From: an uncultured Actinomycetota bacterium
Lineage (GTDB): Bacteria; Actinomycetota; Actinomycetes; Propionibacteriales; Nocardioidaceae
Length of the DNA: 64,000 nucleotides
Reading direction: 5' to 3'
NCBI GenBank assembly: GCA_963746185.1
Contig: CAVVAE010000003.1
Coordinates: forward strand, 11,387 to 75,386
Below are positions 1 through 64,000 of this stretch, one piece after another; positions within the stretch are counted from its first letter, which is position 1; each line of letters starts with the position of its first letter. The notes beneath the pieces are model-generated. The model worked only from the letters and a program-made list of their open reading frames with translations, was not told the origin of the DNA and did no database searches. The position numbers and the translations under genes are program-made.

Positions 1-225
1 CGAGACTGAACTTCTCCAGCACGCGCGCTCCGCGCCCGCATCCCCATCGCTGCTGCGGGAAGTGGGATCGCGCATCAGCGGCGCCAGTGCCGCGACCAGC
101 GCATCGGCGTCGCCGGGTGGCGTCAGCACGCCGGTGACGCCGTCCTCGACCACGAATTCGGCCGCCCCCGCCCGCGACGCCACCAAAGCCGCGCCTGATG
201 ACATCGCCTCGATCAGCGTACGGCG
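1..225 (-). pseudogene. C-terminal fragment of a GT4-like glycosyltransferase; runs off the left edge and the 5' part is absent
   Basis: Minus-strand translation from 225 downward reads RRTLIEAMSSGAALVASRAGAAEFVVEDGVTGVLTPPGDADALVAALAPLMRDP, the conserved C-terminal sugar-nucleotide block of GT-B/GT4 enzymes. An in-frame TGA at 226-228 lies directly upstream, about 30 nt from the stop of the neighbouring gene, so a normal N-terminal half cannot be encoded here. Confidence 0.45.
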
Positions 226-255
226 TCAGTTCGTGGGAGCCCGACTCTGGCGGAC

Positions 256-1734
256 TCAGCCGGCGAGGTGGAGGAACGAGCCGACCCGAGACAGTCCCCG
301 TCCGAGCCTGCTCACAGACGACGACTCGGGTGGCGCCGTATGGGGCAGCGCCGCGACCAGGTCGGCCGTCGTACTCGGTGGTGCATCGGTGAGCACGGTG
401 TAGATCGTGCTGCCGGACTGCCACACGGCCATCGTGGGCAGCCCCTCCTTCACCCAGATCGAGCCGCCGTCTGACGTGATGCGGTCGAAGCCTGGCAACG
501 CCGCGTCATCGAGCTGACCGTGCTCCTCGAACACCGAGACCGTGGAGAGTCCGTCGGAGTACGCCGCATGCATGACGTCGCGCTTGCCGTCGAGCCGGTG
601 CAGCAGGGTGAGGTGGAAATCGCTGGGCAGTGTTTGCGGACACGCCCAACCTTTGTCGGTCAACGTCGCAGCGAACTCAGTGGAGACCGGTGTCGCGGAG
701 GGGGCCTCGAACTCAGGGGGCAGGTGCGGGATGAAACCTTTGCGGGTGGTCTGCAACGACGTCAGGTCGCTCGACCTGACCAGGGCCCCACCGTCGTACA
801 GCTCGCGGCGAAGCAGCATGCCGCTGGCATCGTCGATCCAGAAATTCGCCGTGACGTCTCCGTCGCGGGACGCCGAGATCACGGTGGCTTGCCGACCGGC
901 AAGGTTGTCATGACCGACGACGGCGACATCGTAGGAGTCGATCAGCAGGTCAACCGGTTGTCCGCCGAGGCCACTGGCGCCCGAGGACTCGCGGGCGGCG
1001 ACAAAAGTCGCCGTTGGGCTATCGGGGTCGCTCGTCGCGAAGCTGGTGCCCTGACGCGGGGAGTGCTCGACCTCGAGCGTGACACTTGACTCGCCTTGCG
1101 GTCCAAACCAGCTCACTCGTCGGGTCCCGGAGTAGGCCACCCGGGCTGGGGCGGTCGCGGCTTGGTGAAGCAGGCGTACGGCGCGTCGGTCGTCGCCAGT
1201 GGCGCCGTGCGAACCTGTCGCCGTCAGGGACCTGCCGACCTGTGCAGCGAACGGCGGGCCCGACCGGCTGGAGTTGCGGGTCGTGGTCACCTTGGTCGCT
1301 ATCGCCTCGACGGCGGGGTCTGACAGTCCGGCAGCTCCGGTACTGCCCGCGAACTCCGCGGAGAACTCCTCGATCGGTGGGGCCACCTGGTGCTCCGGCT
1401 CCTGAGGTGCGCCGACCGCGTACGCGAGCGTGAGAACCGCAAGGGACACCGATCCGGCACCGACCAGGGCTCGCCGGGCGGCAACCGTGGTCCAGGGTGA
1501 GGACGTGACACCACCACTGGTGGGTGCCGGCCGGACAGCTCCCAGCGTGGCGAACAGGTCAGCGGGGGGCTCAGCGGCGGCCAGGCCGAGCAGCCGCTGT
1601 TTGAGCGCGTAAGTCTGTTCGAGCTCTTGCTGGCAAACCGCGCAAGCCCGGGCGTGGGCGATTGCTCGCTTGCGCGCCCGACCCTGGAGCTCGCCGTCGA
1701 TGAGGGCTGACACCTTGTGGTGGAGGTGGCTCAT
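256..1734 (-). CDS. Anti-sigma-E factor: zinc-finger anti-sigma N-terminus, one TM segment, large MucB/RseB-like extracytoplasmic domain
   Basis: 492-aa ORF. The N-terminus [12 protein letters not shown]...[12 protein letters not shown] fits the H-x3-C-x2-C anti-sigma motif. A hydrophobic segment ([13 protein letters not shown]) follows, and the C-terminal 300 aa look MucB/RseB-like. Its ATG (1732-1734) overlaps the sigE stop (1731-1733). Confidence 0.75.
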
Positions 1735-2318
1735 CGCGTGCCCCCGACATGGCTCGGGTCGACGGCACCCCCGAATCGAGTACGTGATGCAGTGGGCGCC
1801 CGATGGGCGAGCGCTTTACGAAGCATGGAGCGGCCGCGGTGGATGCGTGAGCGCACCGTGCCGATCTTGACGTCGAGGACGGCGGCGATCTCGTCGTAGG
1901 TCAACCCCTCGACGTCGCACAGGACCACGGCGACACGGAAGTCCGGTTGCAGCTCAGCGAGGGCGACTTCGATGTCACCGTCGAACGACTGGTCGTCGAA
2001 TCCGGCCGCAGGCGAGGGCAGAAAACCTGCCAGCTTGTCGCCGACGTCGTCAGGCAGTGAGTCGAATCGGATGCGCTGGCGGCGACGGGCCTGGTCGAGG
2101 AAGAGGTTGGTGGTGATCCGGTGCAGCCAGCCTTCGAACGTGCCTGGCTGGTAGGACGACAGTGAGCGGAAGACCCGCACGAAGACCTCTTGGGTCAAGT
2201 CCTCGGCGTCGTAGCGGTTGCCGGTGAGGCGGTAGGCGAGGCGATAGACGCGTGCCGAGTGCAGCCGGACGATTTCGTCCCAGCTGGGGGGGTCCCACTC
2301 CTCGGCAGACCGGTCCAT
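1731..2318 (-). CDS. sigE: ECF RNA polymerase sigma factor SigE
   Basis: The blocks [59 protein letters not shown] and [25 protein letters not shown] are near-identical to those I recall in mycobacterial SigE. The maximal ORF extends to 2483. The ATG at 2316-2318 is preceded by GAGGAGG and is preferred. Confidence 0.9.
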
Positions 2319-2638
2319 GCCGGTGCCACCTCCTCGGCCTCGTTGCACGACGTTCGCGATGAAGACCGTGCTGGCCTGGCTGCTCGTGGCGTCCCTCCCT
2401 GAAGTTGGTGGCGCCTCGAGCTCAATCGCTTGTCCTCTAGAGTACGTGACCCGCATACCGAGCCAAGTCGCCGAAGTGTCCAACGGTCACCGGCTTACGT
2501 ATGTTCCCCCAGCCATCACTGAATGAGCTGCTTGCGTACGACGACGCGGCATGTCGGCGCCCGCACGTGTGCAGACCCGGGCACGAAACGGATAGGCTCA
2601 GGCAGCGGCGCACCACGGCCCCCTCCAGGGCCAAAACG

Positions 2639-3307
2639 GTGTTCCATCGGAGCCGGATCGAGGAGGCCACCATCGCCACGGGGTTGAAGCCTGCGTCTTG
2701 GGCGTATGCCGAAGGATTCGTCACCGAGGACGAAGTGTTGACCAATGCGCGGTCTCGGGCCGCCGAGGTCAACGCCGTCCCGATCGGCGCCGGTGGAGGC
2801 GCCGCCCTGCGACTCGTCGCTGCCCTCCTTGACGCCAAGAACGTTGTCGAGATCGGCACCGGTTGCGGCATCTCCGGAGTGTGGATGATGCGCGGGATGC
2901 GAGACGACGGCGTCCTCACGAGTGTCGACCTCGAGGCCGAGCACCAACGGATGGCCAAGCAGGCGTTCACCGAGGCAGGCATCGCGTCCCAGCGGGTGCG
3001 GCTGATCCCCGGTGCCGCGCTCGAGGTGCTCCCCCGCCTCACCGACGAGCACTACGACCTGGTCTTCTGCGACGGCGACAAGCAGGAGTATCCGCAGTAC
3101 CTCGAACAGGCTCTGCGTCTGCTCCGCCCCGGCGGCGTGGTGGCCTTCGACAACTCGCTCTGGCACGACCGGGTGGCCGACTCCTCAGTCCGCGACCCTG
3201 AGACGGTCGCGATCCGCGAGACGCTCAAGCAGGCGGCCGAGCACGAGGGGCTGCTGTCCGCCCTGCTCCCCGTCGGCGACGGCCTGCTCCTCGCCCAAAA
3301 ACGCTGA
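2639..3307 (+). CDS. Class I SAM-dependent O-methyltransferase (caffeoyl-CoA OMT-like; Rv1220c-type neighbour of sigE)
   Basis: SAM-binding motif VVEIGTGCGISGVWM, plus DLVFCDGDK and GGVVAFDNSLW. Divergent from sigE, as in mycobacteria. The ORF opens at 2501; the GTG start at 2639 was chosen by comparison with the recalled Rv1220c N-terminus and is uncertain. Confidence 0.85.
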   Translation: MFHRSRIEEATIATGLKPASWAYAEGFVTEDEVLTNARSRAAEVNAVPIGAGGGAALRLVAALLDAKNVVEIGTGCGISGVWMMRGMRDDGVLTSVDLEAEHQRMAKQAFTEAGIASQRVRLIPGAALEVLPRLTDEHYDLVFCDGDKQEYPQYLEQALRLLRPGGVVAFDNSLWHDRVADSSVRDPETVAIRETLKQAAEHEGLLSALLPVGDGLLLAQKR

Positions 3308-3318
3308 CCGTCTTGGGG

Positions 3319-3395
3319 TTTGCCTTGTTGACAAGCCAAAAGGATTGTTAACAAGGCAAATCTGCCTTGCAGACTGTGGGTTTGCCTTGCAGACT
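3319..3395. promoter_or_regulatory. AT-rich intergenic motif cluster: imperfect 15-nt inverted repeat plus a 13-nt direct repeat, four copies of TGCCTTG in total
   Basis: TTTGCCTTGTTGACA (3319-3333) pairs with TGTTAACAAGGCAAA (3346-3360) at 14 of 15 positions. TGCCTTGCAGACT occurs twice (3363-3375, 3383-3395). The cluster lies between convergent genes and is visibly lower in GC than its surroundings. Confidence 0.4.
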
Positions 3396-3454
3396 CTCGC
3401 CCTGGCCCAGTCCCGTCCTCGCTCAGACTTGCAGTGACTCACACGCGCCCTGAC

Positions 3455-4075
3455 TCAGACTCGCCCTCGCTCGGACTCTCGCGGCCGCGGTTCGTCTCCG
3501 CTGCCGGACGCTGGAACCGTGCTGGTCGGCACCCAGAACCGGAGCTTGTCCTCACGATGGTCCTCGTAAACGCCACCGGCAGCCTCGATCACCTTGCGCG
3601 AAGGTTCGTTGGTGTCGTCACAGGTCACCAGAACCGGGTCGATCCCCAGCTCGTGGCAAAACGGCAGCGCCGCGATCAGCATCGCGGTGGCGTTGCCCAT
3701 CCGGCGGGCAGACGGTCGTACGACGTACCCGATGTGACCGCCTAGCTCGAGCAGCCACGGCGTGAGCGAGTGTCTGATCGAGAGCCGACCGAGGTACTCC
3801 TCACCGTCGACCCACCAAAGCGTCGTGGACGGCACGATGCCTTCGGGCAGCCAGGTGGTCGTCAGCTCCAGCTCACGCAGCCGCCGACAAAACTCGGTGA
3901 ATGTGTCGAGGTCATGCAACGACTCGAACGGGAAGAACTCGCCCTCGAAGTCTCCGACTTGGCCGATGATCGTGAGCCCGGCGTAGCGCTCGTCCTCTTC
4001 GAGGAACCTGATCTCGCGTACGGCGTCGAGGAACGACCGCTGGTAACGCGGGTCGGGTCGCACAAGCTCGGCCAT
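3455..4075 (-). CDS. GNAT family N-acetyltransferase
   Basis: The acetyl-CoA binding block IGYVVRPSARRMGNATAML and the overall GNAT layout are present. The internal ATG at 4073-4075 (MAELVRPDPRYQRSF) is preferred, because the 127 aa upstream in the 333-aa ORF are low-complexity R/S/T-rich. Confidence 0.8.
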   Translation of the reverse strand: MAELVRPDPRYQRSFLDAVREIRFLEEDERYAGLTIIGQVGDFEGEFFPFESLHDLDTFTEFCRRLRELELTTTWLPEGIVPSTTLWWVDGEEYLGRLSIRHSLTPWLLELGGHIGYVVRPSARRMGNATAMLIAALPFCHELGIDPVLVTCDDTNEPSRKVIEAAGGVYEDHREDKLRFWVPTSTVPASGSGDEPRPRESERGRV

Positions 4076-4127
4076 GGACCCAGGGTACGGAGCGCGGCAA
4101 CAGCCAGCGACCGCAAGAGCCGAACGC

Positions 4128-5660
4128 TCAGGCTTCGACGTTGCCGATCCAGCGCAGCAGCAAGCGGGCGCCGAACCCGGTCGCACCCAGCGAGTACTCG
4201 AACGCGTCCTTCGGGGAGTCGCCAACACTCGCGATGTCGAGGTGCGCCCACGGAGTGGAGCCGGCGAAGTGCTGCAGGAACAGTGCCGCCGTGATCGACC
4301 CAGGCTGGCCGGCCATGTTGGTGGAGTCGGCGACCGCGTTATCGAGCAGCGACTCGTACTCGTCGCTGAGCGGCAGACGCCACAACGGTTCACCGGCGGC
4401 CGTCCCAGCAGCGTCCAGCTCAGCGGCGAGACTCTCGTCGTTCGCAAAGAGCGCACCGAGCGTCATCCCCAGCGCCACCTTCCCGGCGCCGGTCAGCGTG
4501 GCGATGTCGACCACTGCGCTGGCATCGATGTTGGCATCGGCATACGCGAGCGCATCGGCCAGCACGAGCCGTCCTTCTGCGTCGGTATTGCCGACTTCGC
4601 TCGTGCGCCCGCCGAAGTGCGTGACCACGTCACCAGGCCGCATCGCAGCGCCGCCGAAAGCGTTCTCCGCGGCCGCCACCAGCCCGGTCACCTTGACGCG
4701 CACTCCGAGATCTCGCAGCGCGCCCATCACCGCGATGACGACGCCAGCGCCGGTCATGTCCCGCTTCATGTTCATCATCGAGTCGCGCGGCTTGATCGAG
4801 ATTCCGCCGGAGTCGAACGTGATGCCCTTGCCGATGATCACTAGATGTGGCGTACGACGGTTGGACTTCTTCGGCTTGTAGTCCAGCCGAACGAACCGCG
4901 ACGGATAAGCCGACGCCGAACCTACGGCGATGATGCCGCCGAAGCCGTCGGCCGCCAATCGCTTGTCGTCCCACACCGTCACGTCGAGGTCGGCGGCCTT
5001 CGCAGCCTCACGCGCCCACTCCTCGAGCCGCTCGGGACTTTTCTCATTGGAGGGAGTCAGCGCGAAGGCACGCGCCCGCCAAGAGGCCTTCGCGCGGATC
5101 GTGGCGCGTTCGACCACGTCGGCACGGGACGGACCAGCCAGGTCGGTGAGTACGACGACGGGGGCGTGCGGTGGCTTGGGCTCTTCAGACTTGCGGTGAA
5201 ACCCGAAGGCGCCGAGCACGAGACCTTCGGCGAACGCTCCCAGCTGGTCATCGTCGGCGAGCGCGCCGATCGAGGCGGCAGCAGGTCCTCTGGTGCGCGC
5301 TGCCCGCGCGACTGCGGCGCCGGCCCGTCGGTAATCGCGCGAGCGCTCCTCGCCCAGTCCGACGAGCATGACCTGTTCAACGGCGCCGGCGTCAAACACC
5401 TCAAGCGAGACGACTTCGCCGGCTTCACCTTTGGCCTTCGCTCGGTCGAGCAGGGCGAACGCGTCGACGCCGAGGTTCGTCAGTGCCTGTTCGCCTCCGA
5501 GGCCGACGGTGTAGTTGTCGTCGGAGTTGGTGAACCCGATCGCGATCAGCTTCGCATCGGTGGAGGCGACGTGCGACGTACTCAGCTCGATGACGGTGGG
5601 CAGGGGCTGGCTGGCGTGGGTCGACACCCGGGAAACACTAGCGCTGCTGGTAGACGACAT
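4128..5660 (-). CDS. pepA: Leucyl aminopeptidase (M17 family)
   Basis: 510-aa ORF carrying the M17 signature NTDAEGRLVLADAL and the metal-ligand blocks VIIGKGITFDSGG and MKRDMTGAG. Confidence 0.95.
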   Translation of the reverse strand: MSSTSSASVSRVSTHASQPLPTVIELSTSHVASTDAKLIAIGFTNSDDNYTVGLGGEQALTNLGVDAFALLDRAKAKGEAGEVVSLEVFDAGAVEQVMLVGLGEERSRDYRRAGAAVARAARTRGPAAASIGALADDDQLGAFAEGLVLGAFGFHRKSEEPKPPHAPVVVLTDLAGPSRADVVERATIRAKASWRARAFALTPSNEKSPERLEEWAREAAKAADLDVTVWDDKRLAADGFGGIIAVGSASAYPSRFVRLDYKPKKSNRRTPHLVIIGKGITFDSGGISIKPRDSMMNMKRDMTGAGVVIAVMGALRDLGVRVKVTGLVAAAENAFGGAAMRPGDVVTHFGGRTSEVGNTDAEGRLVLADALAYADANIDASAVVDIATLTGAGKVALGMTLGALFANDESLAAELDAAGTAAGEPLWRLPLSDEYESLLDNAVADSTNMAGQPGSITAALFLQHFAGSTPWAHLDIASVGDSPKDAFEYSLGATGFGARLLLRWIGNVEA

Positions 5661-5722
5661 GGACCCCGGCGGTGCGTGTGCACCACCGGGGTCGGGGTCT
5701 GTGTGGGTGAGTGACGGGGCCG

Positions 5723-5890
5723 TCAGCTGGTCACCAGGCTCAGCGCCTTCTCGAGAGCCTTGGCTTCGTCAGCATTGAGCTCGACAACGAGCCGTCCGCC
5801 GCCCTCAAGCGGGACTCGCATCACCAAGCCGCGTCCCTCTTTCGTGACTTCAAGCGGACCGTCGCCCGTCCGCGGCTTCATCGCCGCCAT
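5723..5890 (-). CDS. Small conserved actinobacterial protein, DUF3117-like (55 aa)
   Basis: Hand translation gives MAAMKPRTGDGPLEVTKEGRGLVMRVPLEGGGRLVVELNADEAKALEKALSLVTS. This closely resembles the conserved actinobacterial family I recall as DUF3117. It is below the 60-aa cutoff of the supplied ORF track. Confidence 0.85.
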   Translation of the reverse strand: MAAMKPRTGDGPLEVTKEGRGLVMRVPLEGGGRLVVELNADEAKALEKALSLVTS

Positions 5891-5984
5891 GCGCACCTAC
5901 CCTTCATCGTGAGCGCCGGGAATCTACCCCTTCGCGGGTCGAGACGCCGGTGGCGCATCAGTATCTCGAACCATTATCGCACCG

Positions 5985-6863
5985 GTGCCCGATACGTGCG
6001 GCAGACTGCTCGATGTGAATGCCCGGTCGGCCCTTTTTGACGTGTACGGCGACCACCTCCGGCCGCGAGGCGGAGCCGCTCCCGTGGCTGCGCTGGTCCG
6101 CATGCTCGCGCCCCTCGACATCGCCGCACCCGCTGTGCGGACCGCGATCTCCCGCATGGTGCAGCAGCAGTGGTTGGCAGCGGTCCGGCTCGATCAGGGG
6201 CCGGGCTACCGGCTCACCCCACGGGCCGAGCGCCGTCTCACCGACGCTGCCAACCGCATCTACCGCAGCGGCATCGCGCCGTGGGACCACCACTGGCACA
6301 TCCTCGTCATCGACCGCATGCCCAAGCGGGCATCGCGCGAGCGAGTACGCACCGGGCTCGGCTATCTCGGGTATGCCGTCTTGCGTGACGACACCTGGAT
6401 CAGCCCCCGGGCGTCCGGCGAGGTCGACGCCCTGTTGGAGCACGACGGGGTCCGGGCGCAACGGTTCTGGTCAGAGCACGACGGCGACGACGCCGCGCTC
6501 GCCGCCCAGGCCTGGGACCTCGACGGCCTCGGCCGTGCCTACGCCAGATGGCTCGACGAGGCCCGCGACCTGGTCCCAACCGTCCCGAGCGGCGATCCTC
6601 CCGAGACTTCCCGTGCTGCCGGGCCTCTCGACGGGCTCAGCGACCAGGACGCGTTCGTCGTACGCAGCCGACTGGTTCACGAGTGGCGCAAATTCCTGTT
6701 CCGCGACCCTGGACTGCCCCGAGAGCTGTTGCCGGATCAGTGGCCTGGCGACGATGCCGCCGCGTTCTTCGACACCGAGGCGGCTCGCCTGCTGCCAGCG
6801 GCCGGACGGTACGTTGATGCATGTCTGCGTCCGAACGGGACCACCCGAAACGGGTCTGCCTAG
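5985..6863 (+). CDS. PaaX family transcriptional regulator
   Basis: The N-terminal winged-helix block ALFDVYGDHLRPRGG...LVRMLAPLDIAAPAVRTAISRMV and the C-terminal block LVHEWRKFLFRDPGLPRELLP are typical of PaaX_N and PaaX_C. The start could instead be the GTG at 6015. Confidence 0.8.
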   Translation: MPDTCGRLLDVNARSALFDVYGDHLRPRGGAAPVAALVRMLAPLDIAAPAVRTAISRMVQQQWLAAVRLDQGPGYRLTPRAERRLTDAANRIYRSGIAPWDHHWHILVIDRMPKRASRERVRTGLGYLGYAVLRDDTWISPRASGEVDALLEHDGVRAQRFWSEHDGDDAALAAQAWDLDGLGRAYARWLDEARDLVPTVPSGDPPETSRAAGPLDGLSDQDAFVVRSRLVHEWRKFLFRDPGLPRELLPDQWPGDDAAAFFDTEAARLLPAAGRYVDACLRPNGTTRNGSA

Positions 6864-6908
6864 TCGACGCCCCGGCCGACGGAGTCCGATGCCGAGAGGG
6901 AGTGACCG

Positions 6909-7700
6909 ATGGGTGAACCGGTGAGGTACGACGTCGCCGACCACGTCGCGACGATCACGCTCGACCGCCCCGAGTCGATGAACAGCCTCGACACCGCGAC
7001 GAAGGACGCCCTCCTTGCCGCCATCGAGCGCGCCGGGTCCGATGACGAGGTCCGCTGCGTCGTCATCACCGGGACCGGCCGAGCATTCTGCGTCGGGCAG
7101 GATCTGCGCGAGCACATCACCAACATGACGACCCAGTCGCTCGAAGAGGTGTGGGCCACAGTCGACAAGCACTACTCGCCGATCGCGATGGGGATCGCGG
7201 GCATGCCGAAGCCGGTGATCGCGGCGATCAACGGCGTCGCGGCTGGCGCCGGACTATCGATCGCGATGGCCTGCGACCTGCGGATCAGCGCCGACTCAGC
7301 CGGTTTCAACACCGCCTTCACCGGAGTTGCTCTCTCGTGTGACACCGGCGCCTCGTGGACGCTGCCGCGGCTCGTCGGTCCGACCAAAGCGATGGAGCTC
7401 ATGCTCGTGCCGCGAACGCTCGACAGCCAGGAGGCCCTCGCACTCGGGCTGCTCAACCGCGTCGTACCGGCCGACGACCTGGCGAAGGAGGCCGCCACGC
7501 TGGCAGCCGAGTTGGCCGCCGGGCCGACGCTCGCCTACGCATCCGTGAAGCAGTCGGTCGCGTACGCCGCGATACATTCACTGGAGGACTCCCTGGCCTT
7601 CGAGAGTCAGATGATGGCTCGCACCGGCGGGTCCGAAGACCACCAGAATGCTGTGAAGTCGTTCGTCGCCAAGGAAAAGCCGACATTTGAAGGTCGATGA
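6909..7700 (+). CDS. Enoyl-CoA hydratase/isomerase (crotonase) family protein
   Basis: Crotonase motifs VVITGTGRAFCVGQDL and KPVIAAINGVAAGAGLSIAMACDLRI. Confidence 0.9.
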   Translation: MGEPVRYDVADHVATITLDRPESMNSLDTATKDALLAAIERAGSDDEVRCVVITGTGRAFCVGQDLREHITNMTTQSLEEVWATVDKHYSPIAMGIAGMPKPVIAAINGVAAGAGLSIAMACDLRISADSAGFNTAFTGVALSCDTGASWTLPRLVGPTKAMELMLVPRTLDSQEALALGLLNRVVPADDLAKEAATLAAELAAGPTLAYASVKQSVAYAAIHSLEDSLAFESQMMARTGGSEDHQNAVKSFVAKEKPTFEGR

Positions 7701-7701
7701 G

Positions 7702-8550
7702 ATGAAGCAACGCACCCTTGGAACCTCCACGAAGTACGCCGCAACCACATCAGCTGTCGCTCTCGTCCTGAGTCTCGCAGCGGAGCCGACATCGGTCGGG
7801 GCACCTGCGCTGGACGATGAGGGTACGACGTCGGGGTCAACCGCGACCGCCGCGTCGGTCACGGCGAAGGCGGGTCGCTCTCTGGCCAGCAGGGTTGGAG
7901 CACCCCGGCGGGTACATCAACTCATCACGGTCAGTGCGAGCAGCTGGTCGTCGACGCATGCCACGCTCAAAGCCTGGCGCCGCGCGGCAAGCGGCCGCTG
8001 GACTCTTGCGCATCGGCCGATCTCGGTGATCGTCGGCTACAACGGCTGGGTCAAGGCTCGCGACCGTCGCCAGTCGACAGGGACGACTCCGGCAGGACGC
8101 TTCGAGCTGCCCTACGCGTTCGGGCGGTTGTCCGACCCGGGTGCTCACCTGCGCTACCGCGACTTCGACCGGAGCGAGTGGTGGCCCTATGAGCCGCGAG
8201 ACAAGGCGACGTACAACGTCTGGCAGTGGCACAAGGCGCCCCGGACGCATTGGCGCAGCGACTACTCCGAACATCTCTGGGACTACGCCGGCCAGTACGC
8301 CTATGGCCTGGTCGTCGGGTTCAACCTGCCGAAGGGCGTCCACTACTCGTCGCAGCGGCGTCAGTGGGTGGCGCGTAATACGGCCGACACTTCGCGGGGT
8401 GGGGGGATCTTCCTTCACGTGCGGGGTGATGGGCTAACGGCCGGCTGTGTCGCGATGGATCGCCGCCAGGTGCGCTGGTTGATCCGCTGGCTGCGTCCCA
8501 AGGCCAATCCGCAGGTTGTCATGGGACCCTACCGCTACATCTCGCGCTGA
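7702..8550 (+). CDS. Secreted L,D-transpeptidase (YkuD) family protein
   Basis: N-terminal signal-like segment KYAATTSAVALVLSLAA, plus the catalytic block GGGIFLHVRGDGLTAGCVAM (His...Cys of YkuD). The ATG at 7702 lies just after the upstream stop; the ORF also opens at 7687. Confidence 0.8.
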   Translation: MKQRTLGTSTKYAATTSAVALVLSLAAEPTSVGAPALDDEGTTSGSTATAASVTAKAGRSLASRVGAPRRVHQLITVSASSWSSTHATLKAWRRAASGRWTLAHRPISVIVGYNGWVKARDRRQSTGTTPAGRFELPYAFGRLSDPGAHLRYRDFDRSEWWPYEPRDKATYNVWQWHKAPRTHWRSDYSEHLWDYAGQYAYGLVVGFNLPKGVHYSSQRRQWVARNTADTSRGGGIFLHVRGDGLTAGCVAMDRRQVRWLIRWLRPKANPQVVMGPYRYISR

Positions 8551-8701
8551 TCCACGACGTCGTCGAAGGGCCTCGGTCGGTCGCTCTCGACGGGCTCTTG
8601 CGCCTGCGCTTCGCGCTTTGACGGCGCTCCGAGTCCCGCCCTCCGGCGCCCATCCGGCTCGTCCTCTCCCTGGTCGGCTAGCGCTGTTGATGGGGGTTGG
8701 G

Positions 8702-9517
8702 CTAGAAGTGGCCGCCGATGGCGCGGACGAGGCCACGAGCGGCTCGGCCCTGCAGGTAGTGCTGGCTCGGATGCGGGCCGAACTCGACGGTGACGCAAGC
8801 CCCGTCGTGCCGCCGGTTGAACCACTGCGTCAGGGTCCCGTGGCAGGCACCCGAGCAGTCGAACTCCCTGGTCGGCAGACGCAGATACCGCGCCAGCCGC
8901 TGAGCGAACGGCCGGTCCTTCGCGCCGTACACATCGATGCCGCGCAGCGGGGAGTGCATCGTCACGACGTAATCGGGATCGACCCGGTCGAGGAAGTGCT
9001 TGAGTCTGCGGGTCTCGGGCTCAGAGTTCGGCCGCGGCCCAGACTCGACCGTGCCGTTGAGCCGCTTCCATTTCACCGGGAAGTTGCGGTTGAGGTCGAC
9101 GCCATGCGCATTCTTGCGCTGATGACGCAGTACGCCGTCCACGTTGTCGCGCGGGATCGCCCACAGGTGCACGCCCTTGATCGGCCGACCGTGGATCAGC
9201 GTGCTGAGCACGATCGAGCCTTCGGTCTCATCGCCATGCATCGCCCCGATCGCGACGACAGTCTTGCTGGCGCCGCGACTGCCCAGTTCGAACGCGCGGA
9301 TCGGATGACGCTTGACCGAGTACCCGATGATGCGGCGGGAGATGACCGCGTCGGATCGAGCCTGCGCCATGGAGCCGGCCGCCGTCTGTATCGGGTCGGC
9401 CGTCTGCGCAGGGCGAGGCGATACGGCGTACAACGGTCCTGTCGCCGCTAGCCCACCGATGATCAGGGCGGTGAGCCCGACTCGGCCGAGCCGACGCAGA
9501 GCAGGTGGTGCGGTCAT
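8702..9517 (-). CDS. Secreted M14 zinc carboxypeptidase-like peptidase (murein peptide amidase / gamma-D-Glu-DAP peptidase type)
   Basis: Motifs IGAMHGDETEG, HGVDLNRNFP and EPETRRL...VVTMHSP, with a signal-like N-terminus RRLGRVGLTALIIGGLAA. The ATG at 9515-9517 overlaps the tag stop at 9514-9516 (ATGA). Confidence 0.8.
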   Translation of the reverse strand: MTAPPALRRLGRVGLTALIIGGLAATGPLYAVSPRPAQTADPIQTAAGSMAQARSDAVISRRIIGYSVKRHPIRAFELGSRGASKTVVAIGAMHGDETEGSIVLSTLIHGRPIKGVHLWAIPRDNVDGVLRHQRKNAHGVDLNRNFPVKWKRLNGTVESGPRPNSEPETRRLKHFLDRVDPDYVVTMHSPLRGIDVYGAKDRPFAQRLARYLRLPTREFDCSGACHGTLTQWFNRRHDGACVTVEFGPHPSQHYLQGRAARGLVRAIGGHF

Positions 9518-10095
9518 GTGCGGATCCTTTCCCGTGCCCAACAGTCAGCCAGGTGGTCGTTGACGAGTCCGGCGGCCTGCATCAGGGCGTATGCGGTGGT
9601 CGGCCCCACGAAGGTGAAGCCGCGACGTTTGAGTTCCTTGGCGAGTGCTTTCGACTCCGGCGTCTGGCTCGGTACGTCGGCGAGTGTCTTCGGCGCCGGC
9701 GCGGGCGGCGGGGCGAATGCCCAGATGAGCTCGGTGAGTGACTCGTCGAGGGCGGCGGCAGCGCGCGCATTGGTGAGAGCGGCGTCGATCTTGCCGCGGT
9801 GACGAACGATTCCCGCGTCCGCGAGCAACCTCTCCCGGTCGGTTTCGTCGAAGCCCGCCACTGTCGAGACATCGAAGTCCGCGAACGCAGCTCGGAAGTT
9901 GTCTCGCTTACGCAAGATCGTCAGCCACGACAGGCCCGACTGGAATCCCTCGAGGGTGAGCCGCTCGTAGAGCCCGTTGTCGTCACGAATCGGCTGGCCC
10001 CACTCCGCGTCGTGGTACGTGAGGTAGTCAGGCGTGGACAAGCCCCACGGGCATCGCAGTTCGCCGTCGGGGCCGAGCTGCGCATCGGACGTCAT
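9514..10095 (-). CDS. tag: DNA-3-methyladenine glycosylase I
   Basis: CPWGLSTPDYLTYHDAEWGQP...LTLEGFQSGLSWLTILRKRDNFR is the canonical Tag block. Confidence 0.95.
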   Translation of the reverse strand: MTSDAQLGPDGELRCPWGLSTPDYLTYHDAEWGQPIRDDNGLYERLTLEGFQSGLSWLTILRKRDNFRAAFADFDVSTVAGFDETDRERLLADAGIVRHRGKIDAALTNARAAAALDESLTELIWAFAPPPAPAPKTLADVPSQTPESKALAKELKRRGFTFVGPTTAYALMQAAGLVNDHLADCWARERIRT

Positions 10096-10538
10096 CGGAC
10101 GTCGTCGCTGGTGGAGGCTGGCTGCTCCTCCACAGGTGGCGGTGTCTGGTCTCGGTCCACGACCACCGGGCGTTCGTCGTCGACCGCGTCAGCCGGGGAA
10201 TCGACCGGCCGGTCAGCGACAGCGTCTGCGTCTGCGGCCGCGACCTCACCGTCTGTGGGCTGGTCGCCCTGATGGCTGGACTCCTCGTGCCGCTCCCGGG
10301 CCATCAGGTCGGCTCGCATCCGGTCGATCAGCGCATCGACCTCGTCCATCCGGTAGCCGCGCAGTCCTGTGTTGAGGCGGACGGCGTCCAGGTCATCGGA
10401 GGTCAGCGGCCGCCCGGTGGGGATCCCACGGTCAGCACGGTCTTCATAGACCTCGCCCATCGCGTCGTCACGCCCGGCGGCGAGGATGGCCACCACTCCG
10501 AGCACCACGACGAGAACGACGACCCACAACCAGATCAC
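10092..10538 (-). CDS. DivIVA-domain-containing membrane protein
   Basis: N-terminal TM segment (IWLWVVVLVVVLGVVAILAA) followed by the DivIVA N-domain signature LNTGLRGYRMDEVDALIDRM. Its stop overlaps the tag start. Confidence 0.75.
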   Translation of the reverse strand: MIWLWVVVLVVVLGVVAILAAGRDDAMGEVYEDRADRGIPTGRPLTSDDLDAVRLNTGLRGYRMDEVDALIDRMRADLMARERHEESSHQGDQPTDGEVAAADADAVADRPVDSPADAVDDERPVVVDRDQTPPPVEEQPASTSDDVR

Positions 10539-10594
10539 GAGACAGATCGTGCCACGCTTGGACCGAAACGGTGGTAATCGGGTGAGGAGCGGAC

Positions 10595-11458
10595 GTGTCG
10601 ATGGTGCTGGGACGACGTGACTTCGGCGATGCCGAGGTCGCCGTCATGGCGATCGTCAACCGCACGCCCGACTCGTTCTACGACAAGGGCGCGACCTACG
10701 CCGAAGGTGCCGCGCTCGACCGGGTGGCCGAGGTCGTCGCCGAGGGCGCTGACGTCGTCGACATCGGTGGCGTGAAGGCCGGCTACGGCGACGACGTCGA
10801 TGTGGCGGAGGAGCTACGCCGGACGGCGTCCTTCGTCGACGCGGTCAAAGCGTCGTACCCCGACCTGGTGATCAGCGTCGACACCTGGCGCGCCGAGGTC
10901 GCGCGGGAGTTGGCCCAGCGCGGCGCCGACATCCTCAACGACACCTGGGCGGGAGCCGATCCAGAGGTGGCGGAGGTGGCGGCCGAGTTCGGCGTCGGGC
11001 TCGTGTGCAGCCACACCGGCGGGCTCGGGCCACGCACCGACCCACACCGCGTCGAGTACGACGACGTGGTGGCCGACGTGATCACCACCGTGACGGGACT
11101 GGCGGAGCGGGCAGTGAGCCTGGGCGTCGACCGGCGGCACATCCTCGTCGACCCGACTCACGACTTCGGGAAGAACACCCGGCATTCGCTCGAGCTGACC
11201 CGACGTCTCGACGAACTGGTGGCCACCGGCTGGCCCGTGCTCGTCGCGCTGTCGAACAAGGACTTCGTTGGGGAGACACTCGATGTGTCGACCGAGTTGC
11301 GGCTCACCGGGACGCTGGCCGCCACCGCCATCTCGGCGTGGCACGGGGCACGGGTGTTCCGCGCGCACCAGGTGGCTGAGACGCGGCAGGTACTCGACAT
11401 GGTGGCCTCGATCGCCGGGCGACGCCCTCCAGCGCGAGCTACCCGCGGCCTCGCCTAG
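10595..11458 (+). CDS. folP: Dihydropteroate synthase
   Basis: MAIVNRTPDSFYDKG, DVVDIGG, ILNDTWAG and LVALSNKDF are pterin-binding DHPS motifs. Confidence 0.93.
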   Translation: MSMVLGRRDFGDAEVAVMAIVNRTPDSFYDKGATYAEGAALDRVAEVVAEGADVVDIGGVKAGYGDDVDVAEELRRTASFVDAVKASYPDLVISVDTWRAEVARELAQRGADILNDTWAGADPEVAEVAAEFGVGLVCSHTGGLGPRTDPHRVEYDDVVADVITTVTGLAERAVSLGVDRRHILVDPTHDFGKNTRHSLELTRRLDELVATGWPVLVALSNKDFVGETLDVSTELRLTGTLAATAISAWHGARVFRAHQVAETRQVLDMVASIAGRRPPARATRGLA

Positions 11459-11466
11459 CCGTTGAC

Positions 11467-11539
11467 CCGTCACTTGTGGTTGCGCGAGCCGTCACTTGTG
11501 GTTGCGCGAGCCGTCACCTGTGGTTGCGCGAGCCGTCAT
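11467..11539 (+). repeat. Tandem array of three 22-nt units plus a 7-nt partial unit (CCGTCACTTGTGGTTGCGCGAG)
   Basis: Units at 11467-11488 and 11489-11510 are identical. The unit at 11511-11532 has one substitution. The partial unit CCGTCAT (11533-11539) contains the ybaK stop codon (11536-11538). Confidence 0.95.
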
Positions 11540-12042
11540 CGGGCGATCGACGCTGTCGTCCCGTTCGTGACGCGAAGCAACTCACCGGGTGAAAGCTCGA
11601 CGTCGACGCCGCGTTTGCCAGCTGACACCAGGATCGTGTCGTACGACGTCGCGGACTCGTCGAGCACCACCGGCAACGGCGTACGTCCACCCAGTGGCGA
11701 GATGCCACCGACCACGGATCCGCTGACGCGTTCGGCAACTTCGGGAGGTGCCATCGCGACCTGCTTCTCGCCCAAGACCTGCGCCGCCGCCTTCAGGTCG
11801 AGCTGACCGGACACGGGTACGACGCAGAGCACATACCGCCGCCCCGCCTCGACCATCAGAGTCTTGAAGACACGCTCGGGTTCGACCCCGAGCGCTAGCG
11901 CTGCCTCGGCTCCATACCCGACGGCACTGCTGACGGCATCGCCGTGTTCATAGGTGCGCACGGTGTGCTCCACGTCGGCCTCGACGAGGCGAGTGAGCCC
12001 GCGGCGTAGCCGCTGACCGCTTCTTCTTCGCCACCTAGCCAT
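11536..12042 (-). CDS. ybaK: Cys-tRNA(Pro)/Cys-tRNA(Cys) deacylase, YbaK/EbsC family
   Basis: The blocks ERVFKTLMVEA, VLCVVPVSGQLDLKAAA, GGISPLG and VVLDES...DTILVSAGKRG are YbaK-like. The internal ATG at 12040-12042 is preferred, because the ORF upstream of it is translation of the repeat array. Confidence 0.85.
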   Translation of the reverse strand: MARWRRRSGQRLRRGLTRLVEADVEHTVRTYEHGDAVSSAVGYGAEAALALGVEPERVFKTLMVEAGRRYVLCVVPVSGQLDLKAAAQVLGEKQVAMAPPEVAERVSGSVVGGISPLGGRTPLPVVLDESATSYDTILVSAGKRGVDVELSPGELLRVTNGTTASIAR

Positions 12043-12071
12043 CCTGGCACTGCGCGCGTCATCACTGCCGG

Positions 12072-12138
12072 GTCGCGCAACCACAAATGACGGGTCGCGC
12101 AACCACAAACTGACGGGTCGCGCAACCACAACTGACGG
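12072..12138 (-). repeat. Tandem array of three 22/23-nt units, reverse complement of the 11467-11539 array
   Basis: GTCGCGCAACCACAAATGACGG (12072-12093), GTCGCGCAACCACAAACTGACGG (12094-12116) and GTCGCGCAACCACAACTGACGG (12117-12138). The reverse complement of the first matches the left-array unit at 20 of 22 positions. Confidence 0.95.
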
Positions 12139-12145
12139 GTGAAGT

Positions 12146-12949
12146 TTATTCGGAGCGGTGGGGTTCGACGTGAGGTTGGCCGCCCGGGCCTATCGTCGCT
12201 TCGCGTTCGTGCCGCGCTGCCACCATGATCGCGACCGCTTCGTCGATGTCGTCAGTCAGCCGCAGCAGGTCGAGGTCCTTCTCGCTCACCTTGCCGCCCT
12301 CGAGGACGACGGCACGGATCCATTCAACGAGCCCGCCCCAGTACTTCGTACCGAGCAACACGATCGGGAACGACGTCACCTTCTGGGTCTGCACAAGCGT
12401 GACGGCCTCGAAGATTTCGTCGAACGTGCCGAACCCACCGGGCAGGGCGATGAAGCCTTGCGCGTACTTCACGAACATCGTCTTGCGAGCGAAGAAGTAG
12501 CGGAAGTTGATGCCGATGTTGACCCACTCGTTGATGCCAGACTCGAAGGGCAGCTCGATCCCGAGCCCGACCGACAGCCCACCTGACTGCGAGGCGCCGC
12601 GGTTCGCGGCCTCCATCGCTCCGGGTCCACCTCCGGTGATGACCGCGAATCCCGAGCCCACCAAGGCGGCACCGAGTGCGATCGCCTGTTCGTAGTCAGC
12701 ATCGCCGGGCTTGCTCCGTGCGGAACCGAAGACCGAGATGGCCGGACCGAGCTCGGCCAGCGCGCCGAATCCCTCGACGAACTCCGCCTGGATCCGCAGC
12801 ACCCGCCAGGGATCGGTGTGCACCCAGTCGGTCGGTCCGCGCGAGTCGAGCAAGCGTTGGTCGGTCGTCGAGCTCTGCACCTGCTCACGACGCATGACAA
12901 CAGGGCCACGCCGCTGCTCCCGTTGCCTCGATGGCTGCTGATCAGTCAT
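12146..12949 (-). CDS. LOG family protein (TIGR00730-type nucleotide 5'-monophosphate nucleosidase)
   Basis: Motifs VITGGGPGAMEAANRGA and ALPGGFGTFDEIFEAVTLVQT (PGGxGTxxE). Confidence 0.9.
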   Translation of the reverse strand: MTDQQPSRQREQRRGPVVMRREQVQSSTTDQRLLDSRGPTDWVHTDPWRVLRIQAEFVEGFGALAELGPAISVFGSARSKPGDADYEQAIALGAALVGSGFAVITGGGPGAMEAANRGASQSGGLSVGLGIELPFESGINEWVNIGINFRYFFARKTMFVKYAQGFIALPGGFGTFDEIFEAVTLVQTQKVTSFPIVLLGTKYWGGLVEWIRAVVLEGGKVSEKDLDLLRLTDDIDEAVAIMVAARHEREATIGPGGQPHVEPHRSE

Positions 12950-13034
12950 GCGTCCAACCTATCGGGAGGAACGACCCGGAACTCCCGTGTGCACATATCT
13001 GCACCGACTGTCACCGTGGCGCTGGTCCGTTCGT

Positions 13035-14111
13035 TCAACCTGACGAGGAGAGCCAAGCCGTCATTTGCTCGAGACAGGTGTGCAAGTGGGCCAGCGGCAC
13101 GTGCTCTCCCTGGGTGTGCGCCAGCTCAGGATTTCCTGGTCCGAAGTTGACCGCCGGGATACCCATCGCGCTGAACCGCGCCACATCTGTCCAGCCGAAC
13201 TTCGGGTTCGCCGCACCACCCACGACCGCGAGGAAGGCTGCGGCGGCGGGCAGCGTCAGACCCGGCAGTGCTCCGGGCGCGGAGTCGCGCACCACCACGT
13301 CGAACCCCTCGAACACTTCCCGCAGATGCGCTTCGGCCTCGTCGACTCCACGGTCGGGTGCGAACCGGTGGTTGATCGTCACCGTGCACGAGTCTGGCAA
13401 GACGTTGCCCGCGACCCCTCCACTGATGCCGACGGCGTTGAGTCCCTCGTGGTACTTGAGGCCGTCGATCACCGGACGCCGAGGCTCGTACGACGTGAGA
13501 CGAGCCAGCACCTCCCCGGCGGCGTGGATCGCGTTGACCCCGTTCCACCAGCGGGCGGAGTGTGCGCGAACGCCGCGCGTCGTGACATCGATCCGCATCG
13601 TGCCTTGGCAGCCCGCCTCGATGACAGCGTTGGACGGTTCCATCACCACAGCGAAGTCACCAGCCAGCATCTCCTCGCGCACAGCAGCGATCAACGTGAG
13701 TCCGTTGCGCTCCGCCTCGACCTCCTCCGCTTCGTAGAACACGTAGGTCAGGTCTCGGTTGGGCTGGTCCAGCGTCGCGGCCAACTTCAGCGCCACCGCG
13801 ACACCGCCCTTCATGTCGCACGACCCAAGTCCGTGCAGCGCGTCACCCTCGACCCGAGCCGGCAGGTTGTCGTTGACTGGGACGGTGTCGACATGACCAG
13901 CCACCACGACACGCTCAGGACGTCCGAGCGTCGTACGCGCGACCAACGAGTTCTGATGGCGCCACAGCTCCAACCACGGCACGTCGGCCAGCACGCTTTC
14001 GATCTCGTCACTGATGGTCTTCTCGTTGCCGCTGACGGACTCGATGTCGACCAGTGCGGCAGTCAGATCGACGATGTCGGCATGCGGATCCAGAGACGTC
14101 ATGGCCGCCAT
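13035..14111 (-). CDS. dapE: Succinyl-diaminopimelate desuccinylase
   Basis: M20 peptidase motifs VVVAGHVDTVP and GLGSCDMKGG, adjacent to dapD. The start was chosen at the ATG at 14109-14111 (MAAMTSLD); 14102 is also possible. Confidence 0.88.
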   Translation of the reverse strand: MAAMTSLDPHADIVDLTAALVDIESVSGNEKTISDEIESVLADVPWLELWRHQNSLVARTTLGRPERVVVAGHVDTVPVNDNLPARVEGDALHGLGSCDMKGGVAVALKLAATLDQPNRDLTYVFYEAEEVEAERNGLTLIAAVREEMLAGDFAVVMEPSNAVIEAGCQGTMRIDVTTRGVRAHSARWWNGVNAIHAAGEVLARLTSYEPRRPVIDGLKYHEGLNAVGISGGVAGNVLPDSCTVTINHRFAPDRGVDEAEAHLREVFEGFDVVVRDSAPGALPGLTLPAAAAFLAVVGGAANPKFGWTDVARFSAMGIPAVNFGPGNPELAHTQGEHVPLAHLHTCLEQMTAWLSSSG

Positions 14112-14136
14112 TGTGTCGAAGCCAGCCGCGGCCCCG

Positions 14137-14826
14137 TCACGCGTTCGACGTAAAGGCGCAGAACTCGTTGCCTTCGGGGTCGGCCATGATGTGCCAGCGA
14201 TCCTCCGGAGTCGGTTCGCGCAGCACGGTCGCACCGGCCGAGACGAGGTCGTCCACCGAGTCGACCGTGACGTCCCAGTGGATGCGGTTTTTTACCGTCT
14301 TCGGTTCGGGCACGGGCACGAAGTCCCACCCGTTGTAGGGCAGACCAGGCATGTCCTCGAGCCACCACCAGTCCTTGTCGGCCCGACCGTCGAGCTTCGC
14401 CCCCAGCACCTCAGCCCACCAACTCGCGACAGGCTTGGGATCGACGCAGTCGATCACCAGCTCGTGCAGCCGGTACGCCGGCAGGTCGTCAGGCGCGCGC
14501 ACGAACGCACAGAACTCACCGCCCTCAGGGTCGGCCATCACGGTCCAGGGACGGCCGTACTCCTCGGCAGGTTCGAGCACCTGGGCTCCCAGCTGGACGA
14601 GCTCGTCGATCGACCCGGCATGCACGTCGATATGCACCCGATGCTTCACGCTCTGAGCTTCGGGTACGACGTTCATCCAGACCTGTTGCTCGGGTTTGTC
14701 ACCGACAAGCGCGCCAGCCTCACCGTCAGGCTCGAAGCGCAGCCCGAGCGCGGCCGCCCAGAAGCGGCCGAGTTGCTCGGAGTCACTGGAGTCGATGCAG
14801 AGGTCCTTGTAATGCGCGATCGCCAT
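14137..14826 (-). CDS. VOC/glyoxalase-like two-domain protein
   Basis: Two internally similar halves (HRVHIDVHAGSIDELV...ADPEGGEFCAF and NRIHWDVTVDSVDDLV...ADPEGNEFCAF), typical of duplicated glyoxalase-like folds. Confidence 0.7.
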   Translation of the reverse strand: MAIAHYKDLCIDSSDSEQLGRFWAAALGLRFEPDGEAGALVGDKPEQQVWMNVVPEAQSVKHRVHIDVHAGSIDELVQLGAQVLEPAEEYGRPWTVMADPEGGEFCAFVRAPDDLPAYRLHELVIDCVDPKPVASWWAEVLGAKLDGRADKDWWWLEDMPGLPYNGWDFVPVPEPKTVKNRIHWDVTVDSVDDLVSAGATVLREPTPEDRWHIMADPEGNEFCAFTSNA

Positions 14827-14929
14827 CCGGCGAACCTAGCGACCCACGCCGACAGGCGCATTCGTATTTCTCGGGCGCAAACGCGAGGGGGAACGAGGGA
14901 GGTCTTTTCGCACTGGGTAGCGTTGTGGG

Positions 14930-15871
14930 GTGACCGCCACCGACACGTCAGCCTGGGGCTTCGGCCTGGCCACTCACGACGTCGCTGGCAACGTTCTCGA
15001 CGTCTGGTACCCCGAGCCTGCCCTCGGCCAGGCGCCCGATGACTACCACTCACCGAGCGGCCTGGCCTCACTGGAAGGTCACGACCCGGTGCGCGAAGTC
15101 TCCCGCTCCGTCGTCCACGTCGCCATCGACGACCTGGCAGCGCCGCCGCGTGAGACCGTCGACGTCTGGCTTCGGCTGCACCTGTTGAGCCACCGGCTGG
15201 TCCAGCCGCACGGTCAAAACCTCGACGGAATCTTCGGCCTGCTCACCAACGTCGTCTGGACGACGCTCGGACCCTGCGCCGTCGACGGTTTCGAGCAGAC
15301 CAGGCTCCGAGCCTTCGAGGCCGACAAGAGCATCCAGGTGTTCGGCGTCGACAAGTTCCCGCGGATGGTCGACTACGTCGTCCCGAGCGGGGTGCGGATC
15401 GGGGATGCCGACCGGGTGCGCCTGGGCGCGCATCTCGCGGTGGGCACCACCGTGATGCACGAAGGTTTCGTGAACTTCAACGCCGGCACCCTGGGCAGCT
15501 CAATGATCGAAGGGCGCATCTCAGCCGGTGTGGTCGTCGGTGACCATTCGGACGTGGGTGGCGGCGCGTCGGTCATGGGCACGCTGTCAGGCGGCGGCAC
15601 CGAGGTCATCTCCATCGGGCAGCGTTGCCTGCTCGGCGCCAACGCCGGCGTGGGGATCTCGCTCGGCGACGACTGTGTCGTTGCCGCCGGGTGCTACGTC
15701 ACCGCTGGCACCAAGCTGACGCTGCCGGACGGCTCCATCGTCAAGGCGCGCACACTCTCCGGCGAGTCAGGCTGGCAGTTCTGGCAGAACAGCCTGACCG
15801 GGGCTGTCGAGGCGGTGCGGCGCGACGGTTCGGGTGTGGAGCTCAACGCTGCGCTGCATACGAACTCATAG
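14930..15871 (+). CDS. dapD: 2,3,4,5-tetrahydropyridine-2,6-dicarboxylate N-succinyltransferase
   Basis: Actinobacterial DapD length. Left-handed beta-helix hexapeptide region ([35 protein letters not shown]...[19 protein letters not shown]). Divergent from dapE. Confidence 0.88.
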
Positions 15872-15882
15872 GCGATCGACTG

Positions 15883-16854
15883 ATGCCGCGTAAACGCACG
15901 GTGATCTTAGGCGTCGTTGCCCTCGGACTGGTGGCAGGCGGCGGCTACATCGCCGTACAGAAGGGGATCGGTCCCCTTCCTGACCCCGAGCGCTGTGTTG
16001 CCACGGTGGATGGCCACAGCGTCGGCATGTCCACCGAACAGGCCGAGAACGCCTCGATCATCGCCGCCGTCGCCGCGCGTCGGGAACTCCCCGCACGGGC
16101 CGTCTCCATCGCGATCGCGACCGCCTTCCAGGAGTCGAAGCTGGAGAACATCAGCGGCGGCGACCGCGACTCGCTCGGGCTCTTCCAACAACGTCCGAGT
16201 CAGGGTTGGGGCACCGAGAAGCAGATCATGGATCCGTACTACGCCAGCAACGCGTTCTACGACGCGCTCGTCAAGGTCGACGGCTACCAGGACATGGAGA
16301 TCACCAAGGCAGCGCAGGCGGTGCAGCACTCGGCGTTTCCCGACGCCTACGCCGACCACGAGCAGGACGGCCGGACCATCGCGAGCGCCATGTCGGGCTA
16401 TAGCGAAGCAGCCTTCACCTGTACGACGGAACAGCCAAACGGAGGGGCCCAGGACATCACCGAGTCGGGGCTTACACCCAGGGCCGAAGAAGTCCGCGAG
16501 GACATCAAGACGTCGTTCGGTGAGTTGCCGCTCGGCGGCTTCGCACCGGGAGGTGTCACGAGTGGACACATGAAGGGCTCGAGCCACTACGAGGGCCGGG
16601 CGATCGACGTCTTCTTCCGGCCGGTCAGTGCCGACAACAGCCGTCGGGGATGGGTGCTCGCGCACTACCTCGTCGCCAACGCCGAACGTCTGGACATCAA
16701 CCACGTCATCTTCGACGACCGCATCTGGACCGCGGGCGACGAGTCGGAGGACGGCTGGCGCAACTTCGACCCGCCTGATGTCTCCAGCGGTACGAGCGCT
16801 GGGACCAGGGAGGTGCTCGAACATCGCGACCACGTCCACGTCGACGTGGTGTGA
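15883..16854 (+). CDS. Conserved exported/membrane-anchored hypothetical protein
   Basis: The ATG at 15883 gives MPRKRTVILGVVALGLVAGGGYIAV (signal/anchor). The conserved-looking block is AFQESKLENISGGDRDSLGLFQQRPSQGWG. The 86 aa upstream in the 409-aa ORF overlap dapD and are R-rich. Confidence 0.6.
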   Translation: MPRKRTVILGVVALGLVAGGGYIAVQKGIGPLPDPERCVATVDGHSVGMSTEQAENASIIAAVAARRELPARAVSIAIATAFQESKLENISGGDRDSLGLFQQRPSQGWGTEKQIMDPYYASNAFYDALVKVDGYQDMEITKAAQAVQHSAFPDAYADHEQDGRTIASAMSGYSEAAFTCTTEQPNGGAQDITESGLTPRAEEVREDIKTSFGELPLGGFAPGGVTSGHMKGSSHYEGRAIDVFFRPVSADNSRRGWVLAHYLVANAERLDINHVIFDDRIWTAGDESEDGWRNFDPPDVSSGTSAGTREVLEHRDHVHVDVV

Positions 16855-16860
16855 CCGTCG

Positions 16861-18003
16861 TCAGAAGAGGCGCTGGGCTGCAGACTCCACGCGCTCATCG
16901 GTAGCGGTCAGCGCAACGCGAACGTGATCGGCGCCGGCCGCACCGTAGAAGTCTCCCGCCGCCACCAGGATGCCGTGTTGGGCGAACCAGCGGACGGTAT
17001 CCATGCAGGCCTCGCCGCGCGTGACCCAGAGGTAGAGCGAGCCCTCGGAGTGGTCGATCCGGAACCCGGCCCTCTTCAACGCATAGCTCAGCATGATCCG
17101 GCGCTCCATATAGAGCTGCCGCTGCTCCTCGATGTGCCCGTCCTCGTTGAGTGCCGCCCGCATCGCGACCTGAACCGGGCCAGGCACCATCAATCCACTG
17201 TGGCGCCGCACCTCTCGCAGGCCGGCGACGATGGCGGGATCACCCGCGACGAAGGCGGCCCGATAGCCAGCCAGGTTGGAACGCTTCGACAATGAGTGGA
17301 CAGCCAGGACGCCGTCGAGCGAACCGCCGTTGACGTTTACGTCGAGGACCGACACCGGCTCGACGTCCCAGGCGCACTCGAAGTAGCACTCGTCCGAAGC
17401 CACCACCGCTCCTCGCTCGCGAGCCCACGTGATGACCTTGCGGACGTGGTCGGCGGGGAGCACTCGGCCGGTCGGATTCGACGGAGAGTTGATCCACACC
17501 AGCGGGACCTTGCGCGGGCCAACGGAGAGCGTGCTGTCGCTGGCCAGGAAGTCGGCGCCGGCGAGGATGGCCCCGACGGCGTACGTCGGATAGGCCACCT
17601 CTGGGATGAGAACCGTGTCGCCGGGTCCGACACCCAGTTGAGACGGCAGTGACGCCACCAGCTCCTTGGAGCCGATGGTCGGGAGCACGGACTCCTCGTC
17701 GAGGTGCATCGAGCCGCAACGCCGCCGGAGGTAGCGGATGATCGCGTCCCGGAGCTCGGTGGTCCCCCACACCGTGGGGTAGCCGGGTGAGTCTGATGCC
17801 GCTTGCAACGCCCTCTGAACGACGAGGGGCGTGGGGTCGACCGGGGTACCGACCGAGAGGTCGACGAGCCCTTCAGGATGTGCTGCGGCCTGCTTCTTGA
17901 CCTCGATGAGCCGGTCCCACGGAAAGTCCGGCAGCGGCCGAGAAACAGACCGCGCCGCCAACCCCGACGGGGCAGACGGCGCGGACGTGGACGCCGCGTC
18001 CAC
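16861..18003 (-). CDS. dapC: Succinyldiaminopimelate aminotransferase (class I PLP aminotransferase)
   Basis: Aminotransferase blocks (INSPSNPTG, HSLSKRSNLAGYR with the PLP lysine) and the actinobacterial dapC-fdx pairing. Confidence 0.82.
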   Translation of the reverse strand: MDAASTSAPSAPSGLAARSVSRPLPDFPWDRLIEVKKQAAAHPEGLVDLSVGTPVDPTPLVVQRALQAASDSPGYPTVWGTTELRDAIIRYLRRRCGSMHLDEESVLPTIGSKELVASLPSQLGVGPGDTVLIPEVAYPTYAVGAILAGADFLASDSTLSVGPRKVPLVWINSPSNPTGRVLPADHVRKVITWARERGAVVASDECYFECAWDVEPVSVLDVNVNGGSLDGVLAVHSLSKRSNLAGYRAAFVAGDPAIVAGLREVRRHSGLMVPGPVQVAMRAALNEDGHIEEQRQLYMERRIMLSYALKRAGFRIDHSEGSLYLWVTRGEACMDTVRWFAQHGILVAAGDFYGAAGADHVRVALTATDERVESAAQRLF

Positions 18004-18014
18004 GGGTCTAGGGC

Positions 18015-18341
18015 CTAGCCTTCTTGGGCTTGAGGCGGCAGCGCGGCGATCAGCGGGTGGTCCTTGTCGATCACACCGAGCTTGGCGGCGCCACCGGGCG
18101 AGCCGAGGTCATCGAAGAACTCGACGTTCGCGGCGTAGTAGTCCTTCCACTTCTCAGGAGTGTCGTCTTCGTAGAAGATCGCCTCCACGGGACAGACCGG
18201 TTCACAGGCGCCGCAATCCACACATTCATCGGGGTGGATGTAGAGCATCCGCTGGCCTTCGTAGATGCAGTCGACGGGGCATTCGTCGACGCAGGCCAGG
18301 TCCTTCAGATCCACGCACGGCTGCGCGATGACGTACGTCAT
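18015..18341 (-). CDS. fdxA: 7Fe ferredoxin
   Basis: MTYVIAQPCVDLKDLACVDECPVDCIYEG...HPDECVDCGACEPVCPVEAI carries the [3Fe-4S]/[4Fe-4S] cysteine motifs. Confidence 0.95.
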   Translation of the reverse strand: MTYVIAQPCVDLKDLACVDECPVDCIYEGQRMLYIHPDECVDCGACEPVCPVEAIFYEDDTPEKWKDYYAANVEFFDDLGSPGGAAKLGVIDKDHPLIAALPPQAQEG

Positions 18342-18452
18342 CTTGGTCCTCCTCGATCATGGTCCTCTGCCCCGCCTGGGCGCAGTAGGGCTACAACACA
18401 ACTAGTATCTACGCCGCACCCATACCTGCGAAATCCAGGTCCACTCATTGGA

Positions 18453-19424
18453 GTGTCGTTGCCCCTGCATCCCGGCCTCGTCGGTCACCGCGTGGTCGTA
18501 CGACGCCGGCTTCCAGGTGAGACAGGTCCCAGCGGTGGACCCGCCATGACCGACGTGCTCGGGATCCTCGAGGTGTGGGGCGACACCACGATCAGCGTGC
18601 GACGAGAGGACGGCGACCTCGTCACATTTGCCATCGCCGACATCGTGACGGGCAAGCCCGTCCCCCCGCGAGGCTCGACTCGACTCCGGATCAGCGCGGA
18701 GGCGTTGCAGGGGATCTGTGCGGCCGGCTGGCGAGGCGTCTCGGAGGAACGTCTCGGTGACTGGCTGCTGCGCTCCAGCGGCGGCTTCACCGGGCGGGCC
18801 AACTCCGCCCTGATCGCCGGCGACCCAGGCATGGCCCTGCCGGACGCTCTCTCAGCTGTGCGCCACTTCTACGCCCGCCACGGATGTCCTCCGCTGGCCC
18901 AGGTCATCGTCGGAACAGACTGGTTGCATCGGCTCGAGGCAGAAGGCTGGCACCCTGCCCGTCCTCACGAACCAGACGCGATCGTGCAGGTCGCCTCGGT
19001 GGCACAGGCCCGCAGGGGGGCCAACCCCCCGACTTCCGACGTGGCCTTGTCTGCCACGTGCTCCGACAGCTGGCTGCGCCTCTACGGCCGGACCGCGGGA
19101 CACGATGCCGCGATGGCCATGCGCGTGCTCGCGTCAGGGGGCGAAGTCTGCTTCGCCCAGATCGGTGACCCCGTCGTTGCGATCGGACGCGGTGTCGTGA
19201 CCGGCGACTGGCTCGGACTCTCTGCCGTCGAGGTCGTCCCCGAACAACGGGGACAGGGTCTGGCCAAAGCAGTCGTGCAGGGTCTGCTGGCGTGGGGCGC
19301 TTCGCTGGGTGCCCTGTCGTCGTACCTGCAAACACTGCCCAACAATGCTGCGGCACTGGGGTTGTACGCCCGATACGGCTTTACGACGCACCATGCCTAC
19401 CGCTATCTGGCCCCAGTGGAATGA
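18453..19424 (+). CDS. GNAT family N-acetyltransferase
   Basis: C-terminal GNAT block VVPEQRGQGLAKAVVQGLLAWG...ALGLYARYGF. The 466-aa ORF from 18024 is antisense to fdxA for its first 320 nt. The GTG at 18453 and the ATG at 18546 are the plausible starts. Confidence 0.7.
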   Translation: MSLPLHPGLVGHRVVVRRRLPGETGPSGGPAMTDVLGILEVWGDTTISVRREDGDLVTFAIADIVTGKPVPPRGSTRLRISAEALQGICAAGWRGVSEERLGDWLLRSSGGFTGRANSALIAGDPGMALPDALSAVRHFYARHGCPPLAQVIVGTDWLHRLEAEGWHPARPHEPDAIVQVASVAQARRGANPPTSDVALSATCSDSWLRLYGRTAGHDAAMAMRVLASGGEVCFAQIGDPVVAIGRGVVTGDWLGLSAVEVVPEQRGQGLAKAVVQGLLAWGASLGALSSYLQTLPNNAAALGLYARYGFTTHHAYRYLAPVE

Positions 19425-19468
19425 CGGGCCGGCTGGATGCGAAAGAGAGCGCCAAGAAGGCGTCTCGG

Positions 19469-19810
19469 TCAGGCCTCGCCCACGAGAAGACCGCTCGGTT
19501 CGCCGGAGCGTGACGGCAGGCTGTCGTCAGAGACTCTGCCGGGTATCGCGTGCACGGTGTTGTGATGGCACGTGCCGCATACCCAGCCTTCCACCGACAT
19601 CGGGACCTCATTGGCTTGTGACTCGGTGTAGAAGGCGTGGCCCATCTTCAACGCCACGAGGACGTCGGCAACCTTCATCAGCGTCGGCGGGCCGACGCCG
19701 ACCTCGATCGCTACCTCACCGATGTGGTCTTGATCCGTGCACGAGAGCGATCTCATCGTGCAGACAACCTTGTACCGACTCACCCAAAGCCCCTCTGTCC
19801 CAGTTTCCAT
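19469..19810 (-). CDS. Hypothetical protein
   Basis: The ORF uses GC-rich third codon positions. There is a loose, from-memory resemblance to DUF3892-type small proteins (KVVCT...DHIGEVAI...FYTES). The ATG at 19808-19810 was chosen; the maximal ORF reaches 19903. Confidence 0.45.
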   Translation of the reverse strand: METGTEGLWVSRYKVVCTMRSLSCTDQDHIGEVAIEVGVGPPTLMKVADVLVALKMGHAFYTESQANEVPMSVEGWVCGTCHHNTVHAIPGRVSDDSLPSRSGEPSGLLVGEA

Positions 19811-19948
19811 CAGGATAGAAACGACGACGCCCCACGGGAGCCCAGTTGTGGCGCTAGTCGTCCGTTCGGAGGCAGCAAATGAGCCGAACGATTGACCCGC
19901 CATTCAAGGTTGCACCCGCGGACCCACCTGGGCTGAGGGCTCGCGGGC

Positions 19949-21616
19949 CTAGCGGCAGACCACGGTGTCCAAGGGCGCGTAGCGCGAGTGCGTCGTCTCG
20001 GCGCGCTGGTGACCTTCGGACTTCAAGGTGCGGATGACGTTGACCTCGAAGCCAGCAACACCCTTTCGCGGCACACAATTGCGGGACCGATCGCGAATCA
20101 CCTTCGGCTTGACGATGTTGGAGCGCGGCGAGGTCTCTGTCGTGATCTTCCAGTAGGGGGTGCTCCACATCTGGACGTGAACCACGCCCGAACCGCCCTT
20201 CGCCGCATCGACAAAGGCCCGCACGTAGACGCCGTAGGGAGACTCGTTGATGAGCACGAGATCGGTGGCCGGCGGCTCGATATGGGCATCGCGACCGATG
20301 GGGAATTCGGGTGAGTAGATCCGGTTCGCGCTGCGCTCGGGGGCTGAGAGCCCGGCGTTGAACGCGGCGTCGTACGTCACGGAGGCCACGAAGGATGCCG
20401 TCGCCGGCGAAGACGCGGTGTCGACGTGACTGATGAAGCTGAAAGTGGCATCTGGCTTCAACAGAGTCCCGTCGAGCTGACGGACCATCGTGGTGGGGTT
20501 GCCCCCCATGGTGTTGTCGGAGTAGCGAATTGCCTTGCCTGACACGCGTTCGTTGACGCGCAGCATCCGCATCTCCTGGGTGGTGGTGTTGGGGTTGTCG
20601 GCAACGATGTCGACGCTGCCATGACGGTCGTCGCCCTGACGCGGCACCACGCGGAGGACAGCTGCGGCCAACGCCTCCTTGCTCACCGTCACGCCGCTCC
20701 GTCCCGGTATGACGACGGGGTGGCCGTTCCTGAACAAGATCCGCGCGTTGACCGGGTGATGCGGCAACCTTTGCAGCACTGGCCGTGCTCGTTGGATCAG
20801 GACGTCCGCGTCGATGTCGAGCTGAAGGCCGGCGTCGCCGACGACTGCGCGCAACGCCCGCCCGAAGTGGCCACGGGTGAGCGTCATGGTGGCGTCAGCA
20901 GCCCGCAGCCGAATCGGCCCACTCAGCGCGCGCCGGGCCGTCGTATCCATGAACTGGGTCGCCTCGATCGCGGTGATCGCTGGTTGGACAGCCTCGATCG
21001 GCAGGGTGACGGTGTCATCGCCCGCGATCAGGGCTTCTTCCAACCGTTCGCCGCTGTTCTGGAAGTTCAGCGCCCGCCCGGCCTGGCCGAACGTCGCCTT
21101 GGGCTCACCGGACGCAAACGAGACCTTCGAGTCGATGGGCTCGCGCTCCACGTGGCGAGCAATCTTGGCCAGGCTTGCCGACAGCTCGGACTCGTCGGTG
21201 TCGACGACGGGCTGGAGTGACTCACCGCCCATGAGCACATGCAGCATGTGGCGGGGATCCCACGGGCTACCGCCGAGCCCTTCCTCGAGAGTGGCGTCGA
21301 TGTCGAACGTCAGTCCCGCCACTTGCGGATCGAGACTGAACTCTTGTCCTGCTGCGGACACTTTCAGCGGTTGCAGCAGCCGTGGCGCCAACTCCTCTTG
21401 CAAGACAATGCGCGCCTCGTCCTGATCCATGCCACCCACGTCGATGCCCGCCACCTCCGTGCCCGCAGGCAGCTTGTCGCCCGCTACGAAGTACCCGACG
21501 GCGTACAGCGCGCCGCACAGCAGCGTGAAGCCGATGATGAAGACCGTCGCGAACCGCAGGTCATGGGTCTTGGGCAAGTCGTCGAGGTAGACCTTGCGTC
21601 GCGGCCACAGCCTCAT
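19949..21616 (-). CDS. VanW/YoaR-like membrane-anchored protein
   Basis: N-terminal TM anchor (FATVFIIGFTLLCGALYAV) and a C-terminal VanW-like region (VTYDAAFNAGL...YSPEFPIGRDAHI...VLINESPYGVYV). The ATG at 21614-21616 overlaps the upstream stop at 21613-21615. Confidence 0.78.
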   Translation of the reverse strand: MRLWPRRKVYLDDLPKTHDLRFATVFIIGFTLLCGALYAVGYFVAGDKLPAGTEVAGIDVGGMDQDEARIVLQEELAPRLLQPLKVSAAGQEFSLDPQVAGLTFDIDATLEEGLGGSPWDPRHMLHVLMGGESLQPVVDTDESELSASLAKIARHVEREPIDSKVSFASGEPKATFGQAGRALNFQNSGERLEEALIAGDDTVTLPIEAVQPAITAIEATQFMDTTARRALSGPIRLRAADATMTLTRGHFGRALRAVVGDAGLQLDIDADVLIQRARPVLQRLPHHPVNARILFRNGHPVVIPGRSGVTVSKEALAAAVLRVVPRQGDDRHGSVDIVADNPNTTTQEMRMLRVNERVSGKAIRYSDNTMGGNPTTMVRQLDGTLLKPDATFSFISHVDTASSPATASFVASVTYDAAFNAGLSAPERSANRIYSPEFPIGRDAHIEPPATDLVLINESPYGVYVRAFVDAAKGGSGVVHVQMWSTPYWKITTETSPRSNIVKPKVIRDRSRNCVPRKGVAGFEVNVIRTLKSEGHQRAETTHSRYAPLDTVVCR

Positions 21617-21990
21617 GACGGGCGTCCCGCCGATGCCGCACTCACGATCACGCAAACAGGCGCGATGAGAAGGAAGCTGAGGCCAAGCCAGTCCTGAGCC
21701 AACAGGTAGTCACCCTCGGGACGACCCCCCAGGACCAGACCGGCACCGATGATCCAACCTCCAGCCGCAGCGAAACCGTACGGACGCCCGATCGCGCGGG
21801 CCAGGAGGACGACGCCGACCGAAGCAGCGATGCTCAAGATCAGTCCCCACGGCAAAGCGATGCCGCCGGGACGCCAGGCCATCCGCGACACCAGCGCGGC
21901 TAGCGCGGCCACACAGAAGGACGCGGCGCCGATCGCCACCGCCAAGGTCATCATGACAGCACGACTGCGGACCAGATCAGCGGTGGGCAC
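21613..21990 (-). CDS. Small polytopic membrane protein following mshB
   Basis: 3-4 hydrophobic segments (MMTLAVAIGAASFCVAALAAL, LILSIAASVGVVLL, GGWIIGAGLVLG, LSFLLIAPVCVIV). The GTG at 21988-21990 lies 4 nt after the mshB stop. From memory, similar small membrane proteins (DUF6113-type) follow mshB in other actinobacteria. Confidence 0.6.
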   Translation of the reverse strand: MPTADLVRSRAVMMTLAVAIGAASFCVAALAALVSRMAWRPGGIALPWGLILSIAASVGVVLLARAIGRPYGFAAAGGWIIGAGLVLGGRPEGDYLLAQDWLGLSFLLIAPVCVIVSAASAGRPS

Positions 21991-21994
21991 CGAC

Positions 21995-22912
21995 TTAGGC
22001 CACTCCGGCGAAGAGGTCAGACTCGAACCCGTCGACGACGTCAGCCGCTGAGCCCTTGACGAGGCGGTAGAACTCGGTGCCCCAGACTTCATTCCCGATG
22101 TTGTTGGAGAGGGCGAAGAACGGGCCATCGACGGTGATCTGGGTGCTATGCGCACGCATGGCGGCAAGCTTTTGCTCGACGCGCTCACCTCCTTCGATCT
22201 TGGCGGAGATCAGCTCGTCGGGCGTGACGAACGGTGGCAACGGGCCATCAGGATCCATCCCCTCGAACGTCGTCACGTCACCCATGGCGCGCAGGTCGCG
22301 AAGGCCTTGACGCATCCGGCTCTCCGACATCGCCGTCCAGTAGATCTTCGGCACCTCCCAGGCCGGCCCGAGATCACGGCGATAGGGGTCGGCTCCGGCG
22401 AGCAGGCTGCCGTACATCGCCACTCGGTGGGCCTGAATGTGGTCAGGGTGACCGTAGCCACCGAACTCGTCGTACGTCACGAGCACCTGGGGTTTGACCT
22501 CACGGATGATCTCGACCAGGTGGTTGGACGCCTCGACGAGGTCGGCGGCCCAGAACGTGTCGGGGCGGATTTCGTCGGGAGGCTTAGCACCCCACTCCCC
22601 CTCGGCCATTCCGGTGTCGCGGTATCGGCCCGGGCCGCCCAAGAAGCGGTAGTCGGTGACGCCGAGTTCGCGCATCGCGTCGTCGAGTTCTCCGATGCGG
22701 TGCTGACCAAGCTTGTCGTCCCGGTGTGAAGCCAGGTGCTCCAGCGTAGGGACGAGCACTTCACCTTCTTCGCCGAGCGTGCACGTGACGAGCGTGACGA
22801 GCGCACCTTCGGCGACGTACTTGGCCATCGATGCGCCATTGTTGATCGACTCGTCGTCAGGATGGGCGTGGACCAGGAGCATGCGCCGGTCAGGCAAGGT
22901 GTCGGCTGTCAT
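21995..22912 (-). CDS. mshB: N-acetyl-1-D-myo-inositol-2-amino-2-deoxy-alpha-D-glucopyranoside deacetylase (mycothiol biosynthesis)
   Basis: LmbE-family motif [15 protein letters not shown], plus [18 protein letters not shown] and MshB-typical length. Confidence 0.92.
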
Positions 22913-23022
22913 GGCGCCCAGCCTACGACCCGCCTTCTGCCATCGCGGTCAGCGACTCTGGCCGCCGGCCGCCGGCTCTGGCCTACGAGCGACGGTTGAT
23001 TTGCCGGATGGGAAGATGAGGA

Positions 23023-23565
23023 ATGCGCAAAGTCGTGCTCTACCAACTGCTGTCATTGGACGGGGTCGCCGAGGAACCCAGCGATTGGATGTTCGATGTC
23101 GACAGAACGATTTTCGACAACCTCGGCAACATCATCGCGACGCAGGACACCGTCCTCTTTGGCCGCAAGACCTACGACTATTGGGTCGACTTCTGGCCGA
23201 CCTCCGATGTGGAGCCGTTCGCAAGCTTCATCAACAACACACACAAGTACGTGTTCACCTCGAGCACCCCGACCCAGGAATGGGCGAACTCGACCATCGT
23301 CAACGACCCGCCCACCGAGTTCGTCGCCGACCTGAAGCAGCAGTCCGGAGGCGACGTGGGCGTGCATGGAAGCATCGCGCTGGCCCAATCGCTGCTTCGC
23401 GCCAACCTCATCGATGAGCTCCGACTGGTCGTGGCGCCGACGATCGCCAACAGCGGTCGACGACTGTTCGACAGTGACGACGCCCTTCGCAAGCTCGAGC
23501 TGCTCGAGAGCCGCACCACCGATGGTGGGTCGTTGCTGCTGACCTACCGAGTGAAACTGCCATGA
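23023..23565 (+). CDS. Dihydrofolate reductase family protein (RibD C-terminal domain type)
   Basis: MRKVVLYQLLSLDGV...FGRKTYDYW...GDVGVHGS..L...LIDELRLVVAP pattern. Confidence 0.85.
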   Translation: MRKVVLYQLLSLDGVAEEPSDWMFDVDRTIFDNLGNIIATQDTVLFGRKTYDYWVDFWPTSDVEPFASFINNTHKYVFTSSTPTQEWANSTIVNDPPTEFVADLKQQSGGDVGVHGSIALAQSLLRANLIDELRLVVAPTIANSGRRLFDSDDALRKLELLESRTTDGGSLLLTYRVKLP

Positions 23566-24920
23566 CCGTCGCACCCAGTTTCCGGCTCGACGACGAACAG
23601 TCGATTCGCGACCGGATGAGCGAGTTCTCCGTGCCCGGCCTGAGCATCGCGGTGATCGAGGCCGGCCAGGTTGTCGACCAACGCTCGTACGGCGTCCGCA
23701 CCACAGGTGATGACTCGCCCGTGACACCGACGACCCGGTTCCAGGCCTGCTCGATCAGCAAACCGGTGACCGTATTGGCGATGCTGCGGCTCGTCGAGCA
23801 GGGTCGGCTCGATCTCGACGCGGACGTCAACGACAGGCTCAAGTCCTGGCGGGTCCCAGCGAACGGTGGTTGGCAGCCACGAGTGACGCTCCGCCATCTC
23901 GCCAGCCACTCGGCCGGGCTGACGGCGCACGGTTTCCCCGGCTACCCGCGCGGCACCACAGTCCCCAACCTTGTGGAGGTGCTGTCCGGCATCTCGCCGG
24001 CGAACACAGAAGGCGTCCGGGTGGACATCGTCCCCGGCGTGCAGTTCCGTTACTCCGGCGGCGGAACGACCGTGATGCAGTTGCTGCTGGAGGATTCCAC
24101 CGGTATGCCGATCGCCGACCTCCTGCGCGAGCTGGTCCTCGAGCCGCTCGCGATGGAACACAGCGGCTACGAGCAGCCGCTCCCTCAGGCGTGGCACGAC
24201 GACGCCGCCACAGCGCATGACATCGACGGTCGCCCGATCGAGGGAGAATGGCACGTCTATCCCGAGCAGGGTGCTGCGGGCCTCTGGACCACGCCGTCCG
24301 ACCTGGCAAGCTTCGCCATGGCGATCCAGGACGCCGCCGCGGGGAACGACGGTGCACTCATCTCGGCCGGGATGGCGGAGCAGATGCTGACGCCGCAGAC
24401 GCCGCCGGCACCCGGGGCAGAGCGGATCGGCGGCCTCAACGCGGTGGGGCTCGGGCCGTTTGTGCGCTGGGTTGACGGCCGAACGACGTACTTCGGCCAC
24501 AGCGGAAGCAACGAAGGCTTCCGCTGCCACCTGATGGCTCACCGCGACGAGGGGATCGGTGCCGCCGTCATGACGAATGGCGACGGAGCAGCCCCGTTGA
24601 TCATCGAGGCGTTCGACGCCATCGCGGCAGCGCAGGGCTGGGACGGCTACAGCACCGAGCCGATGGATGCGCTGCCACCCAAGGGGAACGCCCTCGACCA
24701 GTTCACCGGCAGCTACTCACTGCCAACGGGTACGCCGGTCGACGTGCACCGTAGTGGCGACCACCTCAACGTCGTGATCGGCGACCAACCCGCGTTGGCG
24801 TTCTTTCCGCGTGATGCGACCACGATCGCAGCGCAGCTGGCCGATGCCACGTTGACCAAGTCCGACGACGGCTTCGTGTTGCACCAGAGCGGCACGGACA
24901 CGCCTTGTCGACGGGTGTGA
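23562..24920 (+). CDS. Serine hydrolase, beta-lactamase/transpeptidase-like family
   Basis: S-x-x-K motif SISKPVT, then YSGGG and HSGSNEGF blocks. The ATG overlaps the preceding stop (ATGA). Confidence 0.85.
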   Translation: MTVAPSFRLDDEQSIRDRMSEFSVPGLSIAVIEAGQVVDQRSYGVRTTGDDSPVTPTTRFQACSISKPVTVLAMLRLVEQGRLDLDADVNDRLKSWRVPANGGWQPRVTLRHLASHSAGLTAHGFPGYPRGTTVPNLVEVLSGISPANTEGVRVDIVPGVQFRYSGGGTTVMQLLLEDSTGMPIADLLRELVLEPLAMEHSGYEQPLPQAWHDDAATAHDIDGRPIEGEWHVYPEQGAAGLWTTPSDLASFAMAIQDAAAGNDGALISAGMAEQMLTPQTPPAPGAERIGGLNAVGLGPFVRWVDGRTTYFGHSGSNEGFRCHLMAHRDEGIGAAVMTNGDGAAPLIIEAFDAIAAAQGWDGYSTEPMDALPPKGNALDQFTGSYSLPTGTPVDVHRSGDHLNVVIGDQPALAFFPRDATTIAAQLADATLTKSDDGFVLHQSGTDTPCRRV

Positions 24921-24942
24921 ACGCGTCAAGAGTGGTGGCAGA

Positions 24943-24962
24943 CTAGTTCGCGATCGAACTAG
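24943..24962. promoter_or_regulatory. Candidate MarR operator (8-bp perfect inverted repeat with 4-nt spacer)
   Basis: CTAGTTCG-CGAT-CGAACTAG, 21 nt upstream of the MarR start codon. Confidence 0.55.
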
Positions 24963-24982
24963 CCGAGGCTGGAGGTAGAGAC

Positions 24983-25489
24983 ATGACGGCCGCAGCCCAC
25001 CCTGATCCCAGCCACCTCGTAGTGGATCAGCCGGGTGCCAACGTCGCGCTCGACCTATTCGTGCTCCACCAGCATCTCGGCGCCCTCCTGGACGTGGCCT
25101 TCGCCGACACAGGGGTCACGCCGTCGCAGTACCCCGTCTACTCCCAGCTCGGGCGAGGCACGTCGACTCCCGGCCAGATCGGTACCACGCTGGGTCTGCG
25201 TCCCGGCACGCTCTCCGGATACCTCTCGGCGATGGAAACTCGCGGCCACGTTGCCAGAGTCCGCAACGAGCACGATGGTCGGTCGCACATGATCGCCCTT
25301 ACGGAAACCGGAAAAGAGCAGTTGCGGGTGTGCCGACTGCGGATGCGACGCGCGTTGAAGGCCCTCAACACCCGCCTCGGATCCGCAGAGCAGGTCGACG
25401 CTGTTCGCCTGACCCTGGGCCAGCTCGACCAGGCGATCCTGGCCGCCACGACGGGACTGCAGGAGCGATCACGGTCGAGTGAGACGTGA
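24983..25489 (+). CDS. MarR family transcriptional regulator
   Basis: Winged-HTH block TPSQYPVYSQLGRGTSTPGQIGTTLGLRPGTLSGYLSAMETRGHVARVRNEHDGRS. Confidence 0.9.
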   Translation: MTAAAHPDPSHLVVDQPGANVALDLFVLHQHLGALLDVAFADTGVTPSQYPVYSQLGRGTSTPGQIGTTLGLRPGTLSGYLSAMETRGHVARVRNEHDGRSHMIALTETGKEQLRVCRLRMRRALKALNTRLGSAEQVDAVRLTLGQLDQAILAATTGLQERSRSSET

Positions 25490-26134
25490 CCTGCGGCGCC
25501 TGGAGCCGATCCTCCCCCACGGTTTGAAGACGCCAAGCACGGTGGCGAACGACAAGGCGATCAGCGACACGGCGGGCGGGAAGAACAGCGTGGACATGTC
25601 CCGCGTTGACGTCTCGCCGGCCAGCAGGTCGCTGCCGTGCTCTCCCACGTCGCCCATCCCGGGGCGCAGCACGACGACAATCAGTGTGCAGAGCACGAGA
25701 TTGAGGACCAGCTTCACCGCGACCCACCAGTACCGCAGCAGACCCCACTTGCTGCCCCAGCCGAGGACGACACCGGTCGCCAGGCAGACCAGTCCGGCAG
25801 CCAGCATCGGCCAGACCACAAAGAGGGATAGCGCCCGGTAGGCGACCCCCTTGACCGCTGGGTCGTCGCTGAACCAGCCGGTGAACACGAGGACGGCGAC
25901 GATGACATCGACCCCGATCCAGATGCCGCCGGACAAGATGTGCAGCGCGAGGGTCGTCTTGCGTAGCCGAGCGCCCAACCGGCGTTCCCGCCGAACGGGA
26001 ACATCGACGGTGGACCGGGTTGGCGTGGCGATGGTCTTTGAGCTCATGGCTCCCACCTCTCCCTTGGTGACGACGGCGATGGCGTCGTGGTGCGCTCCCA
26101 TGGGTGTGCCCTGCTCTGTCAGGGTCTCACTCAA
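25469..26134 (-). CDS. Integral membrane protein, unknown function
   Basis: Four clear hydrophobic spans (TLALHILSGGIWIGVDVIVAVLVF, LFVVWPMLAAGLVCLATGVVLGW, WWVAVKLVLNLVLCTLIVVVL, PPAVSLIALSFATVLGVF). Start uncertain (26134, or 26047 at MSSKT). Confidence 0.6.
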   Translation of the reverse strand: MSETLTEQGTPMGAHHDAIAVVTKGEVGAMSSKTIATPTRSTVDVPVRRERRLGARLRKTTLALHILSGGIWIGVDVIVAVLVFTGWFSDDPAVKGVAYRALSLFVVWPMLAAGLVCLATGVVLGWGSKWGLLRYWWVAVKLVLNLVLCTLIVVVLRPGMGDVGEHGSDLLAGETSTRDMSTLFFPPAVSLIALSFATVLGVFKPWGRIGSRRRRSRLTRP

Positions 26135-26135
26135 T

Positions 26136-26155
26136 CTATTTCGTGATCAAACTAA
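26136..26155. promoter_or_regulatory. Second copy of the MarR-box-like 20-mer
   Basis: CTATTTCGTGATCAAACTAA matches the 24943-24962 box at 16 of 20 positions. It sits in the divergent promoter region between the membrane protein gene and the SDR gene. Confidence 0.4.
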
Positions 26156-26209
26156 AACTCAAGGTCCGGAATCGCAGGTTCCGATGTTGGCCAGTGCTTT
26201 ACTGACGGC

Positions 26210-27157
26210 ATGACGCAAGACGCAGCACCGGCGCCACCGTCATTGACGGGGAAGGTCGCACTCGTGGCTGGCGCCACTCGCGGCGCAGGACGTGCGATTG
26301 CCGTGGAACTCGCACGCGCAGGCGCCTATGTCTACGCCACCGGACGGAGCTCAAGAGCGACCGGCCCTTCGGACATGGAACGCCCGGAAGTCATCGAAGA
26401 GACCGGCGAACTGATGATCGCTGCAGGCGGCGATGGCGCTGCGATCCGAGTGGACCATCTCGAGGAGTCCGAAGTTGTCGGGCTCCGCGAGCGCATCACT
26501 TCCGAACACGGACGGCTCGACGTACTCGTCAACGACATCTTCGGGGGCGGAAAGTTCACCCAGTGGGAGCGGAAGGTGTGGGAGCACGACATCGATGCGG
26601 GCTTCTACATGCTGCGGATGGGTCTGCATACGCACCTGATCAACATTCGGCACCTGGTGCCTCTCATGCTCGAGCATCCTGACGGCCTGGTCATCGAGGT
26701 GACTGACGGAACCTCGGAGTACAACGCTGACTTCAGGCGAGACGTGGGCTTCTACTACGACCTCGTCAAAGCCGGCGTCGAACGCATCACCGCGGGACTT
26801 GCCACCGAGTTCGACATTGCCGGCGAGCAATGCACCGCGGTGGCCGTGACACCCGGGTGGATGCGGTCGGAGTCGATGCTTGAGCAGTTTGGTGTTACCG
26901 AGGACAACTGGCGCGATGCGTGCGCGAAAGTGCCTGGGTTCGACATCTCGGAGTCCCCCGCGTTCGTCGGCCGTGGCATCGCAGCCCTCGCCGCAGACCC
27001 CGACCGGCACGCCTTCGCCGGCCAGGTGGTGTCTTCGGCACTGCTCGCGCGAATCTACGGGCATACGGACTTGGATGGTTCTCGACCCGACGTGTGGCTG
27101 CAGCACGCCGAACAGGTGCGACTCGGCAAGGACAGAAACGCCCTCGGGTACCGCTGA
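26210..27157 (+). CDS. SDR family oxidoreductase
   Basis: Rossmann motif GKVALVAGATRGAGRAIAVELARAGAYVYATGRS and the VNDIFGG block. Confidence 0.85.
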   Translation: MTQDAAPAPPSLTGKVALVAGATRGAGRAIAVELARAGAYVYATGRSSRATGPSDMERPEVIEETGELMIAAGGDGAAIRVDHLEESEVVGLRERITSEHGRLDVLVNDIFGGGKFTQWERKVWEHDIDAGFYMLRMGLHTHLINIRHLVPLMLEHPDGLVIEVTDGTSEYNADFRRDVGFYYDLVKAGVERITAGLATEFDIAGEQCTAVAVTPGWMRSESMLEQFGVTEDNWRDACAKVPGFDISESPAFVGRGIAALAADPDRHAFAGQVVSSALLARIYGHTDLDGSRPDVWLQHAEQVRLGKDRNALGYR

Positions 27158-27198
27158 GCGGGCCGGGGAGACTCCCGCGACCCGCCCAACGTGAACTC

Positions 27199-27729
27199 TC
27201 ACGACCGCGCTTTCCCGTCAGCAGGCAAGACATACCTCGCGCCCAGGGCGCGGGCACCGACCACCAAGCCGGCGGCGGCGAGCACGATGTCCTTGAGCAC
27301 GTACTGCGCCTCGAGCGTGGGCAGGTACCCAGGGAAGAGGTCGCCGAAGAACAACACGACCGGCGACATGATTCCGACCAGAGATCCGGCGAGGACGACT
27401 AACCCTGCTCGCAGTCCGATCCCCGTGAGCAGCGTCAGCCCGATGAAGCACTCGAGCAGAGCGGTCATCAGGACTGCTGCCGTCCCGGAGATCACGCCAA
27501 GTGTCAACGTGTCGATCGTCCGCATGACGAGAGCCTCCGCCGGAGAGGCACCTGGAAAGAACTTGAGAATTCCGAAGCCCAGGAAGACCAAGCCAAGGCT
27601 GACCCGAAGCGCCGTGACGCTGTGGGCGGCCAGCCATTTCGCCGTGATGTCCATGAGGTTGGCGGCGATGCGCCGCTCGGCAGGTTGATGCGCTTGGTTC
27701 TGCCGGCGAACCGTGGTGGTGACACTCAT
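27199..27729 (-). CDS. DoxX family membrane protein
   Basis: Four TM spans with a DoxX-like layout (LRVSLGLVFLGFGILKFF...). The ATG at 27727-27729 (MSVTTTV) is preferred over the 207-aa maximal ORF. Confidence 0.72.
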   Translation of the reverse strand: MSVTTTVRRQNQAHQPAERRIAANLMDITAKWLAAHSVTALRVSLGLVFLGFGILKFFPGASPAEALVMRTIDTLTLGVISGTAAVLMTALLECFIGLTLLTGIGLRAGLVVLAGSLVGIMSPVVLFFGDLFPGYLPTLEAQYVLKDIVLAAAGLVVGARALGARYVLPADGKARS

Positions 27730-27940
27730 GATGAACTCCTTGCGTCCGGGGTCCCCCTTGAACCCTTCGGACTCCGACAATTCCGAGGTATGGAGTTCAA
27801 AACGTCCGCCGACCAACGTCATCCTCCCTGCGCGAGCTGCCGCAGCTCGGGCTGCGCGCTACGCCGCTCGACGTACGTCCATCTGCGATGGCGCGCGCGA
27901 AGACTGGGCGAACCGAGGGCCTTCGTAAGCCTGGCTGCCG

Positions 27941-28240
27941 TCAGTCCTTGCGTCGCGGGGCGTTGGGCAGATCTGGTGGCGGCACGTCGGCGTCCGGATC
28001 CGTGACCGCGGCATTGCTCGTCAACGGATCCACCTCTTCGACCCAGGCATCGATGTCTTCGACCAGCTCTCGCACGTCAGCAGCCGGAGCGTCGGTGTGC
28101 ACGACGTACACGATCGCCTCGCCGTCGTCGTCACCAGCGAACCGCTCCCGACTTGCACCAGCGGCGAACCCGGCGATCAGCAACGTGTCGACGAGACTGT
28201 CGGCGTCGTCCGACTCGTGAAACGTCACGCGGAGTGGCAT
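27941..28240 (-). CDS. Small acidic hypothetical protein (99 aa)
   Basis: GC3-rich ORF, strongly acidic (many D/E), with no recognisable motif. Confidence 0.5.
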   Translation of the reverse strand: MPLRVTFHESDDADSLVDTLLIAGFAAGASRERFAGDDDGEAIVYVVHTDAPAADVRELVEDIDAWVEEVDPLTSNAAVTDPDADVPPPDLPNAPRRKD

Positions 28241-28262
28241 CGCTCCTCCTCAGCTGAGTGAT

Positions 28263-28281
28263 CGCGGGAACTTCACCCGCG
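28263..28281 (-). terminator. Short GC hairpin downstream of the Nudix-kinase gene
   Basis: CGCGGG-AACTTCA-CCCGCG, 23 nt after the stop at 28304. There is no U-tract, so function is uncertain. Confidence 0.3.
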
Positions 28282-28303
28282 AGACTAGCGGCGGAAGCCC
28301 GCG

Positions 28304-29473
28304 CTACAGCAAGGCCCTGATGGCAGGCACCCGACCACGCAGCGCGTCGAGGGACTTCGCGGTGTACAAGGGTGCGCCGATCTTCTCGAGGTTGACCATC
28401 CCGGGGTCTCCGGCGGCTGCCCCGTCCACCATCACCCGGATCGAGCGCTCGATCCGAGCCACGACGGCGTCGAGGATCTCTCTCGCCGAGACATTTCCGC
28501 CGTAGGCGACCGTCATCACCTCGAGCCGATGGGCGCTCACGTCTGCCGGAAGGTCATCGTGCAGGGCCACCCAGTTCCACGCGGCGAAAGCCAGGTCGTC
28601 GAGTGGCTTGCCTGGCCCAGCCAGGTCCCAGTCGTACACACCGACCACCCGTTCGCCGTCTGCGGAGGTGCTCACGGCCACGTTGTACGGCGCGAAGTCG
28701 TGGTGGCAGATGATCTCGTCCTCCGCGAGAGGTCGGTGGACACTACGCCACGGTCCCTCGCCCCGAAAACTGACGACGGCATCGTGGTAGCGGCGCAGCC
28801 AACGCATCGCGTCGATGAGAAGTGGTTCAGGCTGAACGGTATGCATCTCGGGAACACTGCCCGGCAGATAGGTCAGGACTTCTCGTCCTTCGCTGTCGAT
28901 TCCGAGCACTCGGGGCACCTCAGCCAGGCCCGCCGCGTCGAGATGGGCGAGCAAGGCGTGGACGGAGTCGCTCCAAGGTCCGATCGCGCGACGTACGGTT
29001 CGGCCGATTCGCATGGCACCGCCGACGTTGCCGCCAGGCAGCCGGTGCCCATCGAGCAGGAGAGTCCGCAGCTCGCCGAGAAACGGCCGGTCTGCCGGCA
29101 GCCAGTCCACGTCCCCGATGTCCTCTGGCCCGAGCCAGCGCAGCGCGTCGTGTTCCGTAGGAGTCGGTTCGCCGTCAATCAGCCGGGCCACGTGGACGGT
29201 CAGCTCATAGCCAGGCTTGATCAGTGCCCGCCCAGCCAACGAGCCCACGACTTCGACCGTGCACGACAACTCCTCGCGGATCTCGCGCACGACCGCCTCG
29301 GCAGCGGTCTCTCCGGTGTCGATCTTGCCGCCCGGAAGCTCCCAGCCACCTGACACGTCTGACGGGTAGACGCGCCGCGCGGCGAGCACCCGGCCTGCGT
29401 GCACGACCGCAGCCGCGGCCACCTCTACGTTCGGTTCAGCCACGACACGCAGCCTCGCACACCAGGATTCCAA
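28304..29473 (-). CDS. Fusion protein: N-terminal Nudix (MutT-like) hydrolase plus C-terminal aminoglycoside-phosphotransferase-like kinase domain
   Basis: Nudix box GGWELPGGKIDTGETAAEAVVREIREELS. The C-terminal half has APH/choline-kinase-type catalytic blocks ICHHDFAPYNVAV (HxDxxxxN) and VGVYDWDLAGPG (DWD). Confidence 0.8.
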   Translation of the reverse strand: MESWCARLRVVAEPNVEVAAAAVVHAGRVLAARRVYPSDVSGGWELPGGKIDTGETAAEAVVREIREELSCTVEVVGSLAGRALIKPGYELTVHVARLIDGEPTPTEHDALRWLGPEDIGDVDWLPADRPFLGELRTLLLDGHRLPGGNVGGAMRIGRTVRRAIGPWSDSVHALLAHLDAAGLAEVPRVLGIDSEGREVLTYLPGSVPEMHTVQPEPLLIDAMRWLRRYHDAVVSFRGEGPWRSVHRPLAEDEIICHHDFAPYNVAVSTSADGERVVGVYDWDLAGPGKPLDDLAFAAWNWVALHDDLPADVSAHRLEVMTVAYGGNVSAREILDAVVARIERSIRVMVDGAAAGDPGMVNLEKIGAPLYTAKSLDALRGRVPAIRALL

Positions 29474-29502
29474 GGATTCGCGCGAAGCTGACGAGGCAAC
29501 TG

Positions 29503-30177
29503 CTACTGATCGCGGGTGGCGATGCCGGGGTAGTTGGTGACAAGGCCAGCGAGGTCGTAGGTCAGCTCACATTCGAAGTTGAACGTCGGAGATTCGTAGT
29601 GAAAGACGAGATTTTGCTCGCTCGTGTCGGTGAGTGTGTATCGCTGGTCAAGCCGCTCTACGCGAAGATCGTCGGCCCGGACGAATACGGCCGGGACTTC
29701 TACTGTCTCGTCTGCGACGAACGGGATGCGGTGAACGGGGAGGGTGTTAGTGACGGCCGATGACTCGAAGTCAACGTCCTCACATCCGTCAAGCTCGGGT
29801 CTGCGGACGCCATCAACGATCCATCGATGACCGTCAACGCGCTCAAGCGACAGGATCCGCACTCCCTTGGCGGTGGAGTTCATGGCCTGCACGGTCTGGG
29901 TGCGCCATTGAACGTCAACCTCGACCTCGTAACCGACTGTCCACAGTGACTGGTCTTCTCGGGCTGTCGTGTGACCACGGAGACAGTGCCGCTCGCCGTG
30001 GACCTCGACGAAGAGCACTTCAAATCCTGTGCGCACTCCGATGTGATTCCAGGCGGCCCTCGCCGGCATTGGCGCAAGCTGCAGCATCTTTCTGACCATA
30101 AAGGATCGATCCATCCGTCGTCGTGTCATCTGCAACCAGCTCTTGGTGCGCCTCGCGGATCCCGCAGCCTCGCACAC
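29503..30177 (-). CDS. Putative glycolipid-binding domain protein (DUF1089-like)
   Basis: From memory of the Glycolipid_bind family: AAWNHIGVRTGFEVLFV..., DVDFESSAVTNTLPVHR and CELTYDLAGLVTNYPGIA. The true start is probably internal. Confidence 0.65.
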   Translation of the reverse strand: MCEAAGSARRTKSWLQMTRRRMDRSFMVRKMLQLAPMPARAAWNHIGVRTGFEVLFVEVHGERHCLRGHTTAREDQSLWTVGYEVEVDVQWRTQTVQAMNSTAKGVRILSLERVDGHRWIVDGVRRPELDGCEDVDFESSAVTNTLPVHRIPFVADETVEVPAVFVRADDLRVERLDQRYTLTDTSEQNLVFHYESPTFNFECELTYDLAGLVTNYPGIATRDQ

Positions 30178-30262
30178 GCTCCAAGAAAGAAGTCAGCGAA
30201 TTCCGGGAACTCATGATGGGCTCCGGACATAGGTAGGTGTGAAGCCACTCGAGGGGATGCAC

Positions 30263-30847
30263 ATGGCGACGCAGGATCTCGACCACTCGGACTCCTTGCT
30301 CGTCGACGAGATGAGACGCGGGAGCAGCGCGGCGCTAGCTGCGTTGTTCGACCGTCACGCCGATGCCGTCTACACCTTCTGCTTCAGACGCACCGCGTCG
30401 TGGCACGCCGCCGAGGACGCCACCTCGACGGTGTTCCTCGAACTGTGGCGCGGCCGAACGAAGGCGACGGCGTACGACGACTCGGCCCTGCCCTGGCTGT
30501 ACGGCATAGCGCGAAACGTGTGCCGGACAACCGACAGGTCGGCCCGCCGGCTGACCAGGGCGTTGCGTCGGGTGCCGCATGAGGGGGCGGCATCCGGTGA
30601 CGACATGGCCGATCGCGTCGTACGACGTGTGGACAGCGAGCGCCAGATGGCCGCCGTCCTCGCAGCCATCGCCGAACTGCCCGAACGAGAGCGCGACGTC
30701 TTCGAACTCGTCGTGTGGGCCGGCGAGAGCTACGAGGCGGCAGCCGCTGCGCTCGAGGTCCCGATCGGCACGGTCCGCTCCCGACTCTCACGCGCTCGAC
30801 GGCGGTTGTCCCTGGCAGTCGACGACAGCGATGAGCCTGCGCCGTGA
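30263..30847 (+). CDS. ECF-type RNA polymerase sigma-70 family factor
   Basis: Region 2 (FDRHADAVYTFCFRRT...AEDATSTVFLELWR) and region 4 (LPERERDVFELVVWAGESYEAAAAALEVPIGTVRSRLSRARRRL). The ORF opens at 30239. The ATG at 30263 has GAGGGG 6 nt upstream. Confidence 0.88.
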   Translation: MATQDLDHSDSLLVDEMRRGSSAALAALFDRHADAVYTFCFRRTASWHAAEDATSTVFLELWRGRTKATAYDDSALPWLYGIARNVCRTTDRSARRLTRALRRVPHEGAASGDDMADRVVRRVDSERQMAAVLAAIAELPERERDVFELVVWAGESYEAAAAALEVPIGTVRSRLSRARRRLSLAVDDSDEPAP

Positions 30848-30907
30848 TCACCGTGATCAGCCGTGACCCGGCCCGCCAGCCATCCACCACGAGACGAAGG
30901 ATCTGCC

Positions 30908-31879
30908 ATGTCTGAACGCAATGACCTCACCCCGCCGCCAGAGGAGCCACTTCCCGGCGAGAGCAAGCAAGCTATCCGAGCCCGGTTGCTCGCGTCTGCC
31001 GACCAGCCGTCGATGTCGCCGGCCCGACGCTGGCTGATGCCCGCCCTGGCGGCCGCGGCCGTACTCATGATCGTGGCTGCGGGCGCCTTCGCTGTGAGCC
31101 GCGACGACAACTCAGGCGGCCCGGGCTCGCCGCAACCGCTGGCTCCGGCTGGTTCAGACTCCCCTGTGCCGGACGACATCACGTTCTCTGAGCCGGGTTG
31201 GACGTATTCTCCCGAACCAGAGCCGGACTATCCCAAGCCCCATTCGACGAACTACCCGACCGTCACGATCGATCCGACGATGACTCCCGACCCTGGTGCG
31301 GTGACCGCGACCAGTTGCGACGACGAGATCGACAGTCTCCACGAACCCAGTCTGCGCGGGGCCTCCGTCACCGCCGAGCGGGATGCCGGCCGCGGTACGA
31401 CCTACCTCTACGAGACCAAGTCGGCATGGGTCGTGTGCGACGACACGACGGCAGCCCCTGGGGGACCGCAGTCAGAGATGGGCTTCAGCCCCACTCTGGT
31501 GTCGTTCCATCAGAAGTCGGAGACCTACCAGCCTGACACCGGCACCCTCGGGATCAGCGAAAACTACATCTCCGACATCAACGGTGCCATCGGGTCCGCG
31601 TACTTCTTTGCGGCTGGACGCGACTTCGACGGCGTCCAGGCGATCTCCTACAAGTTCCCGGACGGTCACACCGAGGACGCGGTCGTCGGACAGAACGGGC
31701 TCTGGTCGATGAATTACCTCGTGACTGACCCCTCGACGGTCCGTCTCTACGCGGGTGGCCGCCAACTCGACCCGATCGAGGTCACCGTCCACTACTCGCC
31801 AGGGGGCGGTGGTGGCACCGACACCTTCACCCTGCAGTGGGGCCTCAACACCTGCGCCCAGGTCAACCATGGTTGTTGA
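30908..31879 (+). CDS. Single-pass membrane protein with large extracytoplasmic domain; candidate cognate anti-sigma factor
   Basis: Short cytoplasmic N-terminus, a TM segment (WLMPALAAAAVLMIVAAGAFAV), and a P/T/D-rich linker followed by about 230 aa. Located directly downstream of the ECF sigma gene. No zinc-finger anti-sigma motif is visible. Confidence 0.55.
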   Translation: MSERNDLTPPPEEPLPGESKQAIRARLLASADQPSMSPARRWLMPALAAAAVLMIVAAGAFAVSRDDNSGGPGSPQPLAPAGSDSPVPDDITFSEPGWTYSPEPEPDYPKPHSTNYPTVTIDPTMTPDPGAVTATSCDDEIDSLHEPSLRGASVTAERDAGRGTTYLYETKSAWVVCDDTTAAPGGPQSEMGFSPTLVSFHQKSETYQPDTGTLGISENYISDINGAIGSAYFFAAGRDFDGVQAISYKFPDGHTEDAVVGQNGLWSMNYLVTDPSTVRLYAGGRQLDPIEVTVHYSPGGGGGTDTFTLQWGLNTCAQVNHGC

Positions 31880-31930
31880 TTTGACGGAGTGAGAGGACGG
31901 CGAAGCCGTCGGCTCATTCCGCCAAATCAA
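31876..31930 (+). terminator. Nested stem-loop after the ECF/anti-sigma pair
   Basis: Outer arms TTGATTTGACGG (31876-31887) and CCGCCAAATCAA (31919-31930) pair at 11 of 12 positions. The inner perfect hairpin is GACGGC-GAA-GCCGTC (31896-31910). It overlaps the stop codon. No U-tract. Confidence 0.45.
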
Positions 31931-32129
31931 AGGGGGCCTGGCGCGGCGCAGCCGTGACAGGCCCTCAAGCCACGTGCGGCCGATGCCGTACTCCTCTCCA
32001 TCAGCCGTGAGGTGTCTACAAACTCACATGACCTGGGCGTACGTGTCAGCGAGCGCAGCGGTAAAGTCCGAGCCAGCCGAGGATGGGACTGCGACCACCG
32101 CATCGTGACGAGCTGAAGGAAGCCAACGC

Positions 32130-32918
32130 ATGTCGACAGGAGTCATGGGGCCGGGCCGCGCCCGCATACCAGCGAAGACGTTCCGTCAGGACCGCTGGTG
32201 GATCGTGCCCTTGGCAACCTTCGTGGTGTTCACGGCGTTCGTCATCTACGCAACGTGGCGGGCCTTCGCGGGAGAGCACTACTACTCGGCTCCCTACATC
32301 TCCCCGCTCTACTCCCCTTGCCTCACCGACAGTTGCGTCGAGGGCTCTTCGGACTTCGGACAGCCCTTCTCTTGGTGGAACCTCTCCCCCGCGTTGCTCA
32401 TCCTGATCTTCCCACTCGGGTTCCGGCTGACCTGTTACTACTACCGGAAGGCCTACTACCGGTCGTTCTGGCTCTCCCCACCCGCGTGTGCCGTCGCCGA
32501 GCCGCACCGCAACTACACCGGTGAGACACGGCTCCCGCTGATCCTGCAGAACATCCACCGCTACTTCTGGTACGCCGCCATCGTGGTCTCGCTGATCCTG
32601 ACCTACGACGTCGTACTCGCCTTCCGCGACGAGCACGAGGAGTGGGGGCACATGGGCCTCGGCACGGTGATCTTCGTGATCAACATCGTGCTGATCTGGC
32701 TCTACACCTTGTCGTGTCACTCCTGTCGACATGCGGTCGGTGGGCGCCTCCGGCACTTCTCCAAGCATCCGTTGCGCTACAAGCTGTGGACCGGCGTCTC
32801 GAAGCTCAACCTGAGCCACGCCAAGTATGCGTGGCTGTCCCTCTTCTCGGTCGCGTTTGCTGACCTCTATGTCTACCTGTTGTCCACCGGCGCCTTCGAC
32901 GACCCGAGGTTCTTCTGA
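32130..32918 (+). CDS. Succinate dehydrogenase/fumarate reductase membrane anchor (Sdh1, Rv0249c-type)
   Basis: Polytopic membrane protein with conserved His/Cys (HRYFWY, CHSCRH), immediately upstream of the flavoprotein and Fe-S subunits. Confidence 0.78.
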   Translation: MSTGVMGPGRARIPAKTFRQDRWWIVPLATFVVFTAFVIYATWRAFAGEHYYSAPYISPLYSPCLTDSCVEGSSDFGQPFSWWNLSPALLILIFPLGFRLTCYYYRKAYYRSFWLSPPACAVAEPHRNYTGETRLPLILQNIHRYFWYAAIVVSLILTYDVVLAFRDEHEEWGHMGLGTVIFVINIVLIWLYTLSCHSCRHAVGGRLRHFSKHPLRYKLWTGVSKLNLSHAKYAWLSLFSVAFADLYVYLLSTGAFDDPRFF

Positions 32919-32920
32919 AC

Positions 32921-34795
32921 ATGAGCACGCCATCCGAACAGAACCCGGCACGCCACCCGATGACGGGCAACGTGCTGAGCAGCGACTCCCCGTCTGAGCC
33001 GCACGGCTTTGAAGAGCACACGTACGACGTCGTGGTCATCGGCGCCGGCGGGGCCGGGCTGCGCGCCGCGATCGCCGCCAACGACGCCGGCGCACGCACG
33101 GCCATCGTCTGCAAGTCACTGTTGGGCAAGGCGCACACCGTGATGGCCGAAGGCGGCATCGCAGCCTCGATGGGCAACGTCTACCCCGAGGACAATTGGA
33201 AGGTTCACTTCCGCGACACCATGCGCGGCGGCAAGATGCTCAACAACTGGCGGATGGCTCAGTTGCACGCCCAAGAAGCACCCGAGCGAGTGATGGAGCT
33301 CGAGGACTGGGGAGCACTGTTCGACCGGACCCCTGACGGTCTGATCTCCCAGCGCGACTTCGGCGGCCACCGCTACGCTCGCCTCGCCCACGTCGGGGAC
33401 CGCACCGGGCTCGAGATGATCCGCACTCTGCAACAGCGCGCTGTCGCTGTCGGGATCGACGTGTTCATGGAGTGCACGGTCACCGAGATCTTCAAGGATG
33501 GCGACCGGGTCTCCGGAGCCTTCGCCTACTGGCGCGAGTCCGGTCGGTTCATCGTCTTCAAGACTCCGAACGTGGTGCTCGCCACCGGCGGCATCGGCAA
33601 GTCCTACCAGGTCACCAGCAACTCCTGGGAGTACACCGGCGACGGCCACTCGTTGGCGCTGCGCACCGGTGCCTCGCTCATCAACATGGAGTTCGTGCAG
33701 TTCCACCCCACCGGCATGGTCTGGCCACCGTCGGTCCGCGGTCTCCTCGTCACCGAGTCCGTTCGCGGAGATGGCGGGGTGCTGCGCAACTCCGAAGGCA
33801 AGCGCTTCATGTTCGACTACATCCCGGAGTTCTTCAAAGCCGAGACCGCCGACAGTGAAGAAGAAGGCGACCGCTGGTACGACGACAAGACCAACAACCG
33901 GCGGCCACCCGAGCTGCTCCCTCGTGACGAGGTCGCGCGAGCGATCAACTCCGAGATCAAGGCGGGTCGCGGATCCCCGCATGGCGGCGTCTTCCTCGAC
34001 ATCGCCTCACGTCGTACGCCGGAGTTCATCAAGCGCCGGCTGCCGTCGATGTACCACCAGTTCAAAGAGCTCGCTGACGTCGACATCACCGCCGAACCGA
34101 TGGAGATCGGCCCGACCTGCCACTACGTCATGGGCGGCGTCGAGGTCGACGCCGACACCGGGCAGAGCATCGTCGAGGGGCTGTACGCCGCTGGCGAGGT
34201 GGCTGGCGGGATGCACGGGTCGAACCGGCTAGGCGGAAACTCGCTGTCTGACCTGCTCGTTTTCGGTCGCCGAGCTGGGCTCAACGCGGCGTACGCTGCC
34301 GAACGGACATCCGCGAACCGGCCCGTCGTGACCGACGACGAGGTGAAGGACGCAGCCGAGCGAGCGCTTGCTCCGTTCACTGTCGAAGGGGGCGAGAACC
34401 CCTACACGATCCAGAACGACCTGCAAGACATCATGCAGCGACTGGTCGGAATCATCCGGGACGCCGATGAGCTCTCGGAGTCGCTCCAGGAGATCGACGC
34501 GCTCCGCGAACGAGCCTCGCGCCTCTCCGTGGAGGGCAACCGCCAGTACAACCCTGGCTGGCACCTTGCGCTCGACCTCAGCAACATGCTCATCGTGTCG
34601 GAGTGCATCGCCAAGGCCGCGCTCGAGCGCAAGGAGTCACGAGGTGGCCACACCCGCGACGACTACCCCGGCCCTGACCGGTCCTGGGGCACCGTGAACC
34701 TCGTGGAAACACTCGGCGAGGATGGCCACGTCGAGATCAAGCACCAACCACTGCCCGTCATGCCTGACGAGCTCAAGTCCATGTTCGAGCAGTGA
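32921..34795 (+). CDS. sdhA: Succinate dehydrogenase/fumarate reductase flavoprotein subunit
   Basis: FAD motifs DVVVIGAGGAGLRAA and AHTVMAEGG, the active-site region FHPTG, and SRGGHTRDDYP. Confidence 0.95.
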   Translation: MSTPSEQNPARHPMTGNVLSSDSPSEPHGFEEHTYDVVVIGAGGAGLRAAIAANDAGARTAIVCKSLLGKAHTVMAEGGIAASMGNVYPEDNWKVHFRDTMRGGKMLNNWRMAQLHAQEAPERVMELEDWGALFDRTPDGLISQRDFGGHRYARLAHVGDRTGLEMIRTLQQRAVAVGIDVFMECTVTEIFKDGDRVSGAFAYWRESGRFIVFKTPNVVLATGGIGKSYQVTSNSWEYTGDGHSLALRTGASLINMEFVQFHPTGMVWPPSVRGLLVTESVRGDGGVLRNSEGKRFMFDYIPEFFKAETADSEEEGDRWYDDKTNNRRPPELLPRDEVARAINSEIKAGRGSPHGGVFLDIASRRTPEFIKRRLPSMYHQFKELADVDITAEPMEIGPTCHYVMGGVEVDADTGQSIVEGLYAAGEVAGGMHGSNRLGGNSLSDLLVFGRRAGLNAAYAAERTSANRPVVTDDEVKDAAERALAPFTVEGGENPYTIQNDLQDIMQRLVGIIRDADELSESLQEIDALRERASRLSVEGNRQYNPGWHLALDLSNMLIVSECIAKAALERKESRGGHTRDDYPGPDRSWGTVNLVETLGEDGHVEIKHQPLPVMPDELKSMFEQ

Positions 34796-34808
34796 GGGAG
34801 ACGCACTG

Positions 34809-35582
34809 ATGGGATACGACCTCAAGCTTCGCATCTGGCGCGGCGACAAGTCGGGCGGCGAGCTCGGCGACTACACCGTCGCGGTAGAGGAAGGGGAGGT
34901 AGTGCTCGACGCGATCCACCGGCTGCAGGCGACTCAGGCCGGGGACCTCGCGGTGCGATGGAACTGCAAGGCAGGCAAGTGCGGCTCGTGCAGTGCCGAG
35001 ATCAACGGCAAGCCACGGCTGATGTGCATGACACGGCTGACCGACTTCGATGCGTCCGAGACCATTACCGTCACGCCGTTGCGCACGTTCCCGATCATCC
35101 GCGACCTGGTCTGCGACGTCTCGTTCAATTACGAGAAAGCCAAGCAGGTACCAGCGTTCGCGCCCATCCCCCGCGACGCTGACGGCAAACGCCGAATGCA
35201 ACAAGTCGAGGTCGAGCGCGGCCAAGAGTTCCGCAAGTGCATCGAGTGCTTCTTGTGCCAGGACGTCTGCCACGTCATCCGCGACCACGACGACAACAAG
35301 GAGTCGTTCGCGGGCCCACGGTTCTTCCTGCGGTACGCCGAGCTCGACATGCACCCGCTCGACACCAACGACCGCCGCCAGCTGGCGCAGGATGCCGCAG
35401 GTATCGGGATGTGCAACATCACCAAGTGCTGCACCGAGGTGTGCCCCGAAGGGATCAAGATCACAGACAACGCGATCATCCCGATGAAGGAACGTGTCGC
35501 TGACCGCAAGTACGACCCGCTCGTCTGGCTTGGCTCGAAGATCTTCACCCGCGGCGACCGCGCCGGCCGCTCGGAGGTCTGA
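34809..35582 (+). CDS. sdhB: Succinate dehydrogenase/fumarate reductase iron-sulfur subunit
   Basis: [2Fe-2S] motif CKAGKCGSCSAEINGKPRLMC, plus CIECFLCQDVC and CNITKCCTEVCP clusters. Start at the ATG at 34809 (MGYDLKLRIW). Confidence 0.95.
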   Translation: MGYDLKLRIWRGDKSGGELGDYTVAVEEGEVVLDAIHRLQATQAGDLAVRWNCKAGKCGSCSAEINGKPRLMCMTRLTDFDASETITVTPLRTFPIIRDLVCDVSFNYEKAKQVPAFAPIPRDADGKRRMQQVEVERGQEFRKCIECFLCQDVCHVIRDHDDNKESFAGPRFFLRYAELDMHPLDTNDRRQLAQDAAGIGMCNITKCCTEVCPEGIKITDNAIIPMKERVADRKYDPLVWLGSKIFTRGDRAGRSEV

Positions 35583-35745
35583 GCTTTCAGCACTCGTTCG
35601 ATTTTGTATGCAGTTCGAAGTCTCAGGTGAGCGTGCATGGTCGAAACCGCGAGAGCGCAACGTCTCACCGACGGCACGCGACCTCCGAGCGTGCAAACTC
35701 CTCCAGCGCAGGCAGAGACCTACCGACACCTTTAGGCTCGGCTTC

Positions 35746-36852
35746 GTGTCGAGACTGTGGAAGGTCTACTCCGGATTGCGCCGCTGGACGCGGTTGCGTG
35801 CGACGGGTGACGGGATCCGGCTCTTCGAAGGCGCTGACCTCGGGCGCAGCGTCGATCGGCTTGCGGAGTCTCTCGGCGGCCGGGCCGGGATCGACGAAGT
35901 ACTGGCAGACCTCGATCGCAACGCCGTGGTGGTCGACATACCCGCGACTGCTGCCACCTACGGGTTTCGCTGGGACGATGCCGATTCCGGTGATGCGGAG
36001 TGGTGGCCTCAGGGCATCACCACGTCGGCCGACGCAAGCGACGCCGAGGACATCAGGGGACGCAAGCTCGTGGTGGTGGCGTGGTACGCCAAGCGGCTCA
36101 AAGGACTGACCAAGGGTGTGCGCCTGAGCTTCGCCGATGTCACGGACGAGAGTGCGCCGCGCTACCGACATGTGCTGCTCGTCGAACCATCGAGGAACTG
36201 GCTGACACGCAAGGTGTCGATGCGTCCAGTGCCGGTGCACGCCGGCGGGATCCTCTGGTACGGACCGTCGATTCTCGTGGCGGACACCAGCGGCGGCTTC
36301 CGCACGTTCCAGGTGGACGACATCCTGCGCGTCGACGGCGACGGCTGGCGCGGCTACCAGTACGTGATGCCCCAGCGGACGTCGTACAAGGCCGTGAACG
36401 ACCGCGGCTTCTCGCCCTTCAGGTTTTCGTTCGTCTCGCTGGACCGCAGCGGACCTGACCACCAGCTGATCGCCGGCGAGTACGGCGGCACCGGCACCAA
36501 GAACCGGCTGATCCGTTTCCGCTTCGACGCAGCGAAGACGGCGCTCGCGATGGACGACGGTGTGTCACGGCCCGAGGAGATCGTGCTCGACGGGCTGACC
36601 CACATGCAGGGTGCGACCGTCGTTCGCGGCACGTACTACCTCTCGACGAGCCGCGGCGGCAAGACACCGGGCACGTTGTGGGTTCGGCCGCCTGGTGAAG
36701 AAGTTCGCGAGTACCGCGGCGTGCTGGCGATCGGACCCGAGGACCTCACGTACTGGCCGCAGCGTGATGAGCTGTGGAACTGCTCGGAGTACGTCCAGAA
36801 GCGCTACGTCTACTCGATGCCCCTCGCCACCTTCTCCGAATCGCCTGACTGA
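35746..36852 (+). CDS. Conserved hypothetical protein (about 368 aa, beta-rich)
   Basis: Long GC3-rich ORF with no motif I can assign (WWPQGITTS, HAGGILWYGPSILVADTSGG, GEYGGTGTKNRLIRF). Start uncertain: GTG at 35746 or ATG at 35608. Confidence 0.6.
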   Translation: MSRLWKVYSGLRRWTRLRATGDGIRLFEGADLGRSVDRLAESLGGRAGIDEVLADLDRNAVVVDIPATAATYGFRWDDADSGDAEWWPQGITTSADASDAEDIRGRKLVVVAWYAKRLKGLTKGVRLSFADVTDESAPRYRHVLLVEPSRNWLTRKVSMRPVPVHAGGILWYGPSILVADTSGGFRTFQVDDILRVDGDGWRGYQYVMPQRTSYKAVNDRGFSPFRFSFVSLDRSGPDHQLIAGEYGGTGTKNRLIRFRFDAAKTALAMDDGVSRPEEIVLDGLTHMQGATVVRGTYYLSTSRGGKTPGTLWVRPPGEEVREYRGVLAIGPEDLTYWPQRDELWNCSEYVQKRYVYSMPLATFSESPD

Positions 36853-36914
36853 GCGCGGACCGATTGAGCACGGGCTGGTCGGACGAATCGGGGCCAGCGG
36901 CGTACGGTGAAGTC

Positions 36915-37202
36915 ATGGCAAGTGTGCTGACGCAGGACCAGATCTCCGAGGCCCTCGACTCACTGAGTGGCTGGACGCTCGAGGGTGGCGACACGATCCG
37001 GCGAGATGTCACGGCAGACTCTTTCGCGGGTGGGATCTCGCTCGTCGACCAGGTCGCCGTCATCGCTGACGCGATGGACCACCACCCCGACATCGACATC
37101 CGCTGGACGACGATCACGTTTCGGCTGTCCACGCACTCCGCGGGCGGGTTGACTCACAACGACTTCCGGCTGGCTGCCGAGATCGACCGACTCGCTCCCT
37201 GA
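36915..37202 (+). CDS. phhB: 4a-hydroxytetrahydrobiopterin dehydratase (pterin-4-alpha-carbinolamine dehydratase)
   Basis: LSGWTLEGG...F...A..FV..VA..A....HHPDIDIRWTTITFRLSTH is the PCD signature. Confidence 0.9.
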   Translation: MASVLTQDQISEALDSLSGWTLEGGDTIRRDVTADSFAGGISLVDQVAVIADAMDHHPDIDIRWTTITFRLSTHSAGGLTHNDFRLAAEIDRLAP

Positions 37203-37287
37203 GCCCGCCTCTGGACCCCCAGCCCCCGCGGGGTAATACTGGAGAAGATCCCCGCGGAGACTCCGCGCCGGATCTGGAGGTCTCCAG

Positions 37288-37530
37288 ATGAAGATCAACC
37301 GCGTGACCGTCGTCCTCGTCAGTACTTTCCTCGCACTCATCGCGGCAACCGGAGTCGCCGCCGCATCGGGCGGCAACGATGCTCACAGCCAGAACGGCAA
37401 GAACAGTCCGGTGCAGGTCGGCAACTTCACGCCGTGGCACAGCAAGCCGACGCCGGTTCACGTGCAATACCGGCCACACGTGATGTGTGACGAGCTCAAT
37501 CACGGCGCCATGTACGACCAGCGCTCCTAG
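37288..37530 (+). CDS. Small secreted protein (80 aa)
   Basis: Signal peptide MKINRVTVVLVSTFLALIAATGVAAASG, followed by a 52-aa H/P/N/Q-rich mature part with a single Cys. Confidence 0.6.
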   Translation: MKINRVTVVLVSTFLALIAATGVAAASGGNDAHSQNGKNSPVQVGNFTPWHSKPTPVHVQYRPHVMCDELNHGAMYDQRS

Positions 37531-37612
37531 TCCACACGGCCAGGCTGTCTGCGTCTTCCTGACACGGTAGGGCTCGCGCGACCCTCATACCTTGGGTTGA
37601 GATGATCGCGGC

Positions 37613-39262
37613 ATGGATGCTGACGTGATCGTGGTGGGTGCTGGGCTCGCCGGCTTGGTCGCCACCGCCGAACTGGCAGACGCCGGGCGCAAGGTCCTTC
37701 TTCTCGACCAGGAGCCCGAGACAAACTTCGGTGGCCAAGCGCACTGGTCGTTCGGTGGGTTGTTCCTCGTCGACTCCCCAGAGCAACGCCGGATGGGCAT
37801 CCATGACTCGCACGACCTGGCGCTCCAGGACTGGATGGGGTCCGCGGGCTTCGACCGCCCCGAGGACCACTGGCCGCGCAAGTGGGCCGATGCCTACATC
37901 GACTTCGCTGCCGGTGAGAAGCGCGCCTGGCTGCACGCGCAGGGCATGCGTTTCTTCCCCGTCGTCGGATGGGCGGAGCGCGGCGGCTATCTGGCCACCG
38001 GCCACGGCAACTCGGTCCCTCGCTTCCACGTGACGTGGGGCACCGGACCCGGCGTGGTGGCGCCGTTCGAACGACGCGTCCGCGAGGCGGTGAGCCGCGG
38101 CCAAGTGCACCTGAGGTTCCGCCACCGCGTCGACGAGCTTGTCACCCATTCCGGAGAAGGCCGCGGCGTGCGAGGCACGCTGCTGGAAACCAGCGCGCAG
38201 GCACGTGGCGCCGCGAGCTCGCGTACGCCGGTAGGCGAGTTCGAGCTCAACGCCCAGGCGGTCATCGTCACGTCGGGAGGGATCGGCGGCGACCACGACC
38301 TGGTCCGTCGCTGCTGGCCGGCTCGCCTCGGAACCCCTCCCCAGCACATGATCACCGGCGTCCCAAGGCACGTCGATGGCCGGATGCTCGGCATCACGGC
38401 GGACGCGGGCGGCAGGATCATCAACCCCGACAGGATGTGGCACTACGTCGAAGGCGTGCGCAACTGGAACCCGATCTGGGATGGCCACGGCATCAGGATC
38501 CTGCCTGGCCCGTCCTCAATGTGGTTCGACGCGACAGGTCATCGGCTACCTGCGCCGTTGTTCCCTGGCTTCGACACGTTGGGGACCCTGGGGCACCTGC
38601 GCTCGACCGGACACGACCACAGCTGGTTCGTACTGACTCAGAAGATCATCGAGAAGGAGTTCGCACTCTCGGGCTCTGAGCAAAACCCCGACCTCACCGG
38701 CAAGAGCGTCCGCCAGGTACTGGGACGTGTCAGGTCAGGGGCGCCTGGCCCGGTCGAGGCCTTCAAACAACGAGGGGACGACTTCGTCGTGGCCGACACT
38801 CTCGACGAGCTCGTACGTGGGATGAATGCGCTGACCGACGTACCCCTCCTCGAGTACGACGATCTGCGACGTGAAATCGAAGCTCGCGACCGTGAGCTGG
38901 CCAACGGTTTCGGCAAGGACGCCCAGATCATGGCGATCCGCAGCGCTCGCGCGTATCGCGGCGACAAGCTCGTGCGCGTCGCGTCGCCACACGGCATCCT
39001 CGACCCCAAGGCCGGGCCGCTGATCGCGGTGAAGCTGCACATCATCACCCGCAAGACACTCGGCGGGCTCGAGACGGATCTTGACGGTCGCGTCCTCACG
39101 GCTGAGGGCAACCCGCTGCCCGGGGTGTATGCAGCTGGTGAGGTCAGTGGCTTCGGAGGTGGCGGCATGCACGGCTACCGCGCATTGGAGGGCACGTTCC
39201 TCGGAGGTTGCATCTTCTCGGGTCGAGCAGCTGGGCGCGCCGCAGCAGCCGCAACGGCCTGA
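37613..39262 (+). CDS. FAD-binding dehydrogenase (fumarate reductase/KstD-like flavoprotein fold)
   Basis: N-terminal DADVIVVGAGLAGLVATAELADAGRKVLLLDQE and C-terminal GVYAAGEVSGFGGGGMHGYRALEGTFLGGCIFSGR. Confidence 0.9.
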   Translation: MDADVIVVGAGLAGLVATAELADAGRKVLLLDQEPETNFGGQAHWSFGGLFLVDSPEQRRMGIHDSHDLALQDWMGSAGFDRPEDHWPRKWADAYIDFAAGEKRAWLHAQGMRFFPVVGWAERGGYLATGHGNSVPRFHVTWGTGPGVVAPFERRVREAVSRGQVHLRFRHRVDELVTHSGEGRGVRGTLLETSAQARGAASSRTPVGEFELNAQAVIVTSGGIGGDHDLVRRCWPARLGTPPQHMITGVPRHVDGRMLGITADAGGRIINPDRMWHYVEGVRNWNPIWDGHGIRILPGPSSMWFDATGHRLPAPLFPGFDTLGTLGHLRSTGHDHSWFVLTQKIIEKEFALSGSEQNPDLTGKSVRQVLGRVRSGAPGPVEAFKQRGDDFVVADTLDELVRGMNALTDVPLLEYDDLRREIEARDRELANGFGKDAQIMAIRSARAYRGDKLVRVASPHGILDPKAGPLIAVKLHIITRKTLGGLETDLDGRVLTAEGNPLPGVYAAGEVSGFGGGGMHGYRALEGTFLGGCIFSGRAAGRAAAAATA

Positions 39263-39264
39263 GG

Positions 39265-39531
39265 TCAGAGAAACCACGTCCCCGCGACGACACTCGGGAT
39301 GACGCCGACCACCACCCACGGGGTCTTCCACGAGATCTCGTTGATGAGGCGAACCCCGAGGATGCCGCCCACGTTGAGGATGGCCGCGATCGTGAGCAGG
39401 CCGTACATCGCACTGGGACGGTCATCCTCGATGGTGAAGATCGCTGCGAGGATCAGCCCGGTCGAGTGGGCGAAGATCAGTGTCAGGACCAGCGCGCTGA
39501 GAACCCAACGTTGAACCCGGGTGATGTGCAC
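39265..39531 (-). CDS. Small membrane protein (88 aa, about 3 TM)
   Basis: Hydrophobic spans WVLSALVLTLIFAHSTGLILAAIF, MYGLLTIAAILNVGGILGV and WVVVGVIPSVVAGTWF. Confidence 0.6.
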   Translation of the reverse strand: MHITRVQRWVLSALVLTLIFAHSTGLILAAIFTIEDDRPSAMYGLLTIAAILNVGGILGVRLINEISWKTPWVVVGVIPSVVAGTWFL

Positions 39532-39678
39532 GAAGACTCCTGGTGGCGCTGCGTGGAACGCTGCGTCGTCCTTAGGTCAATCGCCGCGCGAAACGTGGTC
39601 GCAGTCTACCGACGGCTGTCCCGGAATTCTTCGTGCCAGCCAGACGGCGTACGACGGTTCGCCGCCTTGTGCTGGCGG

Positions 39679-39957
39679 CTACGCGGCCGGGGCGGTGTGC
39701 AGCGCAGTGTTGGTCACGACCGTCTGCTGCCGGTGTTCGACGGCGAGGCACTCGGCCTGACGATGCGGGAGGAATCCCGAATCGGCTGCGCAGTCATGAC
39801 ACACAGCAAGGGCGAGCCCTCCCAGGTGAATCACCTCGATGATGTGCGGGTGGCAGGGTTCCTCGCTGAGTGCGTGCTGGTGATCCCGGCGATGCGCGGC
39901 CGCGGCCGTGCTCGCTGCCACCTCGGTCACTGCCATGGCTAGCTTGTGCTGCTCCAT
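39679..39957 (-). CDS. Hypothetical His/Cys-rich small protein (92 aa)
   Basis: GAGGAGG lies 10 nt upstream of the ATG. The protein has 9 His and 4 Cys (CHPH, CHDC). No family recognised. Confidence 0.4.
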   Translation of the reverse strand: MEQHKLAMAVTEVAASTAAAAHRRDHQHALSEEPCHPHIIEVIHLGGLALAVCHDCAADSGFLPHRQAECLAVEHRQQTVVTNTALHTAPAA

Positions 39958-40152
39958 TGCCTACGCACCTCCTCGCGCTGTGTTCAACGTCTCTACGACG
40001 CCGCGGAGACCCTGGACGTTCCCTTGTGTTCATGTAAACGCGAAGGACCGACGTTTTTGGTCAAGACACGCATGAACCTGACTCGTCGTACTCGTGCGGC
40101 TACCCCCCGACTTCTCCCAGGAGGCACGAGCGGATGCCCTGATACGCCAACG

Positions 40153-40211
40153 CCGAGTGGGAGGATCCGGCGCGCCACACTGTGGCTTGGGCGCCGCAAC
40201 CTCCCACTCGG
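40153..40211 (-). terminator. Long stem-loop immediately downstream of the MFS gene
   Basis: Perfect 12-bp arms CCGAGTGGGAGG (40153-40164) and CCTCCCACTCGG (40200-40211), with further GC pairing inside. It ends 13 nt from the MFS stop at 40224. Confidence 0.5.
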
Positions 40212-40223
40212 GATTCGCGTCAG

Positions 40224-41786
40224 CTACGAGACAGCCACCTTCCTGTCGTCCGCGTCGACATAGGCATCTTCTTGTGCTGACTCGAGCTCGGCCTTCTTGC
40301 CCGGGATCGCGACGATGAAGATGACGAGTGCGGCGACCAGGGCCGCGGACGACGTGATGAGCGCGACCCCCATGCCGTCGACAAACGCGTGACGCGCGCC
40401 GTCGGCCAGGCTCGTCCCCCGGTCACCCAGACGACCGGCGATCCCAAGTGCTGATGCCAGCGACTCTCGTGCACCGTCAACCAACGCGGCTGGAGCGTTT
40501 GCCGGCGCTGCCTCGGTGACTCCTGAGCGGTACTGCTGGTTCAGGATGCTGCCAAGGATGGCAATGCCCAACGTTCCGCCGACTTCCCGAGCGGCGTCGT
40601 TCACCGCAGAGGCGACCCCCTGCTTGCTCGCCGGCACGGCGGAGACGATGTCGGTCGTCGCGGGAGCCGTGGCGAACGCCATCCCGGCGCCGACGGGAAT
40701 GATGCCAGCGAGCAGCAGCCAGTACGACGAGTCCGTGCCGAGCTGGCTCAGCACCAGCATTCCGACCGCCATCAAGCCCAATCCGGCGACAGCCAACGGT
40801 CGACGGCTCACGCGGGCCGCTAGATGCGGGACCACCTTGCGGGACAACCCGCCAATCACCATGGCCATCGGGATCAGGGCCAAGCCCGCTTGGAGTGCCG
40901 AGTAGCCGAGCACGAGCTGGACGTACTGGATGACCAGGAAGACGAAGCCGAAGAAGACGAAGAACTGCAGCGTGATCGAGAAGACCCCGGTGCTGAAGTC
41001 GCGACGGGCGAACAGCCGTGGGTCCAGAAGCGGATCCTTCGCCAGCAGGCCCCAGGCCACCCAGGCCACCAGGCTTACGCCGCCGACAGCGAACGCGGTA
41101 AGAGTCAGACTGTCGCCCCACCCGCGCTCGGGTCCTTCAATGGCACCAAAGACGATGCCGGCAAGCACCAAGACGGAGAGCAGTCCGCCGACGTAGTCGA
41201 CCCGCGGAGGGTTCTCGTCGCGTGAGTTCGGGATCAGGCGAATGGCGAGGATCCCGACGACGAGACCTAGCGCAGCGCTGAACCAGAACACCGACTGCCA
41301 GTCCCAGACCTCGAGCAGCATTCCCGAAGTCAGCAGGCCGAGGACTGCTCCCGCGCCGGCGACGCCGATCCAAGCGCCGACTGCCTTGGCCCGTTGTTCC
41401 TTGGGAAAGGACGTCGTGATGATCGACAGCGTGGTGGGCATGACCAGGGCGGCGCCAACGCCCATCACCCCACGCAAAGTAATCAGTAGTCCTGGTGACA
41501 TGGCGAGAGCTGCCAGGCCAGAGCCGGCGGCAAACACCAGCAGGCCGGCGACGAGCACCGGCTTGCGTCCGTAACGATCACCAAGCGCGCCAGCGGGCAA
41601 CAGCAGACCGGCGAAGACCAGCGCATACGCGTCGACGATCCACTGCAACTGGCTCATGGTGGCGTCTGTCGACTCGGCCAGGTTGGGCAACGCGACGTTC
41701 AGCGCTGGGACGGCGGCCACGACCAGGGCCAGGGATAGCAGGACAACGGGCAGCAGGGCAGTTCTCTGGGTTCCATGCGTGGACAT
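40224..41786 (-). CDS. MFS transporter, DHA2 (14-TMS, EmrB/QacA-like) drug:H+ antiporter family
   Basis: 520 aa with about 14 hydrophobic spans and the motifs GALGDRYGRKPVL and LPNLAES...QWIVDAYAL. Confidence 0.92.
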   Translation of the reverse strand: MSTHGTQRTALLPVVLLSLALVVAAVPALNVALPNLAESTDATMSQLQWIVDAYALVFAGLLLPAGALGDRYGRKPVLVAGLLVFAAGSGLAALAMSPGLLITLRGVMGVGAALVMPTTLSIITTSFPKEQRAKAVGAWIGVAGAGAVLGLLTSGMLLEVWDWQSVFWFSAALGLVVGILAIRLIPNSRDENPPRVDYVGGLLSVLVLAGIVFGAIEGPERGWGDSLTLTAFAVGGVSLVAWVAWGLLAKDPLLDPRLFARRDFSTGVFSITLQFFVFFGFVFLVIQYVQLVLGYSALQAGLALIPMAMVIGGLSRKVVPHLAARVSRRPLAVAGLGLMAVGMLVLSQLGTDSSYWLLLAGIIPVGAGMAFATAPATTDIVSAVPASKQGVASAVNDAAREVGGTLGIAILGSILNQQYRSGVTEAAPANAPAALVDGARESLASALGIAGRLGDRGTSLADGARHAFVDGMGVALITSSAALVAALVIFIVAIPGKKAELESAQEDAYVDADDRKVAVS

Positions 41787-41817
41787 GGCCTCCTCCTTCT
41801 TGAATCAAGCGGGAAAA

Positions 41818-41886
41818 CCAACACGTGTTGGCTTTCGTTGAAAGCCAACATACGTTGACTTCTGTCGAATGTCAACACTCGTTGAC
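41818..41886. promoter_or_regulatory. Three CAAC-N4-GTTG inverted repeats in the MFS/TetR divergent promoter region (candidate TetR operators)
   Basis: CCAACACGTGTTGG (41818-31, perfect palindrome), GCCAACATACGTTGAC (41844-59) and GTCAACACTCGTTGAC (41871-86). Confidence 0.6.
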
Positions 41887-41966
41887 TTTTACTTGGCCGC
41901 CTGACACAGTGATCCGCACCCGCCCCGCATCGCAGCCGCACCAACACCCGCAGAGGAGAGGAGCCA

Positions 41967-42557
41967 ATGGCCACGTCAGACGCTGTTCAGATCGCCGAAA
42001 TGACGAAGTCGCAGCGCACCAGGGCCGCCATCCTCGCCGCGGCGCGCGAGCAGTTCGGGCTGCACGGTTACGACCGCGCCAGCATCCGGGCGATCGCCAC
42101 CCAGGCGTCGATTGACCCGTCGATGGTCATCCGCTACTTCACCAGCAAGGAGGCACTGTTCGCGGCAGCAGTCAATGTCGACCTGATGCTGCCCGACCTG
42201 AGCCAGACGCCGCCCATGGACCGGCCCCGGGCCCTGACCGAGCATTTCCTCGAGCGTTGGGAAGGGTCGCTGAGCGACGACGTGCTGGTGATCTTGCTGC
42301 GTTCAGCGGTGACCAACGCACAGGTCGCAGATCGCCTGCGGGAGGTGTTCGTCGAGCAGGTCGCAGCGGGGCTGCGCCCCTTGCTGCCGGAGGGTGAGGT
42401 CGAGCGCCGTGCGGCCCTGGTCGCGAGCCAGCTGCTCGGAGTCGCCCTCACGCGCTACATCCTGCAACTACCCGGGATGGCAGAGCGGTCACGCGATGAG
42501 GTGGTCGAAGACATCGCGCCGACGGTGCAGCGCTATCTCATCGGAAAGCTGCCGTAG
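41967..42557 (+). CDS. TetR/AcrR family transcriptional regulator
   Basis: HTH block RTRAAILAAAREQFGLHGYDRASIRAIATQASIDPSMVIRYFTSKEALF. Confidence 0.92.
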   Translation: MATSDAVQIAEMTKSQRTRAAILAAAREQFGLHGYDRASIRAIATQASIDPSMVIRYFTSKEALFAAAVNVDLMLPDLSQTPPMDRPRALTEHFLERWEGSLSDDVLVILLRSAVTNAQVADRLREVFVEQVAAGLRPLLPEGEVERRAALVASQLLGVALTRYILQLPGMAERSRDEVVEDIAPTVQRYLIGKLP

Positions 42558-43177
42558 TGCAGGTCACCACCGAAAGCCCTGGGTTCATCGCCGACAGAGC
42601 CCTCGCACTTGAGGTAGCGGGTTCGCGTCCACCTGTCATCGGCATCTCGGGGTTCGGAGGCGCAGGAAAGTCGACACTCGCCAGCCAGCTGCAACAACAG
42701 CTACCGGGATCAGTGGTCGTGCCCGGAGACGAATTCCTGTTGGCACATCCACCTGCTGAACGTTCGGATGACTGGGGCGACGTCGATCGCGATCGACTCT
42801 CTCGTCAGGTGCTGGAACCCGCTCACGAAGGGATGTCGGTCAAGTACCAGGTATGGGACTGGGACGCCCGAGCACCCGGACCATGGGTGGCCATCGACTC
42901 GGCCACGGCCATCATCGTCGAAGGGTTGGCGCTGTACGTCCCTGAGCTCGTCAGTCTGTTCGACCTACGAGTGTGGATAGACATCGACCTCGACTCGGCG
43001 ACTGCTCAGGGCATGTGGCGTGACGAGCATGAGTATGGCAACGCTCAGGCTGCGCTCTGGGTCGAGGTATGGAAGCCGAACGACGCTGACTTCTTCCGCA
43101 AGTTCCGCCCGGACACAGCCGCGGACATTCTGTTCAAGCCGCCGAACTCCCGGTCTCCTTCCGGAACGGCTCGCTAG
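42557..43177 (+). CDS. P-loop NTPase, uridine kinase/phosphoribulokinase-like
   Basis: Walker A motif GISGFGGAGKSTLA, then PGDEFL and IIVEGLALY blocks. The GTG start overlaps the TetR stop. Confidence 0.68.
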   Translation: MQVTTESPGFIADRALALEVAGSRPPVIGISGFGGAGKSTLASQLQQQLPGSVVVPGDEFLLAHPPAERSDDWGDVDRDRLSRQVLEPAHEGMSVKYQVWDWDARAPGPWVAIDSATAIIVEGLALYVPELVSLFDLRVWIDIDLDSATAQGMWRDEHEYGNAQAALWVEVWKPNDADFFRKFRPDTAADILFKPPNSRSPSGTAR

Positions 43178-43224
43178 CTGCGGCCGGACCGGCACGTCAA
43201 CGCGACGTACGTGCTCCAGTCGGG

Positions 43225-43632
43225 TCAGGTTGCTGGCGTGTCCGCGCGCCAAGCAGCCCGCCACTCAGGGGCATCCCAGCCCTCCATCACGTAGATGCGT
43301 TCGAGCACGACTTTGTCGTCTCGGAACTCGAGCATCTGTACGCCGTACTGCCAGGGGCCGCCGTTGTAGCTGACCGAACACTCGACGACGACCACATTGT
43401 CCCGTGCTGTGATCCGTCGGATCTTGTAGCTCACGTCGGCCGGGTACTGGCTGCGCCACTCCTTGAAGTTGGCAACGCCTTCGAACCGCTCCCCCGATTG
43501 CGGAAACTCCAACACCGCGTCGTCGTGGTACATCTCATGGGAGCGGTCGGGATCGGTGCCGATGTACTCCCAGTGCCGCCGCACCTGGTCGAGCAAAACC
43601 GACTGATCGACCGTCGAATCTCCCGGACTCAT
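43225..43632 (-). CDS. NTF2/SnoaL-like fold protein
   Basis: 135 aa with YHDDAVLEFPQSGERFEG..NF...Y and VVVECSVSYNGGPW patterns. The 291-aa maximal ORF has an implausible N-terminal extension. Confidence 0.72.
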   Translation of the reverse strand: MSPGDSTVDQSVLLDQVRRHWEYIGTDPDRSHEMYHDDAVLEFPQSGERFEGVANFKEWRSQYPADVSYKIRRITARDNVVVVECSVSYNGGPWQYGVQMLEFRDDKVVLERIYVMEGWDAPEWRAAWRADTPAT

Positions 43633-43701
43633 CGCACGATGGTAGGTGTTGCCATGGCGATCCAGCCAGCGGTTTGTCGGACCGCCATGGGAGCCTGAAC
43701 T

Positions 43702-44034
43702 ATGGCGTACGACGAAGACCTGGCCGACCGCATCCGCTCTGCGATCCAGGCTCAGGACGGCGTGACCGAGAAGCGGATGTTCGGCGGACTCGCGTTCCTG
43801 ATCAACGGGAACATGGCCGTCAGTGCGAGCGGAAAAGGCGGGCTCCTTCTTCGAGTCGATCCCGCCGAGACAGATTCGCTGGTGCGCGAGGACGGAGTGA
43901 CCCGTTTCGAGATGCGCGGACGCGCGATGGACGGCTGGCTGCGCGTTGACCCGTCCGCCACCACCTCTGACCAGGAGCTCAAGCGGTGGGTCCAGGTCGG
44001 CGTGGCCTACGCCGGCTCCCTGCCGCCGAAATAG
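43702..44034 (+). CDS. TfoX N-terminal domain protein
   Basis: DLADRIRSAI....VTEKRMFGGLAFLINGNMAV is a TfoX_N-type block. Confidence 0.8.
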   Translation: MAYDEDLADRIRSAIQAQDGVTEKRMFGGLAFLINGNMAVSASGKGGLLLRVDPAETDSLVREDGVTRFEMRGRAMDGWLRVDPSATTSDQELKRWVQVGVAYAGSLPPK

Positions 44035-44271
44035 TGCGAACGAGCGGAGCTGATTTCCATGACGAGGTAGGTCATCGGACCGGATCGGGTGGTCTGACAC
44101 GTTCGATGCCGAGTACGTCGCTCTGACCCATCTTCAGCCGACGCCTTCATCACACTCGACGAACAACTCGCCCACGCAGTAAAGGATCTGGTGAGTGTCG
44201 CGCCCATGGATACGCTGTACTAGCGGCTGTCCACGAGTCGGACACAGTGGTTGAAGGCTATCTTCGATGGC

Positions 44272-45201
44272 ATGACGGATGCTGCCGCGAGCCGCGTGGT
44301 TGCCCTCCCGGGCAATCGGATGCTCCACGCATGGGAGGGCGGAGATGCGGATGGGGTCCCCGTCGTGTTTCAACACGGAACACCCTCGGGGCGGTTGCAG
44401 GCGGTGCTCGGTGCAGACAGCGCTCGCCGGCTGGGTATCCGCCTCATCTCGTTCAACCGGCCTGGATACGGACGTTCGACCGACACCCCACCCAGCCTCG
44501 CCTCCGTCGGTCTCGACACACTTCGGGTCGCCGACGAGCTGGGCGTCGACCGATTCGCTGTACTTGGTGCATCTGGGGGCGGTCCGTACGCCATCGCTAC
44601 GGGCATTGCTGACCCGGGAAGGGTGCTGGCTGTCGGCCTCGCCGCCGGCATCGGCCCGTGGCGGCTGATCGAGCCGCCAGACTTCGGGGATCCCGACCGC
44701 CCACTCCTTGCGCTCGCGGATGCCGGAGACGTGACTGGAGCGTTGAAAGGCTTCCGCGCGCAAGGCGCCGTCGCCTACAGCCGGATGCTCCAGCTCGCTG
44801 ACAAGGCCGCGGTCGAGGAGTTCTTCAGCGACGCACCTGAGGACCTCGGCTGGCTCGACGCGCAGGCCAAGAAGCTCTGGGCGGCGGACCTTCGTGATGC
44901 ACTGCAGACGTACGACGGCTATGCCCGCGACAACGTCGCCTGGGGCGGCGATTGGGATGTCGACCCATCTCGCCTCGGTGTTCCAAGCTGGCTCTGGTAC
45001 GGAGAATTGGACCGCGTGGTGGCGCCATCGCACGGGCATTGGCTGGCAGAGCGGATCCCTCACGCAACGCTCGTCATCCGGCCCGGCAAGGGCCATGGCG
45101 GCACCATCTTCGAGTTCTGGGACGACATGCTTTCCACTCTGCGAGACCAGGTTCTCCGTCGCGCTGCACGCGGTTCTACCCCGCCAGATCAGGACGCCTA
45201 G
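44272..45201 (+). CDS. Alpha/beta hydrolase
   Basis: HGTPSGRL (oxyanion region) and nucleophile elbow VLGASGGGPYA. The ORF opens with TTG at 44251; the ATG at 44272 is preferred. Confidence 0.85.
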   Translation: MTDAAASRVVALPGNRMLHAWEGGDADGVPVVFQHGTPSGRLQAVLGADSARRLGIRLISFNRPGYGRSTDTPPSLASVGLDTLRVADELGVDRFAVLGASGGGPYAIATGIADPGRVLAVGLAAGIGPWRLIEPPDFGDPDRPLLALADAGDVTGALKGFRAQGAVAYSRMLQLADKAAVEEFFSDAPEDLGWLDAQAKKLWAADLRDALQTYDGYARDNVAWGGDWDVDPSRLGVPSWLWYGELDRVVAPSHGHWLAERIPHATLVIRPGKGHGGTIFEFWDDMLSTLRDQVLRRAARGSTPPDQDA

Positions 45202-45381
45202 TCGAGGTCCAACCCAACCGCGTTGAGGCCGGGCAAGTATCTACGGTGGGGTGTGCGCACTCATCCGCTGTGGTACCCGTTCGCGCCGCCATCAATGGAG
45301 GACATCAAGGCTGCGCGTGCGCGTCAGCGCGCGAGGATTCACACGTTGAAGCGAAACTCGACCACGTCACCGTCCCAGCCT

Positions 45382-45666
45382 CTACCCACGACGAATCACC
45401 CGATAGATCGTCTCGGACTCCGGAGCTGGGCGGGGCTCGTCGTGCCAGCCGATCTCCTGACCCCTTGCTGAGATGGCCGCCTTCACTGCGCTGACGTCCA
45501 CGTCGTCCTCGAAGAAGGCGATCGACAGACCGTTCCCCGTCTCCGGGTCAACCAGATGGTACGCATCGAGGACGCCCGGCACGGACTTCGCAGCGTCGAT
45601 GACCCACTGACGATCGTCCTCGGGCATCGGATTCCACACGGCGACGCGAGCAAACATGGGCAGCAC
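45382..45666 (-). CDS. Hypothetical small protein (possibly a dimeric alpha/beta-barrel, ABM-like)
   Basis: 94-aa GC3-rich ORF directly downstream of ychF, with GGAGAG upstream of the MFARV start. The fold guess is from sequence pattern only. Confidence 0.5.
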   Translation of the reverse strand: MLPMFARVAVWNPMPEDDRQWVIDAAKSVPGVLDAYHLVDPETGNGLSIAFFEDDVDVSAVKAAISARGQEIGWHDEPRPAPESETIYRVIRRG

Positions 45667-45675
45667 TCTCCAGTT

Positions 45676-46773
45676 CTAGGGCTTCCTCGATGTAGATGTT
45701 GATCCAAAGCGGAACTCGACCACGTCGCCGTCGGCCATCACGTAGTCCTTGCCCTCGATGCGCACCTTGCCGGCGGCCTTCGCGGCATTCATCGAACCGG
45801 CCGCCACCAAGTCGTCGTACGACACGATCTCCGCCTTGATGAAGCCACGTTGGAAGTCGGTGTGGATGACACCGGCGGCTTCGGGAGCGGTCGCACCCTG
45901 CTTGATGGTCCATGCCCGAGACTCCTTCGGACCAGCCGTGAGGTAAGTCTGCAAGCCAAGGGTGTCGAAACCGACACGGGCGAGTACGTCGAGCCCCGGC
46001 TCGTCGACGCCCATCTCCTCGAGCATCGCGCGAGCCTCGTCGTCATCGCCGAGCTCAACCAACTCAGCCTCGAACTTCGCGTCGAGGAAGATCGCCTCCG
46101 ACGGCGCGACGATCTCCCGCATGCGGGCCTTGAGCTCCTCGTCGCCCAGCTCGTCGGCGTCACAGTTGAACACGTAGATGAACGGCTTGGCCGTCATCAA
46201 CATCAGCTCGCGGACCAGTGTCTTGTCGATCGAGGTGGCGAGGATCGGCGTACCCGCTTCCAACGCGGACTTCACCTCGCGGACCGCCTCCAGCAGAACC
46301 GCGTTCTCTTTCTTGAGTCGCGCCTCTTTCTCCAACCGCGGCAACGCCTTCTCGACGGTCTGCAGGTCAGCGAGAATCAGCTCGGTCTGGATCGTGGAGA
46401 TGTCGTCGGCCGGATTGACCTTGCCCTCGACGTGCGTGACGTCGTCGTCCTCGAAGACCCGCGTCACCTGGCAGATCGCGTCGGACTCGCGGATGTGCGA
46501 CAGGAACTTGTTGCCCAGCCCCTCCCCCTCGGAAGCACCCCGAACGATGCCAGCGATGTCGACGAACTGGACCGTCGCGGGCAGCGTCTTGGCCGACTCG
46601 AAGAGCTTGGCGAGTACGCCGAGTCGCGCGTCTGGGACGCCGACCACGCCGATGTTGGGCTCGATCGTCGCGAACGGGTAGTTCGCCGCGAGCACATTGT
46701 TCTTGGTGAGCGCGTTGAAGAGGGTCGATTTGCCGGCGTTGGGGAGTCCGACGATTCCGATGGTGAGTGCCAC
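45676..46773 (-). CDS. ychF: Redox-regulated ribosome-binding ATPase YchF
   Basis: IGIVGLPNAGKSTLFNALT, NYPFATIEPN, DIAGIV.GAS.GEGLGNKFL and the C-terminal TGS block GVIHTDFQRGFIKAE. The GTG start at 46771-46773 gives 365 aa. The 655-aa ORF upstream extension is spurious. Confidence 0.95.
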   Translation of the reverse strand: MALTIGIVGLPNAGKSTLFNALTKNNVLAANYPFATIEPNIGVVGVPDARLGVLAKLFESAKTLPATVQFVDIAGIVRGASEGEGLGNKFLSHIRESDAICQVTRVFEDDDVTHVEGKVNPADDISTIQTELILADLQTVEKALPRLEKEARLKKENAVLLEAVREVKSALEAGTPILATSIDKTLVRELMLMTAKPFIYVFNCDADELGDEELKARMREIVAPSEAIFLDAKFEAELVELGDDDEARAMLEEMGVDEPGLDVLARVGFDTLGLQTYLTAGPKESRAWTIKQGATAPEAAGVIHTDFQRGFIKAEIVSYDDLVAAGSMNAAKAAGKVRIEGKDYVMADGDVVEFRFGSTSTSRKP

Positions 46774-46926
46774 GGGCGACAACAGTACGGCGAACGGGCC
46801 GCCACCCGGAAATCCAGCACCGAGCCGTCGACAGATGGCCGTACCTGCGCCCGGAGGGTTACACCCTGAGCTGGCAGGGTTCCGCAGTGTCTTGTGCGCT
46901 GCCCACCCCGCGTCTACCGTCGGAAC

Positions 46927-47331
46927 ATGGGGAACGGCCTCCTCGGTGCGTTCATCGCCATCGCCTTCGTCACGCTGATGCTCGGCGTGACAGTCGGTGG
47001 CGTGCTCTACCAGCACGAGATCGCGGCGTTCTTCCGGCGGTTCGCCGGCCGATTCTCGACGCCGCCTGAACCTCCAGCGGGTCTGCCCATTGAACGTATC
47101 GCCCGGGACGCCCGCCGCCTCAGGACCGAGCTGCTCGTCCCCGCTCCCGGAACCCCGATGGCCCGCCGGATAGCCGTGCAGCGGGCGTACGACGACCTGC
47201 TGGCTGACGCGTGCGAAGCGCTTGATGTCCCCGACACCCTGAGTGATCTTCCCCCGGGCACGGAGCGGGATGCCGAGCGGCTGCACGTGGAGCATGAGCT
47301 TGATGAGGCCGGCCTGCGCCTCACCGCGTGA
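46927..47331 (+). CDS. Hypothetical membrane-anchored protein
   Basis: N-terminal TM (LLGAFIAIAFVTLMLGVTVGGVL) followed by a charged helical region. Confidence 0.5.
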   Translation: MGNGLLGAFIAIAFVTLMLGVTVGGVLYQHEIAAFFRRFAGRFSTPPEPPAGLPIERIARDARRLRTELLVPAPGTPMARRIAVQRAYDDLLADACEALDVPDTLSDLPPGTERDAERLHVEHELDEAGLRLTA

Positions 47332-47362
47332 CCCGCGAAGAACGCAGGTCCTGAAGCTCCGG

Positions 47363-48256
47363 TCAGTTACGGGACTCGCATTGGAAGTCTCTGTCGCCCT
47401 CGCCCGAGTTGGCTGACACCTTGTCGCGGCCACTGCCGCACAGGAGGAAGTCCGCACCCGCATCGCCCCAGAGCTGGTCATCACCGTCGCCGGCCCAGAT
47501 CCGGTCTTCACCGCTTCCACCGTGCAGAGTGTCACGACCATCGACGGCGACGATGTCGTCGTTGCCCGCACCGCTGTGCACGAGGTCGTTGCCAATCCCG
47601 GACCTGATCCAGTCGTTGCCGCCGCCGCCCCAGACAACGTCACGACTGGAGAAGCCGTTGAAGAAGTCGGGACCCGCCCCGAAGCGGGCGACGTCGTGGC
47701 CCTTGTCGCCCAACACGGTCACGGCGAATGTGGCGGGCAGGGAAGAGGCGTCGGTGTAGTCGTTGCCGAGCCTCGGCCAGATCTCGACCAGCATCGGCCG
47801 GTTAACGGTTCTGCCTTCGCGTAGCCGACAGATAGCAGCGACGCCCACCCGCACCTTCTGCCGGTGGCAGGCGCGCGTCAGCTTCCTGAACGATTCTGTG
47901 CCGGTGTCGGCGAAGCGGAGCCGGCCGTCCACGAGAGTGACCACGAGGTGGCTGTTCTGCTGGCCGCTTTGGTAGCGATATCCGTGCTCGGTCTTGATGA
48001 GCCAGCCCTTGTCCTTCAGGCCGACGCCGACGCTGCCGGCACCCTTCAGCTCCGTCTCGAACTTGTACGGAGGCCCGGCATTGGTACCGGGGGGCGGGTT
48101 GTTCGTGCCATCAGCAGTTCCGACGCTCACGGCAGACATCACCGCTGCAACGAAAAATACAAGGGCCGAGACTACGGTGCGACGAAGCAAAACATCCTCC
48201 TGGAGTCGGCCCCTCGACTGCCGGGCGGCAAGGGTGGCCAGCAACGGTCTCGACAC
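47363..48256 (-). CDS. Secreted calcium-binding protein with hemolysin-type (RTX) nonapeptide repeats
   Basis: Signal-like VVSALVFFVAAVMSAVSVGTA. The C-terminus has seven GGxGxDxUx-like repeats (GGGGNDWIR, SGIGNDLVH, SGAGNDDIV, GGSGEDRIW, AGDGDDQLW, GDAGADFLL, CGSGRDKVS). Confidence 0.8.
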   Translation of the reverse strand: MSRPLLATLAARQSRGRLQEDVLLRRTVVSALVFFVAAVMSAVSVGTADGTNNPPPGTNAGPPYKFETELKGAGSVGVGLKDKGWLIKTEHGYRYQSGQQNSHLVVTLVDGRLRFADTGTESFRKLTRACHRQKVRVGVAAICRLREGRTVNRPMLVEIWPRLGNDYTDASSLPATFAVTVLGDKGHDVARFGAGPDFFNGFSSRDVVWGGGGNDWIRSGIGNDLVHSGAGNDDIVAVDGRDTLHGGSGEDRIWAGDGDDQLWGDAGADFLLCGSGRDKVSANSGEGDRDFQCESRN

Positions 48257-48377
48257 GAGTTCTGCGCGGTCAGCCCGTCCAGACCGAAAACGCTACCCGA
48301 GCAGCCGCCTCTCCGAGGCCGGTTTGCTGATTCTCAGTGATCTCACACTCACTGAGCGTTATCGTCATACCGCCACG

Positions 48378-49316
48378 TCAGGGCGCAGGTTCGAGCTCCG
48401 GGAAGGTCCAGGTGCCGTCGAGGATCTCGGGGCGTGGCCGGTACATGCGGATGGCGTAGTTCCATCCCTCTTGCAGTGGTAGCGGGTTCGGGTCGCTGTC
48501 GCCGCCGCCGAGGGTGACAGTGATGGAGCCGTCGGGATTCCTGGTTCCGGAGACGCTGTTGACGCTGTAGGCATCCAGGTCGTTCTTGTGGAGGAAGCCA
48601 TCCGCGCCGTAGACGGTGATGGACCAGAACGCGTCGACGGGGACGTCCTTGACCGTGATGGTGTACCGGCCGATCGGGAGGTGCGGCTCGACGCTGGCGT
48701 AGAACGCCTCACGCTCGGGCAGGCCGCCCCATCCGCTAGCGGTGCCGACCTGGTGCCGGTGCGGGTCAACCTCCTCCTTGGTCCCGAACATGCCGTGGGT
48801 ATCCAAGCCCTGTGCCGATTCAGCCAGCAGACCCTGGCGGATCGCGGTGAAGGACTCCTCGTCGTAGTCCGGCAGATCCAGCGGCTCGCTGGACACGGCG
48901 GTCAGTGAGAAGCCGTCTTGAATGACATGCACTAGCGCGACGTCATCGGGGTCGGTCGCGTCGACCAGGATCCGGGCGGCCAAGAGAACGTAGGGGGTGT
49001 CGAACTCCTCCATGGTCAGCGTGTAGTCACCTGGCTCGGTGAAGATTCGGTTGATGTAGTGGTCCTGGTTGACCACCATCACCGTCAGATACCGGCCTCC
49101 AGCGTCCGGGACCGTCACCGTCGCGGGCATGGAGATGTTGACCACGGCGACGCTGTACAGAGTGTCTCTGTTCGACCGGATCACGGTCTGGTTGTCGATC
49201 GACACAGGTTCCCGGTTGTGCTGCCACCGGTTCACCCCGCCCGCCTGCGCCTGGATCCCCACCAGCATCCGGTTCGTCTCGGCCCGCACGAAGTTGTCGC
49301 TCGTAACAGTGATCAT
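48378..49316 (-). CDS. DUF1254/DUF1214 two-domain protein
   Basis: DNFVRAETNRM..., VIRSNRDTLYSVAVVNI, PDAGGRYLTVMVVNQDHY, then the FWSITVY block typical of DUF1214 (from memory). Confidence 0.72.
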   Translation of the reverse strand: MITVTSDNFVRAETNRMLVGIQAQAGGVNRWQHNREPVSIDNQTVIRSNRDTLYSVAVVNISMPATVTVPDAGGRYLTVMVVNQDHYINRIFTEPGDYTLTMEEFDTPYVLLAARILVDATDPDDVALVHVIQDGFSLTAVSSEPLDLPDYDEESFTAIRQGLLAESAQGLDTHGMFGTKEEVDPHRHQVGTASGWGGLPEREAFYASVEPHLPIGRYTITVKDVPVDAFWSITVYGADGFLHKNDLDAYSVNSVSGTRNPDGSITVTLGGGDSDPNPLPLQEGWNYAIRMYRPRPEILDGTWTFPELEPAP

Positions 49317-49400
49317 GAGTGGCTGCCTCCCGGCGTTCGCAGAAACGTACTCGGCTCGCATCGTATCCAGGCTCGAAGCGCAGCCTCGGCCAAGGAGCCC

Positions 49401-49961
49401 TCAAGCCAGGGGCGGGTCGATGACTTTCGTGACAAACGTCAGTGAAGAGCTGCCCACGCGACCCGTCACCTCCCAGCAGCCTGAAGTCGGAAACATGACT
49501 GCCGTGGATTGAAAGCCGGCGCGGCCGTAGCCGCCGGGGACCCATGACCGGAGAGCCGCCGCGTCCGCGTCCAGTCGTCGACCGGTAACTCTGAGGTCGC
49601 CATTGACGCCTCGTGTCCACGGGAACTTGACCGCGATAGTGCCGTTCGGCCGGGCTCGCCCGTAGTAGGCCGGGCGGACGATGCCCCGTGGGTACAACTC
49701 GACCCAGAGCCGCCCGTTGCCATGGCTCAACGGACTCGTCTGGCCAGGCGGGTTGTTGCCATTCGACAGGGTGACGGGACAGTCGGTTGACGGTGTAGAC
49801 GGTGATGGCGCACGCGGACTCGGTGACCCATCCACACCGGTCGGACGCAGCGACGATCAGCTCGTGGCAGGGTCGGGCGTCGTCTCTCGGACCGGTTCAG
49901 CCGTGCATGAGGCGAGAAGCAAGGCGACGAACACACGACTCCGCGCATGCTTCCAGTACAG
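49401..49961 (-). pseudogene. Lipoprotein gene interrupted by an in-frame TGA
   Basis: In a single frame: ...HARSRVFVALLLASCTAEPVRETTPDPATS-TGA(49857-49859)-SSLRPTGVDGSPSPRAPSPS...GCWEVTG.... The lipobox is LLAS-C (Cys codon 49905-49907). No ATG is in frame upstream (CTG at 49959-61 or GTG at 49932-34 only); the nearest ATG (49946-49948) is in a different frame. Confidence 0.5.
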
Positions 49962-50137
49962 CGCGCCAGGGGTCGTGAATCCAGACCCACACCGGTACGT
50001 ACATCAGCAATCCAGCTCTCGGGCTCAGAATCCCTTACCCACAAGGGAAAACAGAGAAAACTGACGGCCCGACGGGAGAATGGAATCCCGCCGAGCCGCC
50101 AGCCCCACCACTTAGGCGGGCCTCACGGAGAGCGCAC

Positions 50138-53100
50138 TCATCTCGGCGACTGGGCGAACCCGACCGCGTTGAGGAAGAGCCGCTCGCCCGACGTCGTCCA
50201 GCCCATGTCGGGGCCGACAGCGCCAGTGACCGCCATCGATGCGAGCAGCACCTCGACATCGTTGTGGGTGACCCATCTGAACGTGGCGCCGTTGCCGACG
50301 CTCGATCCTCCGTTGTTCAAGGTCACGCGCTGAGTCGCAAGCCGCGGACCCTTGTAGGACTCGATCGTGGAGTAGTAGCTGCCCTCAGTCAGGATCGTCG
50401 CCGGGTTGGAGATGCCCGCGAACAGCGCGTGCCGCCGGTCCTGCTCGGTCAGCCGCACCGAGCCATCGCCGTACCCGTCGCTCCCGACCTTGACTCGATC
50501 GGTGAACTTCTCCAGCAGCCGGATGCCACCTTCGCTGCCCCACGTGCCGGTCCAGACCACGCCGGTATGGCTGGCGCGGGTGGCTGCTTCGAGAGAGTTG
50601 AACTCCGCCTGAGACACGGTGCCGCCGCCGCTCCCGTTGACCACCACGGCGTCGTACGCCGACAGGTCCATCTTGGTCGACCATGGCACCTTGCCGGCAG
50701 CGACGTCGTGCTCCCGAAGGAAGTCGACGACCTGTCCGTCGACGTCACCCACAACACCGACGTCGATCGACGTCAGTTCGACGTTGTGTGTCGTCTCCGG
50801 GCCGACGTAGTCGATCGTCGACTCGTCGGTCAGGTAGCCCTCAGCTGCCACCGCGATGGTGTACTCGCCGTCGAGCAGACCAGACTGCGAGTAGTGACCA
50901 CCCGCGTCAGTCATGGTGCGGAAGCCCTCGACACCTGAGCCGATCACCGTCGCCCCTTCGACTGGCTGCCCCCCGTCATCGACAACCGTGCCGCTCAGCA
51001 CGCCGCGCGCCAGTGGCTCGAGCGCGATGTCGGCCGTCACCTGTTCGGAGTCGGTCACGGTGACCTGCTGACTCGAGGGTTGGTAGCCCGTCGCTTCCAC
51101 CGTGACCGTGTAGGTGCCGTCGGGTACGCCGATGGCGTAGCCGCCTGCTTCATCCGTGACGTCAGACGCACCCAGCTCGGTGATTCTCACGTCAGCGCCG
51201 ACCACGGGATCGCCGCCCGACGTCACAGTGCCGTTGATCTCACCCCGGGTTGCAGTCGCGGCAAACGACACCGCATTGAGGTAGATCCTTTCGGCTGCGG
51301 CAGTCCACTCATCGCCGGGACGACCGTAGGTGCCGGCCGTGAGGCTTCCGAGCAGCACCTCGACGCTGTCGGTGGAGGTGTAGGCAACGCCCACCCCGCC
51401 TCCGAGCTTGCTGCCATCAGCGTCGTTGTGCAGGTCGGCAATCGTGGTACCGCTGTAACCACCGAAGGTGAGGTATTGCTGGTTGCCACCCTCTGGATCG
51501 TTGATGATCGTCACCGGCTCGCCCGCGTCGAAGCCGGCGAAGATCGGGTGTCCACTGACGGGGACATAAGAAACCGGACTCGGTACGAAGTCATAGTCGA
51601 CCGATGCCGGGTCGCCTCTGAGGTCATGGAGACTTCCGATTGCGTCGCCGCCCCACTGGCCGCCGAACAGCACGGATACGCCGTTGTCGGCCGCCGCGTT
51701 GAGCGTCGCGTTGAACTCGCCAAGGAAGGCGGAGCTGACCCCACGGTTGAAGACCACCACGTCGTACTCGTCGATCTGCTCCCGCAGCGTTGACAGCTCG
51801 GTGGGGGTGTAGTCGGTCACGGTGTAGCCGTCAGTCGCGAGCAGGCCTCGAACGCTGCCGAGGTAGTCACCGACGAGTGCCACCGGCACCGAGGGATCGA
51901 GCTCGAGATCAGCCGTCGCGGCTTCTCCCGCCACGATCGTGACCGGCACGCGGCCTGTCTGTAGCCCAGTCGCCGATGCGGAAACCCGGTAGTCCCCGGC
52001 AGGCACACCCTCGATCAGGAACGAGCCGTCGGCGGACGTGGTCGCCGCGAAGGCAGTTCCGTCGACCCGTACCGTCGCGCCCGAGACCGGAGCCGCGGAC
52101 TCGTCGGTCACGGTGCCCGAGACGTCGCCCGCAGGCAGTAGCGCAAGCGCGATGTCGCGACTCACCGACTCGCCGACTCCGACGGTCACTGAGACCTCGG
52201 ACGACGCATGGTTGGTCGCCTCCCCACGCAAGGTCCAGGTCCCGGCCGGAAGTCCGACGACATAGTCGCCATCTGCCGCGACGTCGTAGCGGCGGCCGGT
52301 CTCGACCACCGTCACGGTGCCGGCGACTGGCCCGGCCGCGCTGGTCAGCGCACCCTCGACCTGTCCACCTGCGGGCGGCGCATCGAGTGCGTAGCGGACG
52401 GCGTTGCGCAACAGCAGTTCAGCCTGCGGACTCCAGGCGTCGCCGACAACGTCGTCGTAGCCAGCGAAGCCGTACGTCGACATCGACAGCGTGCCGAGGA
52501 GCACGTCGACGCCTGCAGCGCCACGCGGCCGCTCACCGACGAGCCCGCCTCCGTCGAGCACGTCCGACGACACGGTCGCGAGAGTGTCGCCACTGAAGCC
52601 GTCGAACCATGAGTACTCCGAGCCGTCGTCGATCAGCTTGAACGTCGACGGAAGCCCAGCCATGATCGGGTGATCTGAGTCCTCGACCTGGACCGTGACG
52701 GCTCCGTCGGAGCGGTCCTCGTTGTTGCCAGTTGGGTCGCCGGTGTAGTCGGTCAGGTAGCGGAACGAGCCGCGCCCGAACTGGTCGAGCCACACCACCG
52801 AGATGCCGGCACGAAGCGCCGCCGAGTCAAAGGCCTGCAACCCTGCCCTGCCGGGGTCGAAGCCCGCGTTGTTCGCGTTGTTCGCAATGACGAGGTCCAG
52901 GTCAGCGATCGCTGCTGTGTCGGACCAGCTCAACGCCTGCGGCGTGTAGCCCCAGTGCGTCAGCCAGGCGGCGACCTTGCCCTGGTAGTCGTCAATCACG
53001 CCGACGCGTGCGGTGACTCGAAGGTTGACGTCGTACGACGTGGGAGCCCCAGCCGTCACGTTGACCGCGTCACGATCGCGTAGATAACCATCGTGGGTGA

Positions 53101-56100
53101 CATCGACCTGGTAGTTACTCGGCTCGACCCGAGGCAGCACGTAGGAGCCGTCGGACGCCGTCGTAGCCAGCCTCGGTGCACCAAGCAGGCGCACGGTGAC
53201 ACCGGCGACCGGCTGACCGTCAGACGTCACGACTCCGCTGAGGCTTCCATCGTCGGCCTTCGGGGTCAGTGCGACATCGGACGTGACTGCACCACCGTCG
53301 TCGATCGACACCTCGCGGGTCGTCTCGTCATAGCCGAAGCCTGCGTAACGAATGGTGTAGTCGCCTGGGGGCAGGCTGAGCGTGTAACTGCCGTCTGCCG
53401 CCGTAGGTGTGCGCTGCTCCGTGCCGTCGACCGACACAGTGCCACTGACTGGGGCACCCGCCTCGTCTGACACCGTGCCGGAGACCGAGCCCAGTGCTGG
53501 ATCGGCTGCGAAGAGCACCGAGTTGGCGTAGAGCCTGCGACCCTGCGCCGTCCAGTCCTCTGACGCTTTCAGCAAGATGTCCGATGTCATGCCGCCGAGG
53601 AGCAGATGGATGCTCGACGGCGTACGTGGTTGATACGTGATGCCGACACCATGGGAGCCGCCGAGCTCGGAGACCACATCGGCGACCGGGAAGCCGGTGT
53701 AGCCAGGGATGGCCGTCGAGTAGTTGTTGGCGGTGAGCACTGGCGGGTTGGCGGGGAGACCGTCGAAGATGGGATGGGACGCATCAGCTGCAGAGAAGCT
53801 GACCTCGCCCTCGTCGTCGAACTGCGCCCGTGGCTGGGACGGGTTGCCGTTGAACTGCCGGAGCAACCGCACTCCCCCGTCACTGGAGAAGTAGCCGTCA
53901 CCGAAAACGCCGCTGACGCCGTTGGCGTCCATCGCCGACTGCCAGCTGGCGAACTGCGCCACTGTCGGCGTAGTCGGGTCGTTGAACACCACCACGTCGA
54001 GGTCGGGGATGCGCGCCGTGGATGTCCACGTCAACTGTTCAGTCGTGAGGCCCCTGACCTGGAGCACGGTCGCGATCGTGTTCTGGTAGTCGCCCATGAT
54101 GCCGACGTGCGGCGCTGTATCAAGGGTGACATCGGCCGTAATTGTCTGGCCTCCGACGATGGTGACGTCCTGGCTGTAGGGCAGGAAGCCGGTGGCCGCG
54201 ACACTCAACGTGTAGTCCTCGGCAGGTAGGCCGCTGACTGTGTAGGTGCCGTCGGACGCCGTGGTGGCGTTGAACGTCGTCCCGTCGATCGTGACGGTTG
54301 CACCCGCCACCGGTTCGCCGTCCCCATCGCTCACTGTGCCGGTCACCGAGCCGAGCTCAGCCGGCGTCATCGTGACGTCGACGGTTTGCGTCTCGCCTCC
54401 CGTCACGGTGACGTCGCGCTCAACAGCGGCCGCTCCGGTCGCGCGGAATCGCAACGTGTAGGTGCCGGGGTCGAGGACCAGCTTGTAGCTGCCGTCGGAC
54501 GCAGTACTGGTGTGATAGCCGGTGCCGACGGCGGTGACGGTGGCCGCCGCCGGAGCGCCACCTTCGCCAGTCACGGTGCCGTGTACGACACCGTAGTCGG
54601 CATCGATCGCGTAGTCGACCGCGTTACCGATGAGCTGTTCGGTGATGGGAAGCCACTCAACGTCCGGCCGGCCCCAAGGGGCAGCCGCGAACGATGACAA
54701 CAGCACATGCACGCTGTCGGTCGAGCGCGGTTTGTAGGCGATGCCGGACCCGACCTCGCCCTTACCGTCCGTATGCAGGCTGGCCAGATTGACTCCGGAG
54801 TAGCCGTTGAACGCTGCCCACTCATTGTTCGCCGCCAGCACCGGTACGCGGCTGCCCACGGTCAACCCTTCGGTGAGTGGGTGCTCCTGGCCGGCGATCA
54901 GGGAGACTCGGCCGCTGCCCGTGGAGTCGGTAACGACACTCGCTGGGTCACCGGTCTGGTCGGAGAGGTTGAGGATGCTGCCGTAGCCGATGCTCCACTG
55001 ATCGAGCCAGATCACGCTGGTCCCAGCCGCGTCGGTGGCGTCGATGAACGGCTGGATCACTCCGGCCGCGGGTCGGTCCTCGGCCCCATTGGCGAGCACC
55101 ACGTCGTAGTAGTCGGGGTGCGCGGTGACTTCGGCGTACGACGTCGTGTCAGCCGGGTAGCCGAGGTCTTCGAGAACTCCGACCATGCGGCCCTGGTAGT
55201 CACCCATGACTGCGACCTGATAGCGGTCGAGCGTCACGGGCTGGTCAGTGGTCTGACCCGCCGTGACCGAGACTTCGGTGGTGTAAGGAACGAAGGCGTC
55301 CTTGTCGACGCGGAGCTGGTAACTTCCGGCCGCGATGGTTGCGAACGAGAAGGTGCCGTTCGCAGCTGTGGTGGCTGGGTCGAGCGGCGTACCTTCGAGC
55401 ACTACCTCGGCACCTTCGATGGGATTGCCGTCGCCATCGAGCACGGTGCCAGTGACGGAACCGGTGCCAACGGGCGTGAGGGCGAAGTCGGCCGACGTGA
55501 TTTGCCCGGCCGCGATCGTCACCTGCTGGCTCTCGTCAGAGAACCCGTAGGCGCTGGCCTGCAGCTGGTAACTGCCCGGTCGGTGGTCGAGCTGGTAGTC
55601 CCCAGTTGCGGGGTCCGTGGTCGTCAACGCACCTGTGTCGGTGATCGTGACGGTGGCGTCGAGAGGTCCGTCCGGACCCGTGACCGTGCCGGTAACTCCG
55701 CCCGTGGTGCGGTAGGCGTAGAGCATGCCGCTGGTGTCGCCGGTGACAAACGTGCCGTCGTCGTACGCACCGCTGCTCGTGACATTGGCGTCGACGTCGT
55801 CGACCCACACGCGCTTGCCGGTCACCGCGTCGAGCGCAAAGAGCACACTGTCGATCTGTGAGCCACCGATGACGTAGCCATCTCCGGTCGTCATCAACGA
55901 GGACGAGACCGGGCCAGTGTCCTGGTGGCGCCAGGCCACCGTGCCGGTGATCCGGTCATAGGCCACGACAGCGCCGTTGGCGTGCGTGCCGCTGATGACC
56001 AAGTCGCCGTAGATGGCTGGGCTGCTGCCTTGCGCGTCGCCATGCGTGCTGTTCTGCCACGCGATGGTGCCGTCGTCGGCGTTGACTGCGAGGAACGTGC

Positions 56101-59017
56101 CGTCCCAGGCCGCATCACTGGTCGTGGTGACGTAAACGAGCCCATCGGAAACGGTCGGGGCGCTGTAGAACGTGTCGTCGTCACGTTGGAGGGTCCAGGC
56201 GACTTCGCCGGTGGAGGTGTCGAGTGCCACGAGACGGCCCTCGTCAGCGCTGGTGACGTAGAGCTGGCCGCCGTCGACGGCCGGGCCGTTGAAGATTCCG
56301 GCAGCGACTGGTGTGCTCCACAAGACCTCGCCGGTCATCAGGTCGATCGCGTAGACCGAGTCGGCGACTTCCGAGGGTCCGGTGTTGGCGTAGACGACGC
56401 CGTCCACCACAGCGGGCTGGGTGTACACGGCCAGCTGGCCCGGAGTCGCGACGTGCCACAGCACGTCGCCCGTGGCGGCGTCGAGAGCGGTGAACCCGCC
56501 GGCCAGACCACCGCCGATGACCACGACTCCGTCAGAGACTGCTGGGCTGCCTCGAAGCTGGTCACCGACGTCGTAGCGCCACATGAGTTCGCCCGTGTCG
56601 AGGTTTCGTGCCTGCAGCTCGCCCGAGATCGTGCCGACATAGACGATGCCGTCGGCGATGACTGGCGAGGCGAAGGTGATGCCGGTGCCGGTGTCGACCG
56701 ACCACTCACGCCGGAGCGTGTCGGGGGCCACGGCCTTGCTCGTGTATCCGCTGTGCGCACTGTTGTTCTGGTACTGCGTCCAGCCATTGTCGGTGGCGCT
56801 GGCGAGTGGTGCGAGGGTCGGGTTCAGCATCTTGGTCTTCGGGATCGACACCGTCGAAGACCAGGGCTTGAAGCCGGTGGCTCGTACTCGTACGACGTAC
56901 TCGCCAGCAGGGATGCTCGTCGAGAACTTGCCGTTGCTGCCGGTGAAGACGGGGTCGACACCAGAACCGTCGAAGCTCACCTCTGCACCGGCGACTTGGC
57001 CGGCGGGCCCGGGCGCCGACCTCACGGTGCCGGAAACGGCGTGGTTCTTTGCGGACTTGAGGTCGATTGTCCGCGTCAAGGCTGAACCGGGCGTGATCTT
57101 GACCGGAACGTTGGCGGTCTGAAAACCAGGTGCTGTCACGCGGATGGTCTGGTTGCCTGCGGGGACCGTGAGCTGGAACTGGCCGGCGTCGTTGCTGGTG
57201 GTGTTCCATCTGGTGCCGGAAACGACGAGCTTGGCGCCGGCAACCGGCCCGGCTTTGCTTGTCACGGTGCCGCTCACGGTGCCGGAGTTGATGGCCTTGG
57301 TAACAGCGGCGTACGCGTCGACGATGCCGTTGCCGTAGTCGTTGTCGGGCAGGCTGCTGCCCATGTGCGACTCCTGCCGGGCGGTGCTGGTCAGCATCGT
57401 CTCGACGTCGTCCACGGTGAGGTTGGGGTTGGCGGCCAGGAGCAGCGCAGCCACTCCGGACACGTGCGGCGTTGCCATCGACGTACCGCTCAGTTCGACG
57501 TACTCGCCTTCGCCGAGCGACGTCGGGAACGACGAGTAGATGTGGTGCCCGGGGGCGGCGATTTCTGGCTTGGTGTAGTCGACGCCCTCCCAGCTGACGG
57601 GTCCGCGGCTGGAGAATCCTGCGACGACATCGTTGAAGTCCGTGGCACCGACCGCAAAGGAGTTCGGGAAGCTGCCTGGCGAACCGACGGTTGTAGGACC
57701 AGGTCCGTCGTTGCCATTGGCGAAGATCGGCACGATGCCAGCCGCCCTCCACGCTTCAACGTCGCCCCAGTACTGCGTGTTGTAGGTGTCTGCTGAGCCC
57801 CAGGAGTTGCTCACGAGGTCGGGCGCCGCGGTGGGGTCGCCACCTGGCGCGAGCATCCACTCGAAACCGCGGTGGATGCCGCTGGTGCTGGCGCCGCCGC
57901 CGTCGCTGAAGATCTTGGCGGCGATCCAGGTGGCCTTCGGCGCGACGCCGACGACCTCGCCGGGGGCGCCGCCGACAATGCTGCCGGCGACGTGGGTGCC
58001 GTGCCCGAAGCCATCGCCCGGGGCCGGGTAGTCCTCTGACGTAGCGACGAACCAGCTCTTCTCGAGGTCACCGGTGTTGCCGCGCCACGAGCCGGCGAGC
58101 GCGGGGTGGCTACCGTCGACGCCGCTGTCCATGATGCCGACGACGGTGCCTTGACCACGGTCATCGAACTCGCTCCACACCTGCGGAGCATGCACGCGCT
58201 CCAGTCCCCAGGTAGGCAGCTTGGGTCCGCCCTCGAGAGGCTCGGGGGTGGGCTCCTGGATCATGCCGTCGACGGTGACACTGGCGACGTCGGGGTGACG
58301 GGTGAGCCGGTTCAGCGCTTCGCTGTCGACGGTTGCGGAGAAGCCGTTGAAGATCCAGTACGGCTGGACTTTGGTCGCATGTCCGTCTGTGCGAAGTTGC
58401 TGGAACAGCGACGCCACTGAGGATCGTTCGTCACCGGCGAAGGATCGGAGTGCGTCGACGACAAGTGTGGACTTGGCATCTTGGCCGGCATCGGCGACGC
58501 GACGGTTCTCGGTCGCCTGCGAGAGGTCGCGGCTGTTGAGCTGCGTACGCCGCGTCAGTGCCGCGTCGAGTGCAGCCGCATCGGCGTCAGTCGCGAGCGC
58601 AGTCATATCGACCTGCTCACGAAGCCGGACGATGACCGCCACGTCGTCGCCGTCCGCTGCCTCACGAGTGACCTTGGGGGCGACGCCGGTGTCGGGCAGC
58701 AACACCGACTCGACGGCATCGTCATCTGCGTCGGTGCGGGCGGAATCGATCGACGTGACCGGAAGTCCGTCGGTGATGTCGGTGGCGCGGCCGTAGTCGG
58801 CCTTGGTCTTCGCGGCGGGACGCGAAGGCGCTGCGGTCGCCGCAGCGGTGGTGTCCGAGGTCGAGGCAGCGGCCTCGATTGCCGCTCCGAGCGAGGATGC
58901 TGGCTGTGCCGACGACGGCTGGTTGGACGCGTGCGCCGGCGAGCCGGGCAACAGCGTGACGGTGAGAAGAGCGGACGCGAGAGCAGGCAGCAAACGGCTG
59001 CCAAGGCGTGCGGACAA
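50138..59017 (-). CDS. Giant secreted subtilisin-like serine protease (S8), 2,959 aa, multidomain
   Basis: TTG start with a G-rich SD. Sec signal MSARLGSRLLPALASALLTVTLLPGSPAHA. I9-like propeptide (aa 124-255). Catalytic triad motifs GIMDSGVD (D297), GHGTHVAG (H339) and SGTSMATPHVSG (S513). Twelve CarboxypepD_reg-like domains, a PQQ-like propeller, and five alpha/beta modules of about 205 aa. Confidence 0.95.
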   Translation of the reverse strand: MSARLGSRLLPALASALLTVTLLPGSPAHASNQPSSAQPASSLGAAIEAAASTSDTTAAATAAPSRPAAKTKADYGRATDITDGLPVTSIDSARTDADDDAVESVLLPDTGVAPKVTREAADGDDVAVIVRLREQVDMTALATDADAAALDAALTRRTQLNSRDLSQATENRRVADAGQDAKSTLVVDALRSFAGDERSSVASLFQQLRTDGHATKVQPYWIFNGFSATVDSEALNRLTRHPDVASVTVDGMIQEPTPEPLEGGPKLPTWGLERVHAPQVWSEFDDRGQGTVVGIMDSGVDGSHPALAGSWRGNTGDLEKSWFVATSEDYPAPGDGFGHGTHVAGSIVGGAPGEVVGVAPKATWIAAKIFSDGGGASTSGIHRGFEWMLAPGGDPTAAPDLVSNSWGSADTYNTQYWGDVEAWRAAGIVPIFANGNDGPGPTTVGSPGSFPNSFAVGATDFNDVVAGFSSRGPVSWEGVDYTKPEIAAPGHHIYSSFPTSLGEGEYVELSGTSMATPHVSGVAALLLAANPNLTVDDVETMLTSTARQESHMGSSLPDNDYGNGIVDAYAAVTKAINSGTVSGTVTSKAGPVAGAKLVVSGTRWNTTSNDAGQFQLTVPAGNQTIRVTAPGFQTANVPVKITPGSALTRTIDLKSAKNHAVSGTVRSAPGPAGQVAGAEVSFDGSGVDPVFTGSNGKFSTSIPAGEYVVRVRATGFKPWSSTVSIPKTKMLNPTLAPLASATDNGWTQYQNNSAHSGYTSKAVAPDTLRREWSVDTGTGITFASPVIADGIVYVGTISGELQARNLDTGELMWRYDVGDQLRGSPAVSDGVVVIGGGLAGGFTALDAATGDVLWHVATPGQLAVYTQPAVVDGVVYANTGPSEVADSVYAIDLMTGEVLWSTPVAAGIFNGPAVDGGQLYVTSADEGRLVALDTSTGEVAWTLQRDDDTFYSAPTVSDGLVYVTTTSDAAWDGTFLAVNADDGTIAWQNSTHGDAQGSSPAIYGDLVISGTHANGAVVAYDRITGTVAWRHQDTGPVSSSLMTTGDGYVIGGSQIDSVLFALDAVTGKRVWVDDVDANVTSSGAYDDGTFVTGDTSGMLYAYRTTGGVTGTVTGPDGPLDATVTITDTGALTTTDPATGDYQLDHRPGSYQLQASAYGFSDESQQVTIAAGQITSADFALTPVGTGSVTGTVLDGDGNPIEGAEVVLEGTPLDPATTAANGTFSFATIAAGSYQLRVDKDAFVPYTTEVSVTAGQTTDQPVTLDRYQVAVMGDYQGRMVGVLEDLGYPADTTSYAEVTAHPDYYDVVLANGAEDRPAAGVIQPFIDATDAAGTSVIWLDQWSIGYGSILNLSDQTGDPASVVTDSTGSGRVSLIAGQEHPLTEGLTVGSRVPVLAANNEWAAFNGYSGVNLASLHTDGKGEVGSGIAYKPRSTDSVHVLLSSFAAAPWGRPDVEWLPITEQLIGNAVDYAIDADYGVVHGTVTGEGGAPAAATVTAVGTGYHTSTASDGSYKLVLDPGTYTLRFRATGAAAVERDVTVTGGETQTVDVTMTPAELGSVTGTVSDGDGEPVAGATVTIDGTTFNATTASDGTYTVSGLPAEDYTLSVAATGFLPYSQDVTIVGGQTITADVTLDTAPHVGIMGDYQNTIATVLQVRGLTTEQLTWTSTARIPDLDVVVFNDPTTPTVAQFASWQSAMDANGVSGVFGDGYFSSDGGVRLLRQFNGNPSQPRAQFDDEGEVSFSAADASHPIFDGLPANPPVLTANNYSTAIPGYTGFPVADVVSELGGSHGVGITYQPRTPSSIHLLLGGMTSDILLKASEDWTAQGRRLYANSVLFAADPALGSVSGTVSDEAGAPVSGTVSVDGTEQRTPTAADGSYTLSLPPGDYTIRYAGFGYDETTREVSIDDGGAVTSDVALTPKADDGSLSGVVTSDGQPVAGVTVRLLGAPRLATTASDGSYVLPRVEPSNYQVDVTHDGYLRDRDAVNVTAGAPTSYDVNLRVTARVGVIDDYQGKVAAWLTHWGYTPQALSWSDTAAIADLDLVIANNANNAGFDPGRAGLQAFDSAALRAGISVVWLDQFGRGSFRYLTDYTGDPTGNNEDRSDGAVTVQVEDSDHPIMAGLPSTFKLIDDGSEYSWFDGFSGDTLATVSSDVLDGGGLVGERPRGAAGVDVLLGTLSMSTYGFAGYDDVVGDAWSPQAELLLRNAVRYALDAPPAGGQVEGALTSAAGPVAGTVTVVETGRRYDVAADGDYVVGLPAGTWTLRGEATNHASSEVSVTVGVGESVSRDIALALLPAGDVSGTVTDESAAPVSGATVRVDGTAFAATTSADGSFLIEGVPAGDYRVSASATGLQTGRVPVTIVAGEAATADLELDPSVPVALVGDYLGSVRGLLATDGYTVTDYTPTELSTLREQIDEYDVVVFNRGVSSAFLGEFNATLNAAADNGVSVLFGGQWGGDAIGSLHDLRGDPASVDYDFVPSPVSYVPVSGHPIFAGFDAGEPVTIINDPEGGNQQYLTFGGYSGTTIADLHNDADGSKLGGGVGVAYTSTDSVEVLLGSLTAGTYGRPGDEWTAAAERIYLNAVSFAATATRGEINGTVTSGGDPVVGADVRITELGASDVTDEAGGYAIGVPDGTYTVTVEATGYQPSSQQVTVTDSEQVTADIALEPLARGVLSGTVVDDGGQPVEGATVIGSGVEGFRTMTDAGGHYSQSGLLDGEYTIAVAAEGYLTDESTIDYVGPETTHNVELTSIDVGVVGDVDGQVVDFLREHDVAAGKVPWSTKMDLSAYDAVVVNGSGGGTVSQAEFNSLEAATRASHTGVVWTGTWGSEGGIRLLEKFTDRVKVGSDGYGDGSVRLTEQDRRHALFAGISNPATILTEGSYYSTIESYKGPRLATQRVTLNNGGSSVGNGATFRWVTHNDVEVLLASMAVTGAVGPDMGWTTSGERLFLNAVGFAQSPR
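50147..55699 (-). repeat. Five tandem protein-level supermodules (about 365-370 aa each) inside the giant protease gene
   Basis: Each is [CarboxypepD_reg-like x2]+[alpha/beta module of about 205 aa]. Coordinates: 54599-55699, 53504-54589, 52379-53491, 51257-52366, 50147-51244. Landmarks recurring in every copy: GSVTGTV/GVLSGTV starts, V-G/A-V-x-G/D-D-Y, YDVVV.N, HP(I/L)..G(L/F), V.(V/L)LL, NAV.(Y/F)A. Confidence 0.85.
55709..56785 (-). other. PQQ-like/BamB-like beta-propeller domain of the giant protease (aa 745-1103, approximate)
   Basis: Repeated blades of the form SPVIADGIVYVGT..GELQARNLDTGELMWRY, SPAVSDGVVVIGG...FTALDAATGDVLWH, QPAVVDGVVYAN...VYAIDLMTGEVLWS, GPAVDGGQLYVTS..GRLVALDTSTGEVAWT, and so on. 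Confidence 0.75.
57308..58165 (-). other. Peptidase S8 catalytic domain of the giant protease (aa 285-570, approximate)
   Basis: The D297 codon is 58127-58129, H339 is 58001-58003, and S513 is 57479-57481 (checked against the nucleotide sequence). Confidence 0.9.
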
Positions 59018-59203
59018 GGGATCCCCCCAGGGTGCGTGAAAGGTGTGCGTGCCTTGTGACGCGGCTCACAGTAGTGACCCTTAGTGAGTGTGGCAATACC
59101 CAGCGTCGGGCAACATCGTCCAGGACGCCCCATTTCTGGTCGTTCCCACCAGTGCCCAGCTCGTCGTGCCGTCACAGCGAGTTACAACGAGCGGTGCGTG
59201 AGC

Positions 59204-59749
59204 TCACGGCGTGATGCGGAACAGCTCGAGTTCGGTCTGGTAGTACCGCGTCGTCCGTCCGAGTTCTTCCATGCCGAGCCGGCGGCACACCGCGATCGAG
59301 GGCGCGTTGTCCGGGCGAACGACCGCGAAGATCTCGTCGAGGCCGTGCTCGAAGCCCCAACTGAGAGCGCCTTTCGCCGACTCCGACGCCAACCCTTGCC
59401 CCCAGGAGTCGGGGTGGAAGTGCCAACCGACCTCGAACTCGCCGTCTCCATCGGGCAGCGGCACCAAGATGACCGTGCCGACGAGAAGGCCGTCGCTCTT
59501 ACGCTCCACCGCCCAGCGACCAGCGACCGGCTCCTCGCGGTTGATCTCACCCCACCTGTCGACCAGGCCTTGCGCCTGCTCGAGTGTCTCCATCGCCTTG
59601 GGCTGTGCGCCGAGCCACCGCGCCACCTCCCAACGCGAGTAGAGGTCGAGCACTCGGTCGACGTCACTGTCACGCCAATTGCGCAACCGACAACGGTCGG
59701 TCTCGAAGGCCACATCGCTGGGACCAGTCGCCTCGGCGTTCTCACTCAC
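59204..59749 (-). CDS. GNAT family N-acetyltransferase (RimJ/RimL-like)
   Basis: TDRCRLRNW...D...L..LY, the WAVERKSDGLLVGTVIL block, and QGLASESAKGALSWGFE (acetyl-CoA pocket). Confidence 0.85.
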   Translation of the reverse strand: MSENAEATGPSDVAFETDRCRLRNWRDSDVDRVLDLYSRWEVARWLGAQPKAMETLEQAQGLVDRWGEINREEPVAGRWAVERKSDGLLVGTVILVPLPDGDGEFEVGWHFHPDSWGQGLASESAKGALSWGFEHGLDEIFAVVRPDNAPSIAVCRRLGMEELGRTTRYYQTELELFRITP

Positions 59750-59769
59750 GCCGCGACCCTACCCACTCC

Positions 59770-60690
59770 TCAGCCACTGGGTATGGCGGCGAAGGCGCGG
59801 ACCGGAAACGTCCCGAAGTTTGCGACCTTCGGCGGTACGGCGAAGAAGCGGGCACCGCGCGGCGGCACCGCCTCGAGGCCCGTGAGGTGTTCCGCGATCG
59901 GGATGCCGGCGTCGAGCAGAATCGTGTGCGCTGGCCGGGTCTGGTCGGTCATGTCGTCGATGTTGGCGGCGTCGATTCCCACCAGTGCTGCACCTTGCTC
60001 GACCAGCCAACCGGCCCCGTCCCGCGTCAGGAAGGAGGCGTCTTCGACGTACGCCGGCGTCCCGAATCGCTCGCAGTCACCCGTCTCGAGCAGCACGGCC
60101 ATGCCACGTACGTCGTACGCCGCCAGGGCTTCGACTCCGATGCCTCCCGCAGGGGCGTCGCGCAGCTTCACGACGACTGCTGGTACGTCGGCGAGACTGT
60201 CGAGACTGAGTCCGGACAGGTCGACACCGCCCGCGAATCGATGATGCGGCGAATCGACGTACGTCCCCGTGTTGGCCACCATCGAGATCCGCCCGATCTC
60301 GAACGTCGTCCCCGGCGCGTAGACCTTCACTGCGGCTTCGCGCGAGAGGTGTGGGGTGATCTCCGGACCAGGCAGACCAGGCAGTGTCACCATGCCAGCG
60401 GTGATCACGTGGCTCAAGTCGACGAGTTGGGTCGCCGAATCGCCGGCGGCCATCGCCTGCGGCTGCCTCGGGCCGCCGCGGGTTCCCTTGTGAGCCTCTT
60501 CGACCATGACGACAGAGTCGAGACGTACGTCGGTGGCAGCGATCAGTCCGAGCGCGGCGACCAAGAGCGACTCGATCTCCTGATGCGCGACGTCAGTACC
60601 AGGGACGTCAAGGCGGAACCCCTGCACCTGGATCCCGCCACCGTTGGAGAAGGAGATGGCTGCATCCACAATCGCTCGGTGATCGGTCAT
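59770..60690 (-). CDS. Cyclase family protein (kynurenine formamidase-like) with an N-terminal extension of about 85 aa
   Basis: Cyclase motif NTGTYVDSPHHRF (HxGTHxDxPxH-like), LVDLSHVI and GIDAANID. The first 85 aa match nothing I recognise. Confidence 0.78.
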   Translation of the reverse strand: MTDHRAIVDAAISFSNGGGIQVQGFRLDVPGTDVAHQEIESLLVAALGLIAATDVRLDSVVMVEEAHKGTRGGPRQPQAMAAGDSATQLVDLSHVITAGMVTLPGLPGPEITPHLSREAAVKVYAPGTTFEIGRISMVANTGTYVDSPHHRFAGGVDLSGLSLDSLADVPAVVVKLRDAPAGGIGVEALAAYDVRGMAVLLETGDCERFGTPAYVEDASFLTRDGAGWLVEQGAALVGIDAANIDDMTDQTRPAHTILLDAGIPIAEHLTGLEAVPPRGARFFAVPPKVANFGTFPVRAFAAIPSG

Positions 60691-60925
60691 GGCGCCATGA
60701 TGGCGGCTGCGCCATGCACACCGTGAGAGGGAAGCCTGCCGTCAACCCGCGAATTCCCGCCCCACTTCTTCAGCCGACTGCCTCAGTGGGCTGCCTCAGA
60801 GGGTTTCGGCGGAGATGCCGTACCGAAGGGCGTCCTCGTAGCACTGGCTGCCCAATGAGCTACCAGCACACGACAGCACGCTTACCTACCGTGTTTTGTC
60901 GGCACTGCCTGTCATCGTCGTTCCT

Positions 60926-61659
60926 ATGAGCGCAACAACTTTCGTCATCGCCCTCCTGACCCTGGTAGCCGGTCTCGCCATCGGCGTGGTCATCGGTCAG
61001 CGATCAGCCACTCGCTCGCGCGATGACCTGCGCGCCGAACTTCGGATGCTCTCGGCTCAGGCCGTGACGGAGTCGAGCGACCGGGTATACGCCATGGCCG
61101 GTTCGGGTCTACGAGCGACCGAGCAGGTCGTCAAGCCGGTGCGTGAAAGCCTTGACCGGCTCAACGACCGGATCAACACGTTGCAGAGTGAGGGTGCGTC
61201 GTGGCAGTCGCAGCTCAAGCAGCAGGTCGATTCCGTGCACCTCAGTGGCGTTGAACTGCGCCAGCAGACCCAAGCCCTGGCTGAGGCGCTGCGCCGACCG
61301 CAAGTCCGCGGCATGTGGGGCGAGATGCAGCTCCGTCGTAGCCTCGAGCTGTCCGGGTTGACGGGACGCTGCACCTTCGACGAGCAGGTCACCCGCCAGA
61401 CCGACGACGGATTGCTCCGTCCTGATGTGGTCGTCAACCTGACGGGCGGCAAGCATGTCGTCATCGACTCGAAGGTGCCGCTCGATGCCTTCCTGTCAGC
61501 CACCCACGCGACCGGTGATCAACGCGATGCCGCTCTGGTGCGGCATGCGAAACAGGTTCGCGGCCACGTCGATGCGCTGTCGTCCAAGTCGTACTGGGCG
61601 CAGTTCTCGCCAGCTCCGGAGTTCGTGGTGATGTTCATGCCCGGAGAGGCGATCTTTGC

Positions 61660-61660
<1 letters not shown>
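60926..61660 (+). pseudogene. rmuC: DNA recombination protein RmuC, 3'-truncated (N-terminal 245 aa only)
   Basis: N-terminal TM (TTFVIALLTLVAGLAIGVVIG), coiled-coil region, then RPQVRGMWGEMQLRRSLELSG, PDVVVNLTGGKHVVIDSKVPL and FVVMFMPGEAIFA. The RmuC-like sequence stops abruptly at about 61660 and the reading frame runs into antisense liv sequence. Confidence 0.8.
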
Positions 61661-63134
<1,474 letters not shown>

Positions 63135-63135
<1 letters not shown>

Positions 63136-64000
63136 CAGCCGTGGCCCTCCCCGACGAGATCGGCCCGTACGGCGCGCCGCTGCTTCAGGAAGATCGACGG
63201 CATGCGCGTGGAGATCACGCCGCGCGGCTTCCAGATCATCACCAGCACCATGGCCAGCCCGAAAATCAGCATGCGGTAGTGCGTCGGCTCGAAATCGCGG
63301 CCCGAAGATCTGCTTCATCCATTCGAGCTCGCGCAGCAACTCGGTGCCGCCGATCAGGACGACGGCGGCGATGGCGACGCCGACCTGGCTGCCCATGCCG
63401 CCCAGCACGACGATGGCCAGGATCAGCGCGCTCTCCATGAACGTGAAGATCTCCGGCGTGACGAAGCCCTGGCCGCGCGGCGAAGAACGCGCCGGCAAAC
63501 CCGCCGAACATGGCGCCGAGCGCGAACGCGGTGAGCTTGGTGTTGGTGGTGTTGATGCCGAGCGAGCGGCAGGCGGTCTCGTCCTCGCGCAGCGCTTCCC
63601 AGGCGCGGCCTACGGGCAGGCGGCGCAGGCGCAGCGTCACCCAGTTGGTCAGCGCGGCGAGGCCGAGGATCACGTAGAAGAGAAAGATCGTGCGGTGGAC
63701 GGGGCGAACTCGAGGCCGAAGAAGGCGGCGAAGCCCTCGTCGCTGTCGTCGAACGGCAGGCCGAAGAAGCGTCGCGCGCGGCACGCCGGAAATGCCGGCA
63801 TAGCCGCGGGTGAGGTCGACCCAGTTGATCAGCACGAGGCGGATGATCTCGCCGAATGCCAGCGTGACGATGGCCAGATAGTCGCCGCGCAGCCGCAGCA
63901 CCGGAAAGCCGAGCAGGACGCCCCAGAAGGCCGCCAGGATGCCGGCCAGCGGCAGGCAGACCCAGAAGCCGAGGCTCGTAGTGCTGCGCCAGCAGCGCGA
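63135..64000 (-). pseudogene. livM: LivM-like ABC transporter permease gene, partial (runs off the right edge) and frameshifted
   Basis: GFWVCLPLAGILAAFWGVLLGFPVLRLRGDYLAIVTLAFGEIIRLVLINW, TFFGLPFDDSDEGF, IFLFYVILGLAALTNWV...[74 protein letters not shown] and [26 protein letters not shown]...GEGHG-stop require at least 4 frame changes. The TGA (63135-63137) overlaps the livG ATG. Confidence 0.75.

Follow-up and report, generated by a model that had tools for sequence, protein, structure and literature searches.

The inverted arrays of a 22-nt tandem repeat that enclose ybaK in the window (the whole 64-kb stretch of DNA that was analysed) may well be members of a dispersed family of 22-bp arrays, the bracket itself being a by-product of folP and a LOG-family gene each having an array at its 3' end. 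We hold this reading with about even confidence; on it, ybaK is bracketed by inward-facing arrays probably because the two convergent outside genes each carry a 3' array. There is no sign that ybaK has a dedicated regulatory device, and for that gene the result is deflationary.

Two arrays at the ybaK locus and their conservation

The sole gene between the arrays, ybaK (11536-12042, minus strand), was assigned by domain match (tRNA_edit/YbaK) to Cys-tRNA(Pro) deacylase. The outside genes, also assigned by domain match, are folP (10595-11458, plus strand; folP2-like dihydropteroate synthase, Pterin_bind), whose 3' end adjoins array A, and the LOG-family gene (12146-12949, minus strand; Lysine_decarbox/SLOG), whose 3' end adjoins array B. 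folP is convergent with both ybaK and LOG, which are co-directional with one another. The first ~14 codons of ybaK are in a frame that differs from that of its relatives, and no database record matched the YbaK of the window exactly, whether as 168 or as 197 aa.

Array A (11459-11538 with its lead-in, plus strand) begins 1 nt past the folP stop codon (TAG, 11456-11458) and runs in the folP sense. It consists of an 8-nt lead-in, CCGTTGAC, which is an ancestral-type spacer, and 3.3 units of CCGTCACTTGTGGTTGCGCGAG (11467-11538), namely three full 22-nt units of the form CCGTCAC(T/C)TGTGGTTGCGCGAG and a partial fourth, CCGTCA. The first-pass annotation held that this partial unit supplies the ybaK stop codon, and it does: TCA at 11536-11538 reads TGA on the opposite strand. 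Array B (12072-12145 with its lead-in, minus strand) starts with the 7-nt lead-in ACTTCAC immediately 3' of the LOG stop codon (TAA, complement of 12146-12148) and has the sense of LOG and ybaK. Its three reverse-complement units (12072-12138; 22, 23 and 22 nt) read CCGTCAGTTGTGGTTGCGCGAC, CCGTCAGTTTGTGGTTGCGCGAC and CCGTCATTTGTGGTTGCGCGAC on the minus strand, with the pattern CCGTCA(G/GT/T)TTGTGGTTGCGCGAC; a degenerate partial unit extends the array to ~12064, and 29-30 nt separate the end of the array from the ybaK ATG at 12042.

Both arrays, read in the sequence, were recovered by Tandem Repeats Finder (array A, 11467-11538, period 22, 3.3 copies, 98% matches; array B, 12064-12140, period 22, 3.4 copies, 92% matches, 5% indels) and by mismatch and core searches. 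The outer and inner units of array B are each identical to the array A unit at 20 of 22 positions, and the inverted arms extend over as much as 43 nt with 91% complementarity. A 22-mer search with up to 3 mismatches gave five matches, all within the two arrays, and none in 100 shuffles; it misses the middle unit of array B because that 23-nt unit has one extra T, and the 13-nt core TGTGGTTGCGCGA recovers all six full units and no other site in the window. Weight-matrix and phased-pair scans found no further copies in the 64 kb either, in agreement with the earlier observation that the 22-mer is confined to this locus, and the inverted arrays first described from the sequence alone are thus borne out by repeat finding, shuffles and core search, and are conserved in related genomes. 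A 27-nt repeat elsewhere in the window, at 41813-41889, has no connection with the 22-mer and resembles the usual palindromic operators of a divergent promoter.

The window's relatives are named Nocardioidaceae. Eight relatives were sampled, all uncultured members of that family; in every one ybaK occupies the LOG-folP interval and is co-directional with LOG, its orientation never changing. DNA was read for seven of the eight genomes with this order; the downstream array was present in all seven (3-8 units) and the upstream array in five. Array sites at orthologous ybaK positions hold 0-8 units, the upstream and downstream counts being 2 and 3 in L016, 2.5 and 7 in L018, 2 and 5 in L020, at least 4.5 and 8 in L039, and 0 and 3 in both L017 and L037. 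Synonymous divergence among these genomes is close to saturation, with 40-55% identity between the window and its relatives at four-fold degenerate sites and saturation at 35%. Despite this, the blocks CCG, TTGTGG and GA are constant across the relatives' arrays, and invariant positions make up 11 of 22 in the arrays versus 47 of 206 four-fold sites (six genomes; Fisher p=0.008); array positions 2-3, 8-9, 11-13 and 20-21 are invariant. The two ybaK arrays also share lineage-specific variants, with a mean of 18.4 of 22 positions alike within a genome versus 16.1-16.4 between genomes, a within-genome similarity reached by 6 of 120 permutations. To share variants in this way, the arrays must either exchange sequence with each other or be subject to the same selective agent.

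The LOG-ybaK-folP order is specific to this clade, ybaK being located elsewhere in Knoellia and in L015; an array remnant beside the relocated ybaK of L015 was considered and is too weak to call. The first-pass annotation had proposed comparing the folP-LOG interval among relatives for empty sites. One Nocardioidaceae MAG (L041) does lack ybaK and the arrays there, but it holds five other genes between folP and LOG, and no clean empty site was found among the genomes compared.

Array loci beyond ybaK

Related 22-nt arrays turned up on 12 high-GC contigs when JGI metagenomes were scanned; these represent about 10 independent loci, none of which adjoins ybaK, folP or LOG. The search pattern was narrow, matching only these 12 contigs in the whole collection, and the conservation of the core in these loci is partly imposed by it. 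The IlvA encoded on one contig (L024) shares 99% identity with a protein from a Nocardioidaceae MAG. All arrays are extragenic, have a unit length of 22 bp (21-23), and usually begin 0-40 nt past a stop codon, pointing away from that gene. Of 17 outer array ends, 14 lie against the 3' end of a gene that reads in the same direction as the array (p=0.006); the rule is not absolute, because three arrays (the right-hand arrays of L029 and L034, and that of L028) face the 5' end of a gene. Copy number differs between L021 and L035 (5 vs 7 units) and between L022 and L028 (4 vs 3), and it is the outermost, gene-proximal units that are best kept, inner and distal ones being decayed.

Where arrays are paired, all seven pairs face inward (p=0.008) and enclose either no gene or one or two unrelated genes. 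Adjacent pairs between convergent genes, with nothing enclosed, occur in L033 and L023. The pair encloses ybaK in the window's clade, a methyltransferase in L036, ADH plus GNAT in L029, a low-GC REase-like gene in L027 and an EamA transporter in L034, so that unrelated genes lie exactly between inward-facing arrays at five independent loci, the ybaK locus included. The GC3 of enclosed genes tends to be below that of their neighbours (0.75 for ybaK vs 0.82 and 0.88; 0.72 for the gene enclosed in L027 vs 0.87). Two of the loci depart from a simple pair: L029 has an interleaved arrangement, and the methyltransferase gene of L036 has two antisense units before it and four after it.

One orthologous comparison bears directly on which gene an array belongs to. 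The PmbA/TldD genes of L036 and L033 have 83% amino acid identity, and both carry a sense array directly 3' that starts with CGCCGATCCG; the gene that follows is a convergent methyltransferase in L036 versus a co-directional M64 peptidase in L033. In this case the array stays with the 3' end of the outside gene and the enclosed gene differs, and therefore the ybaK bracket is probably incidental.

Among wider collections, 185,579 GTDB species genomes scanned for the exact 22-mer family with the window's spacer gave no arrays, only 14 single hits in unrelated phyla, by rough estimate about chance level. No copies were found in IMG/VR viral contigs, and PLSDB plasmids gave only a 14-nt coincidence in a mirror-repeat region of Streptomyces globisporus pTFSG2. 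Literature searches by keyword returned no description of such arrays, and those with sequence strings returned only unrelated eukaryotic (maize and human) papers; the family is apparently undescribed so far. The first-pass annotation had reasoned that cassette and inversion ideas would fall if the 22-mer proved to be a generic element scattered through hundreds of intergenic regions. The findings go part of the way: the family is scattered over some 10 unrelated intergenic loci in Nocardioidaceae-type contigs.

Origin of the bracket and role of the units

If the arrays form a single family of the uncultured Nocardioidaceae, its members would be head-to-tail 22-bp arrays in intergenic DNA, placed mostly 0-40 nt after a stop codon in the sense of that gene. 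Slippage or unequal exchange would let their copy number wander from 0 to 8, gene-proximal units staying intact while distal ones decay. The folP-LOG space would be a variable slot, occupied in this clade by ybaK, and the whole arrangement would be vertically inherited. Four alternatives had been raised for the arrays when they were first noticed, and of these phased protein-binding sites fit best, because the conserved blocks are about one helical turn apart, the 22-bp period is constant and no RNA structure was found. In the proposed mechanism, two blocks that never vary, GA-n-CCG and TTGTGG, are set about one turn of the helix from each other in every unit and recur at two-turn intervals, so that a sequence-specific and probably oligomerising protein would line up on one face of the DNA. 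For the host, the arrays may mark the boundary of transcription units, or may be merely tolerated.

Several observations sit awkwardly with the 3'-array explanation. The arrays of L028 and the right-hand arrays of L029 and L034 face gene 5' ends, the five loci with enclosed unrelated genes of lower GC3 also fit a cassette or gene capture, the variants shared by the two ybaK arrays call for exchange or a common selective agent, and there is only one array locus in the 64 kb, with no more than 12 JGI contigs matching a narrow pattern.

A role in RNA was weighed at the level of single arrays and of the pair. Single arrays folded no better than shuffles on either strand (z +1.45 to -2.4), with the one exception of the sense strand of L024 (z = -5.7), where the fold depends on G-U pairing. 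Within a unit there is no inverted repeat and no palindromy; Rfam gave no hits at E<=1 in positions 10000-13500 of the window and none on the arrays of seven loci, and a scan restricted to consensus types found no intrinsic terminators or sigma-70 promoters in 11200-12400. Three further candidates were discarded. A per-unit hairpin (UGG/CCG) showed no covariation across subfamilies in units checked by hand; Rho-binding (rut) sites were inconsistent, the window-type sense strand being G-rich, not C-rich, and type-2 units C-rich; and three-frame stop codons as a purpose failed in that the TGA of CCGTGAG units is missing from the CCGTCAC and CCGCGGG types.

For the pair, the possibility was raised that in a dapE-LOG-ybaK transcript, or in folP read-through, the arrays form a duplex of ~66 bp enclosing the ybaK ORF, a processing or stabilising stem that could be, for example, an RNase III substrate. 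Stems around rRNAs are a precedent. Such a fold is indeed predicted thermodynamically, the MFE and centroid structures of 11455-12150 (minus strand) pairing the arrays end to end at -376.9 kcal/mol versus -315.9 +/- 7.4 for shuffles (z = -8.3), although any inverted repeat trivially yields it. The tendency of both arrays of a genome to share variants agrees with a paired stem, and the adjacent inverted pairs in L033 and L023 would give local hairpins. The duplex is nonetheless dispensable, because the upstream arm is missing from L017 and L037, which still have three downstream units, and because fixed differences between the arms (G vs C at position 7, and position 22) produce G-G and C-C mismatches, not wobble, in either transcript. 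With arms of unequal copy number (2.5 vs 7; 2 vs 5), solo arrays common and the per-unit hairpin without covariation, we regard an RNA function of the pair as very doubtful. The proposal that recombination between the arrays flips ybaK as a switch is already largely refuted and so improbable that it can be set aside. The inverted repeats of ~66 bp and ~90% identity do flank the gene, and their concerted evolution hints at occasional exchange, but ybaK is co-directional with LOG in eight of eight genomes, no recombinase gene or domain is in the gene tables of the syntenic neighbourhood, the arms share no perfect match as long as 20 bp, and a flipped ybaK would lose its upstream operon context.

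The models in which the arrays bring in DNA have more in their favour. The arrays could be the multi-site terminal inverted repeats of a mobile insertion cassette, MITE or similar non-autonomous element, bound by a transposase encoded elsewhere; this element would have delivered ybaK into the folP-LOG interval in the clade ancestor and since been fixed. As a description, the cassette first proposed for this locus holds up in part: the gene order is clade-specific, the DNA marked off by the arrays is exactly what sets the locus apart from L041 and Knoellia, all seven pairs face inward as terminal inverted repeats do, four other loci have unrelated genes between such arrays and two (L033, L023) have nothing there, the outermost units are the best conserved, and the two right-hand arrays that face a 5' end would be a matter of indifference to an element. 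As a mechanism we think it rather unlikely. Reading by eye just outside the array pairs of the window, L036 and L033 revealed no target-site duplication (old insertions could lose it), and no transposase or recombinase occurs in any fetched locus, nor copies in the viral and plasmid collections. The downstream array outlives its partner in L017 and L037, an array remains with PmbA/TldD where the enclosed gene is absent, the interleaved L029 and the extra antisense unit pair of L036 do not suit an element, and the arrangement is vertically stable across genomes with saturated synonymous sites. Alternatively, the arrays could belong to 3' ends, an inward pair acting as a long fragile or recombinogenic palindrome that captures foreign genes such as ybaK. 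The empty adjacent pairs of L033 and L023, the breaks of synteny exactly at inner array ends (L036 vs L033; the window's clade vs L041), the units on both sides of the L036 methyltransferase, as if that gene had been inserted into an array, and the somewhat lower GC3 of enclosed genes would all follow, and the lack of target duplications is the expectation for end-joining. A neutral account suffices, however, convergent-gene spaces being the least harmful places for insertion; there are only five cases and no direct evidence of breakage, and the ybaK insertion is so ancient that its junctions are now uninformative, which makes capture appear quite unlikely. We consider it unlikely, too, that inward arrays are the boundaries of an undescribed Nocardioidaceae gene-capture or cassette platform in which a dedicated protein binds the phased units and joins the arrays; to the same slight degree, the slot between them could be a preferred site for the insertion or exchange of single genes (ybaK, methyltransferase, ADH plus GNAT, endonuclease-like, EamA).

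Relation to known repeats and meaning for the Nocardioidaceae

In the description drawn on here, REPs are imperfect palindromes of 20-40 nt that form stem-loops and are often tagged GTAG or CGTC (PMC3733652), and head-to-tail clusters of REP-like units are described for the SMAG elements of Stenotrophomonas (PMC2613905). Like the REP/BIME of enterobacteria and the REPINs of Pseudomonas, with their RAYT transposases, the 22-mer arrays are short extragenic repeats, found in about 10 unrelated intergenic regions of Nocardioidaceae-type contigs and at one locus in this 64 kb. Like REP/BIME, they are enriched at 3' ends and between convergent genes, persist long at orthologous sites, and occur singly, as inverted pairs and in clusters, so that by analogy the genomic ecology of the family behaves like theirs. 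Unlike REP/BIME, the 22-mer is non-palindromic, its arrays fold no better than shuffles, and it forms strict head-to-tail arrays with a constant 22-bp period.

Multi-site transposon ends, such as the 22-bp TnsB sites of Tn7, the MuA sites of Mu and the ends of IS21 and Tn552/Tn5053, offer a second comparison, and mobile insertion cassettes and MITEs derive from such ends. The likeness is in several directly repeated units of ~22 bp per end, which bind protein in the transposons, in inverted ends that enclose unrelated passengers or nothing, and in the outermost unit being best conserved. Here, in contrast, the fetched loci have no target-site duplication, conserved terminal dinucleotide or cognate transposase, the units adjoin without gaps and range in number from 0 to 8, none is on plasmids or phages, and the array follows the outside gene in one orthologous comparison. 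MIRU-VNTR loci of mycobacteria are likewise intergenic tandem repeats of actinobacterial chromosomes, often in or at the ends of operons and variable in copy number. MIRU units are ~46-100 bp, often multiples of 3 with small overlapping ORFs; the present unit is 22 bp, not a multiple of 3, and comes in oriented, inward-facing pairs.

An actinobacterial precedent for short direct-repeat arrays that recruit an oligomeric DNA-binding protein beside the 3' end of a gene is provided by clt loci and plasmid iterons, the clt loci of Streptomyces conjugative plasmids being direct repeats bound by the FtsK-like TraB hexamer (PMC4447253, PMC3583192). The clt motifs differ in being 7-9 bp and located on plasmids by tra genes, whereas the present 22-bp units are chromosomal with housekeeping neighbours. 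Array B contains GACCCGTC. The recognition motif of pSVH1 TraB is presumably GACCCGGA, and we treat the resemblance as a lead only. The motif GACCCGGA was not found in PMC4447253 or PMC3583192.

Should the family prove to be what it looks like, the Nocardioidaceae, for which no dispersed repeat system was found described, would gain one with an architecture unlike that of REP, BOX and MIRU: a non-palindromic 22-bp unit, strict head-to-tail order, a fixed orientation to the upstream gene and inward pairs. The invariant blocks, surviving where synonymous sites are saturated, would point to a conserved trans-acting partner. Variable copy number would offer typing loci, and the arrays, in marking the edges of variable gene slots, may serve as landmarks for the gain of single genes between convergent genes in high-GC actinobacteria.

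The ybaK locus in the window and in relatives

Two tandem arrays with a period of 22 nt lie on either side of ybaK in the window, as the first-pass annotation had described, and both were recovered by Tandem Repeats Finder, array A at 11467-11538 (3.3 copies, 98% matches) and array B at 12064-12140 (3.4 copies, 92% matches). The names that it had given to folP (10595-11458, +), ybaK (tRNA_edit; 11536-12042, -) and the LOG-family gene (12146-12949, -) were also upheld; a dapE-like gene (13035-14234, -) and tag (9514-10095, -) are located further out. Array A starts 1 base past the folP stop codon and extends into the ybaK stop codon, while array B runs from 7 bases past the LOG stop codon to 29-30 nt ahead of the ybaK ATG. 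The arms of the inverted arrays, of up to 43 nt, are 91% complementary. With up to 3 mismatches, the 22-mer had 5 matches in the window, all within the two arrays, and 0 in 100 shuffles; the sixth unit, of 23 nt, was caught by the 13-nt core TGTGGTTGCGCGA, which had 6 matches in the window and none outside the arrays. Weight-matrix and phased-pair scans found no further arrays in the 64 kb, in keeping with the earlier statement that the 22-mer was not seen elsewhere in it.

No database record was found to hold the exact sequence of the window YbaK. Metagenome assemblies are the source of its closest homologues (68-83% identity), one cluster of which is named "Nocardioidaceae bacterium", as is the closest FolP (94%); the window can therefore be assigned to an uncultured member of the Nocardioidaceae. 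Eight relatives (L016, L017, L018=L019, L020, L037, L039 and P0004) share the order dapE-LOG-ybaK, followed by convergent folP and then by a hypothetical gene and tag. In all of those read as DNA, that is, all except P0004, a 22-nt array is present between the ybaK and folP stop codons, and in all of these except two (L017 and L037) another lies between LOG and ybaK. The upstream and downstream arrays have 2 and 3 units in L016, 2.5 and 7 in L018, 2 and 5 in L020, and at least 4.5 and 8 in L039. L017 and L037 have 3 downstream units and 0 upstream, L037 retaining an upstream remnant, TCGTTGAG-CCGTGA, of which the GTG is now the ybaK start. Orientation is constant in all relatives: read from CCG to TGG, both arrays run towards ybaK, the upstream one from the LOG side and the downstream one from the folP side.

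Four-fold degenerate sites are 40-55% identical between the window and its relatives, where saturation is 35%, and 12-27% of them are invariant across the set. In contrast, 11 of the 22 positions are invariant in the downstream arrays of six genomes (Fisher p=0.008 against four-fold sites), in blocks of CCG (1-3), TT-TGG (8-13) and GA (20-21). Among them are four T and one A, where the genome's four-fold sites have an A+T share of 19%. Set beside nearly saturated four-fold sites, the conserved blocks indicate that the arrays at the ybaK locus are old and have been passed down vertically, their copy number varying while their sequence is under constraint. Within a genome, the two arrays also have lineage-specific variants in common: GCGCGA as spacer in the window, CGTTGAA/CCTTGAG in L016, and CCGCGGG as core in L039. 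Array identity is 18.4/22 within a genome versus about 16.2/22 between genomes, a value reached in 6 of 120 permutations, which is a modest sign of concerted evolution.

Several relatives are apparently long-read assemblies with indels. In L016 (6574-7440) folP is split by a frameshift, its two tblastn pieces joining at 7004-7011, and has lost its normal stop codon so that the ORF continues into the 22-nt array; L017 has many similar frame breaks, suggestive of an indel-prone long-read assembly. In the window, the first ~14 codons of ybaK (11985-12042, -) are out of frame with all relatives, in which the gene starts at GTG..KKKRSAGTPGLTRLVE. The GTG frame is shut by one extra base (ACGCCGCGGGCTCAC versus ACGCCG-GGACTCAC), and the ORF is rescued by an ATG at 12042 in a different frame (MARWRRRSGQRLRRG...). 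The frameshift is either genuine and compensated or the product of an indel in the assembly. L018 (4988-5049) and L020 (4770-4827) carry a 23-nt repeat between dapE and LOG (~2.6 copies, 75-80% matches), the first copy of which is dapE's own stop region (GGCTGACC...), and in L039 the folP stop region (CTCGCCTGACC) is duplicated in a similar way; neither has a counterpart in the window. A 12-nt coding repeat, CGGCGACGGAAG (5709-5845, 11.4 copies), lengthens the LOG-family protein of L020 to 341 aa, where that of the window has 267 aa. Elsewhere in the window, the divergent promoter region of a 520-aa ORF (-) and a 196-aa ORF (+) holds a 27-nt repeat (41813-41889, 2.9 copies) made up of palindromes such as CCAACACGTGTTGG. 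It resembles the repeated operators that a small regulator commonly has, and is not related to the 22-mer family. An intergenic 16-nt repeat, CCTCACTCAGACTCGC, is found at 3417-3478 (3.9 copies, 69% matches), in a stretch that also carries the motif GCCTTGCAGACT in duplicate.

A probably dispersed family of arrays

The first-pass annotation had considered that the 22-mer might be a generic element scattered through hundreds of intergenic regions. This held in part, in that related arrays were found at unrelated metagenome loci. The exact window-type unit gave 14 single matches and no arrays in 185,579 species genomes, about what we would expect by chance. A search of JGI metagenomes with a degenerate pattern demanding ~2.5 phased units returned 16 contigs, 12 of which were high-GC with true 22-nt arrays, such as GATCCGCGGGTTGTGGTTGCGC, which matches the window unit at 17/22 positions, and GATCCGTGAGTTCTGGTCCGCC. 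None of the 12 encodes YbaK, FolP, LOG, Tag or DapE; on one (L024), IlvA shares 99% identity with its counterpart in a Nocardioidaceae MAG. The set is small and pattern-selected, and conservation of the core is partly forced by the pattern, yet GA at positions 20-21, which the pattern leaves unconstrained, is also conserved, and second arrays on the same contigs, outside the selection, fit the family as well. A variant unit, GATCCGCCCCGTCTGACCCGAC, forms arrays that behave alike. No family arrays were found in IMG/VR viral contigs or PLSDB plasmids.

With independence of loci judged by eye, in 14 of 17 cases (p=0.006) an array starts 0-40 nt past the stop codon of a gene in the same orientation, and close array pairs face inward in 7 of 7 (p=0.008). 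The upstream genes are unrelated housekeeping genes: IlvA, M64 peptidase, peptidase C26, SURF1, PmbA/TldD and, by inspection, FAD oxidoreductase-like, aminotransferase-like, glycosyltransferase-like and PhzF-like genes. Paired arrays are directly adjacent in L033 and L023, and enclose a methyltransferase gene in L036, ADH plus GNAT in L029, a low-GC REase-like gene in L027, an EamA transporter gene in L034 and ybaK in the window. Gene-proximal units are intact and distal units degenerate.

Other elements were seen on these and other records. L033 carries a glycine riboswitch aptamer (RF00504, 63 bits) at 10508-10614 (-), and in L034 an apparently perfect hairpin of ~20 bp (GATACGTGACGGATGCACCAC ... 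GTGGTGCATCCGTCACGTA, 2349-2402) lies directly past a type-2 array, ahead of an HpcH/HpaI-family gene. In Streptomyces globisporus pTFSG2, a mirror-symmetric block of ~1.1 kb (35.1-36.3 kb of the record), close to genes for an HTH protein and a DUF2637 protein, has tandem arrays of 34-, 23- and 36-nt units flanking a central ~230 bp; its 23-nt unit has GTTGCGCGAGCCGT in common with the window unit (E=5e-3), and the block is probably unrelated to the family and analogous in architecture.

Why ybaK is bracketed

The position of ybaK varies. In Knoellia the gene lies between an MFS transporter gene and map, and the gene for the closest YbaK of all (83%; L015) has a DUF222/HNH gene beside it and lacks arrays. 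The Nocardioidaceae MAG L041 (FolP 79% identity) has convergent folP and LOG, which enclose genes for a ZIP transporter, BlaI, M48 peptidase, BacA and PepN; the interval is free of ybaK and of arrays, and a single degenerate unit-like stretch follows the folP stop codon. The folP-LOG interval is thus a variable slot, and its occupation by ybaK is, on these arrangements, specific to the window's clade. L015 also has a 27-nt tandem repeat, CCGCAACCACAAGCGGGGTTGGTTTTAA (4524-4640, 4.3 copies), 1.4 kb upstream of ybaK, sharing the 11-mer GCAACCACAAG with the window unit, which may be a chance likeness or a distant family relative. L041 has a period-22 array, CCGACGCAAAGTTGCCCTCGAG (6928-6998, 3.2 copies), beginning right at the PaaX stop codon, and a period-21 array at 7057-7113, both ahead of the next gene; such 21-23-nt arrays differ in sequence from the 22-mer family, and their location past stop codons hints at a wider habit of these genomes.

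The clade-specific slot agrees with the earlier proposal that the arrays delimit a small non-autonomous cassette carrying ybaK, as do synteny breaks that coincide exactly with the inner array ends, a tendency of enclosed genes to lower GC3 than their neighbours, and three arrays (the right-hand ones of L029 and L034, and that of L028) turned towards the 5' end of a gene. However, neither a target-site duplication nor a transposase was seen, and in the DISCRIMINATING comparison the array follows the outside gene rather than the enclosed one. There, the stop codon of the PmbA/TldD gene of L036 and of its L033 orthologue (83% amino acid identity) is directly followed by CGCCGATCCG and a sense-oriented 22-nt array, of four units in L036 and two units of a variant in L033. 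The gene past it is different: in L036 a convergent methyltransferase gene, which a second array brackets, and in L033 a co-directional M64 peptidase gene. The array thus goes with the outside gene's 3' end. The folP-side array is likewise kept in every DNA-read relative, even where the LOG-side array is lost. Together with the unit-like remnant past folP in L041, this weakens the cassette and suggests that ybaK is bracketed since it is located between convergent folP and LOG, each owning a 3' array.

Molecular mode and known systems

It was also proposed that the arrays pair in a read-through transcript. A duplex of ~66 bp around ybaK is indeed predicted for a transcript spanning both (z = -8.3), but this is expected from any inverted repeat, one arm is absent in two relatives, and fixed differences between the arms give G-G and C-C mismatches, making such a duplex unlikely as their role. 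An RNA-structure role is unlikely because single arrays fold no better than shuffles on either strand, apart from the sense strand in L024, because no Rfam match and no consensus promoter or terminator was found, and because the sole recurrent pairing (UGG/CCG) does not covary between subfamilies. The LOG-ybaK gap of 14-22 nt in L017 and L037 indicates that ybaK is probably co-transcribed with LOG, so that a sense-oriented array is unlikely to be a full terminator.

The conserved feature is bipartite: the centres of its blocks, GA-n-CCG and TTGTGG, are separated by 10-12 bp, and it recurs every 22 bp, the geometry expected for a protein that reads the major groove and stacks head to tail. We infer from it that the arrays are phased protein-binding sites, as the first-pass annotation had offered among its readings, and commit to this as their molecular mode. 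The protein would read two successive major grooves per unit, its copies stacking head to tail on one helix face. The putative partner could be a host factor acting at transcription-unit ends, with a precedent in REP/BIME elements, for which gyrase and IHF binding and mRNA stabilisation are reported, or alternatively a domesticated element-specific enzyme, as with RAYTs on REPINs and transposases on multi-site ends.

The distribution of the family in genomes is similar to that of REP/BIME/REPIN and SMAG elements, although its unit lacks the palindrome that defines REP. Its copy-number behaviour resembles that of MIRU-VNTRs, which differ in unit length, and its paired layout resembles that of multi-site transposon ends and mobile insertion cassettes, for which a target duplication or transposase, neither of which was seen, would be expected. 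The nearest actinobacterial precedent is the clt locus of Streptomyces plasmids, with protein-bound direct-repeat arrays. Literature searches by sequence string and keyword found no description of such arrays, and we rate the family as an apparently undescribed variant among dispersed intergenic repeats, which are a known kind. While readings specific to ybaK are largely deflated, the array family is coherent, conserved and experimentally tractable.

Follow-up and report, generated by a model that had tools for sequence, protein, structure and literature searches.

Large extracellular subtilases are central in nutrient acquisition, virulence and industrial enzymology, and surveys of the family usually drop long sequences or strip them. 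A 2022 survey of Bacillaceae subtilases, for instance, retained only proteins of 350–410 aa (PMC9549277). As a consequence of such length filters, a family of ~3,000-aa proteins carried by cultivable strains of Jiangella, Micromonospora, Ornithinimicrobium, Mesobacillus, Cytobacillus and Virgibacillus has been overlooked.

The cell-envelope proteinases (lactocepin PrtP, C5a peptidase ScpA and SpyCEP) are large exported S8 enzymes in which C-terminal arrays of beta-sandwiches distance the head from the wall; their catalytic domain contains a PA-domain insert, they carry A domains of the Fn3 type and are anchored through LPXTG and, to our knowledge, have neither a propeller nor GATase1-like domains. 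Tk-SP of Thermococcus kodakarensis has a C-terminal beta-sandwich behind its catalytic domain. A third group comprises smaller, uncharacterised subtilases in which an S8 head is followed by a pair of CarboxypepD_reg (CPD) domains and a domain termed X here, such as Dehalococcoidia MCL0058695.1 (P0185; 1,423 aa). X is present once or twice, and rarely three or four times, in these proteins, which lack a propeller and have other tails (He_PIG, Big_12, CARDB, dockerin).

The window analysed here, a 64,000-nt stretch of DNA from an uncultured, Nocardioidaceae-like actinobacterium, encodes a 2,959-aa protein that is likewise exported and multidomain, and colinear with these smaller subtilases in S8 head, CPD pair and X (31–39% identity over ~470 aa of S8 and CPD pair), but differs in a propeller inserted behind the first CPD pair and in five position-specific CPD-CPD-X modules. 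The best solved-structure matches to its S8 domain were Tk-SP (3afg; E 9e-37) and subtilisin Carlsberg (E 3e-31), and the domain is nearer to this type than to the cell-envelope proteinases. Tk-SP and the classical subtilisins have D-H-N-S motifs and an N-terminal propeptide in common with the window protein, but are a tenth of its size, with no propeller, no domain X and no repeated tail. The original prediction that no characterised protease is so arranged holds in that the searchable literature yielded none; the layout is, however, not peculiar to this genome, and recurs in >110 protein clusters.

Protease head, propeller and five-module tail

A single 8.9-kb gene had been predicted to fill 14% of the window, and we recovered it as one unbroken frame of 2,959 codons at exactly 50138–59017 on the minus strand, starting with TTG and taking up 13.9% of the window. 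Its features are as follows, all on the minus strand:

50138..59017 (-), whole gene: 2,959 aa, 304 kDa, pI 4.2, 0 cysteines
58928..59017 (-), Sec-type signal peptide, aa 1–30 (putative cleavage at MSARLGSRLLPALASALLTVTLLPGSPAHA/S), the sole hydrophobic stretch
58658..58927 (-), Ala/Ser/Thr/Asp low-complexity linker, aa 31–120, not conserved in homologues
58223..58657 (-), I9-like propeptide region, aa 121–265 (Pfam match at aa 200–251)
57293..58222 (-), Peptidase S8 catalytic domain, aa 266–575 (Pfam, PDB alignment, homologue conservation)
58127-58129, 58001-58003, 57710-57712 and 57479-57481 (-), S8 catalytic residues D297, H339, N436 and S513, respectively
56798..57289 (-), first CarboxypepD_reg beta-sandwich pair, aa 577–740 (Pfam, BLAST, homologue comparison)
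55709..56797 (-), eight-bladed PQQ/BamB-type beta-propeller, aa 741–1103 (Pfam, NCBIfam, blade motifs)
54602..55708 (-), supermodule 1, aa 1104–1472: two CarboxypepD_reg and X1 (aa 1266–1472, 54602-55222)
53498..54601 (-), supermodule 2, aa 1473–1840: two CarboxypepD_reg and X2 (aa 1636–1840, 53498-54112)
52376..53497 (-), supermodule 3, aa 1841–2214: two CarboxypepD_reg and X3 (aa 2004–2214, 52376-53008)
51254..52375 (-), supermodule 4, aa 2215–2588: two CarboxypepD_reg and X4 (aa 2378–2588, 51254-51886)
50141..51253 (-), supermodule 5, aa 2589–2959: two CarboxypepD_reg and X5 (aa 2750–2959, 50141-50770)

The hydrophobic segment of the signal peptide, the only one in the whole protein, ends in AHA and lacks a twin-arginine motif. 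Pfam matched Inhibitor_I9 (PF05922) at aa 200–251, marginally (22.4 bits against a cut-off of 21.2), and Peptidase_S8 (PF00082) at aa 288–564 over the full model from 1 to 288 (E 1.4e-54; 185.9 bits against 21.8). The triad runs in the order Asp-His-Ser with N436 as the oxyanion-hole residue; all four line up with their catalytic counterparts in Tk-SP, and an alignment-based check of the 120 listed homologues found D, H, N and S unchanged in every one. Model score, D-H-N-S residues, a marginal I9-type propeptide and a secretion signal together assign the protein to family S8, confirming the predicted exported subtilase N-terminus with D297, H339 and S513 where they had been placed; signal peptide, propeptide and catalytic tetrad are all intact at the level of sequence. 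S8 is also the best-conserved region of the homologue alignment (conservation of 95% or more at 35% of positions), which points to proteolysis as the core function. Assignment to the mycosins, subtilases of type VII secretion (TIGR03921), was rejected at 101.8 bits against a cut-off of 278.75, with no ESX genes near the subtilase gene in the window.

Some 2,400 aa of non-catalytic domains follow the head in fixed order: two sandwiches, the eight-bladed propeller, and two sandwiches plus X five times over. Across the whole protein Pfam identified CarboxypepD_reg in twelve stretches (E 2.7e-158), and the region of ~aa 760–1100 matched PQQ_2 (E 8.7e-46) and Beta-prop_ACSF4 (137.5 bits against a cut-off of 133), bearing out the earlier description of two CarboxypepD_reg sandwiches and a BamB/PQQ-type propeller of ~360 aa. 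Seven blade motifs were found by regular expression and an eighth, GDLVISG, was read from the translation; these eight motifs and the two Pfam matches constitute the likeness to BamB/PQQ-type eight-bladed propellers. Only those two generic families exceeded their cut-offs, and both BamB itself (TIGR03300; 121.4 bits against 285.2) and PQQ-dependent dehydrogenase (TIGR03075; 79.8 bits against 480.05) were rejected. Unlike BamB and PQQ proteins, the window propeller lies inside an exported Gram-positive protein that is neither a lipoprotein nor a dehydrogenase.

Supermodule borders, drawn by aligning pieces of the sequence to the full-length protein with BLAST and by MAFFT, upheld the predicted five copies of ~370 aa. 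The predicted anatomy was right as to the repeats, but the third part of each, which had been left unnamed, is a distinct alpha/beta domain of ~207 aa (X) that closes the supermodule behind its two CarboxypepD_reg domains, and not another beta-sandwich. The protein ends with supermodule 5, and no further domain lies behind X5. In an AlphaFold2 model of supermodules 4 and 5, every domain folds (pLDDT 90.6; pTM 0.53).

The 120 listed homologues belong to Actinomycetota, Bacillaceae and one Chloroflexota metagenome-assembled genome (MAG), and exactly five supermodules are present in 116 of them. The >110 clusters match in full domain order at 94–100% coverage; carriers include Jiangella, Hamadaea, Micromonospora, Natronosporangium, Ornithinimicrobium, Nocardioides, Gaiellaceae, a Limnocylindrales MAG and many Bacillaceae, all under generic automatic names only. 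Searching genome contigs with the full protein as query gave no match, and a search with a narrower alignment recovered 17 actinobacterial loci. Each module finds its best match in the module of the same position in 102–115 of 115 proteins, those of Bacillaceae included, giving a nearly purely diagonal matrix. The five-fold tail is therefore old, fixed and position-specific, and its supermodules, as positional orthologues across phyla, are not interchangeable beads. The window protein fits this pattern in both domain order and positional orthology. Judged by these homologues, S8 – 2 CPD – propeller – (2 CPD + X) x5 is a widespread and conserved, yet uncharacterised, family of ~3,000-aa proteins, in which the constant number and order of modules across phyla raises a testable question: why five different ones?

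Possible surface retention and predicted role

The original prediction had noted the lack of LPXTG, C-terminal transmembrane segment and S-layer or cell-wall-binding motif. Hydrophobicity gave no C-terminal hydrophobic segment in the window protein and Pfam found no SLH or CWB2 domain in it, which supports that claim. For LPXTG the support is narrower: none occurred behind the fifth module in 116 five-module homologues, a region that in the window protein amounts to a single residue. With no Pfam match to a PA domain either, we rejected a cell-envelope proteinase of the lactocepin/ScpA type. Some other members of the family are built differently at this end, as a Bacillaceae orthologue (P0091) carries a C-terminal triple CWB2 (CW_binding_2; E 3e-60), and CWB2 also occurs in about 8 of 116 homologues, with tails of ~570 aa.

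On balance, we think that the gene probably encodes an active, Sec-exported endopeptidase of subtilisin type that works outside the cell or at its surface on a predicted binding scaffold. The surface scaffold or multivalent binder proposed originally draws some indirect support from the triple CWB2 of some Bacillaceae orthologues and from the likeness of the sandwich arrays to stalks of Gram-positive surface proteins. An isoelectric point of 4.2 and the absence of cysteine are typical of exported Gram-positive proteins. Once exported, the protease would remove its propeptide autocatalytically; the CarboxypepD_reg sandwiches would serve as a stalk, and the propeller and five distinct X domains as putative binding modules that hold the protease on, or direct it to, the cell envelope or a substrate that is insoluble or polymeric. 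Proteolysis at or near the cell surface could then serve to scavenge nutrients or to remodel a matrix. Some Bacillaceae may fix the same protein to the wall by its CWB2 repeats, whereas in the Nocardioidaceae-like clade, which has no recognised anchor, it would be released or held non-covalently by its tail. The window protein shows no recognisable signature of ligand binding. Should the modules prove to be binding units, they would offer a natural scaffold for multivalent protease targeting.

A structural, S-layer-like surface coat, with the tail building a lattice or fibre and the S8 head chiefly processing it, strikes us as unlikely, albeit the strongest of the rival explanations. In favour of a coat are the size, acidity and lack of cysteine of the protein and its richness in Thr, Ser, Gly, Ala and Val; modules fixed in number and order would be in keeping with a defined lattice unit, and some relatives bear the CWB2 anchor. 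Foldseek on the model of supermodules 4 and 5 likened the beta-sandwich arrays of the tail to pilins, SdrD, SpyCEP and S-layer stalks (the S-layer protein SlaA among them), although these matches were generic beta-sandwich stalk proteins only. The model of the Kustd1514 S-layer glycoprotein (NF052345) matched at ten short local stretches, but its 229 bits fall far under the cut-off of 1400, and the matches lie on the CarboxypepD_reg repeats, which suffice to explain them; a Kustd1514-type protein was rejected accordingly. Nor does the window clade have SLH, CWB2 or another anchor, and a patchy set of carriers would be unusual for a main envelope layer. That conservation is strongest in the S8 domain again favours proteolysis as the core function.

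Domain X

No copy of X reached a curated cut-off in Pfam or NCBIfam, and a profile of X retrieved only chance-level matches from PDB sequences. ThuA (PF06283) scored 28.0 bits against a gathering threshold of 33.4 for the whole protein, the weak match falling in supermodule 3; Pfam searches of 35 isolated X domains returned a single ThuA match (E 3.7e-4) and no consistent family, with weak DUF4350 matches in some. X4 was modelled by AlphaFold2 at pLDDT 97.3 and pTM 0.93, and the best Foldseek match of the model was 2gk3 (E 5e-7; TM 0.62), a GATase1 fold; PuuD and the GATase domains of GMP synthase and CTP synthase (E 2e-4 to 1e-3) matched as well. From these models, a fold like that of class-I glutamine amidotransferases is confidently predicted for X, the flavodoxin-like alpha/beta fold being common to X, STM3548 (2gk3), ThuA and DUF4350/GldG-type domains.

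In each X, conserved polar positions are found behind strand 1 (Asp) and strand 3 (Asn) and in an HP motif, which reads HA in X5 of the window protein; further conserved residues, specific to each module, follow strand 4, the site of the GATase nucleophile elbow. There are no cysteines in the 2,959 residues of the window protein, and homologues likewise have a median of zero, so the Cys nucleophile is missing from all five X domains and they cannot be glutamine amidotransferases. The class-I enzyme was thus rejected: its fold is predicted, the Cys of its Cys-His-Glu triad is absent. X resembles non-catalytic GATase1-like domains in lacking this nucleophile and has an ‘HP..G’ motif, but differs from them in falling below all curated cut-offs and in occurring in extracellular, mostly S8-linked proteins.

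A profile search of 1.84 billion representatives yielded 342 matches to X. Of the 88 X proteins with 1,000 aa or more, 62 carry an S8 head, S8-CPD-CPD-X being the commonest layout; a few arrays of X without any S8 head also exist, so that X is not strictly a protease accessory. X is defined here as a rare, previously undescribed domain family, cysteine-free, with a predicted GATase1-like fold, no Pfam model and a position mostly behind S8 heads.

We tentatively suggest, as an idea with perhaps a minor chance of being right, that the five X domains, instead of being passive spacers, form a fixed single-chain set of different receptor-like or pseudo-enzyme modules, each recognising its own ligand or an adjacent module, and so an extracellular platform for targeting or regulating the protease. 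If true, the tail of five X modules would approach a single-polypeptide ‘cellulosome for proteins’. It is improbable, in our estimate, that the five X domains are themselves enzymes (GATase1, DJ-1/PfpI or ThuA-type hydrolases or amidases) and the protein a multi-enzyme degradative machine. The confidently predicted fold, the weak ThuA and DUF4350 matches, the conserved Asp, Asn and HP and the module-specific residues near the elbow position would all suit such a machine. Set against them are the missing class-I nucleophile in all five copies, the failure of every copy to reach a curated cut-off or find a PDB sequence relative by profile, the HA of X5, and a closest structural match, 2gk3, that is itself uncharacterised.

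The gene and its surroundings

The subtilase gene stands alone with its own terminator-like hairpin, and its neighbours differ between genomes. Gene context was compared between the window, Jiangella and Ornithinimicrobium, and in these three genomes no immunity gene or conserved partner adjoins it. Carriers are patchily distributed among soil and saline taxa, and are not lineage-wide; the Hamadaea and Limnocylindrales-MAG proteins are 80% identical, which would be consistent with transfer between phyla. Such a distribution could fit a secreted antagonistic effector whose tail binds a competitor envelope or host matrix while the protease damages the target, as could export, several putative binding modules and the want of a self-anchor in the window clade. 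We nevertheless give this explanation little credence, since neither an immunity nor a partner gene adjoins the locus in the three genomes, the protein has no toxin-type C-terminal domain, and the wall-anchored Bacillaceae versions speak for a role at the surface of the producer itself.

Assembly expansion of the repeat, which the original prediction had allowed for, or false fusion of neighbouring genes could be suspected in an 88.5-kb metagenome contig from an uncultured organism with a gene repetitive at the protein level, but either is effectively refuted, because the supermodules are only 28–37% identical in pairwise protein comparison and their DNA repeats do not exceed 68 nt or 78% identity, the frame is uninterrupted, and cultured strains show the same architecture in finished or large assemblies, among them those of Jiangella species and the finished chromosome CP041616.1 of Ornithinimicrobium ciconiae, which has all five modules.

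Within 49000–61000, no Rfam match, and hence no riboswitch or leader element, was found, and no sigma-70-like promoter was detected 5′ of the gene, that consensus being uninformative for a high-GC actinobacterium. Two candidate expression signals flank the frame:

59023..59028 (-), Shine-Dalgarno-like G-run GGGGGG, read from the sequence, function putative
50058..50105 (-), terminator-like hairpin by consensus match, function putative

The G-run sits 5 nt 5′ of the TTG start (59017-59015), and the hairpin, a 20-pair stem followed by a T-run, begins 33 nt past the stop codon.

The protease gene and its catalytic head

The original prediction of a single 2,959-aa ORF was borne out, the gene being one frame with a TTG start on the same strand as the features around it:

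44134–45096, minus: 320-aa ORF without Pfam family, downstream of the protease gene
45676–47643, minus: ychF ORF, 655 aa as listed; the public entry P0268 gives 539 aa
47363–48256, minus: 297-aa ORF with RTX calcium-binding nonapeptide repeats (HemolysinCabind, E 1e-17), overlapping the upstream part of the ychF ORF
48378–49361, minus: DUF1254/DUF1214 protein, downstream of the protease gene
50105–50058, minus: terminator-like hairpin with a 20-pair stem, from 33 nt past the stop codon (consensus match)
50138–59017, minus: protease gene, 2,959 codons (translation)
5 nt upstream of the TTG start, minus: G-run (sequence)
59204–59749, minus: GNAT acetyltransferase gene (Acetyltransf_3, E 1.2e-30), the next gene upstream of the protease

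A 186-nt intergenic leader separates the GNAT and protease genes, and an Rfam scan of the protease-gene region including this leader returned no RNA family. The encoded protein (304 kDa, pI 4.2, zero cysteine) has a sole hydrophobic stretch, the N-terminal signal MSARLGSRLLPALASALLTVTLLPGSPAHA. HMM searches, proposed with the original prediction, returned all four expected Pfam families:

aa 200–251: Inhibitor_I9, marginal
aa 288–564: Peptidase_S8 (185.9 bits against a cut-off of 21.8)
about aa 760–1100: PQQ_2/Beta-prop_ACSF4 propeller
twelve stretches: CarboxypepD_reg (CPD) beta-sandwiches

The claimed Sec signal and I9-like propeptide thus correspond to the hydrophobic stretch and the marginal I9 match, and the claimed sandwiches and PQQ/BamB-type propeller to the remaining matches, with eight blade motifs readable in the propeller. 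BamB and PQQ dehydrogenase themselves were rejected, with scores well below cut-offs. Catalytic D297, H339 and S513 were found intact at exactly the positions proposed, with N436 as the oxyanion-hole Asn, and line up with their counterparts in Tk-SP (3afg, E 9e-37) and subtilisin Carlsberg. Searching 5.8 billion protein clusters yielded 292 relatives, the best 120 of which were analysed; the catalytic tetrad is unchanged in all 120. Conservation is highest in the S8 head, where 35% of positions reach 95% or more, and roughly equal among the tail domains. On every feature testable by sequence the window protein is a bona fide S8 subtilase, exported and with its protease head intact and under strong selection.

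It belongs among the multidomain secreted subtilases; a lactocepin-type cell-envelope proteinase was rejected (no PA insert in the Pfam scan, no LPXTG past the fifth module), as was a mycosin (score well below cut-off). A literature search for this subtilase architecture found nothing and every one of the best 120 homologues bears a generic name only, in agreement with the statement that no characterised protease is known to have such an arrangement. A 2022 survey of Bacillaceae subtilases retained solely proteins of 350–410 aa (PMC9549277). The giant family is already in public databases but uncharacterised; new here are a domain, X, without a family model, and a conserved five-position tail that is undescribed.

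The five-fold tail and domain X

Chunk BLAST against the whole protein, then MAFFT, recovered the five predicted copies of a ~370-aa supermodule, each made of two CPD sandwiches and a ~207-aa domain X (X1–X5):

aa 1104–1472: supermodule 1
aa 1473–1840: supermodule 2
aa 1841–2214: supermodule 3
aa 2215–2588: supermodule 4
aa 2589–2959: supermodule 5

Pairwise identity among supermodules is 28–37% at the protein level and the longest DNA repeats in the gene are 68 nt at ≤78% identity, excluding the assembly expansion that had been considered; we attach next to no probability to the gene being an artefact. Exactly five supermodules occur in 116 of the best 120 homologues (of 292), the four exceptions being much shorter proteins, so that the full-length search suggested earlier finds the architecture to be widespread. 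Each window module best-matches the module of the same position in 102–115 of 115 other proteins, including Bacillaceae at ~30% identity, so the duplications predate the family's spread. Module number and order have stayed fixed since, which means that the five modules are not interchangeable.

Pfam and NCBIfam scans matched no family to domain X, and a profile search of PDB sequences with X found no relative. Weak hints were a sub-threshold ThuA match in X3 and, among 35 X sequences, single matches to ThuA and to DUF4350; ThuA membership was rejected, not being reached at the curated threshold. An AlphaFold2 model of X4 from a 35-sequence alignment is alpha/beta and very confident (pLDDT 97.3, pTM 0.93), with the uncharacterised STM3548 (2gk3) as top Foldseek match (E 5e-7, TM 0.62); next come GATase domains (those of GMP, CTP and aminodeoxychorismate synthases) and PuuD. 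Structure prediction and Foldseek, both advised at the outset, thus assign the modelled domain X a class-I glutamine-amidotransferase-like fold. All five copies have in common, among other residues, an Asp following strand 1, an Asn following strand 3, HP..G and Y.G motifs and a Trp ahead of the last helix, and each has position-specific conserved residues, notably after strand 4, the nucleophile site in GATases. Because the window protein lacks cysteine, none of the five is a GATase, an assignment we rejected; set beside the conserved residues, this leaves catalytically active X domains improbable. In a two-supermodule AlphaFold model all six domains fold (pLDDT 90.6; pTM 0.53), and Foldseek matched it to pilins, SdrD, SpyCEP and one S-layer protein.

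Attachment and putative role

As predicted, the window protein has no C-terminal hydrophobic segment and neither SLH nor CWB2 (Pfam). The reported lack of LPXTG holds past the fifth module in every five-module homologue, a region of one residue in the window protein. X5 is the C-terminal end of the window protein and of its nearest relatives (P0002–P0004, 60–66% identity); most other homologues continue with 100–280 aa of Ig-like domains. In about eight Bacillaceae homologues the extra part is ~570 aa long and includes three CWB2 cell-wall-binding repeats (E 3e-60), direct evidence from sequence that at least some orthologues are located on the cell wall.

The head continues into a long non-catalytic tail, a position-specific series of beta-sandwiches, one propeller and five GATase1-like domains. 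We somewhat favour an active extracellular protease on a putative binding scaffold: the propeptide would be removed by autocatalysis, the CPD sandwiches would form a stalk, like the stalk proteins matched by Foldseek, and the propeller and X domains may bind envelope polymers, an insoluble substrate or each other, which would position the protease on or close to the surface. By analogy, the closest functional likeness is to large Gram-positive surface proteases on beta-sandwich stalks. An S-layer-like coat with a self-processing protease head, recalling the single S-layer match, appears unlikely; the Kustd1514 S-layer protein was rejected, scoring well below cut-off. That the exported protease is an antagonistic effector we consider less probable still.

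Family distribution, origin and gene surroundings

The best 120 of the 292 relatives are nearly all full-length (94–100% coverage, 2,900–3,500 aa). Their sources are Jiangella, Hamadaea, Micromonospora, Natronosporangium, Ornithinimicrobium, Nocardioides, Gaiellaceae, a Limnocylindrales MAG and many Bacillaceae, with Mesobacillus, Cytobacillus, Virgibacillus and Sutcliffiella among the latter. Phytoactinopolyspora and Micromonosporaceae MAGs were further carriers in a scan of species-representative genomes. No Kribbella protein is among the homologues listed, so the distribution looks patchy. The giant family, with its cultivable carriers, makes a solid lead that can be tested. Identity is 80% over 3,115 aa between P0017 (Hamadaea flava) and P0018 (Candidatus Limnocylindrales MAG; locus L009); for an actinomycete and a Chloroflexota MAG this points either to a recent horizontal transfer or to mis-binning of a contig.

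Domain X is rare: its profile matched only 342 proteins when 1.84 billion representatives were searched. HMMs built here for S8, CPD, propeller and X were mapped on the best 150 of these, among which 88 proteins with X reach 1,000 aa or more. An S8 head occurs in 62 of the 88, and those 62 have one (n=35), two (n=19), three (n=2), four (n=2) or five (n=4) copies of X; among them the propeller is restricted to five-X proteins. The most frequent arrangement, seen for example in a Dehalococcoidia protein, is S8-CPD-CPD-X with He_PIG, Big_12, CARDB or dockerin domains behind it, and the window S8 and first CPD pair are colinear with such smaller proteins at 31–39% identity. These layouts and the colinear head make the giant family look like an elaboration of the S8-CPD-CPD-X unit, with a propeller after the first CPD pair and CPD-CPD-X five times. 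By these matches, X is a mostly subtilase-linked domain. Of the 26 proteins that lack an S8 head, many start mid-domain and are fragment-like, and a few look like true protease-free X arrays. P0162, P0186, P0194, P0140 and P0133 are S8-free X arrays with or without CarboxypepD_reg spacers that seem to follow an N-terminal signal directly, so X is not strictly protease-tied.

Neighbouring genes are unrelated between the three genomes compared (window, Jiangella, Ornithinimicrobium), so the protease gene stands alone. The window YchF is 95% identical to Nocardioidaceae MAG proteins and 86–87% to Kribbella, which assigns the source, an uncultured bacterium, to the Nocardioidaceae/Kribbellaceae group. 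Its domains begin at about aa 294 of the 655-aa ORF and relatives are ~358 aa; the true start probably lies downstream of the annotated one. A ~1,100-aa RNase_H_2 + AAA_30/AAA_12 helicase gene, absent from the window, lies 3–5 kb or less from the giant protease gene, at 3602–7021 of L001 (Jiangella locus) and 22153–25455 of L002 (Ornithinimicrobium locus), probably as residual synteny.

Follow-up and report, generated by a model that had tools for sequence, protein, structure and literature searches.

All features described below lie on the minus strand of the 64,000-nucleotide stretch of DNA analysed here (hereafter the window; the G+C content of the source DNA is 66%) and belong to one gene (50138–59017) or flank it. 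The 8.9-kb reading frame is fully open over its 2959 codons, with no internal stop, as the first-pass annotation had it. Its TTG start codon (59017) lies 3 nt downstream of a Shine–Dalgarno-like sequence read from the DNA, CTGGGGGGAT (59021–59030), and 33 nt past its stop codon lies a terminator-like hairpin with a T-rich tail (50058–50105), which is a consensus match only, 0.5 such matches being expected by chance in the region. The gene product (2959 aa) is best read as a giant (~310 kDa) subtilisin-family (S8) protease, probably exported, as judged from a predicted signal peptide.

The N-terminal head of the protein consists of a propeptide, an S8 domain, two sandwiches and a β-propeller. 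It is preceded by a predicted Sec signal peptide (residues 1–30; 58928–59017; ending in ...LLPGSPAHA, with a Ser after the predicted cleavage site), which was recognized by eye rather than with a signal-peptide predictor. The Inhibitor_I9-like propeptide (residues 200–251; 58265–58420) scores 22.4 bits for a cut-off of 21.2, and the Peptidase_S8 catalytic domain (residues 288–564; 57326–58156) 185.9 bits for a Pfam gathering cut-off of 21.8. The canonical S8 motifs are all present (DSGVD at 297, HGTHVAG at 339 and GTSMATPH at 511) and the triad is intact: D297, H339 and S513, which we take, by motif, to be the catalytic Asp–His–Ser residues. The solved structure closest by sequence to the S8 domain and the first sandwich is that of Tk-SP (3afg; E = 1.6e-36 over residues 274–662). 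Immediately C-terminal to the S8 domain is a pair of CarboxypepD_reg sandwiches (residues 577–727; 56837–57289), i.e. two extra copies, homologous to those of the supermodules described below and located upstream of them, between the S8 domain and the PQQ_2/BamB-like β-propeller (residues 745–1100; 55718–56785).

The remaining ~1850 C-terminal residues (1107–2957) are made of five consecutive, collinear and in-frame units of 362–371 residues, as claimed from the initial inspection. Each unit, or supermodule, comprises two CarboxypepD_reg (transthyretin-like) sandwiches followed by an α/β module of ~205 residues: supermodule 1 (residues 1107–1473; 54599–55699; sandwiches 55226–55705, α/β module 54599–55225, residues 1265–1473), supermodule 2 (residues 1477–1838; 53504–54589; sandwiches 54119–54598, α/β module 53504–54115, residues 1635–1838), supermodule 3 (residues 1843–2213; 52379–53491; sandwiches 53018–53494, α/β module 52379–53014, residues 2002–2213), supermodule 4 (residues 2218–2587; 51257–52366; sandwiches 51893–52366, α/β module 51257–51892, residues 2376–2587) and supermodule 5 (residues 2592–2957; 50147–51244; sandwiches 50771–51250, α/β module 50147–50770, residues 2750–2957), the last of which ends two residues before the C-terminus. 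Linkers of 3–4 residues only separate consecutive units. Over the protein, CarboxypepD_reg (PF13620) exceeds its gathering score, with 515 bits summed over 12 stretches, and the unit sandwiches resemble the TTR-like domain of carboxypeptidase D (5aq0) in a Foldseek comparison.

The homology of the five units is unambiguous. In blastp, each of the ten pairs aligns over its whole length, with 30–38% identity and E values of 1.65e-28 to 2.3e-58, and the α/β parts compared alone still give E values of 1.2e-12 to 3e-31; real pairs of α/β modules score 51–100 bits, compared to 22 bits at best in 100 shuffles. In a windowed self-blast, the offsets of the matches cluster at ~370, 740, 1115 and 1485 residues, showing that the repeat is periodic. 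At the nucleotide level, the units are only 45–51% identical and the longest exact run common to two units is 11–16 nt; Tandem Repeats Finder, whose longest searchable period is 500 nt, reported no array whose period falls within the range of the unit length. The description of the copies as homologous but well diverged, with few long identical nucleotide runs and a common internal order, is thus borne out. The same description had left the α/β module and the function of the protein unidentified.

We then compared the number of units among orthologues. A query alignment of four close orthologues was used to find the orthologous loci, a single-protein query having returned none. Each of the 15 complete genomic orthologues from bacteria (named genomes and MAGs), which span Jiangella, Micromonospora, Hamadaea, Phytoactinopolyspora, Virgibacillus and one Limnocylindrales MAG, has exactly five units, as do 9 full-length database proteins that are 32–66% identical to the window protein. 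These 15 loci and nine proteins have a common architecture, N-S8-cc-propeller-(cc-A)x5, where cc is a sandwich pair and A an α/β module, and the unit length stays within 362–385 residues across orthologues. When 75 α/β modules were placed in a neighbour-joining tree, those from any one position grouped in a clade of their own, pure at 15 of 15 for all five positions, and unit i has unit i as its best match in 66 of 70 comparisons. The modules of the five-unit family together form one clade, outside which fall the modules of single-copy relatives, and apparent matches with 3–4 units are, by their placement in the tree, contig fragments of the five-unit family. It follows that there was one amplification and that it took place before any of these proteins diverged. 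The supermodules thus go back to one cc-A unit that was amplified internally, once and long ago, and the number (five), order and length of the units have been held fixed ever since.

The alternative that the repeat is a recent expansion by slippage or recombination, or an artefact of assembly, has a negligible probability. Synonymous sites are saturated between units (dS >1, for a nucleotide identity of ~49%), no common run exceeds 16 nt, and the same five units recur in independent assemblies from several phyla. We rejected this alternative on the basis of this divergence, of the position-pure clades and of the presence of five units in all complete loci, in agreement with the initial proposal of an old amplification.

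That proposal also held that selection had kept the array in frame, and the orthologue comparisons support this. Since synonymous sites are saturated, dN/dS between paralogous units is uninformative; dN/dS was therefore taken from closely related orthologue pairs with unsaturated dS. It is below 1 for every unit, with values of 0.17–0.41 for Jiangella and Actinomycetota-MAG pairs and 0.36–0.65 for Micromonospora. In Jiangella pairs, the values by domain are 0.09–0.20 for S8, 0.17–0.21 for the propeller, 0.12–0.33 for the α/β modules and ~0.37–0.40 for the sandwiches. These ratios indicate that purifying selection acts on every unit and is graded by domain, a dN/dS of ~0.3 denoting moderate constraint only. 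Each position has its own set of conserved residues (24–37 per position, each kept in ≥90% of orthologues), while a single column, a Gly, is conserved across all five positions in 30 orthologues.

Among the sequence families of Pfam, NCBIfam and the PDB, the α/β module had no match at threshold. The best ThuA (PF06283) score, that of unit 3, is 21.2 bits for a gathering score of 33.4, no match is obtained for the remaining four, and a ThuA match of any strength is found in 1 of 76 modules of the family. The fold was recognized from a model instead: the α/β module of unit 3 is modelled at a pLDDT of 93.3, and its closest fold in a Foldseek search is the ThuA-like protein 1t0b (E = 2.1e-8, TMq 0.65), other top matches being 2a9v, 4pxy, 4e5v, STM3548 (2gk3) and class I GATases. 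The modelled module has 53 PDB matches at E ≤0.001, and those listed are all GATase1-like or ThuA-like. 1t0b also comes first in a profile search against the PDB (E = 0.019), with HPIxxG and the C-terminal NAVxWA as the aligned motifs. As modelled, the module thus has a ThuA-like/class I GATase-like fold at the superfamily level. Supermodule 2 is modelled as one body (pLDDT 94.8, pTM 0.79, the latter referring to one unit alone and not to packing between units).

An exhaustive HMMER search retrieved the module family, which amounts to 236 representative clusters out of 1.84 billion; in a word-indexed homologue search, the A2 alignment gave two fragments only and the A3 alignment none. Among the matches listed, the module in longer proteins is nearly always located behind sandwiches in exported S8 proteases, in bacteria and archaea alike, and the commonest architecture is S8-cc-A, which abounds in Thermoproteota and occurs in other bacteria as well. 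The result therefore defines an unclassified domain family, a ThuA-like/GATase1-like module. The public names found for members are all generic, and we found no description in the literature on the combination of a ThuA-like domain with a subtilase or on ThuA function. The STABLE protease of Staphylothermus marinus is S-layer-bound (PMC5744192); archaeal relatives are numerous in Desulfurococcales, but none of them bears the name STABLE. The nearest relatives of the window gene are in uncultured Actinomycetota MAGs (59–60% identity), and the copy from the Limnocylindrales MAG resembles the window protein more than those from Micromonospora do. Beyond the genus Jiangella, no neighbouring gene is conserved, the gene standing alone across genera. 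The tails differ among orthologues: two end in three CWB2 domains and others in Big_6/Glucodextran_B Ig-like domains, while neither the window protein nor its closest relatives (P0003, L001 and L002) carry a C-terminal anchor. The window protein, which ends in ...GFAQSPR, has no LPXTG motif or hydrophobic tail.

What the supermodules do was approached by weighing these data against several readings. According to the first one, to which we give an even chance, the protein would be a secreted or wall-attached S8 protease in which the five supermodules, non-catalytic and specialised by position, would form a fixed stalk or docking scaffold. A stalk or scaffold of fixed length and fair stiffness is suggested by the short linkers together with the confident modelling of the tri-domain unit; elongated and compact shapes of the five-unit region are both compatible with the single-unit model. 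Such a scaffold would keep the head, with its protease and propeller, a defined distance away from the surface of the cell, and the α/β domains would act as five docking surfaces, none equivalent to another, to which substrates, wall polymers or partner proteins could bind. The gradation of dN/dS fits such a division of labour, with sandwiches as putative spacers and α/β domains as putative functional surfaces. The CWB2 wall anchors located at the far C-terminal end of some Firmicutes-type orthologues would fit the geometry of a stalk. As the window protein and its closest relatives have no anchor, a wall stalk is not demonstrated for the window copy, which would therefore be either released or retained through one of the modules it carries.

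The fold of the α/β modules raises the possibility that they are enzymes, either ThuA-like sugar-modifying enzymes or GATase1/PfpI-like amidohydrolases, and that the protein is a chain of several enzymes with at least six active sites. The fold superfamily is indeed rich in hydrolases and amidotransferases, most modules, like 1t0b, retain an Asp following strand 1 and the HP-motif His, and the α/β modules are under tighter constraint than the sandwiches. However, mapping on sequence and secondary structure, as opposed to model coordinates, revealed no conserved Cys or Ser at the nucleophile elbow at any of the five positions, i.e. the modules lack a conserved nucleophile like that of class I glutamine amidotransferases and PfpI-type enzymes; moreover, the single column conserved at all positions argues against a common catalytic site. 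In addition, no module attains the ThuA gathering score, and the ThuA-like structures of the PDB, according to their entry descriptions, carry no assigned chemistry to transfer. We consider this reading unlikely, even though the conserved Asp and His may form a small-molecule or metal site, or may even be catalytic.

It is possible, though we doubt it, that the supermodules chiefly target insoluble environmental polymers (glycans; plant, fungal or bacterial wall) in the manner of the CBMs of glycoside hydrolases, in which case avidity, and not length, would be the purpose of the array. Consistent with this, the protein is predicted to be exported and, in the window copy, is devoid of a wall anchor; the hosts are actinomycetes and bacilli of soil and rhizosphere, and ThuA and DUF4350, which are related fold families, are known from carbohydrate- and envelope-related contexts. 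By contrast, repeats that act by avidity are usually similar to each other and variable in number, whereas those described here are position-specialised and invariant in count, and a Pfam search detected no known carbohydrate-binding family. There is also a slim chance that the ThuA-like domains represent a new class of extracellular domain, ligand-binding or cryptically catalytic, which together with the sandwiches would build a single-chain scaffold with five stations, each with a distinct partner or substrate; if so, the array, far from being a passive spacer, would be a gated or cellulosome-like assembly organized around a single head of protease and propeller. The stalk or docking scaffold stays our preferred reading, and the function is testable, since the five modules lend themselves to separate expression and cultured hosts exist (Jiangella, Micromonospora and Virgibacillus).

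As a system, the family is of a known kind and, for now, is describable only as a large decorated subtilase. Lactocepin PrtP, SpyCEP and the C5a peptidase ScpA share with it an N-terminal subtilase head and a long run of β-sandwiches, i.e. a protease on a stalk, and the unit sandwiches match SpyCEP chains in Foldseek (7edd, 5xyr and 6vjb). However, the C-terminal wall anchor of such Gram-positive envelope proteinases has a counterpart in some orthologues only, where it is of the CWB2 type, and the window protein, having no PA or Fn3 domain by Pfam and no LPXTG motif, falls outside the PrtP/SpyCEP/ScpA type; here the stalk is made of five tri-domain supermodules containing a ThuA-like domain, and a β-propeller is added. 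Tk-SP of Thermococcus kodakarensis and other subtilases with a C-terminal β-jelly-roll are alike in their S8 domain and first sandwich, but Tk-SP ends after one sandwich, whereas the window protein runs 2300 residues further. The nearest folds of the α/β module, namely ThuA-like proteins (PF06283; 1t0b, 4pxy and 4e5v) and, among other GATase1-like domains whose function is not known, STM3548 (2gk3) and DUF4350, have the HPIxxG and NAVxWA motifs in common with it, with a sequence similarity to ThuA-like proteins below every curated threshold; the matched solved ThuA-like proteins are single-chain entries of ~240–280 residues, while the module is embedded behind sandwiches in S8 proteases. The single-copy S8-cc-A proteases (~1200–1800 aa) have the same S8 head, sandwiches and module family, but they lack the propeller, carry one or two modules and differ in their tails, and their modules lie outside the five-unit clade. 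Finally, variable-number tandem-repeat surface proteins, or periscope proteins (such as SasG and Rib-domain proteins), also have a stalk-like extracellular region made of tandem repeats. In these proteins, the DNA of the repeats is almost identical and strains differ in how many they carry, whereas the units described here are 45–51% identical in DNA sequence and fixed at five. Unlike typical surface-protein repeats, the array thus provides a clean example of ancient, fixed-number, positionally orthologous and individually specialised supermodules.

The giant gene (50138..59017, minus strand; 2959 codons from a TTG start that has GGGGGGAT upstream) encodes a decorated exported subtilase that combines an unclassified domain family with an unusually stable array of five supermodules; a terminator-like hairpin lies 3' of its stop codon. 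The N-terminus of the product reads like a Sec signal peptide, and Pfam recognizes an Inhibitor_I9-like propeptide (aa 200-251), a Peptidase_S8 domain (aa 288-564, 185.9 bits) with intact triad motifs (DSGVD at 297, HGTHVAG at 339 and GTSMATPH at 511), a PQQ_2/BamB-type beta-propeller (~aa 745-1100) and twelve CarboxypepD_reg stretches along the chain. Among solved structures, Tk-SP (PDB 3afg) comes closest in sequence to the S8 head together with the first sandwich. Local HMMs resolve the chain into N-S8-cc-P-(cc-A)x5, with c standing for a sandwich, P for the propeller and A for the ThuA-like alpha/beta module of ~205 residues that ends each supermodule.

The first-pass annotation had proposed five tandem, diverged supermodules of about 1.1 kb, and all five intervals are indeed in frame within the one ORF (start residues 1107, 1477, 1843, 2218 and 2592; 362-371 aa each, with linkers of just 3-4 residues, DYG, DPAL, PPAG and TATR). 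Their MAFFT alignment spans 393 columns, units 2-5 being 30-36% identical to unit 1, and blastp aligned all ten pairs end to end (30-38% identity, E 1.65e-28 to 2.3e-58). The alpha/beta parts by themselves matched between units with E values of 1.2e-12 to 3e-31, while 100 shuffles all gave 22 bits or less. When windows of 150 aa were blasted against the whole protein, the suggested self-comparison gave off-diagonal offsets of ~370, 740, 1115 and 1485 aa. As DNA, the units share 45-51% identity and their longest common exact runs are 11-16 nt, in keeping with the few long identical runs noticed by eye. The repeat is therefore real, periodic and far above chance; Tandem Repeats Finder, whose longest searchable period is 500 nt, found no array of unit-length period.

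By sequence, the alpha/beta module is elusive: four of the five had no meaningful Pfam match even at E <= 10, that of unit 5 had matches at chance level only (E 0.13 and 0.19), ThuA scored below threshold for that of unit 3 (21.2 bits vs 33.4), and NCBIfam returned nothing for any of them. Among 76 diverse modules, Pfam found ThuA in one and DUF4350 in two (best E 4.3e-6). DUF4350 is another GATase1-like family, and these matches hint at a place for the module within that clan. A PDB search with the profile of the 76 modules ranked the ThuA-like structure 1t0b first, with an E value of just 0.019 and an alignment that depends on an HPIxxG motif and a C-terminal NAVxWA helix. For the unit-3 module, AlphaFold2 run on the same alignment gave a confident model (pLDDT 93.3, pTM 0.92), to which Foldseek assigned a class I glutamine-amidotransferase-like fold. 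Closest to it were the ThuA-like proteins 1t0b (E 2e-8, TM 0.65), 4pxy and 4e5v together with the uncharacterised STM3548 and STM1381; true amidotransferases came next. The fold of the module is ThuA-like, but its sequence does not place it in the ThuA family (PF06283).

Modelled in full, unit 2 (362 aa, 30-sequence alignment) also came out with high confidence (pLDDT 94.8, pTM 0.79), which suggests that the three domains of a unit would hold a defined arrangement. Its sandwiches matched the transthyretin-like domain of carboxypeptidase D, pilins, SlaB, SdrD and SpyCEP; no PDB chain spanned the tri-domain unit, the top whole-query TM, 0.43, coming from 1t0b, which matched the alpha/beta part only.

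When 1.84 billion representative proteins were searched exhaustively with a five-module HMMER profile, 236 matched at E <= 0.001, 167 of them at E <= 1e-10. Two main architectures emerged from the domain strings of the best 150 of these 236: a common S8-cc-A form (~1200-1800 aa, one or two modules) and the form described here, with nine full-length proteins 32-66% identical to ours. Public names are generic ('subtilisin family serine protease', 'carboxypeptidase regulatory-like domain-containing protein', 'BamB'; e.g. WP_327609520.1 and WP_412965961.1), and a literature search found no description of the family. Scanning GTDB with each species represented by one genome gave 22 loci. The five-unit architecture was identical in all 15 complete bacterial loci (units of 362-385 aa), which belong to two Actinomycetota MAGs, five Jiangella species, a Jiangellaceae MAG, Hamadaea, three Micromonospora, Phytoactinopolyspora halophila, a Limnocylindrales MAG and a Virgibacillus sp. 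Over the five-unit region, identity to our protein is 46% for the Limnocylindrales (Chloroflexota) copy L016, 40-41% for the Micromonospora copies L008, L018 and L019, and 32% for the Virgibacillus copy; the Chloroflexota copy is thus closer than those of the actinomycete Micromonospora. With so patchy a distribution, the entire 9-kb gene may well have spread horizontally. Three Desulfurococcaceae MAGs (L020:8522-13483, L021 and L022) carry a differing form, S8-ccc-A-c-A. Many Thermoproteota proteins (within P0168-P0270) are S8 proteases of ~1650 aa with this same string plus an extra tail of ~350 aa, and several match the coiled-coil-type Pfam families PF04513, PF07889 and PF04108. The STABLE protease of Staphylothermus marinus, from the same organism family as the Desulfurococcaceae relatives, is S-layer-bound (PMC5744192). 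It might carry the module, but none of the relatives' records is named STABLE.

The units are specialized by position. In 66 of 70 comparisons, the best match of a unit of our protein was the unit at the same position in the other protein. When 75 modules were placed in a neighbour-joining tree, each position formed a pure 15-member clade, and module identity was 35-41% within a position vs 25-29% across positions. With 114 modules added, the five-unit family and the modules from truncated contigs formed one clade, with the S8-cc-A modules outside. Taken together, these sequence relationships place one internal amplification in the common ancestor, with number and order unchanged since. Proteins with apparently three or four units were placed by the tree as fragments of the five-unit family.

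Since dS between paralogous units is saturated, their dN/dS is meaningless. Among close Jiangella orthologues (dS 0.2-0.5), dN/dS was 0.17-0.41 in every unit, as compared with 0.22-0.33 for the Actinomycetota MAG pair and 0.36-0.65 for Micromonospora pairs. By domain, the Jiangella pairs gave 0.09-0.20 for S8, 0.17-0.21 for the propeller, 0.12-0.33 for the alpha/beta modules and ~0.37-0.40 for the sandwiches, so that constraint is stronger on the alpha/beta domains than on the neighbouring sandwiches. Purifying selection acts on all five units and no unit is decaying, which bears out the proposal that selection keeps them in frame.

The genes around the giant gene are functionally unrelated (DUF1214/DUF1254, RTX-repeat ORF, YchF, cyclase, RmuC) and at orthologous loci the flanking genes are not conserved from one genus to another; the giant gene therefore appears to stand alone. 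Of the two same-strand ORFs downstream (47363-48256 and 48378-49361, minus), one carries RTX calcium-binding nonapeptide repeats, the other DUF1254 plus DUF1214, and neither is conserved beside orthologues. Only the final ~365 residues of the 655-aa ORF at 45676-47643 (minus) are YchF (GTPase plus C-terminal domain), its long N-terminal part probably being an open-frame artefact of high-G+C DNA. G+C is uniform across the window (64-69%), so the giant gene does not sit in a compositional island, and the 64 kb hold no tRNA or tmRNA gene.

In our protein and its closest relatives the chain stops 2-6 residues past unit 5, with no Big_6, Glucodextran_B or CWB2 tail in ours. Other orthologues have an extra 100-270 residues of Big_6/Glucodextran_B Ig-like domains, and in two low-G+C five-unit proteins (P0017 and P0018) the C-terminal 574 and 801 aa are Big_6/Glucodextran_B followed by three CWB2 cell-wall-binding domains, which puts the wall anchor at the opposite end to the protease head.

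What might the array do? The data establish its architecture, the homology of its units, one old amplification, their constant number, specialization by position, purifying selection and the fold of the module; any role for the array is inferred. Recent slippage or an assembly artefact is refuted: the low DNA identity, the single ancestral amplification and the same five units in every complete locus uphold the old amplification put forward in the first-pass annotation. Across 30 orthologues, 24-37 columns were conserved at >=90% at each unit position, a single Gly column was common to all five positions, and no conserved Cys or Ser occupied the GATase nucleophile position. On this basis we regard the module as a sequence family that is new but has an established fold, and consider it probably non-catalytic, with the caveat that two residues, the Asp that follows strand 1 and the HP-motif His, are widely retained. 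That the modules are cryptic enzymes, as these two residues could intimate, accordingly seems improbable to us, and that the supermodules target a polymer through avidity is somewhat easier to credit, if still unlikely. We put at about evens a stalk or scaffold of fixed length, fairly stiff, on which the five supermodules would place the protease and propeller head and the five non-equivalent ThuA-like domains would offer docking surfaces.

The protein is useful for domain classification and experimentally tractable, but does not represent a novel kind of system. Gram-positive cell-envelope S8 proteinases likewise display a protease on a long multi-domain arm, but their defining PA domain, Fn3 domain and LPXTG are missing here. 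Unlike variable-number repeat surface proteins, this one has repeats that are old and fixed in number.
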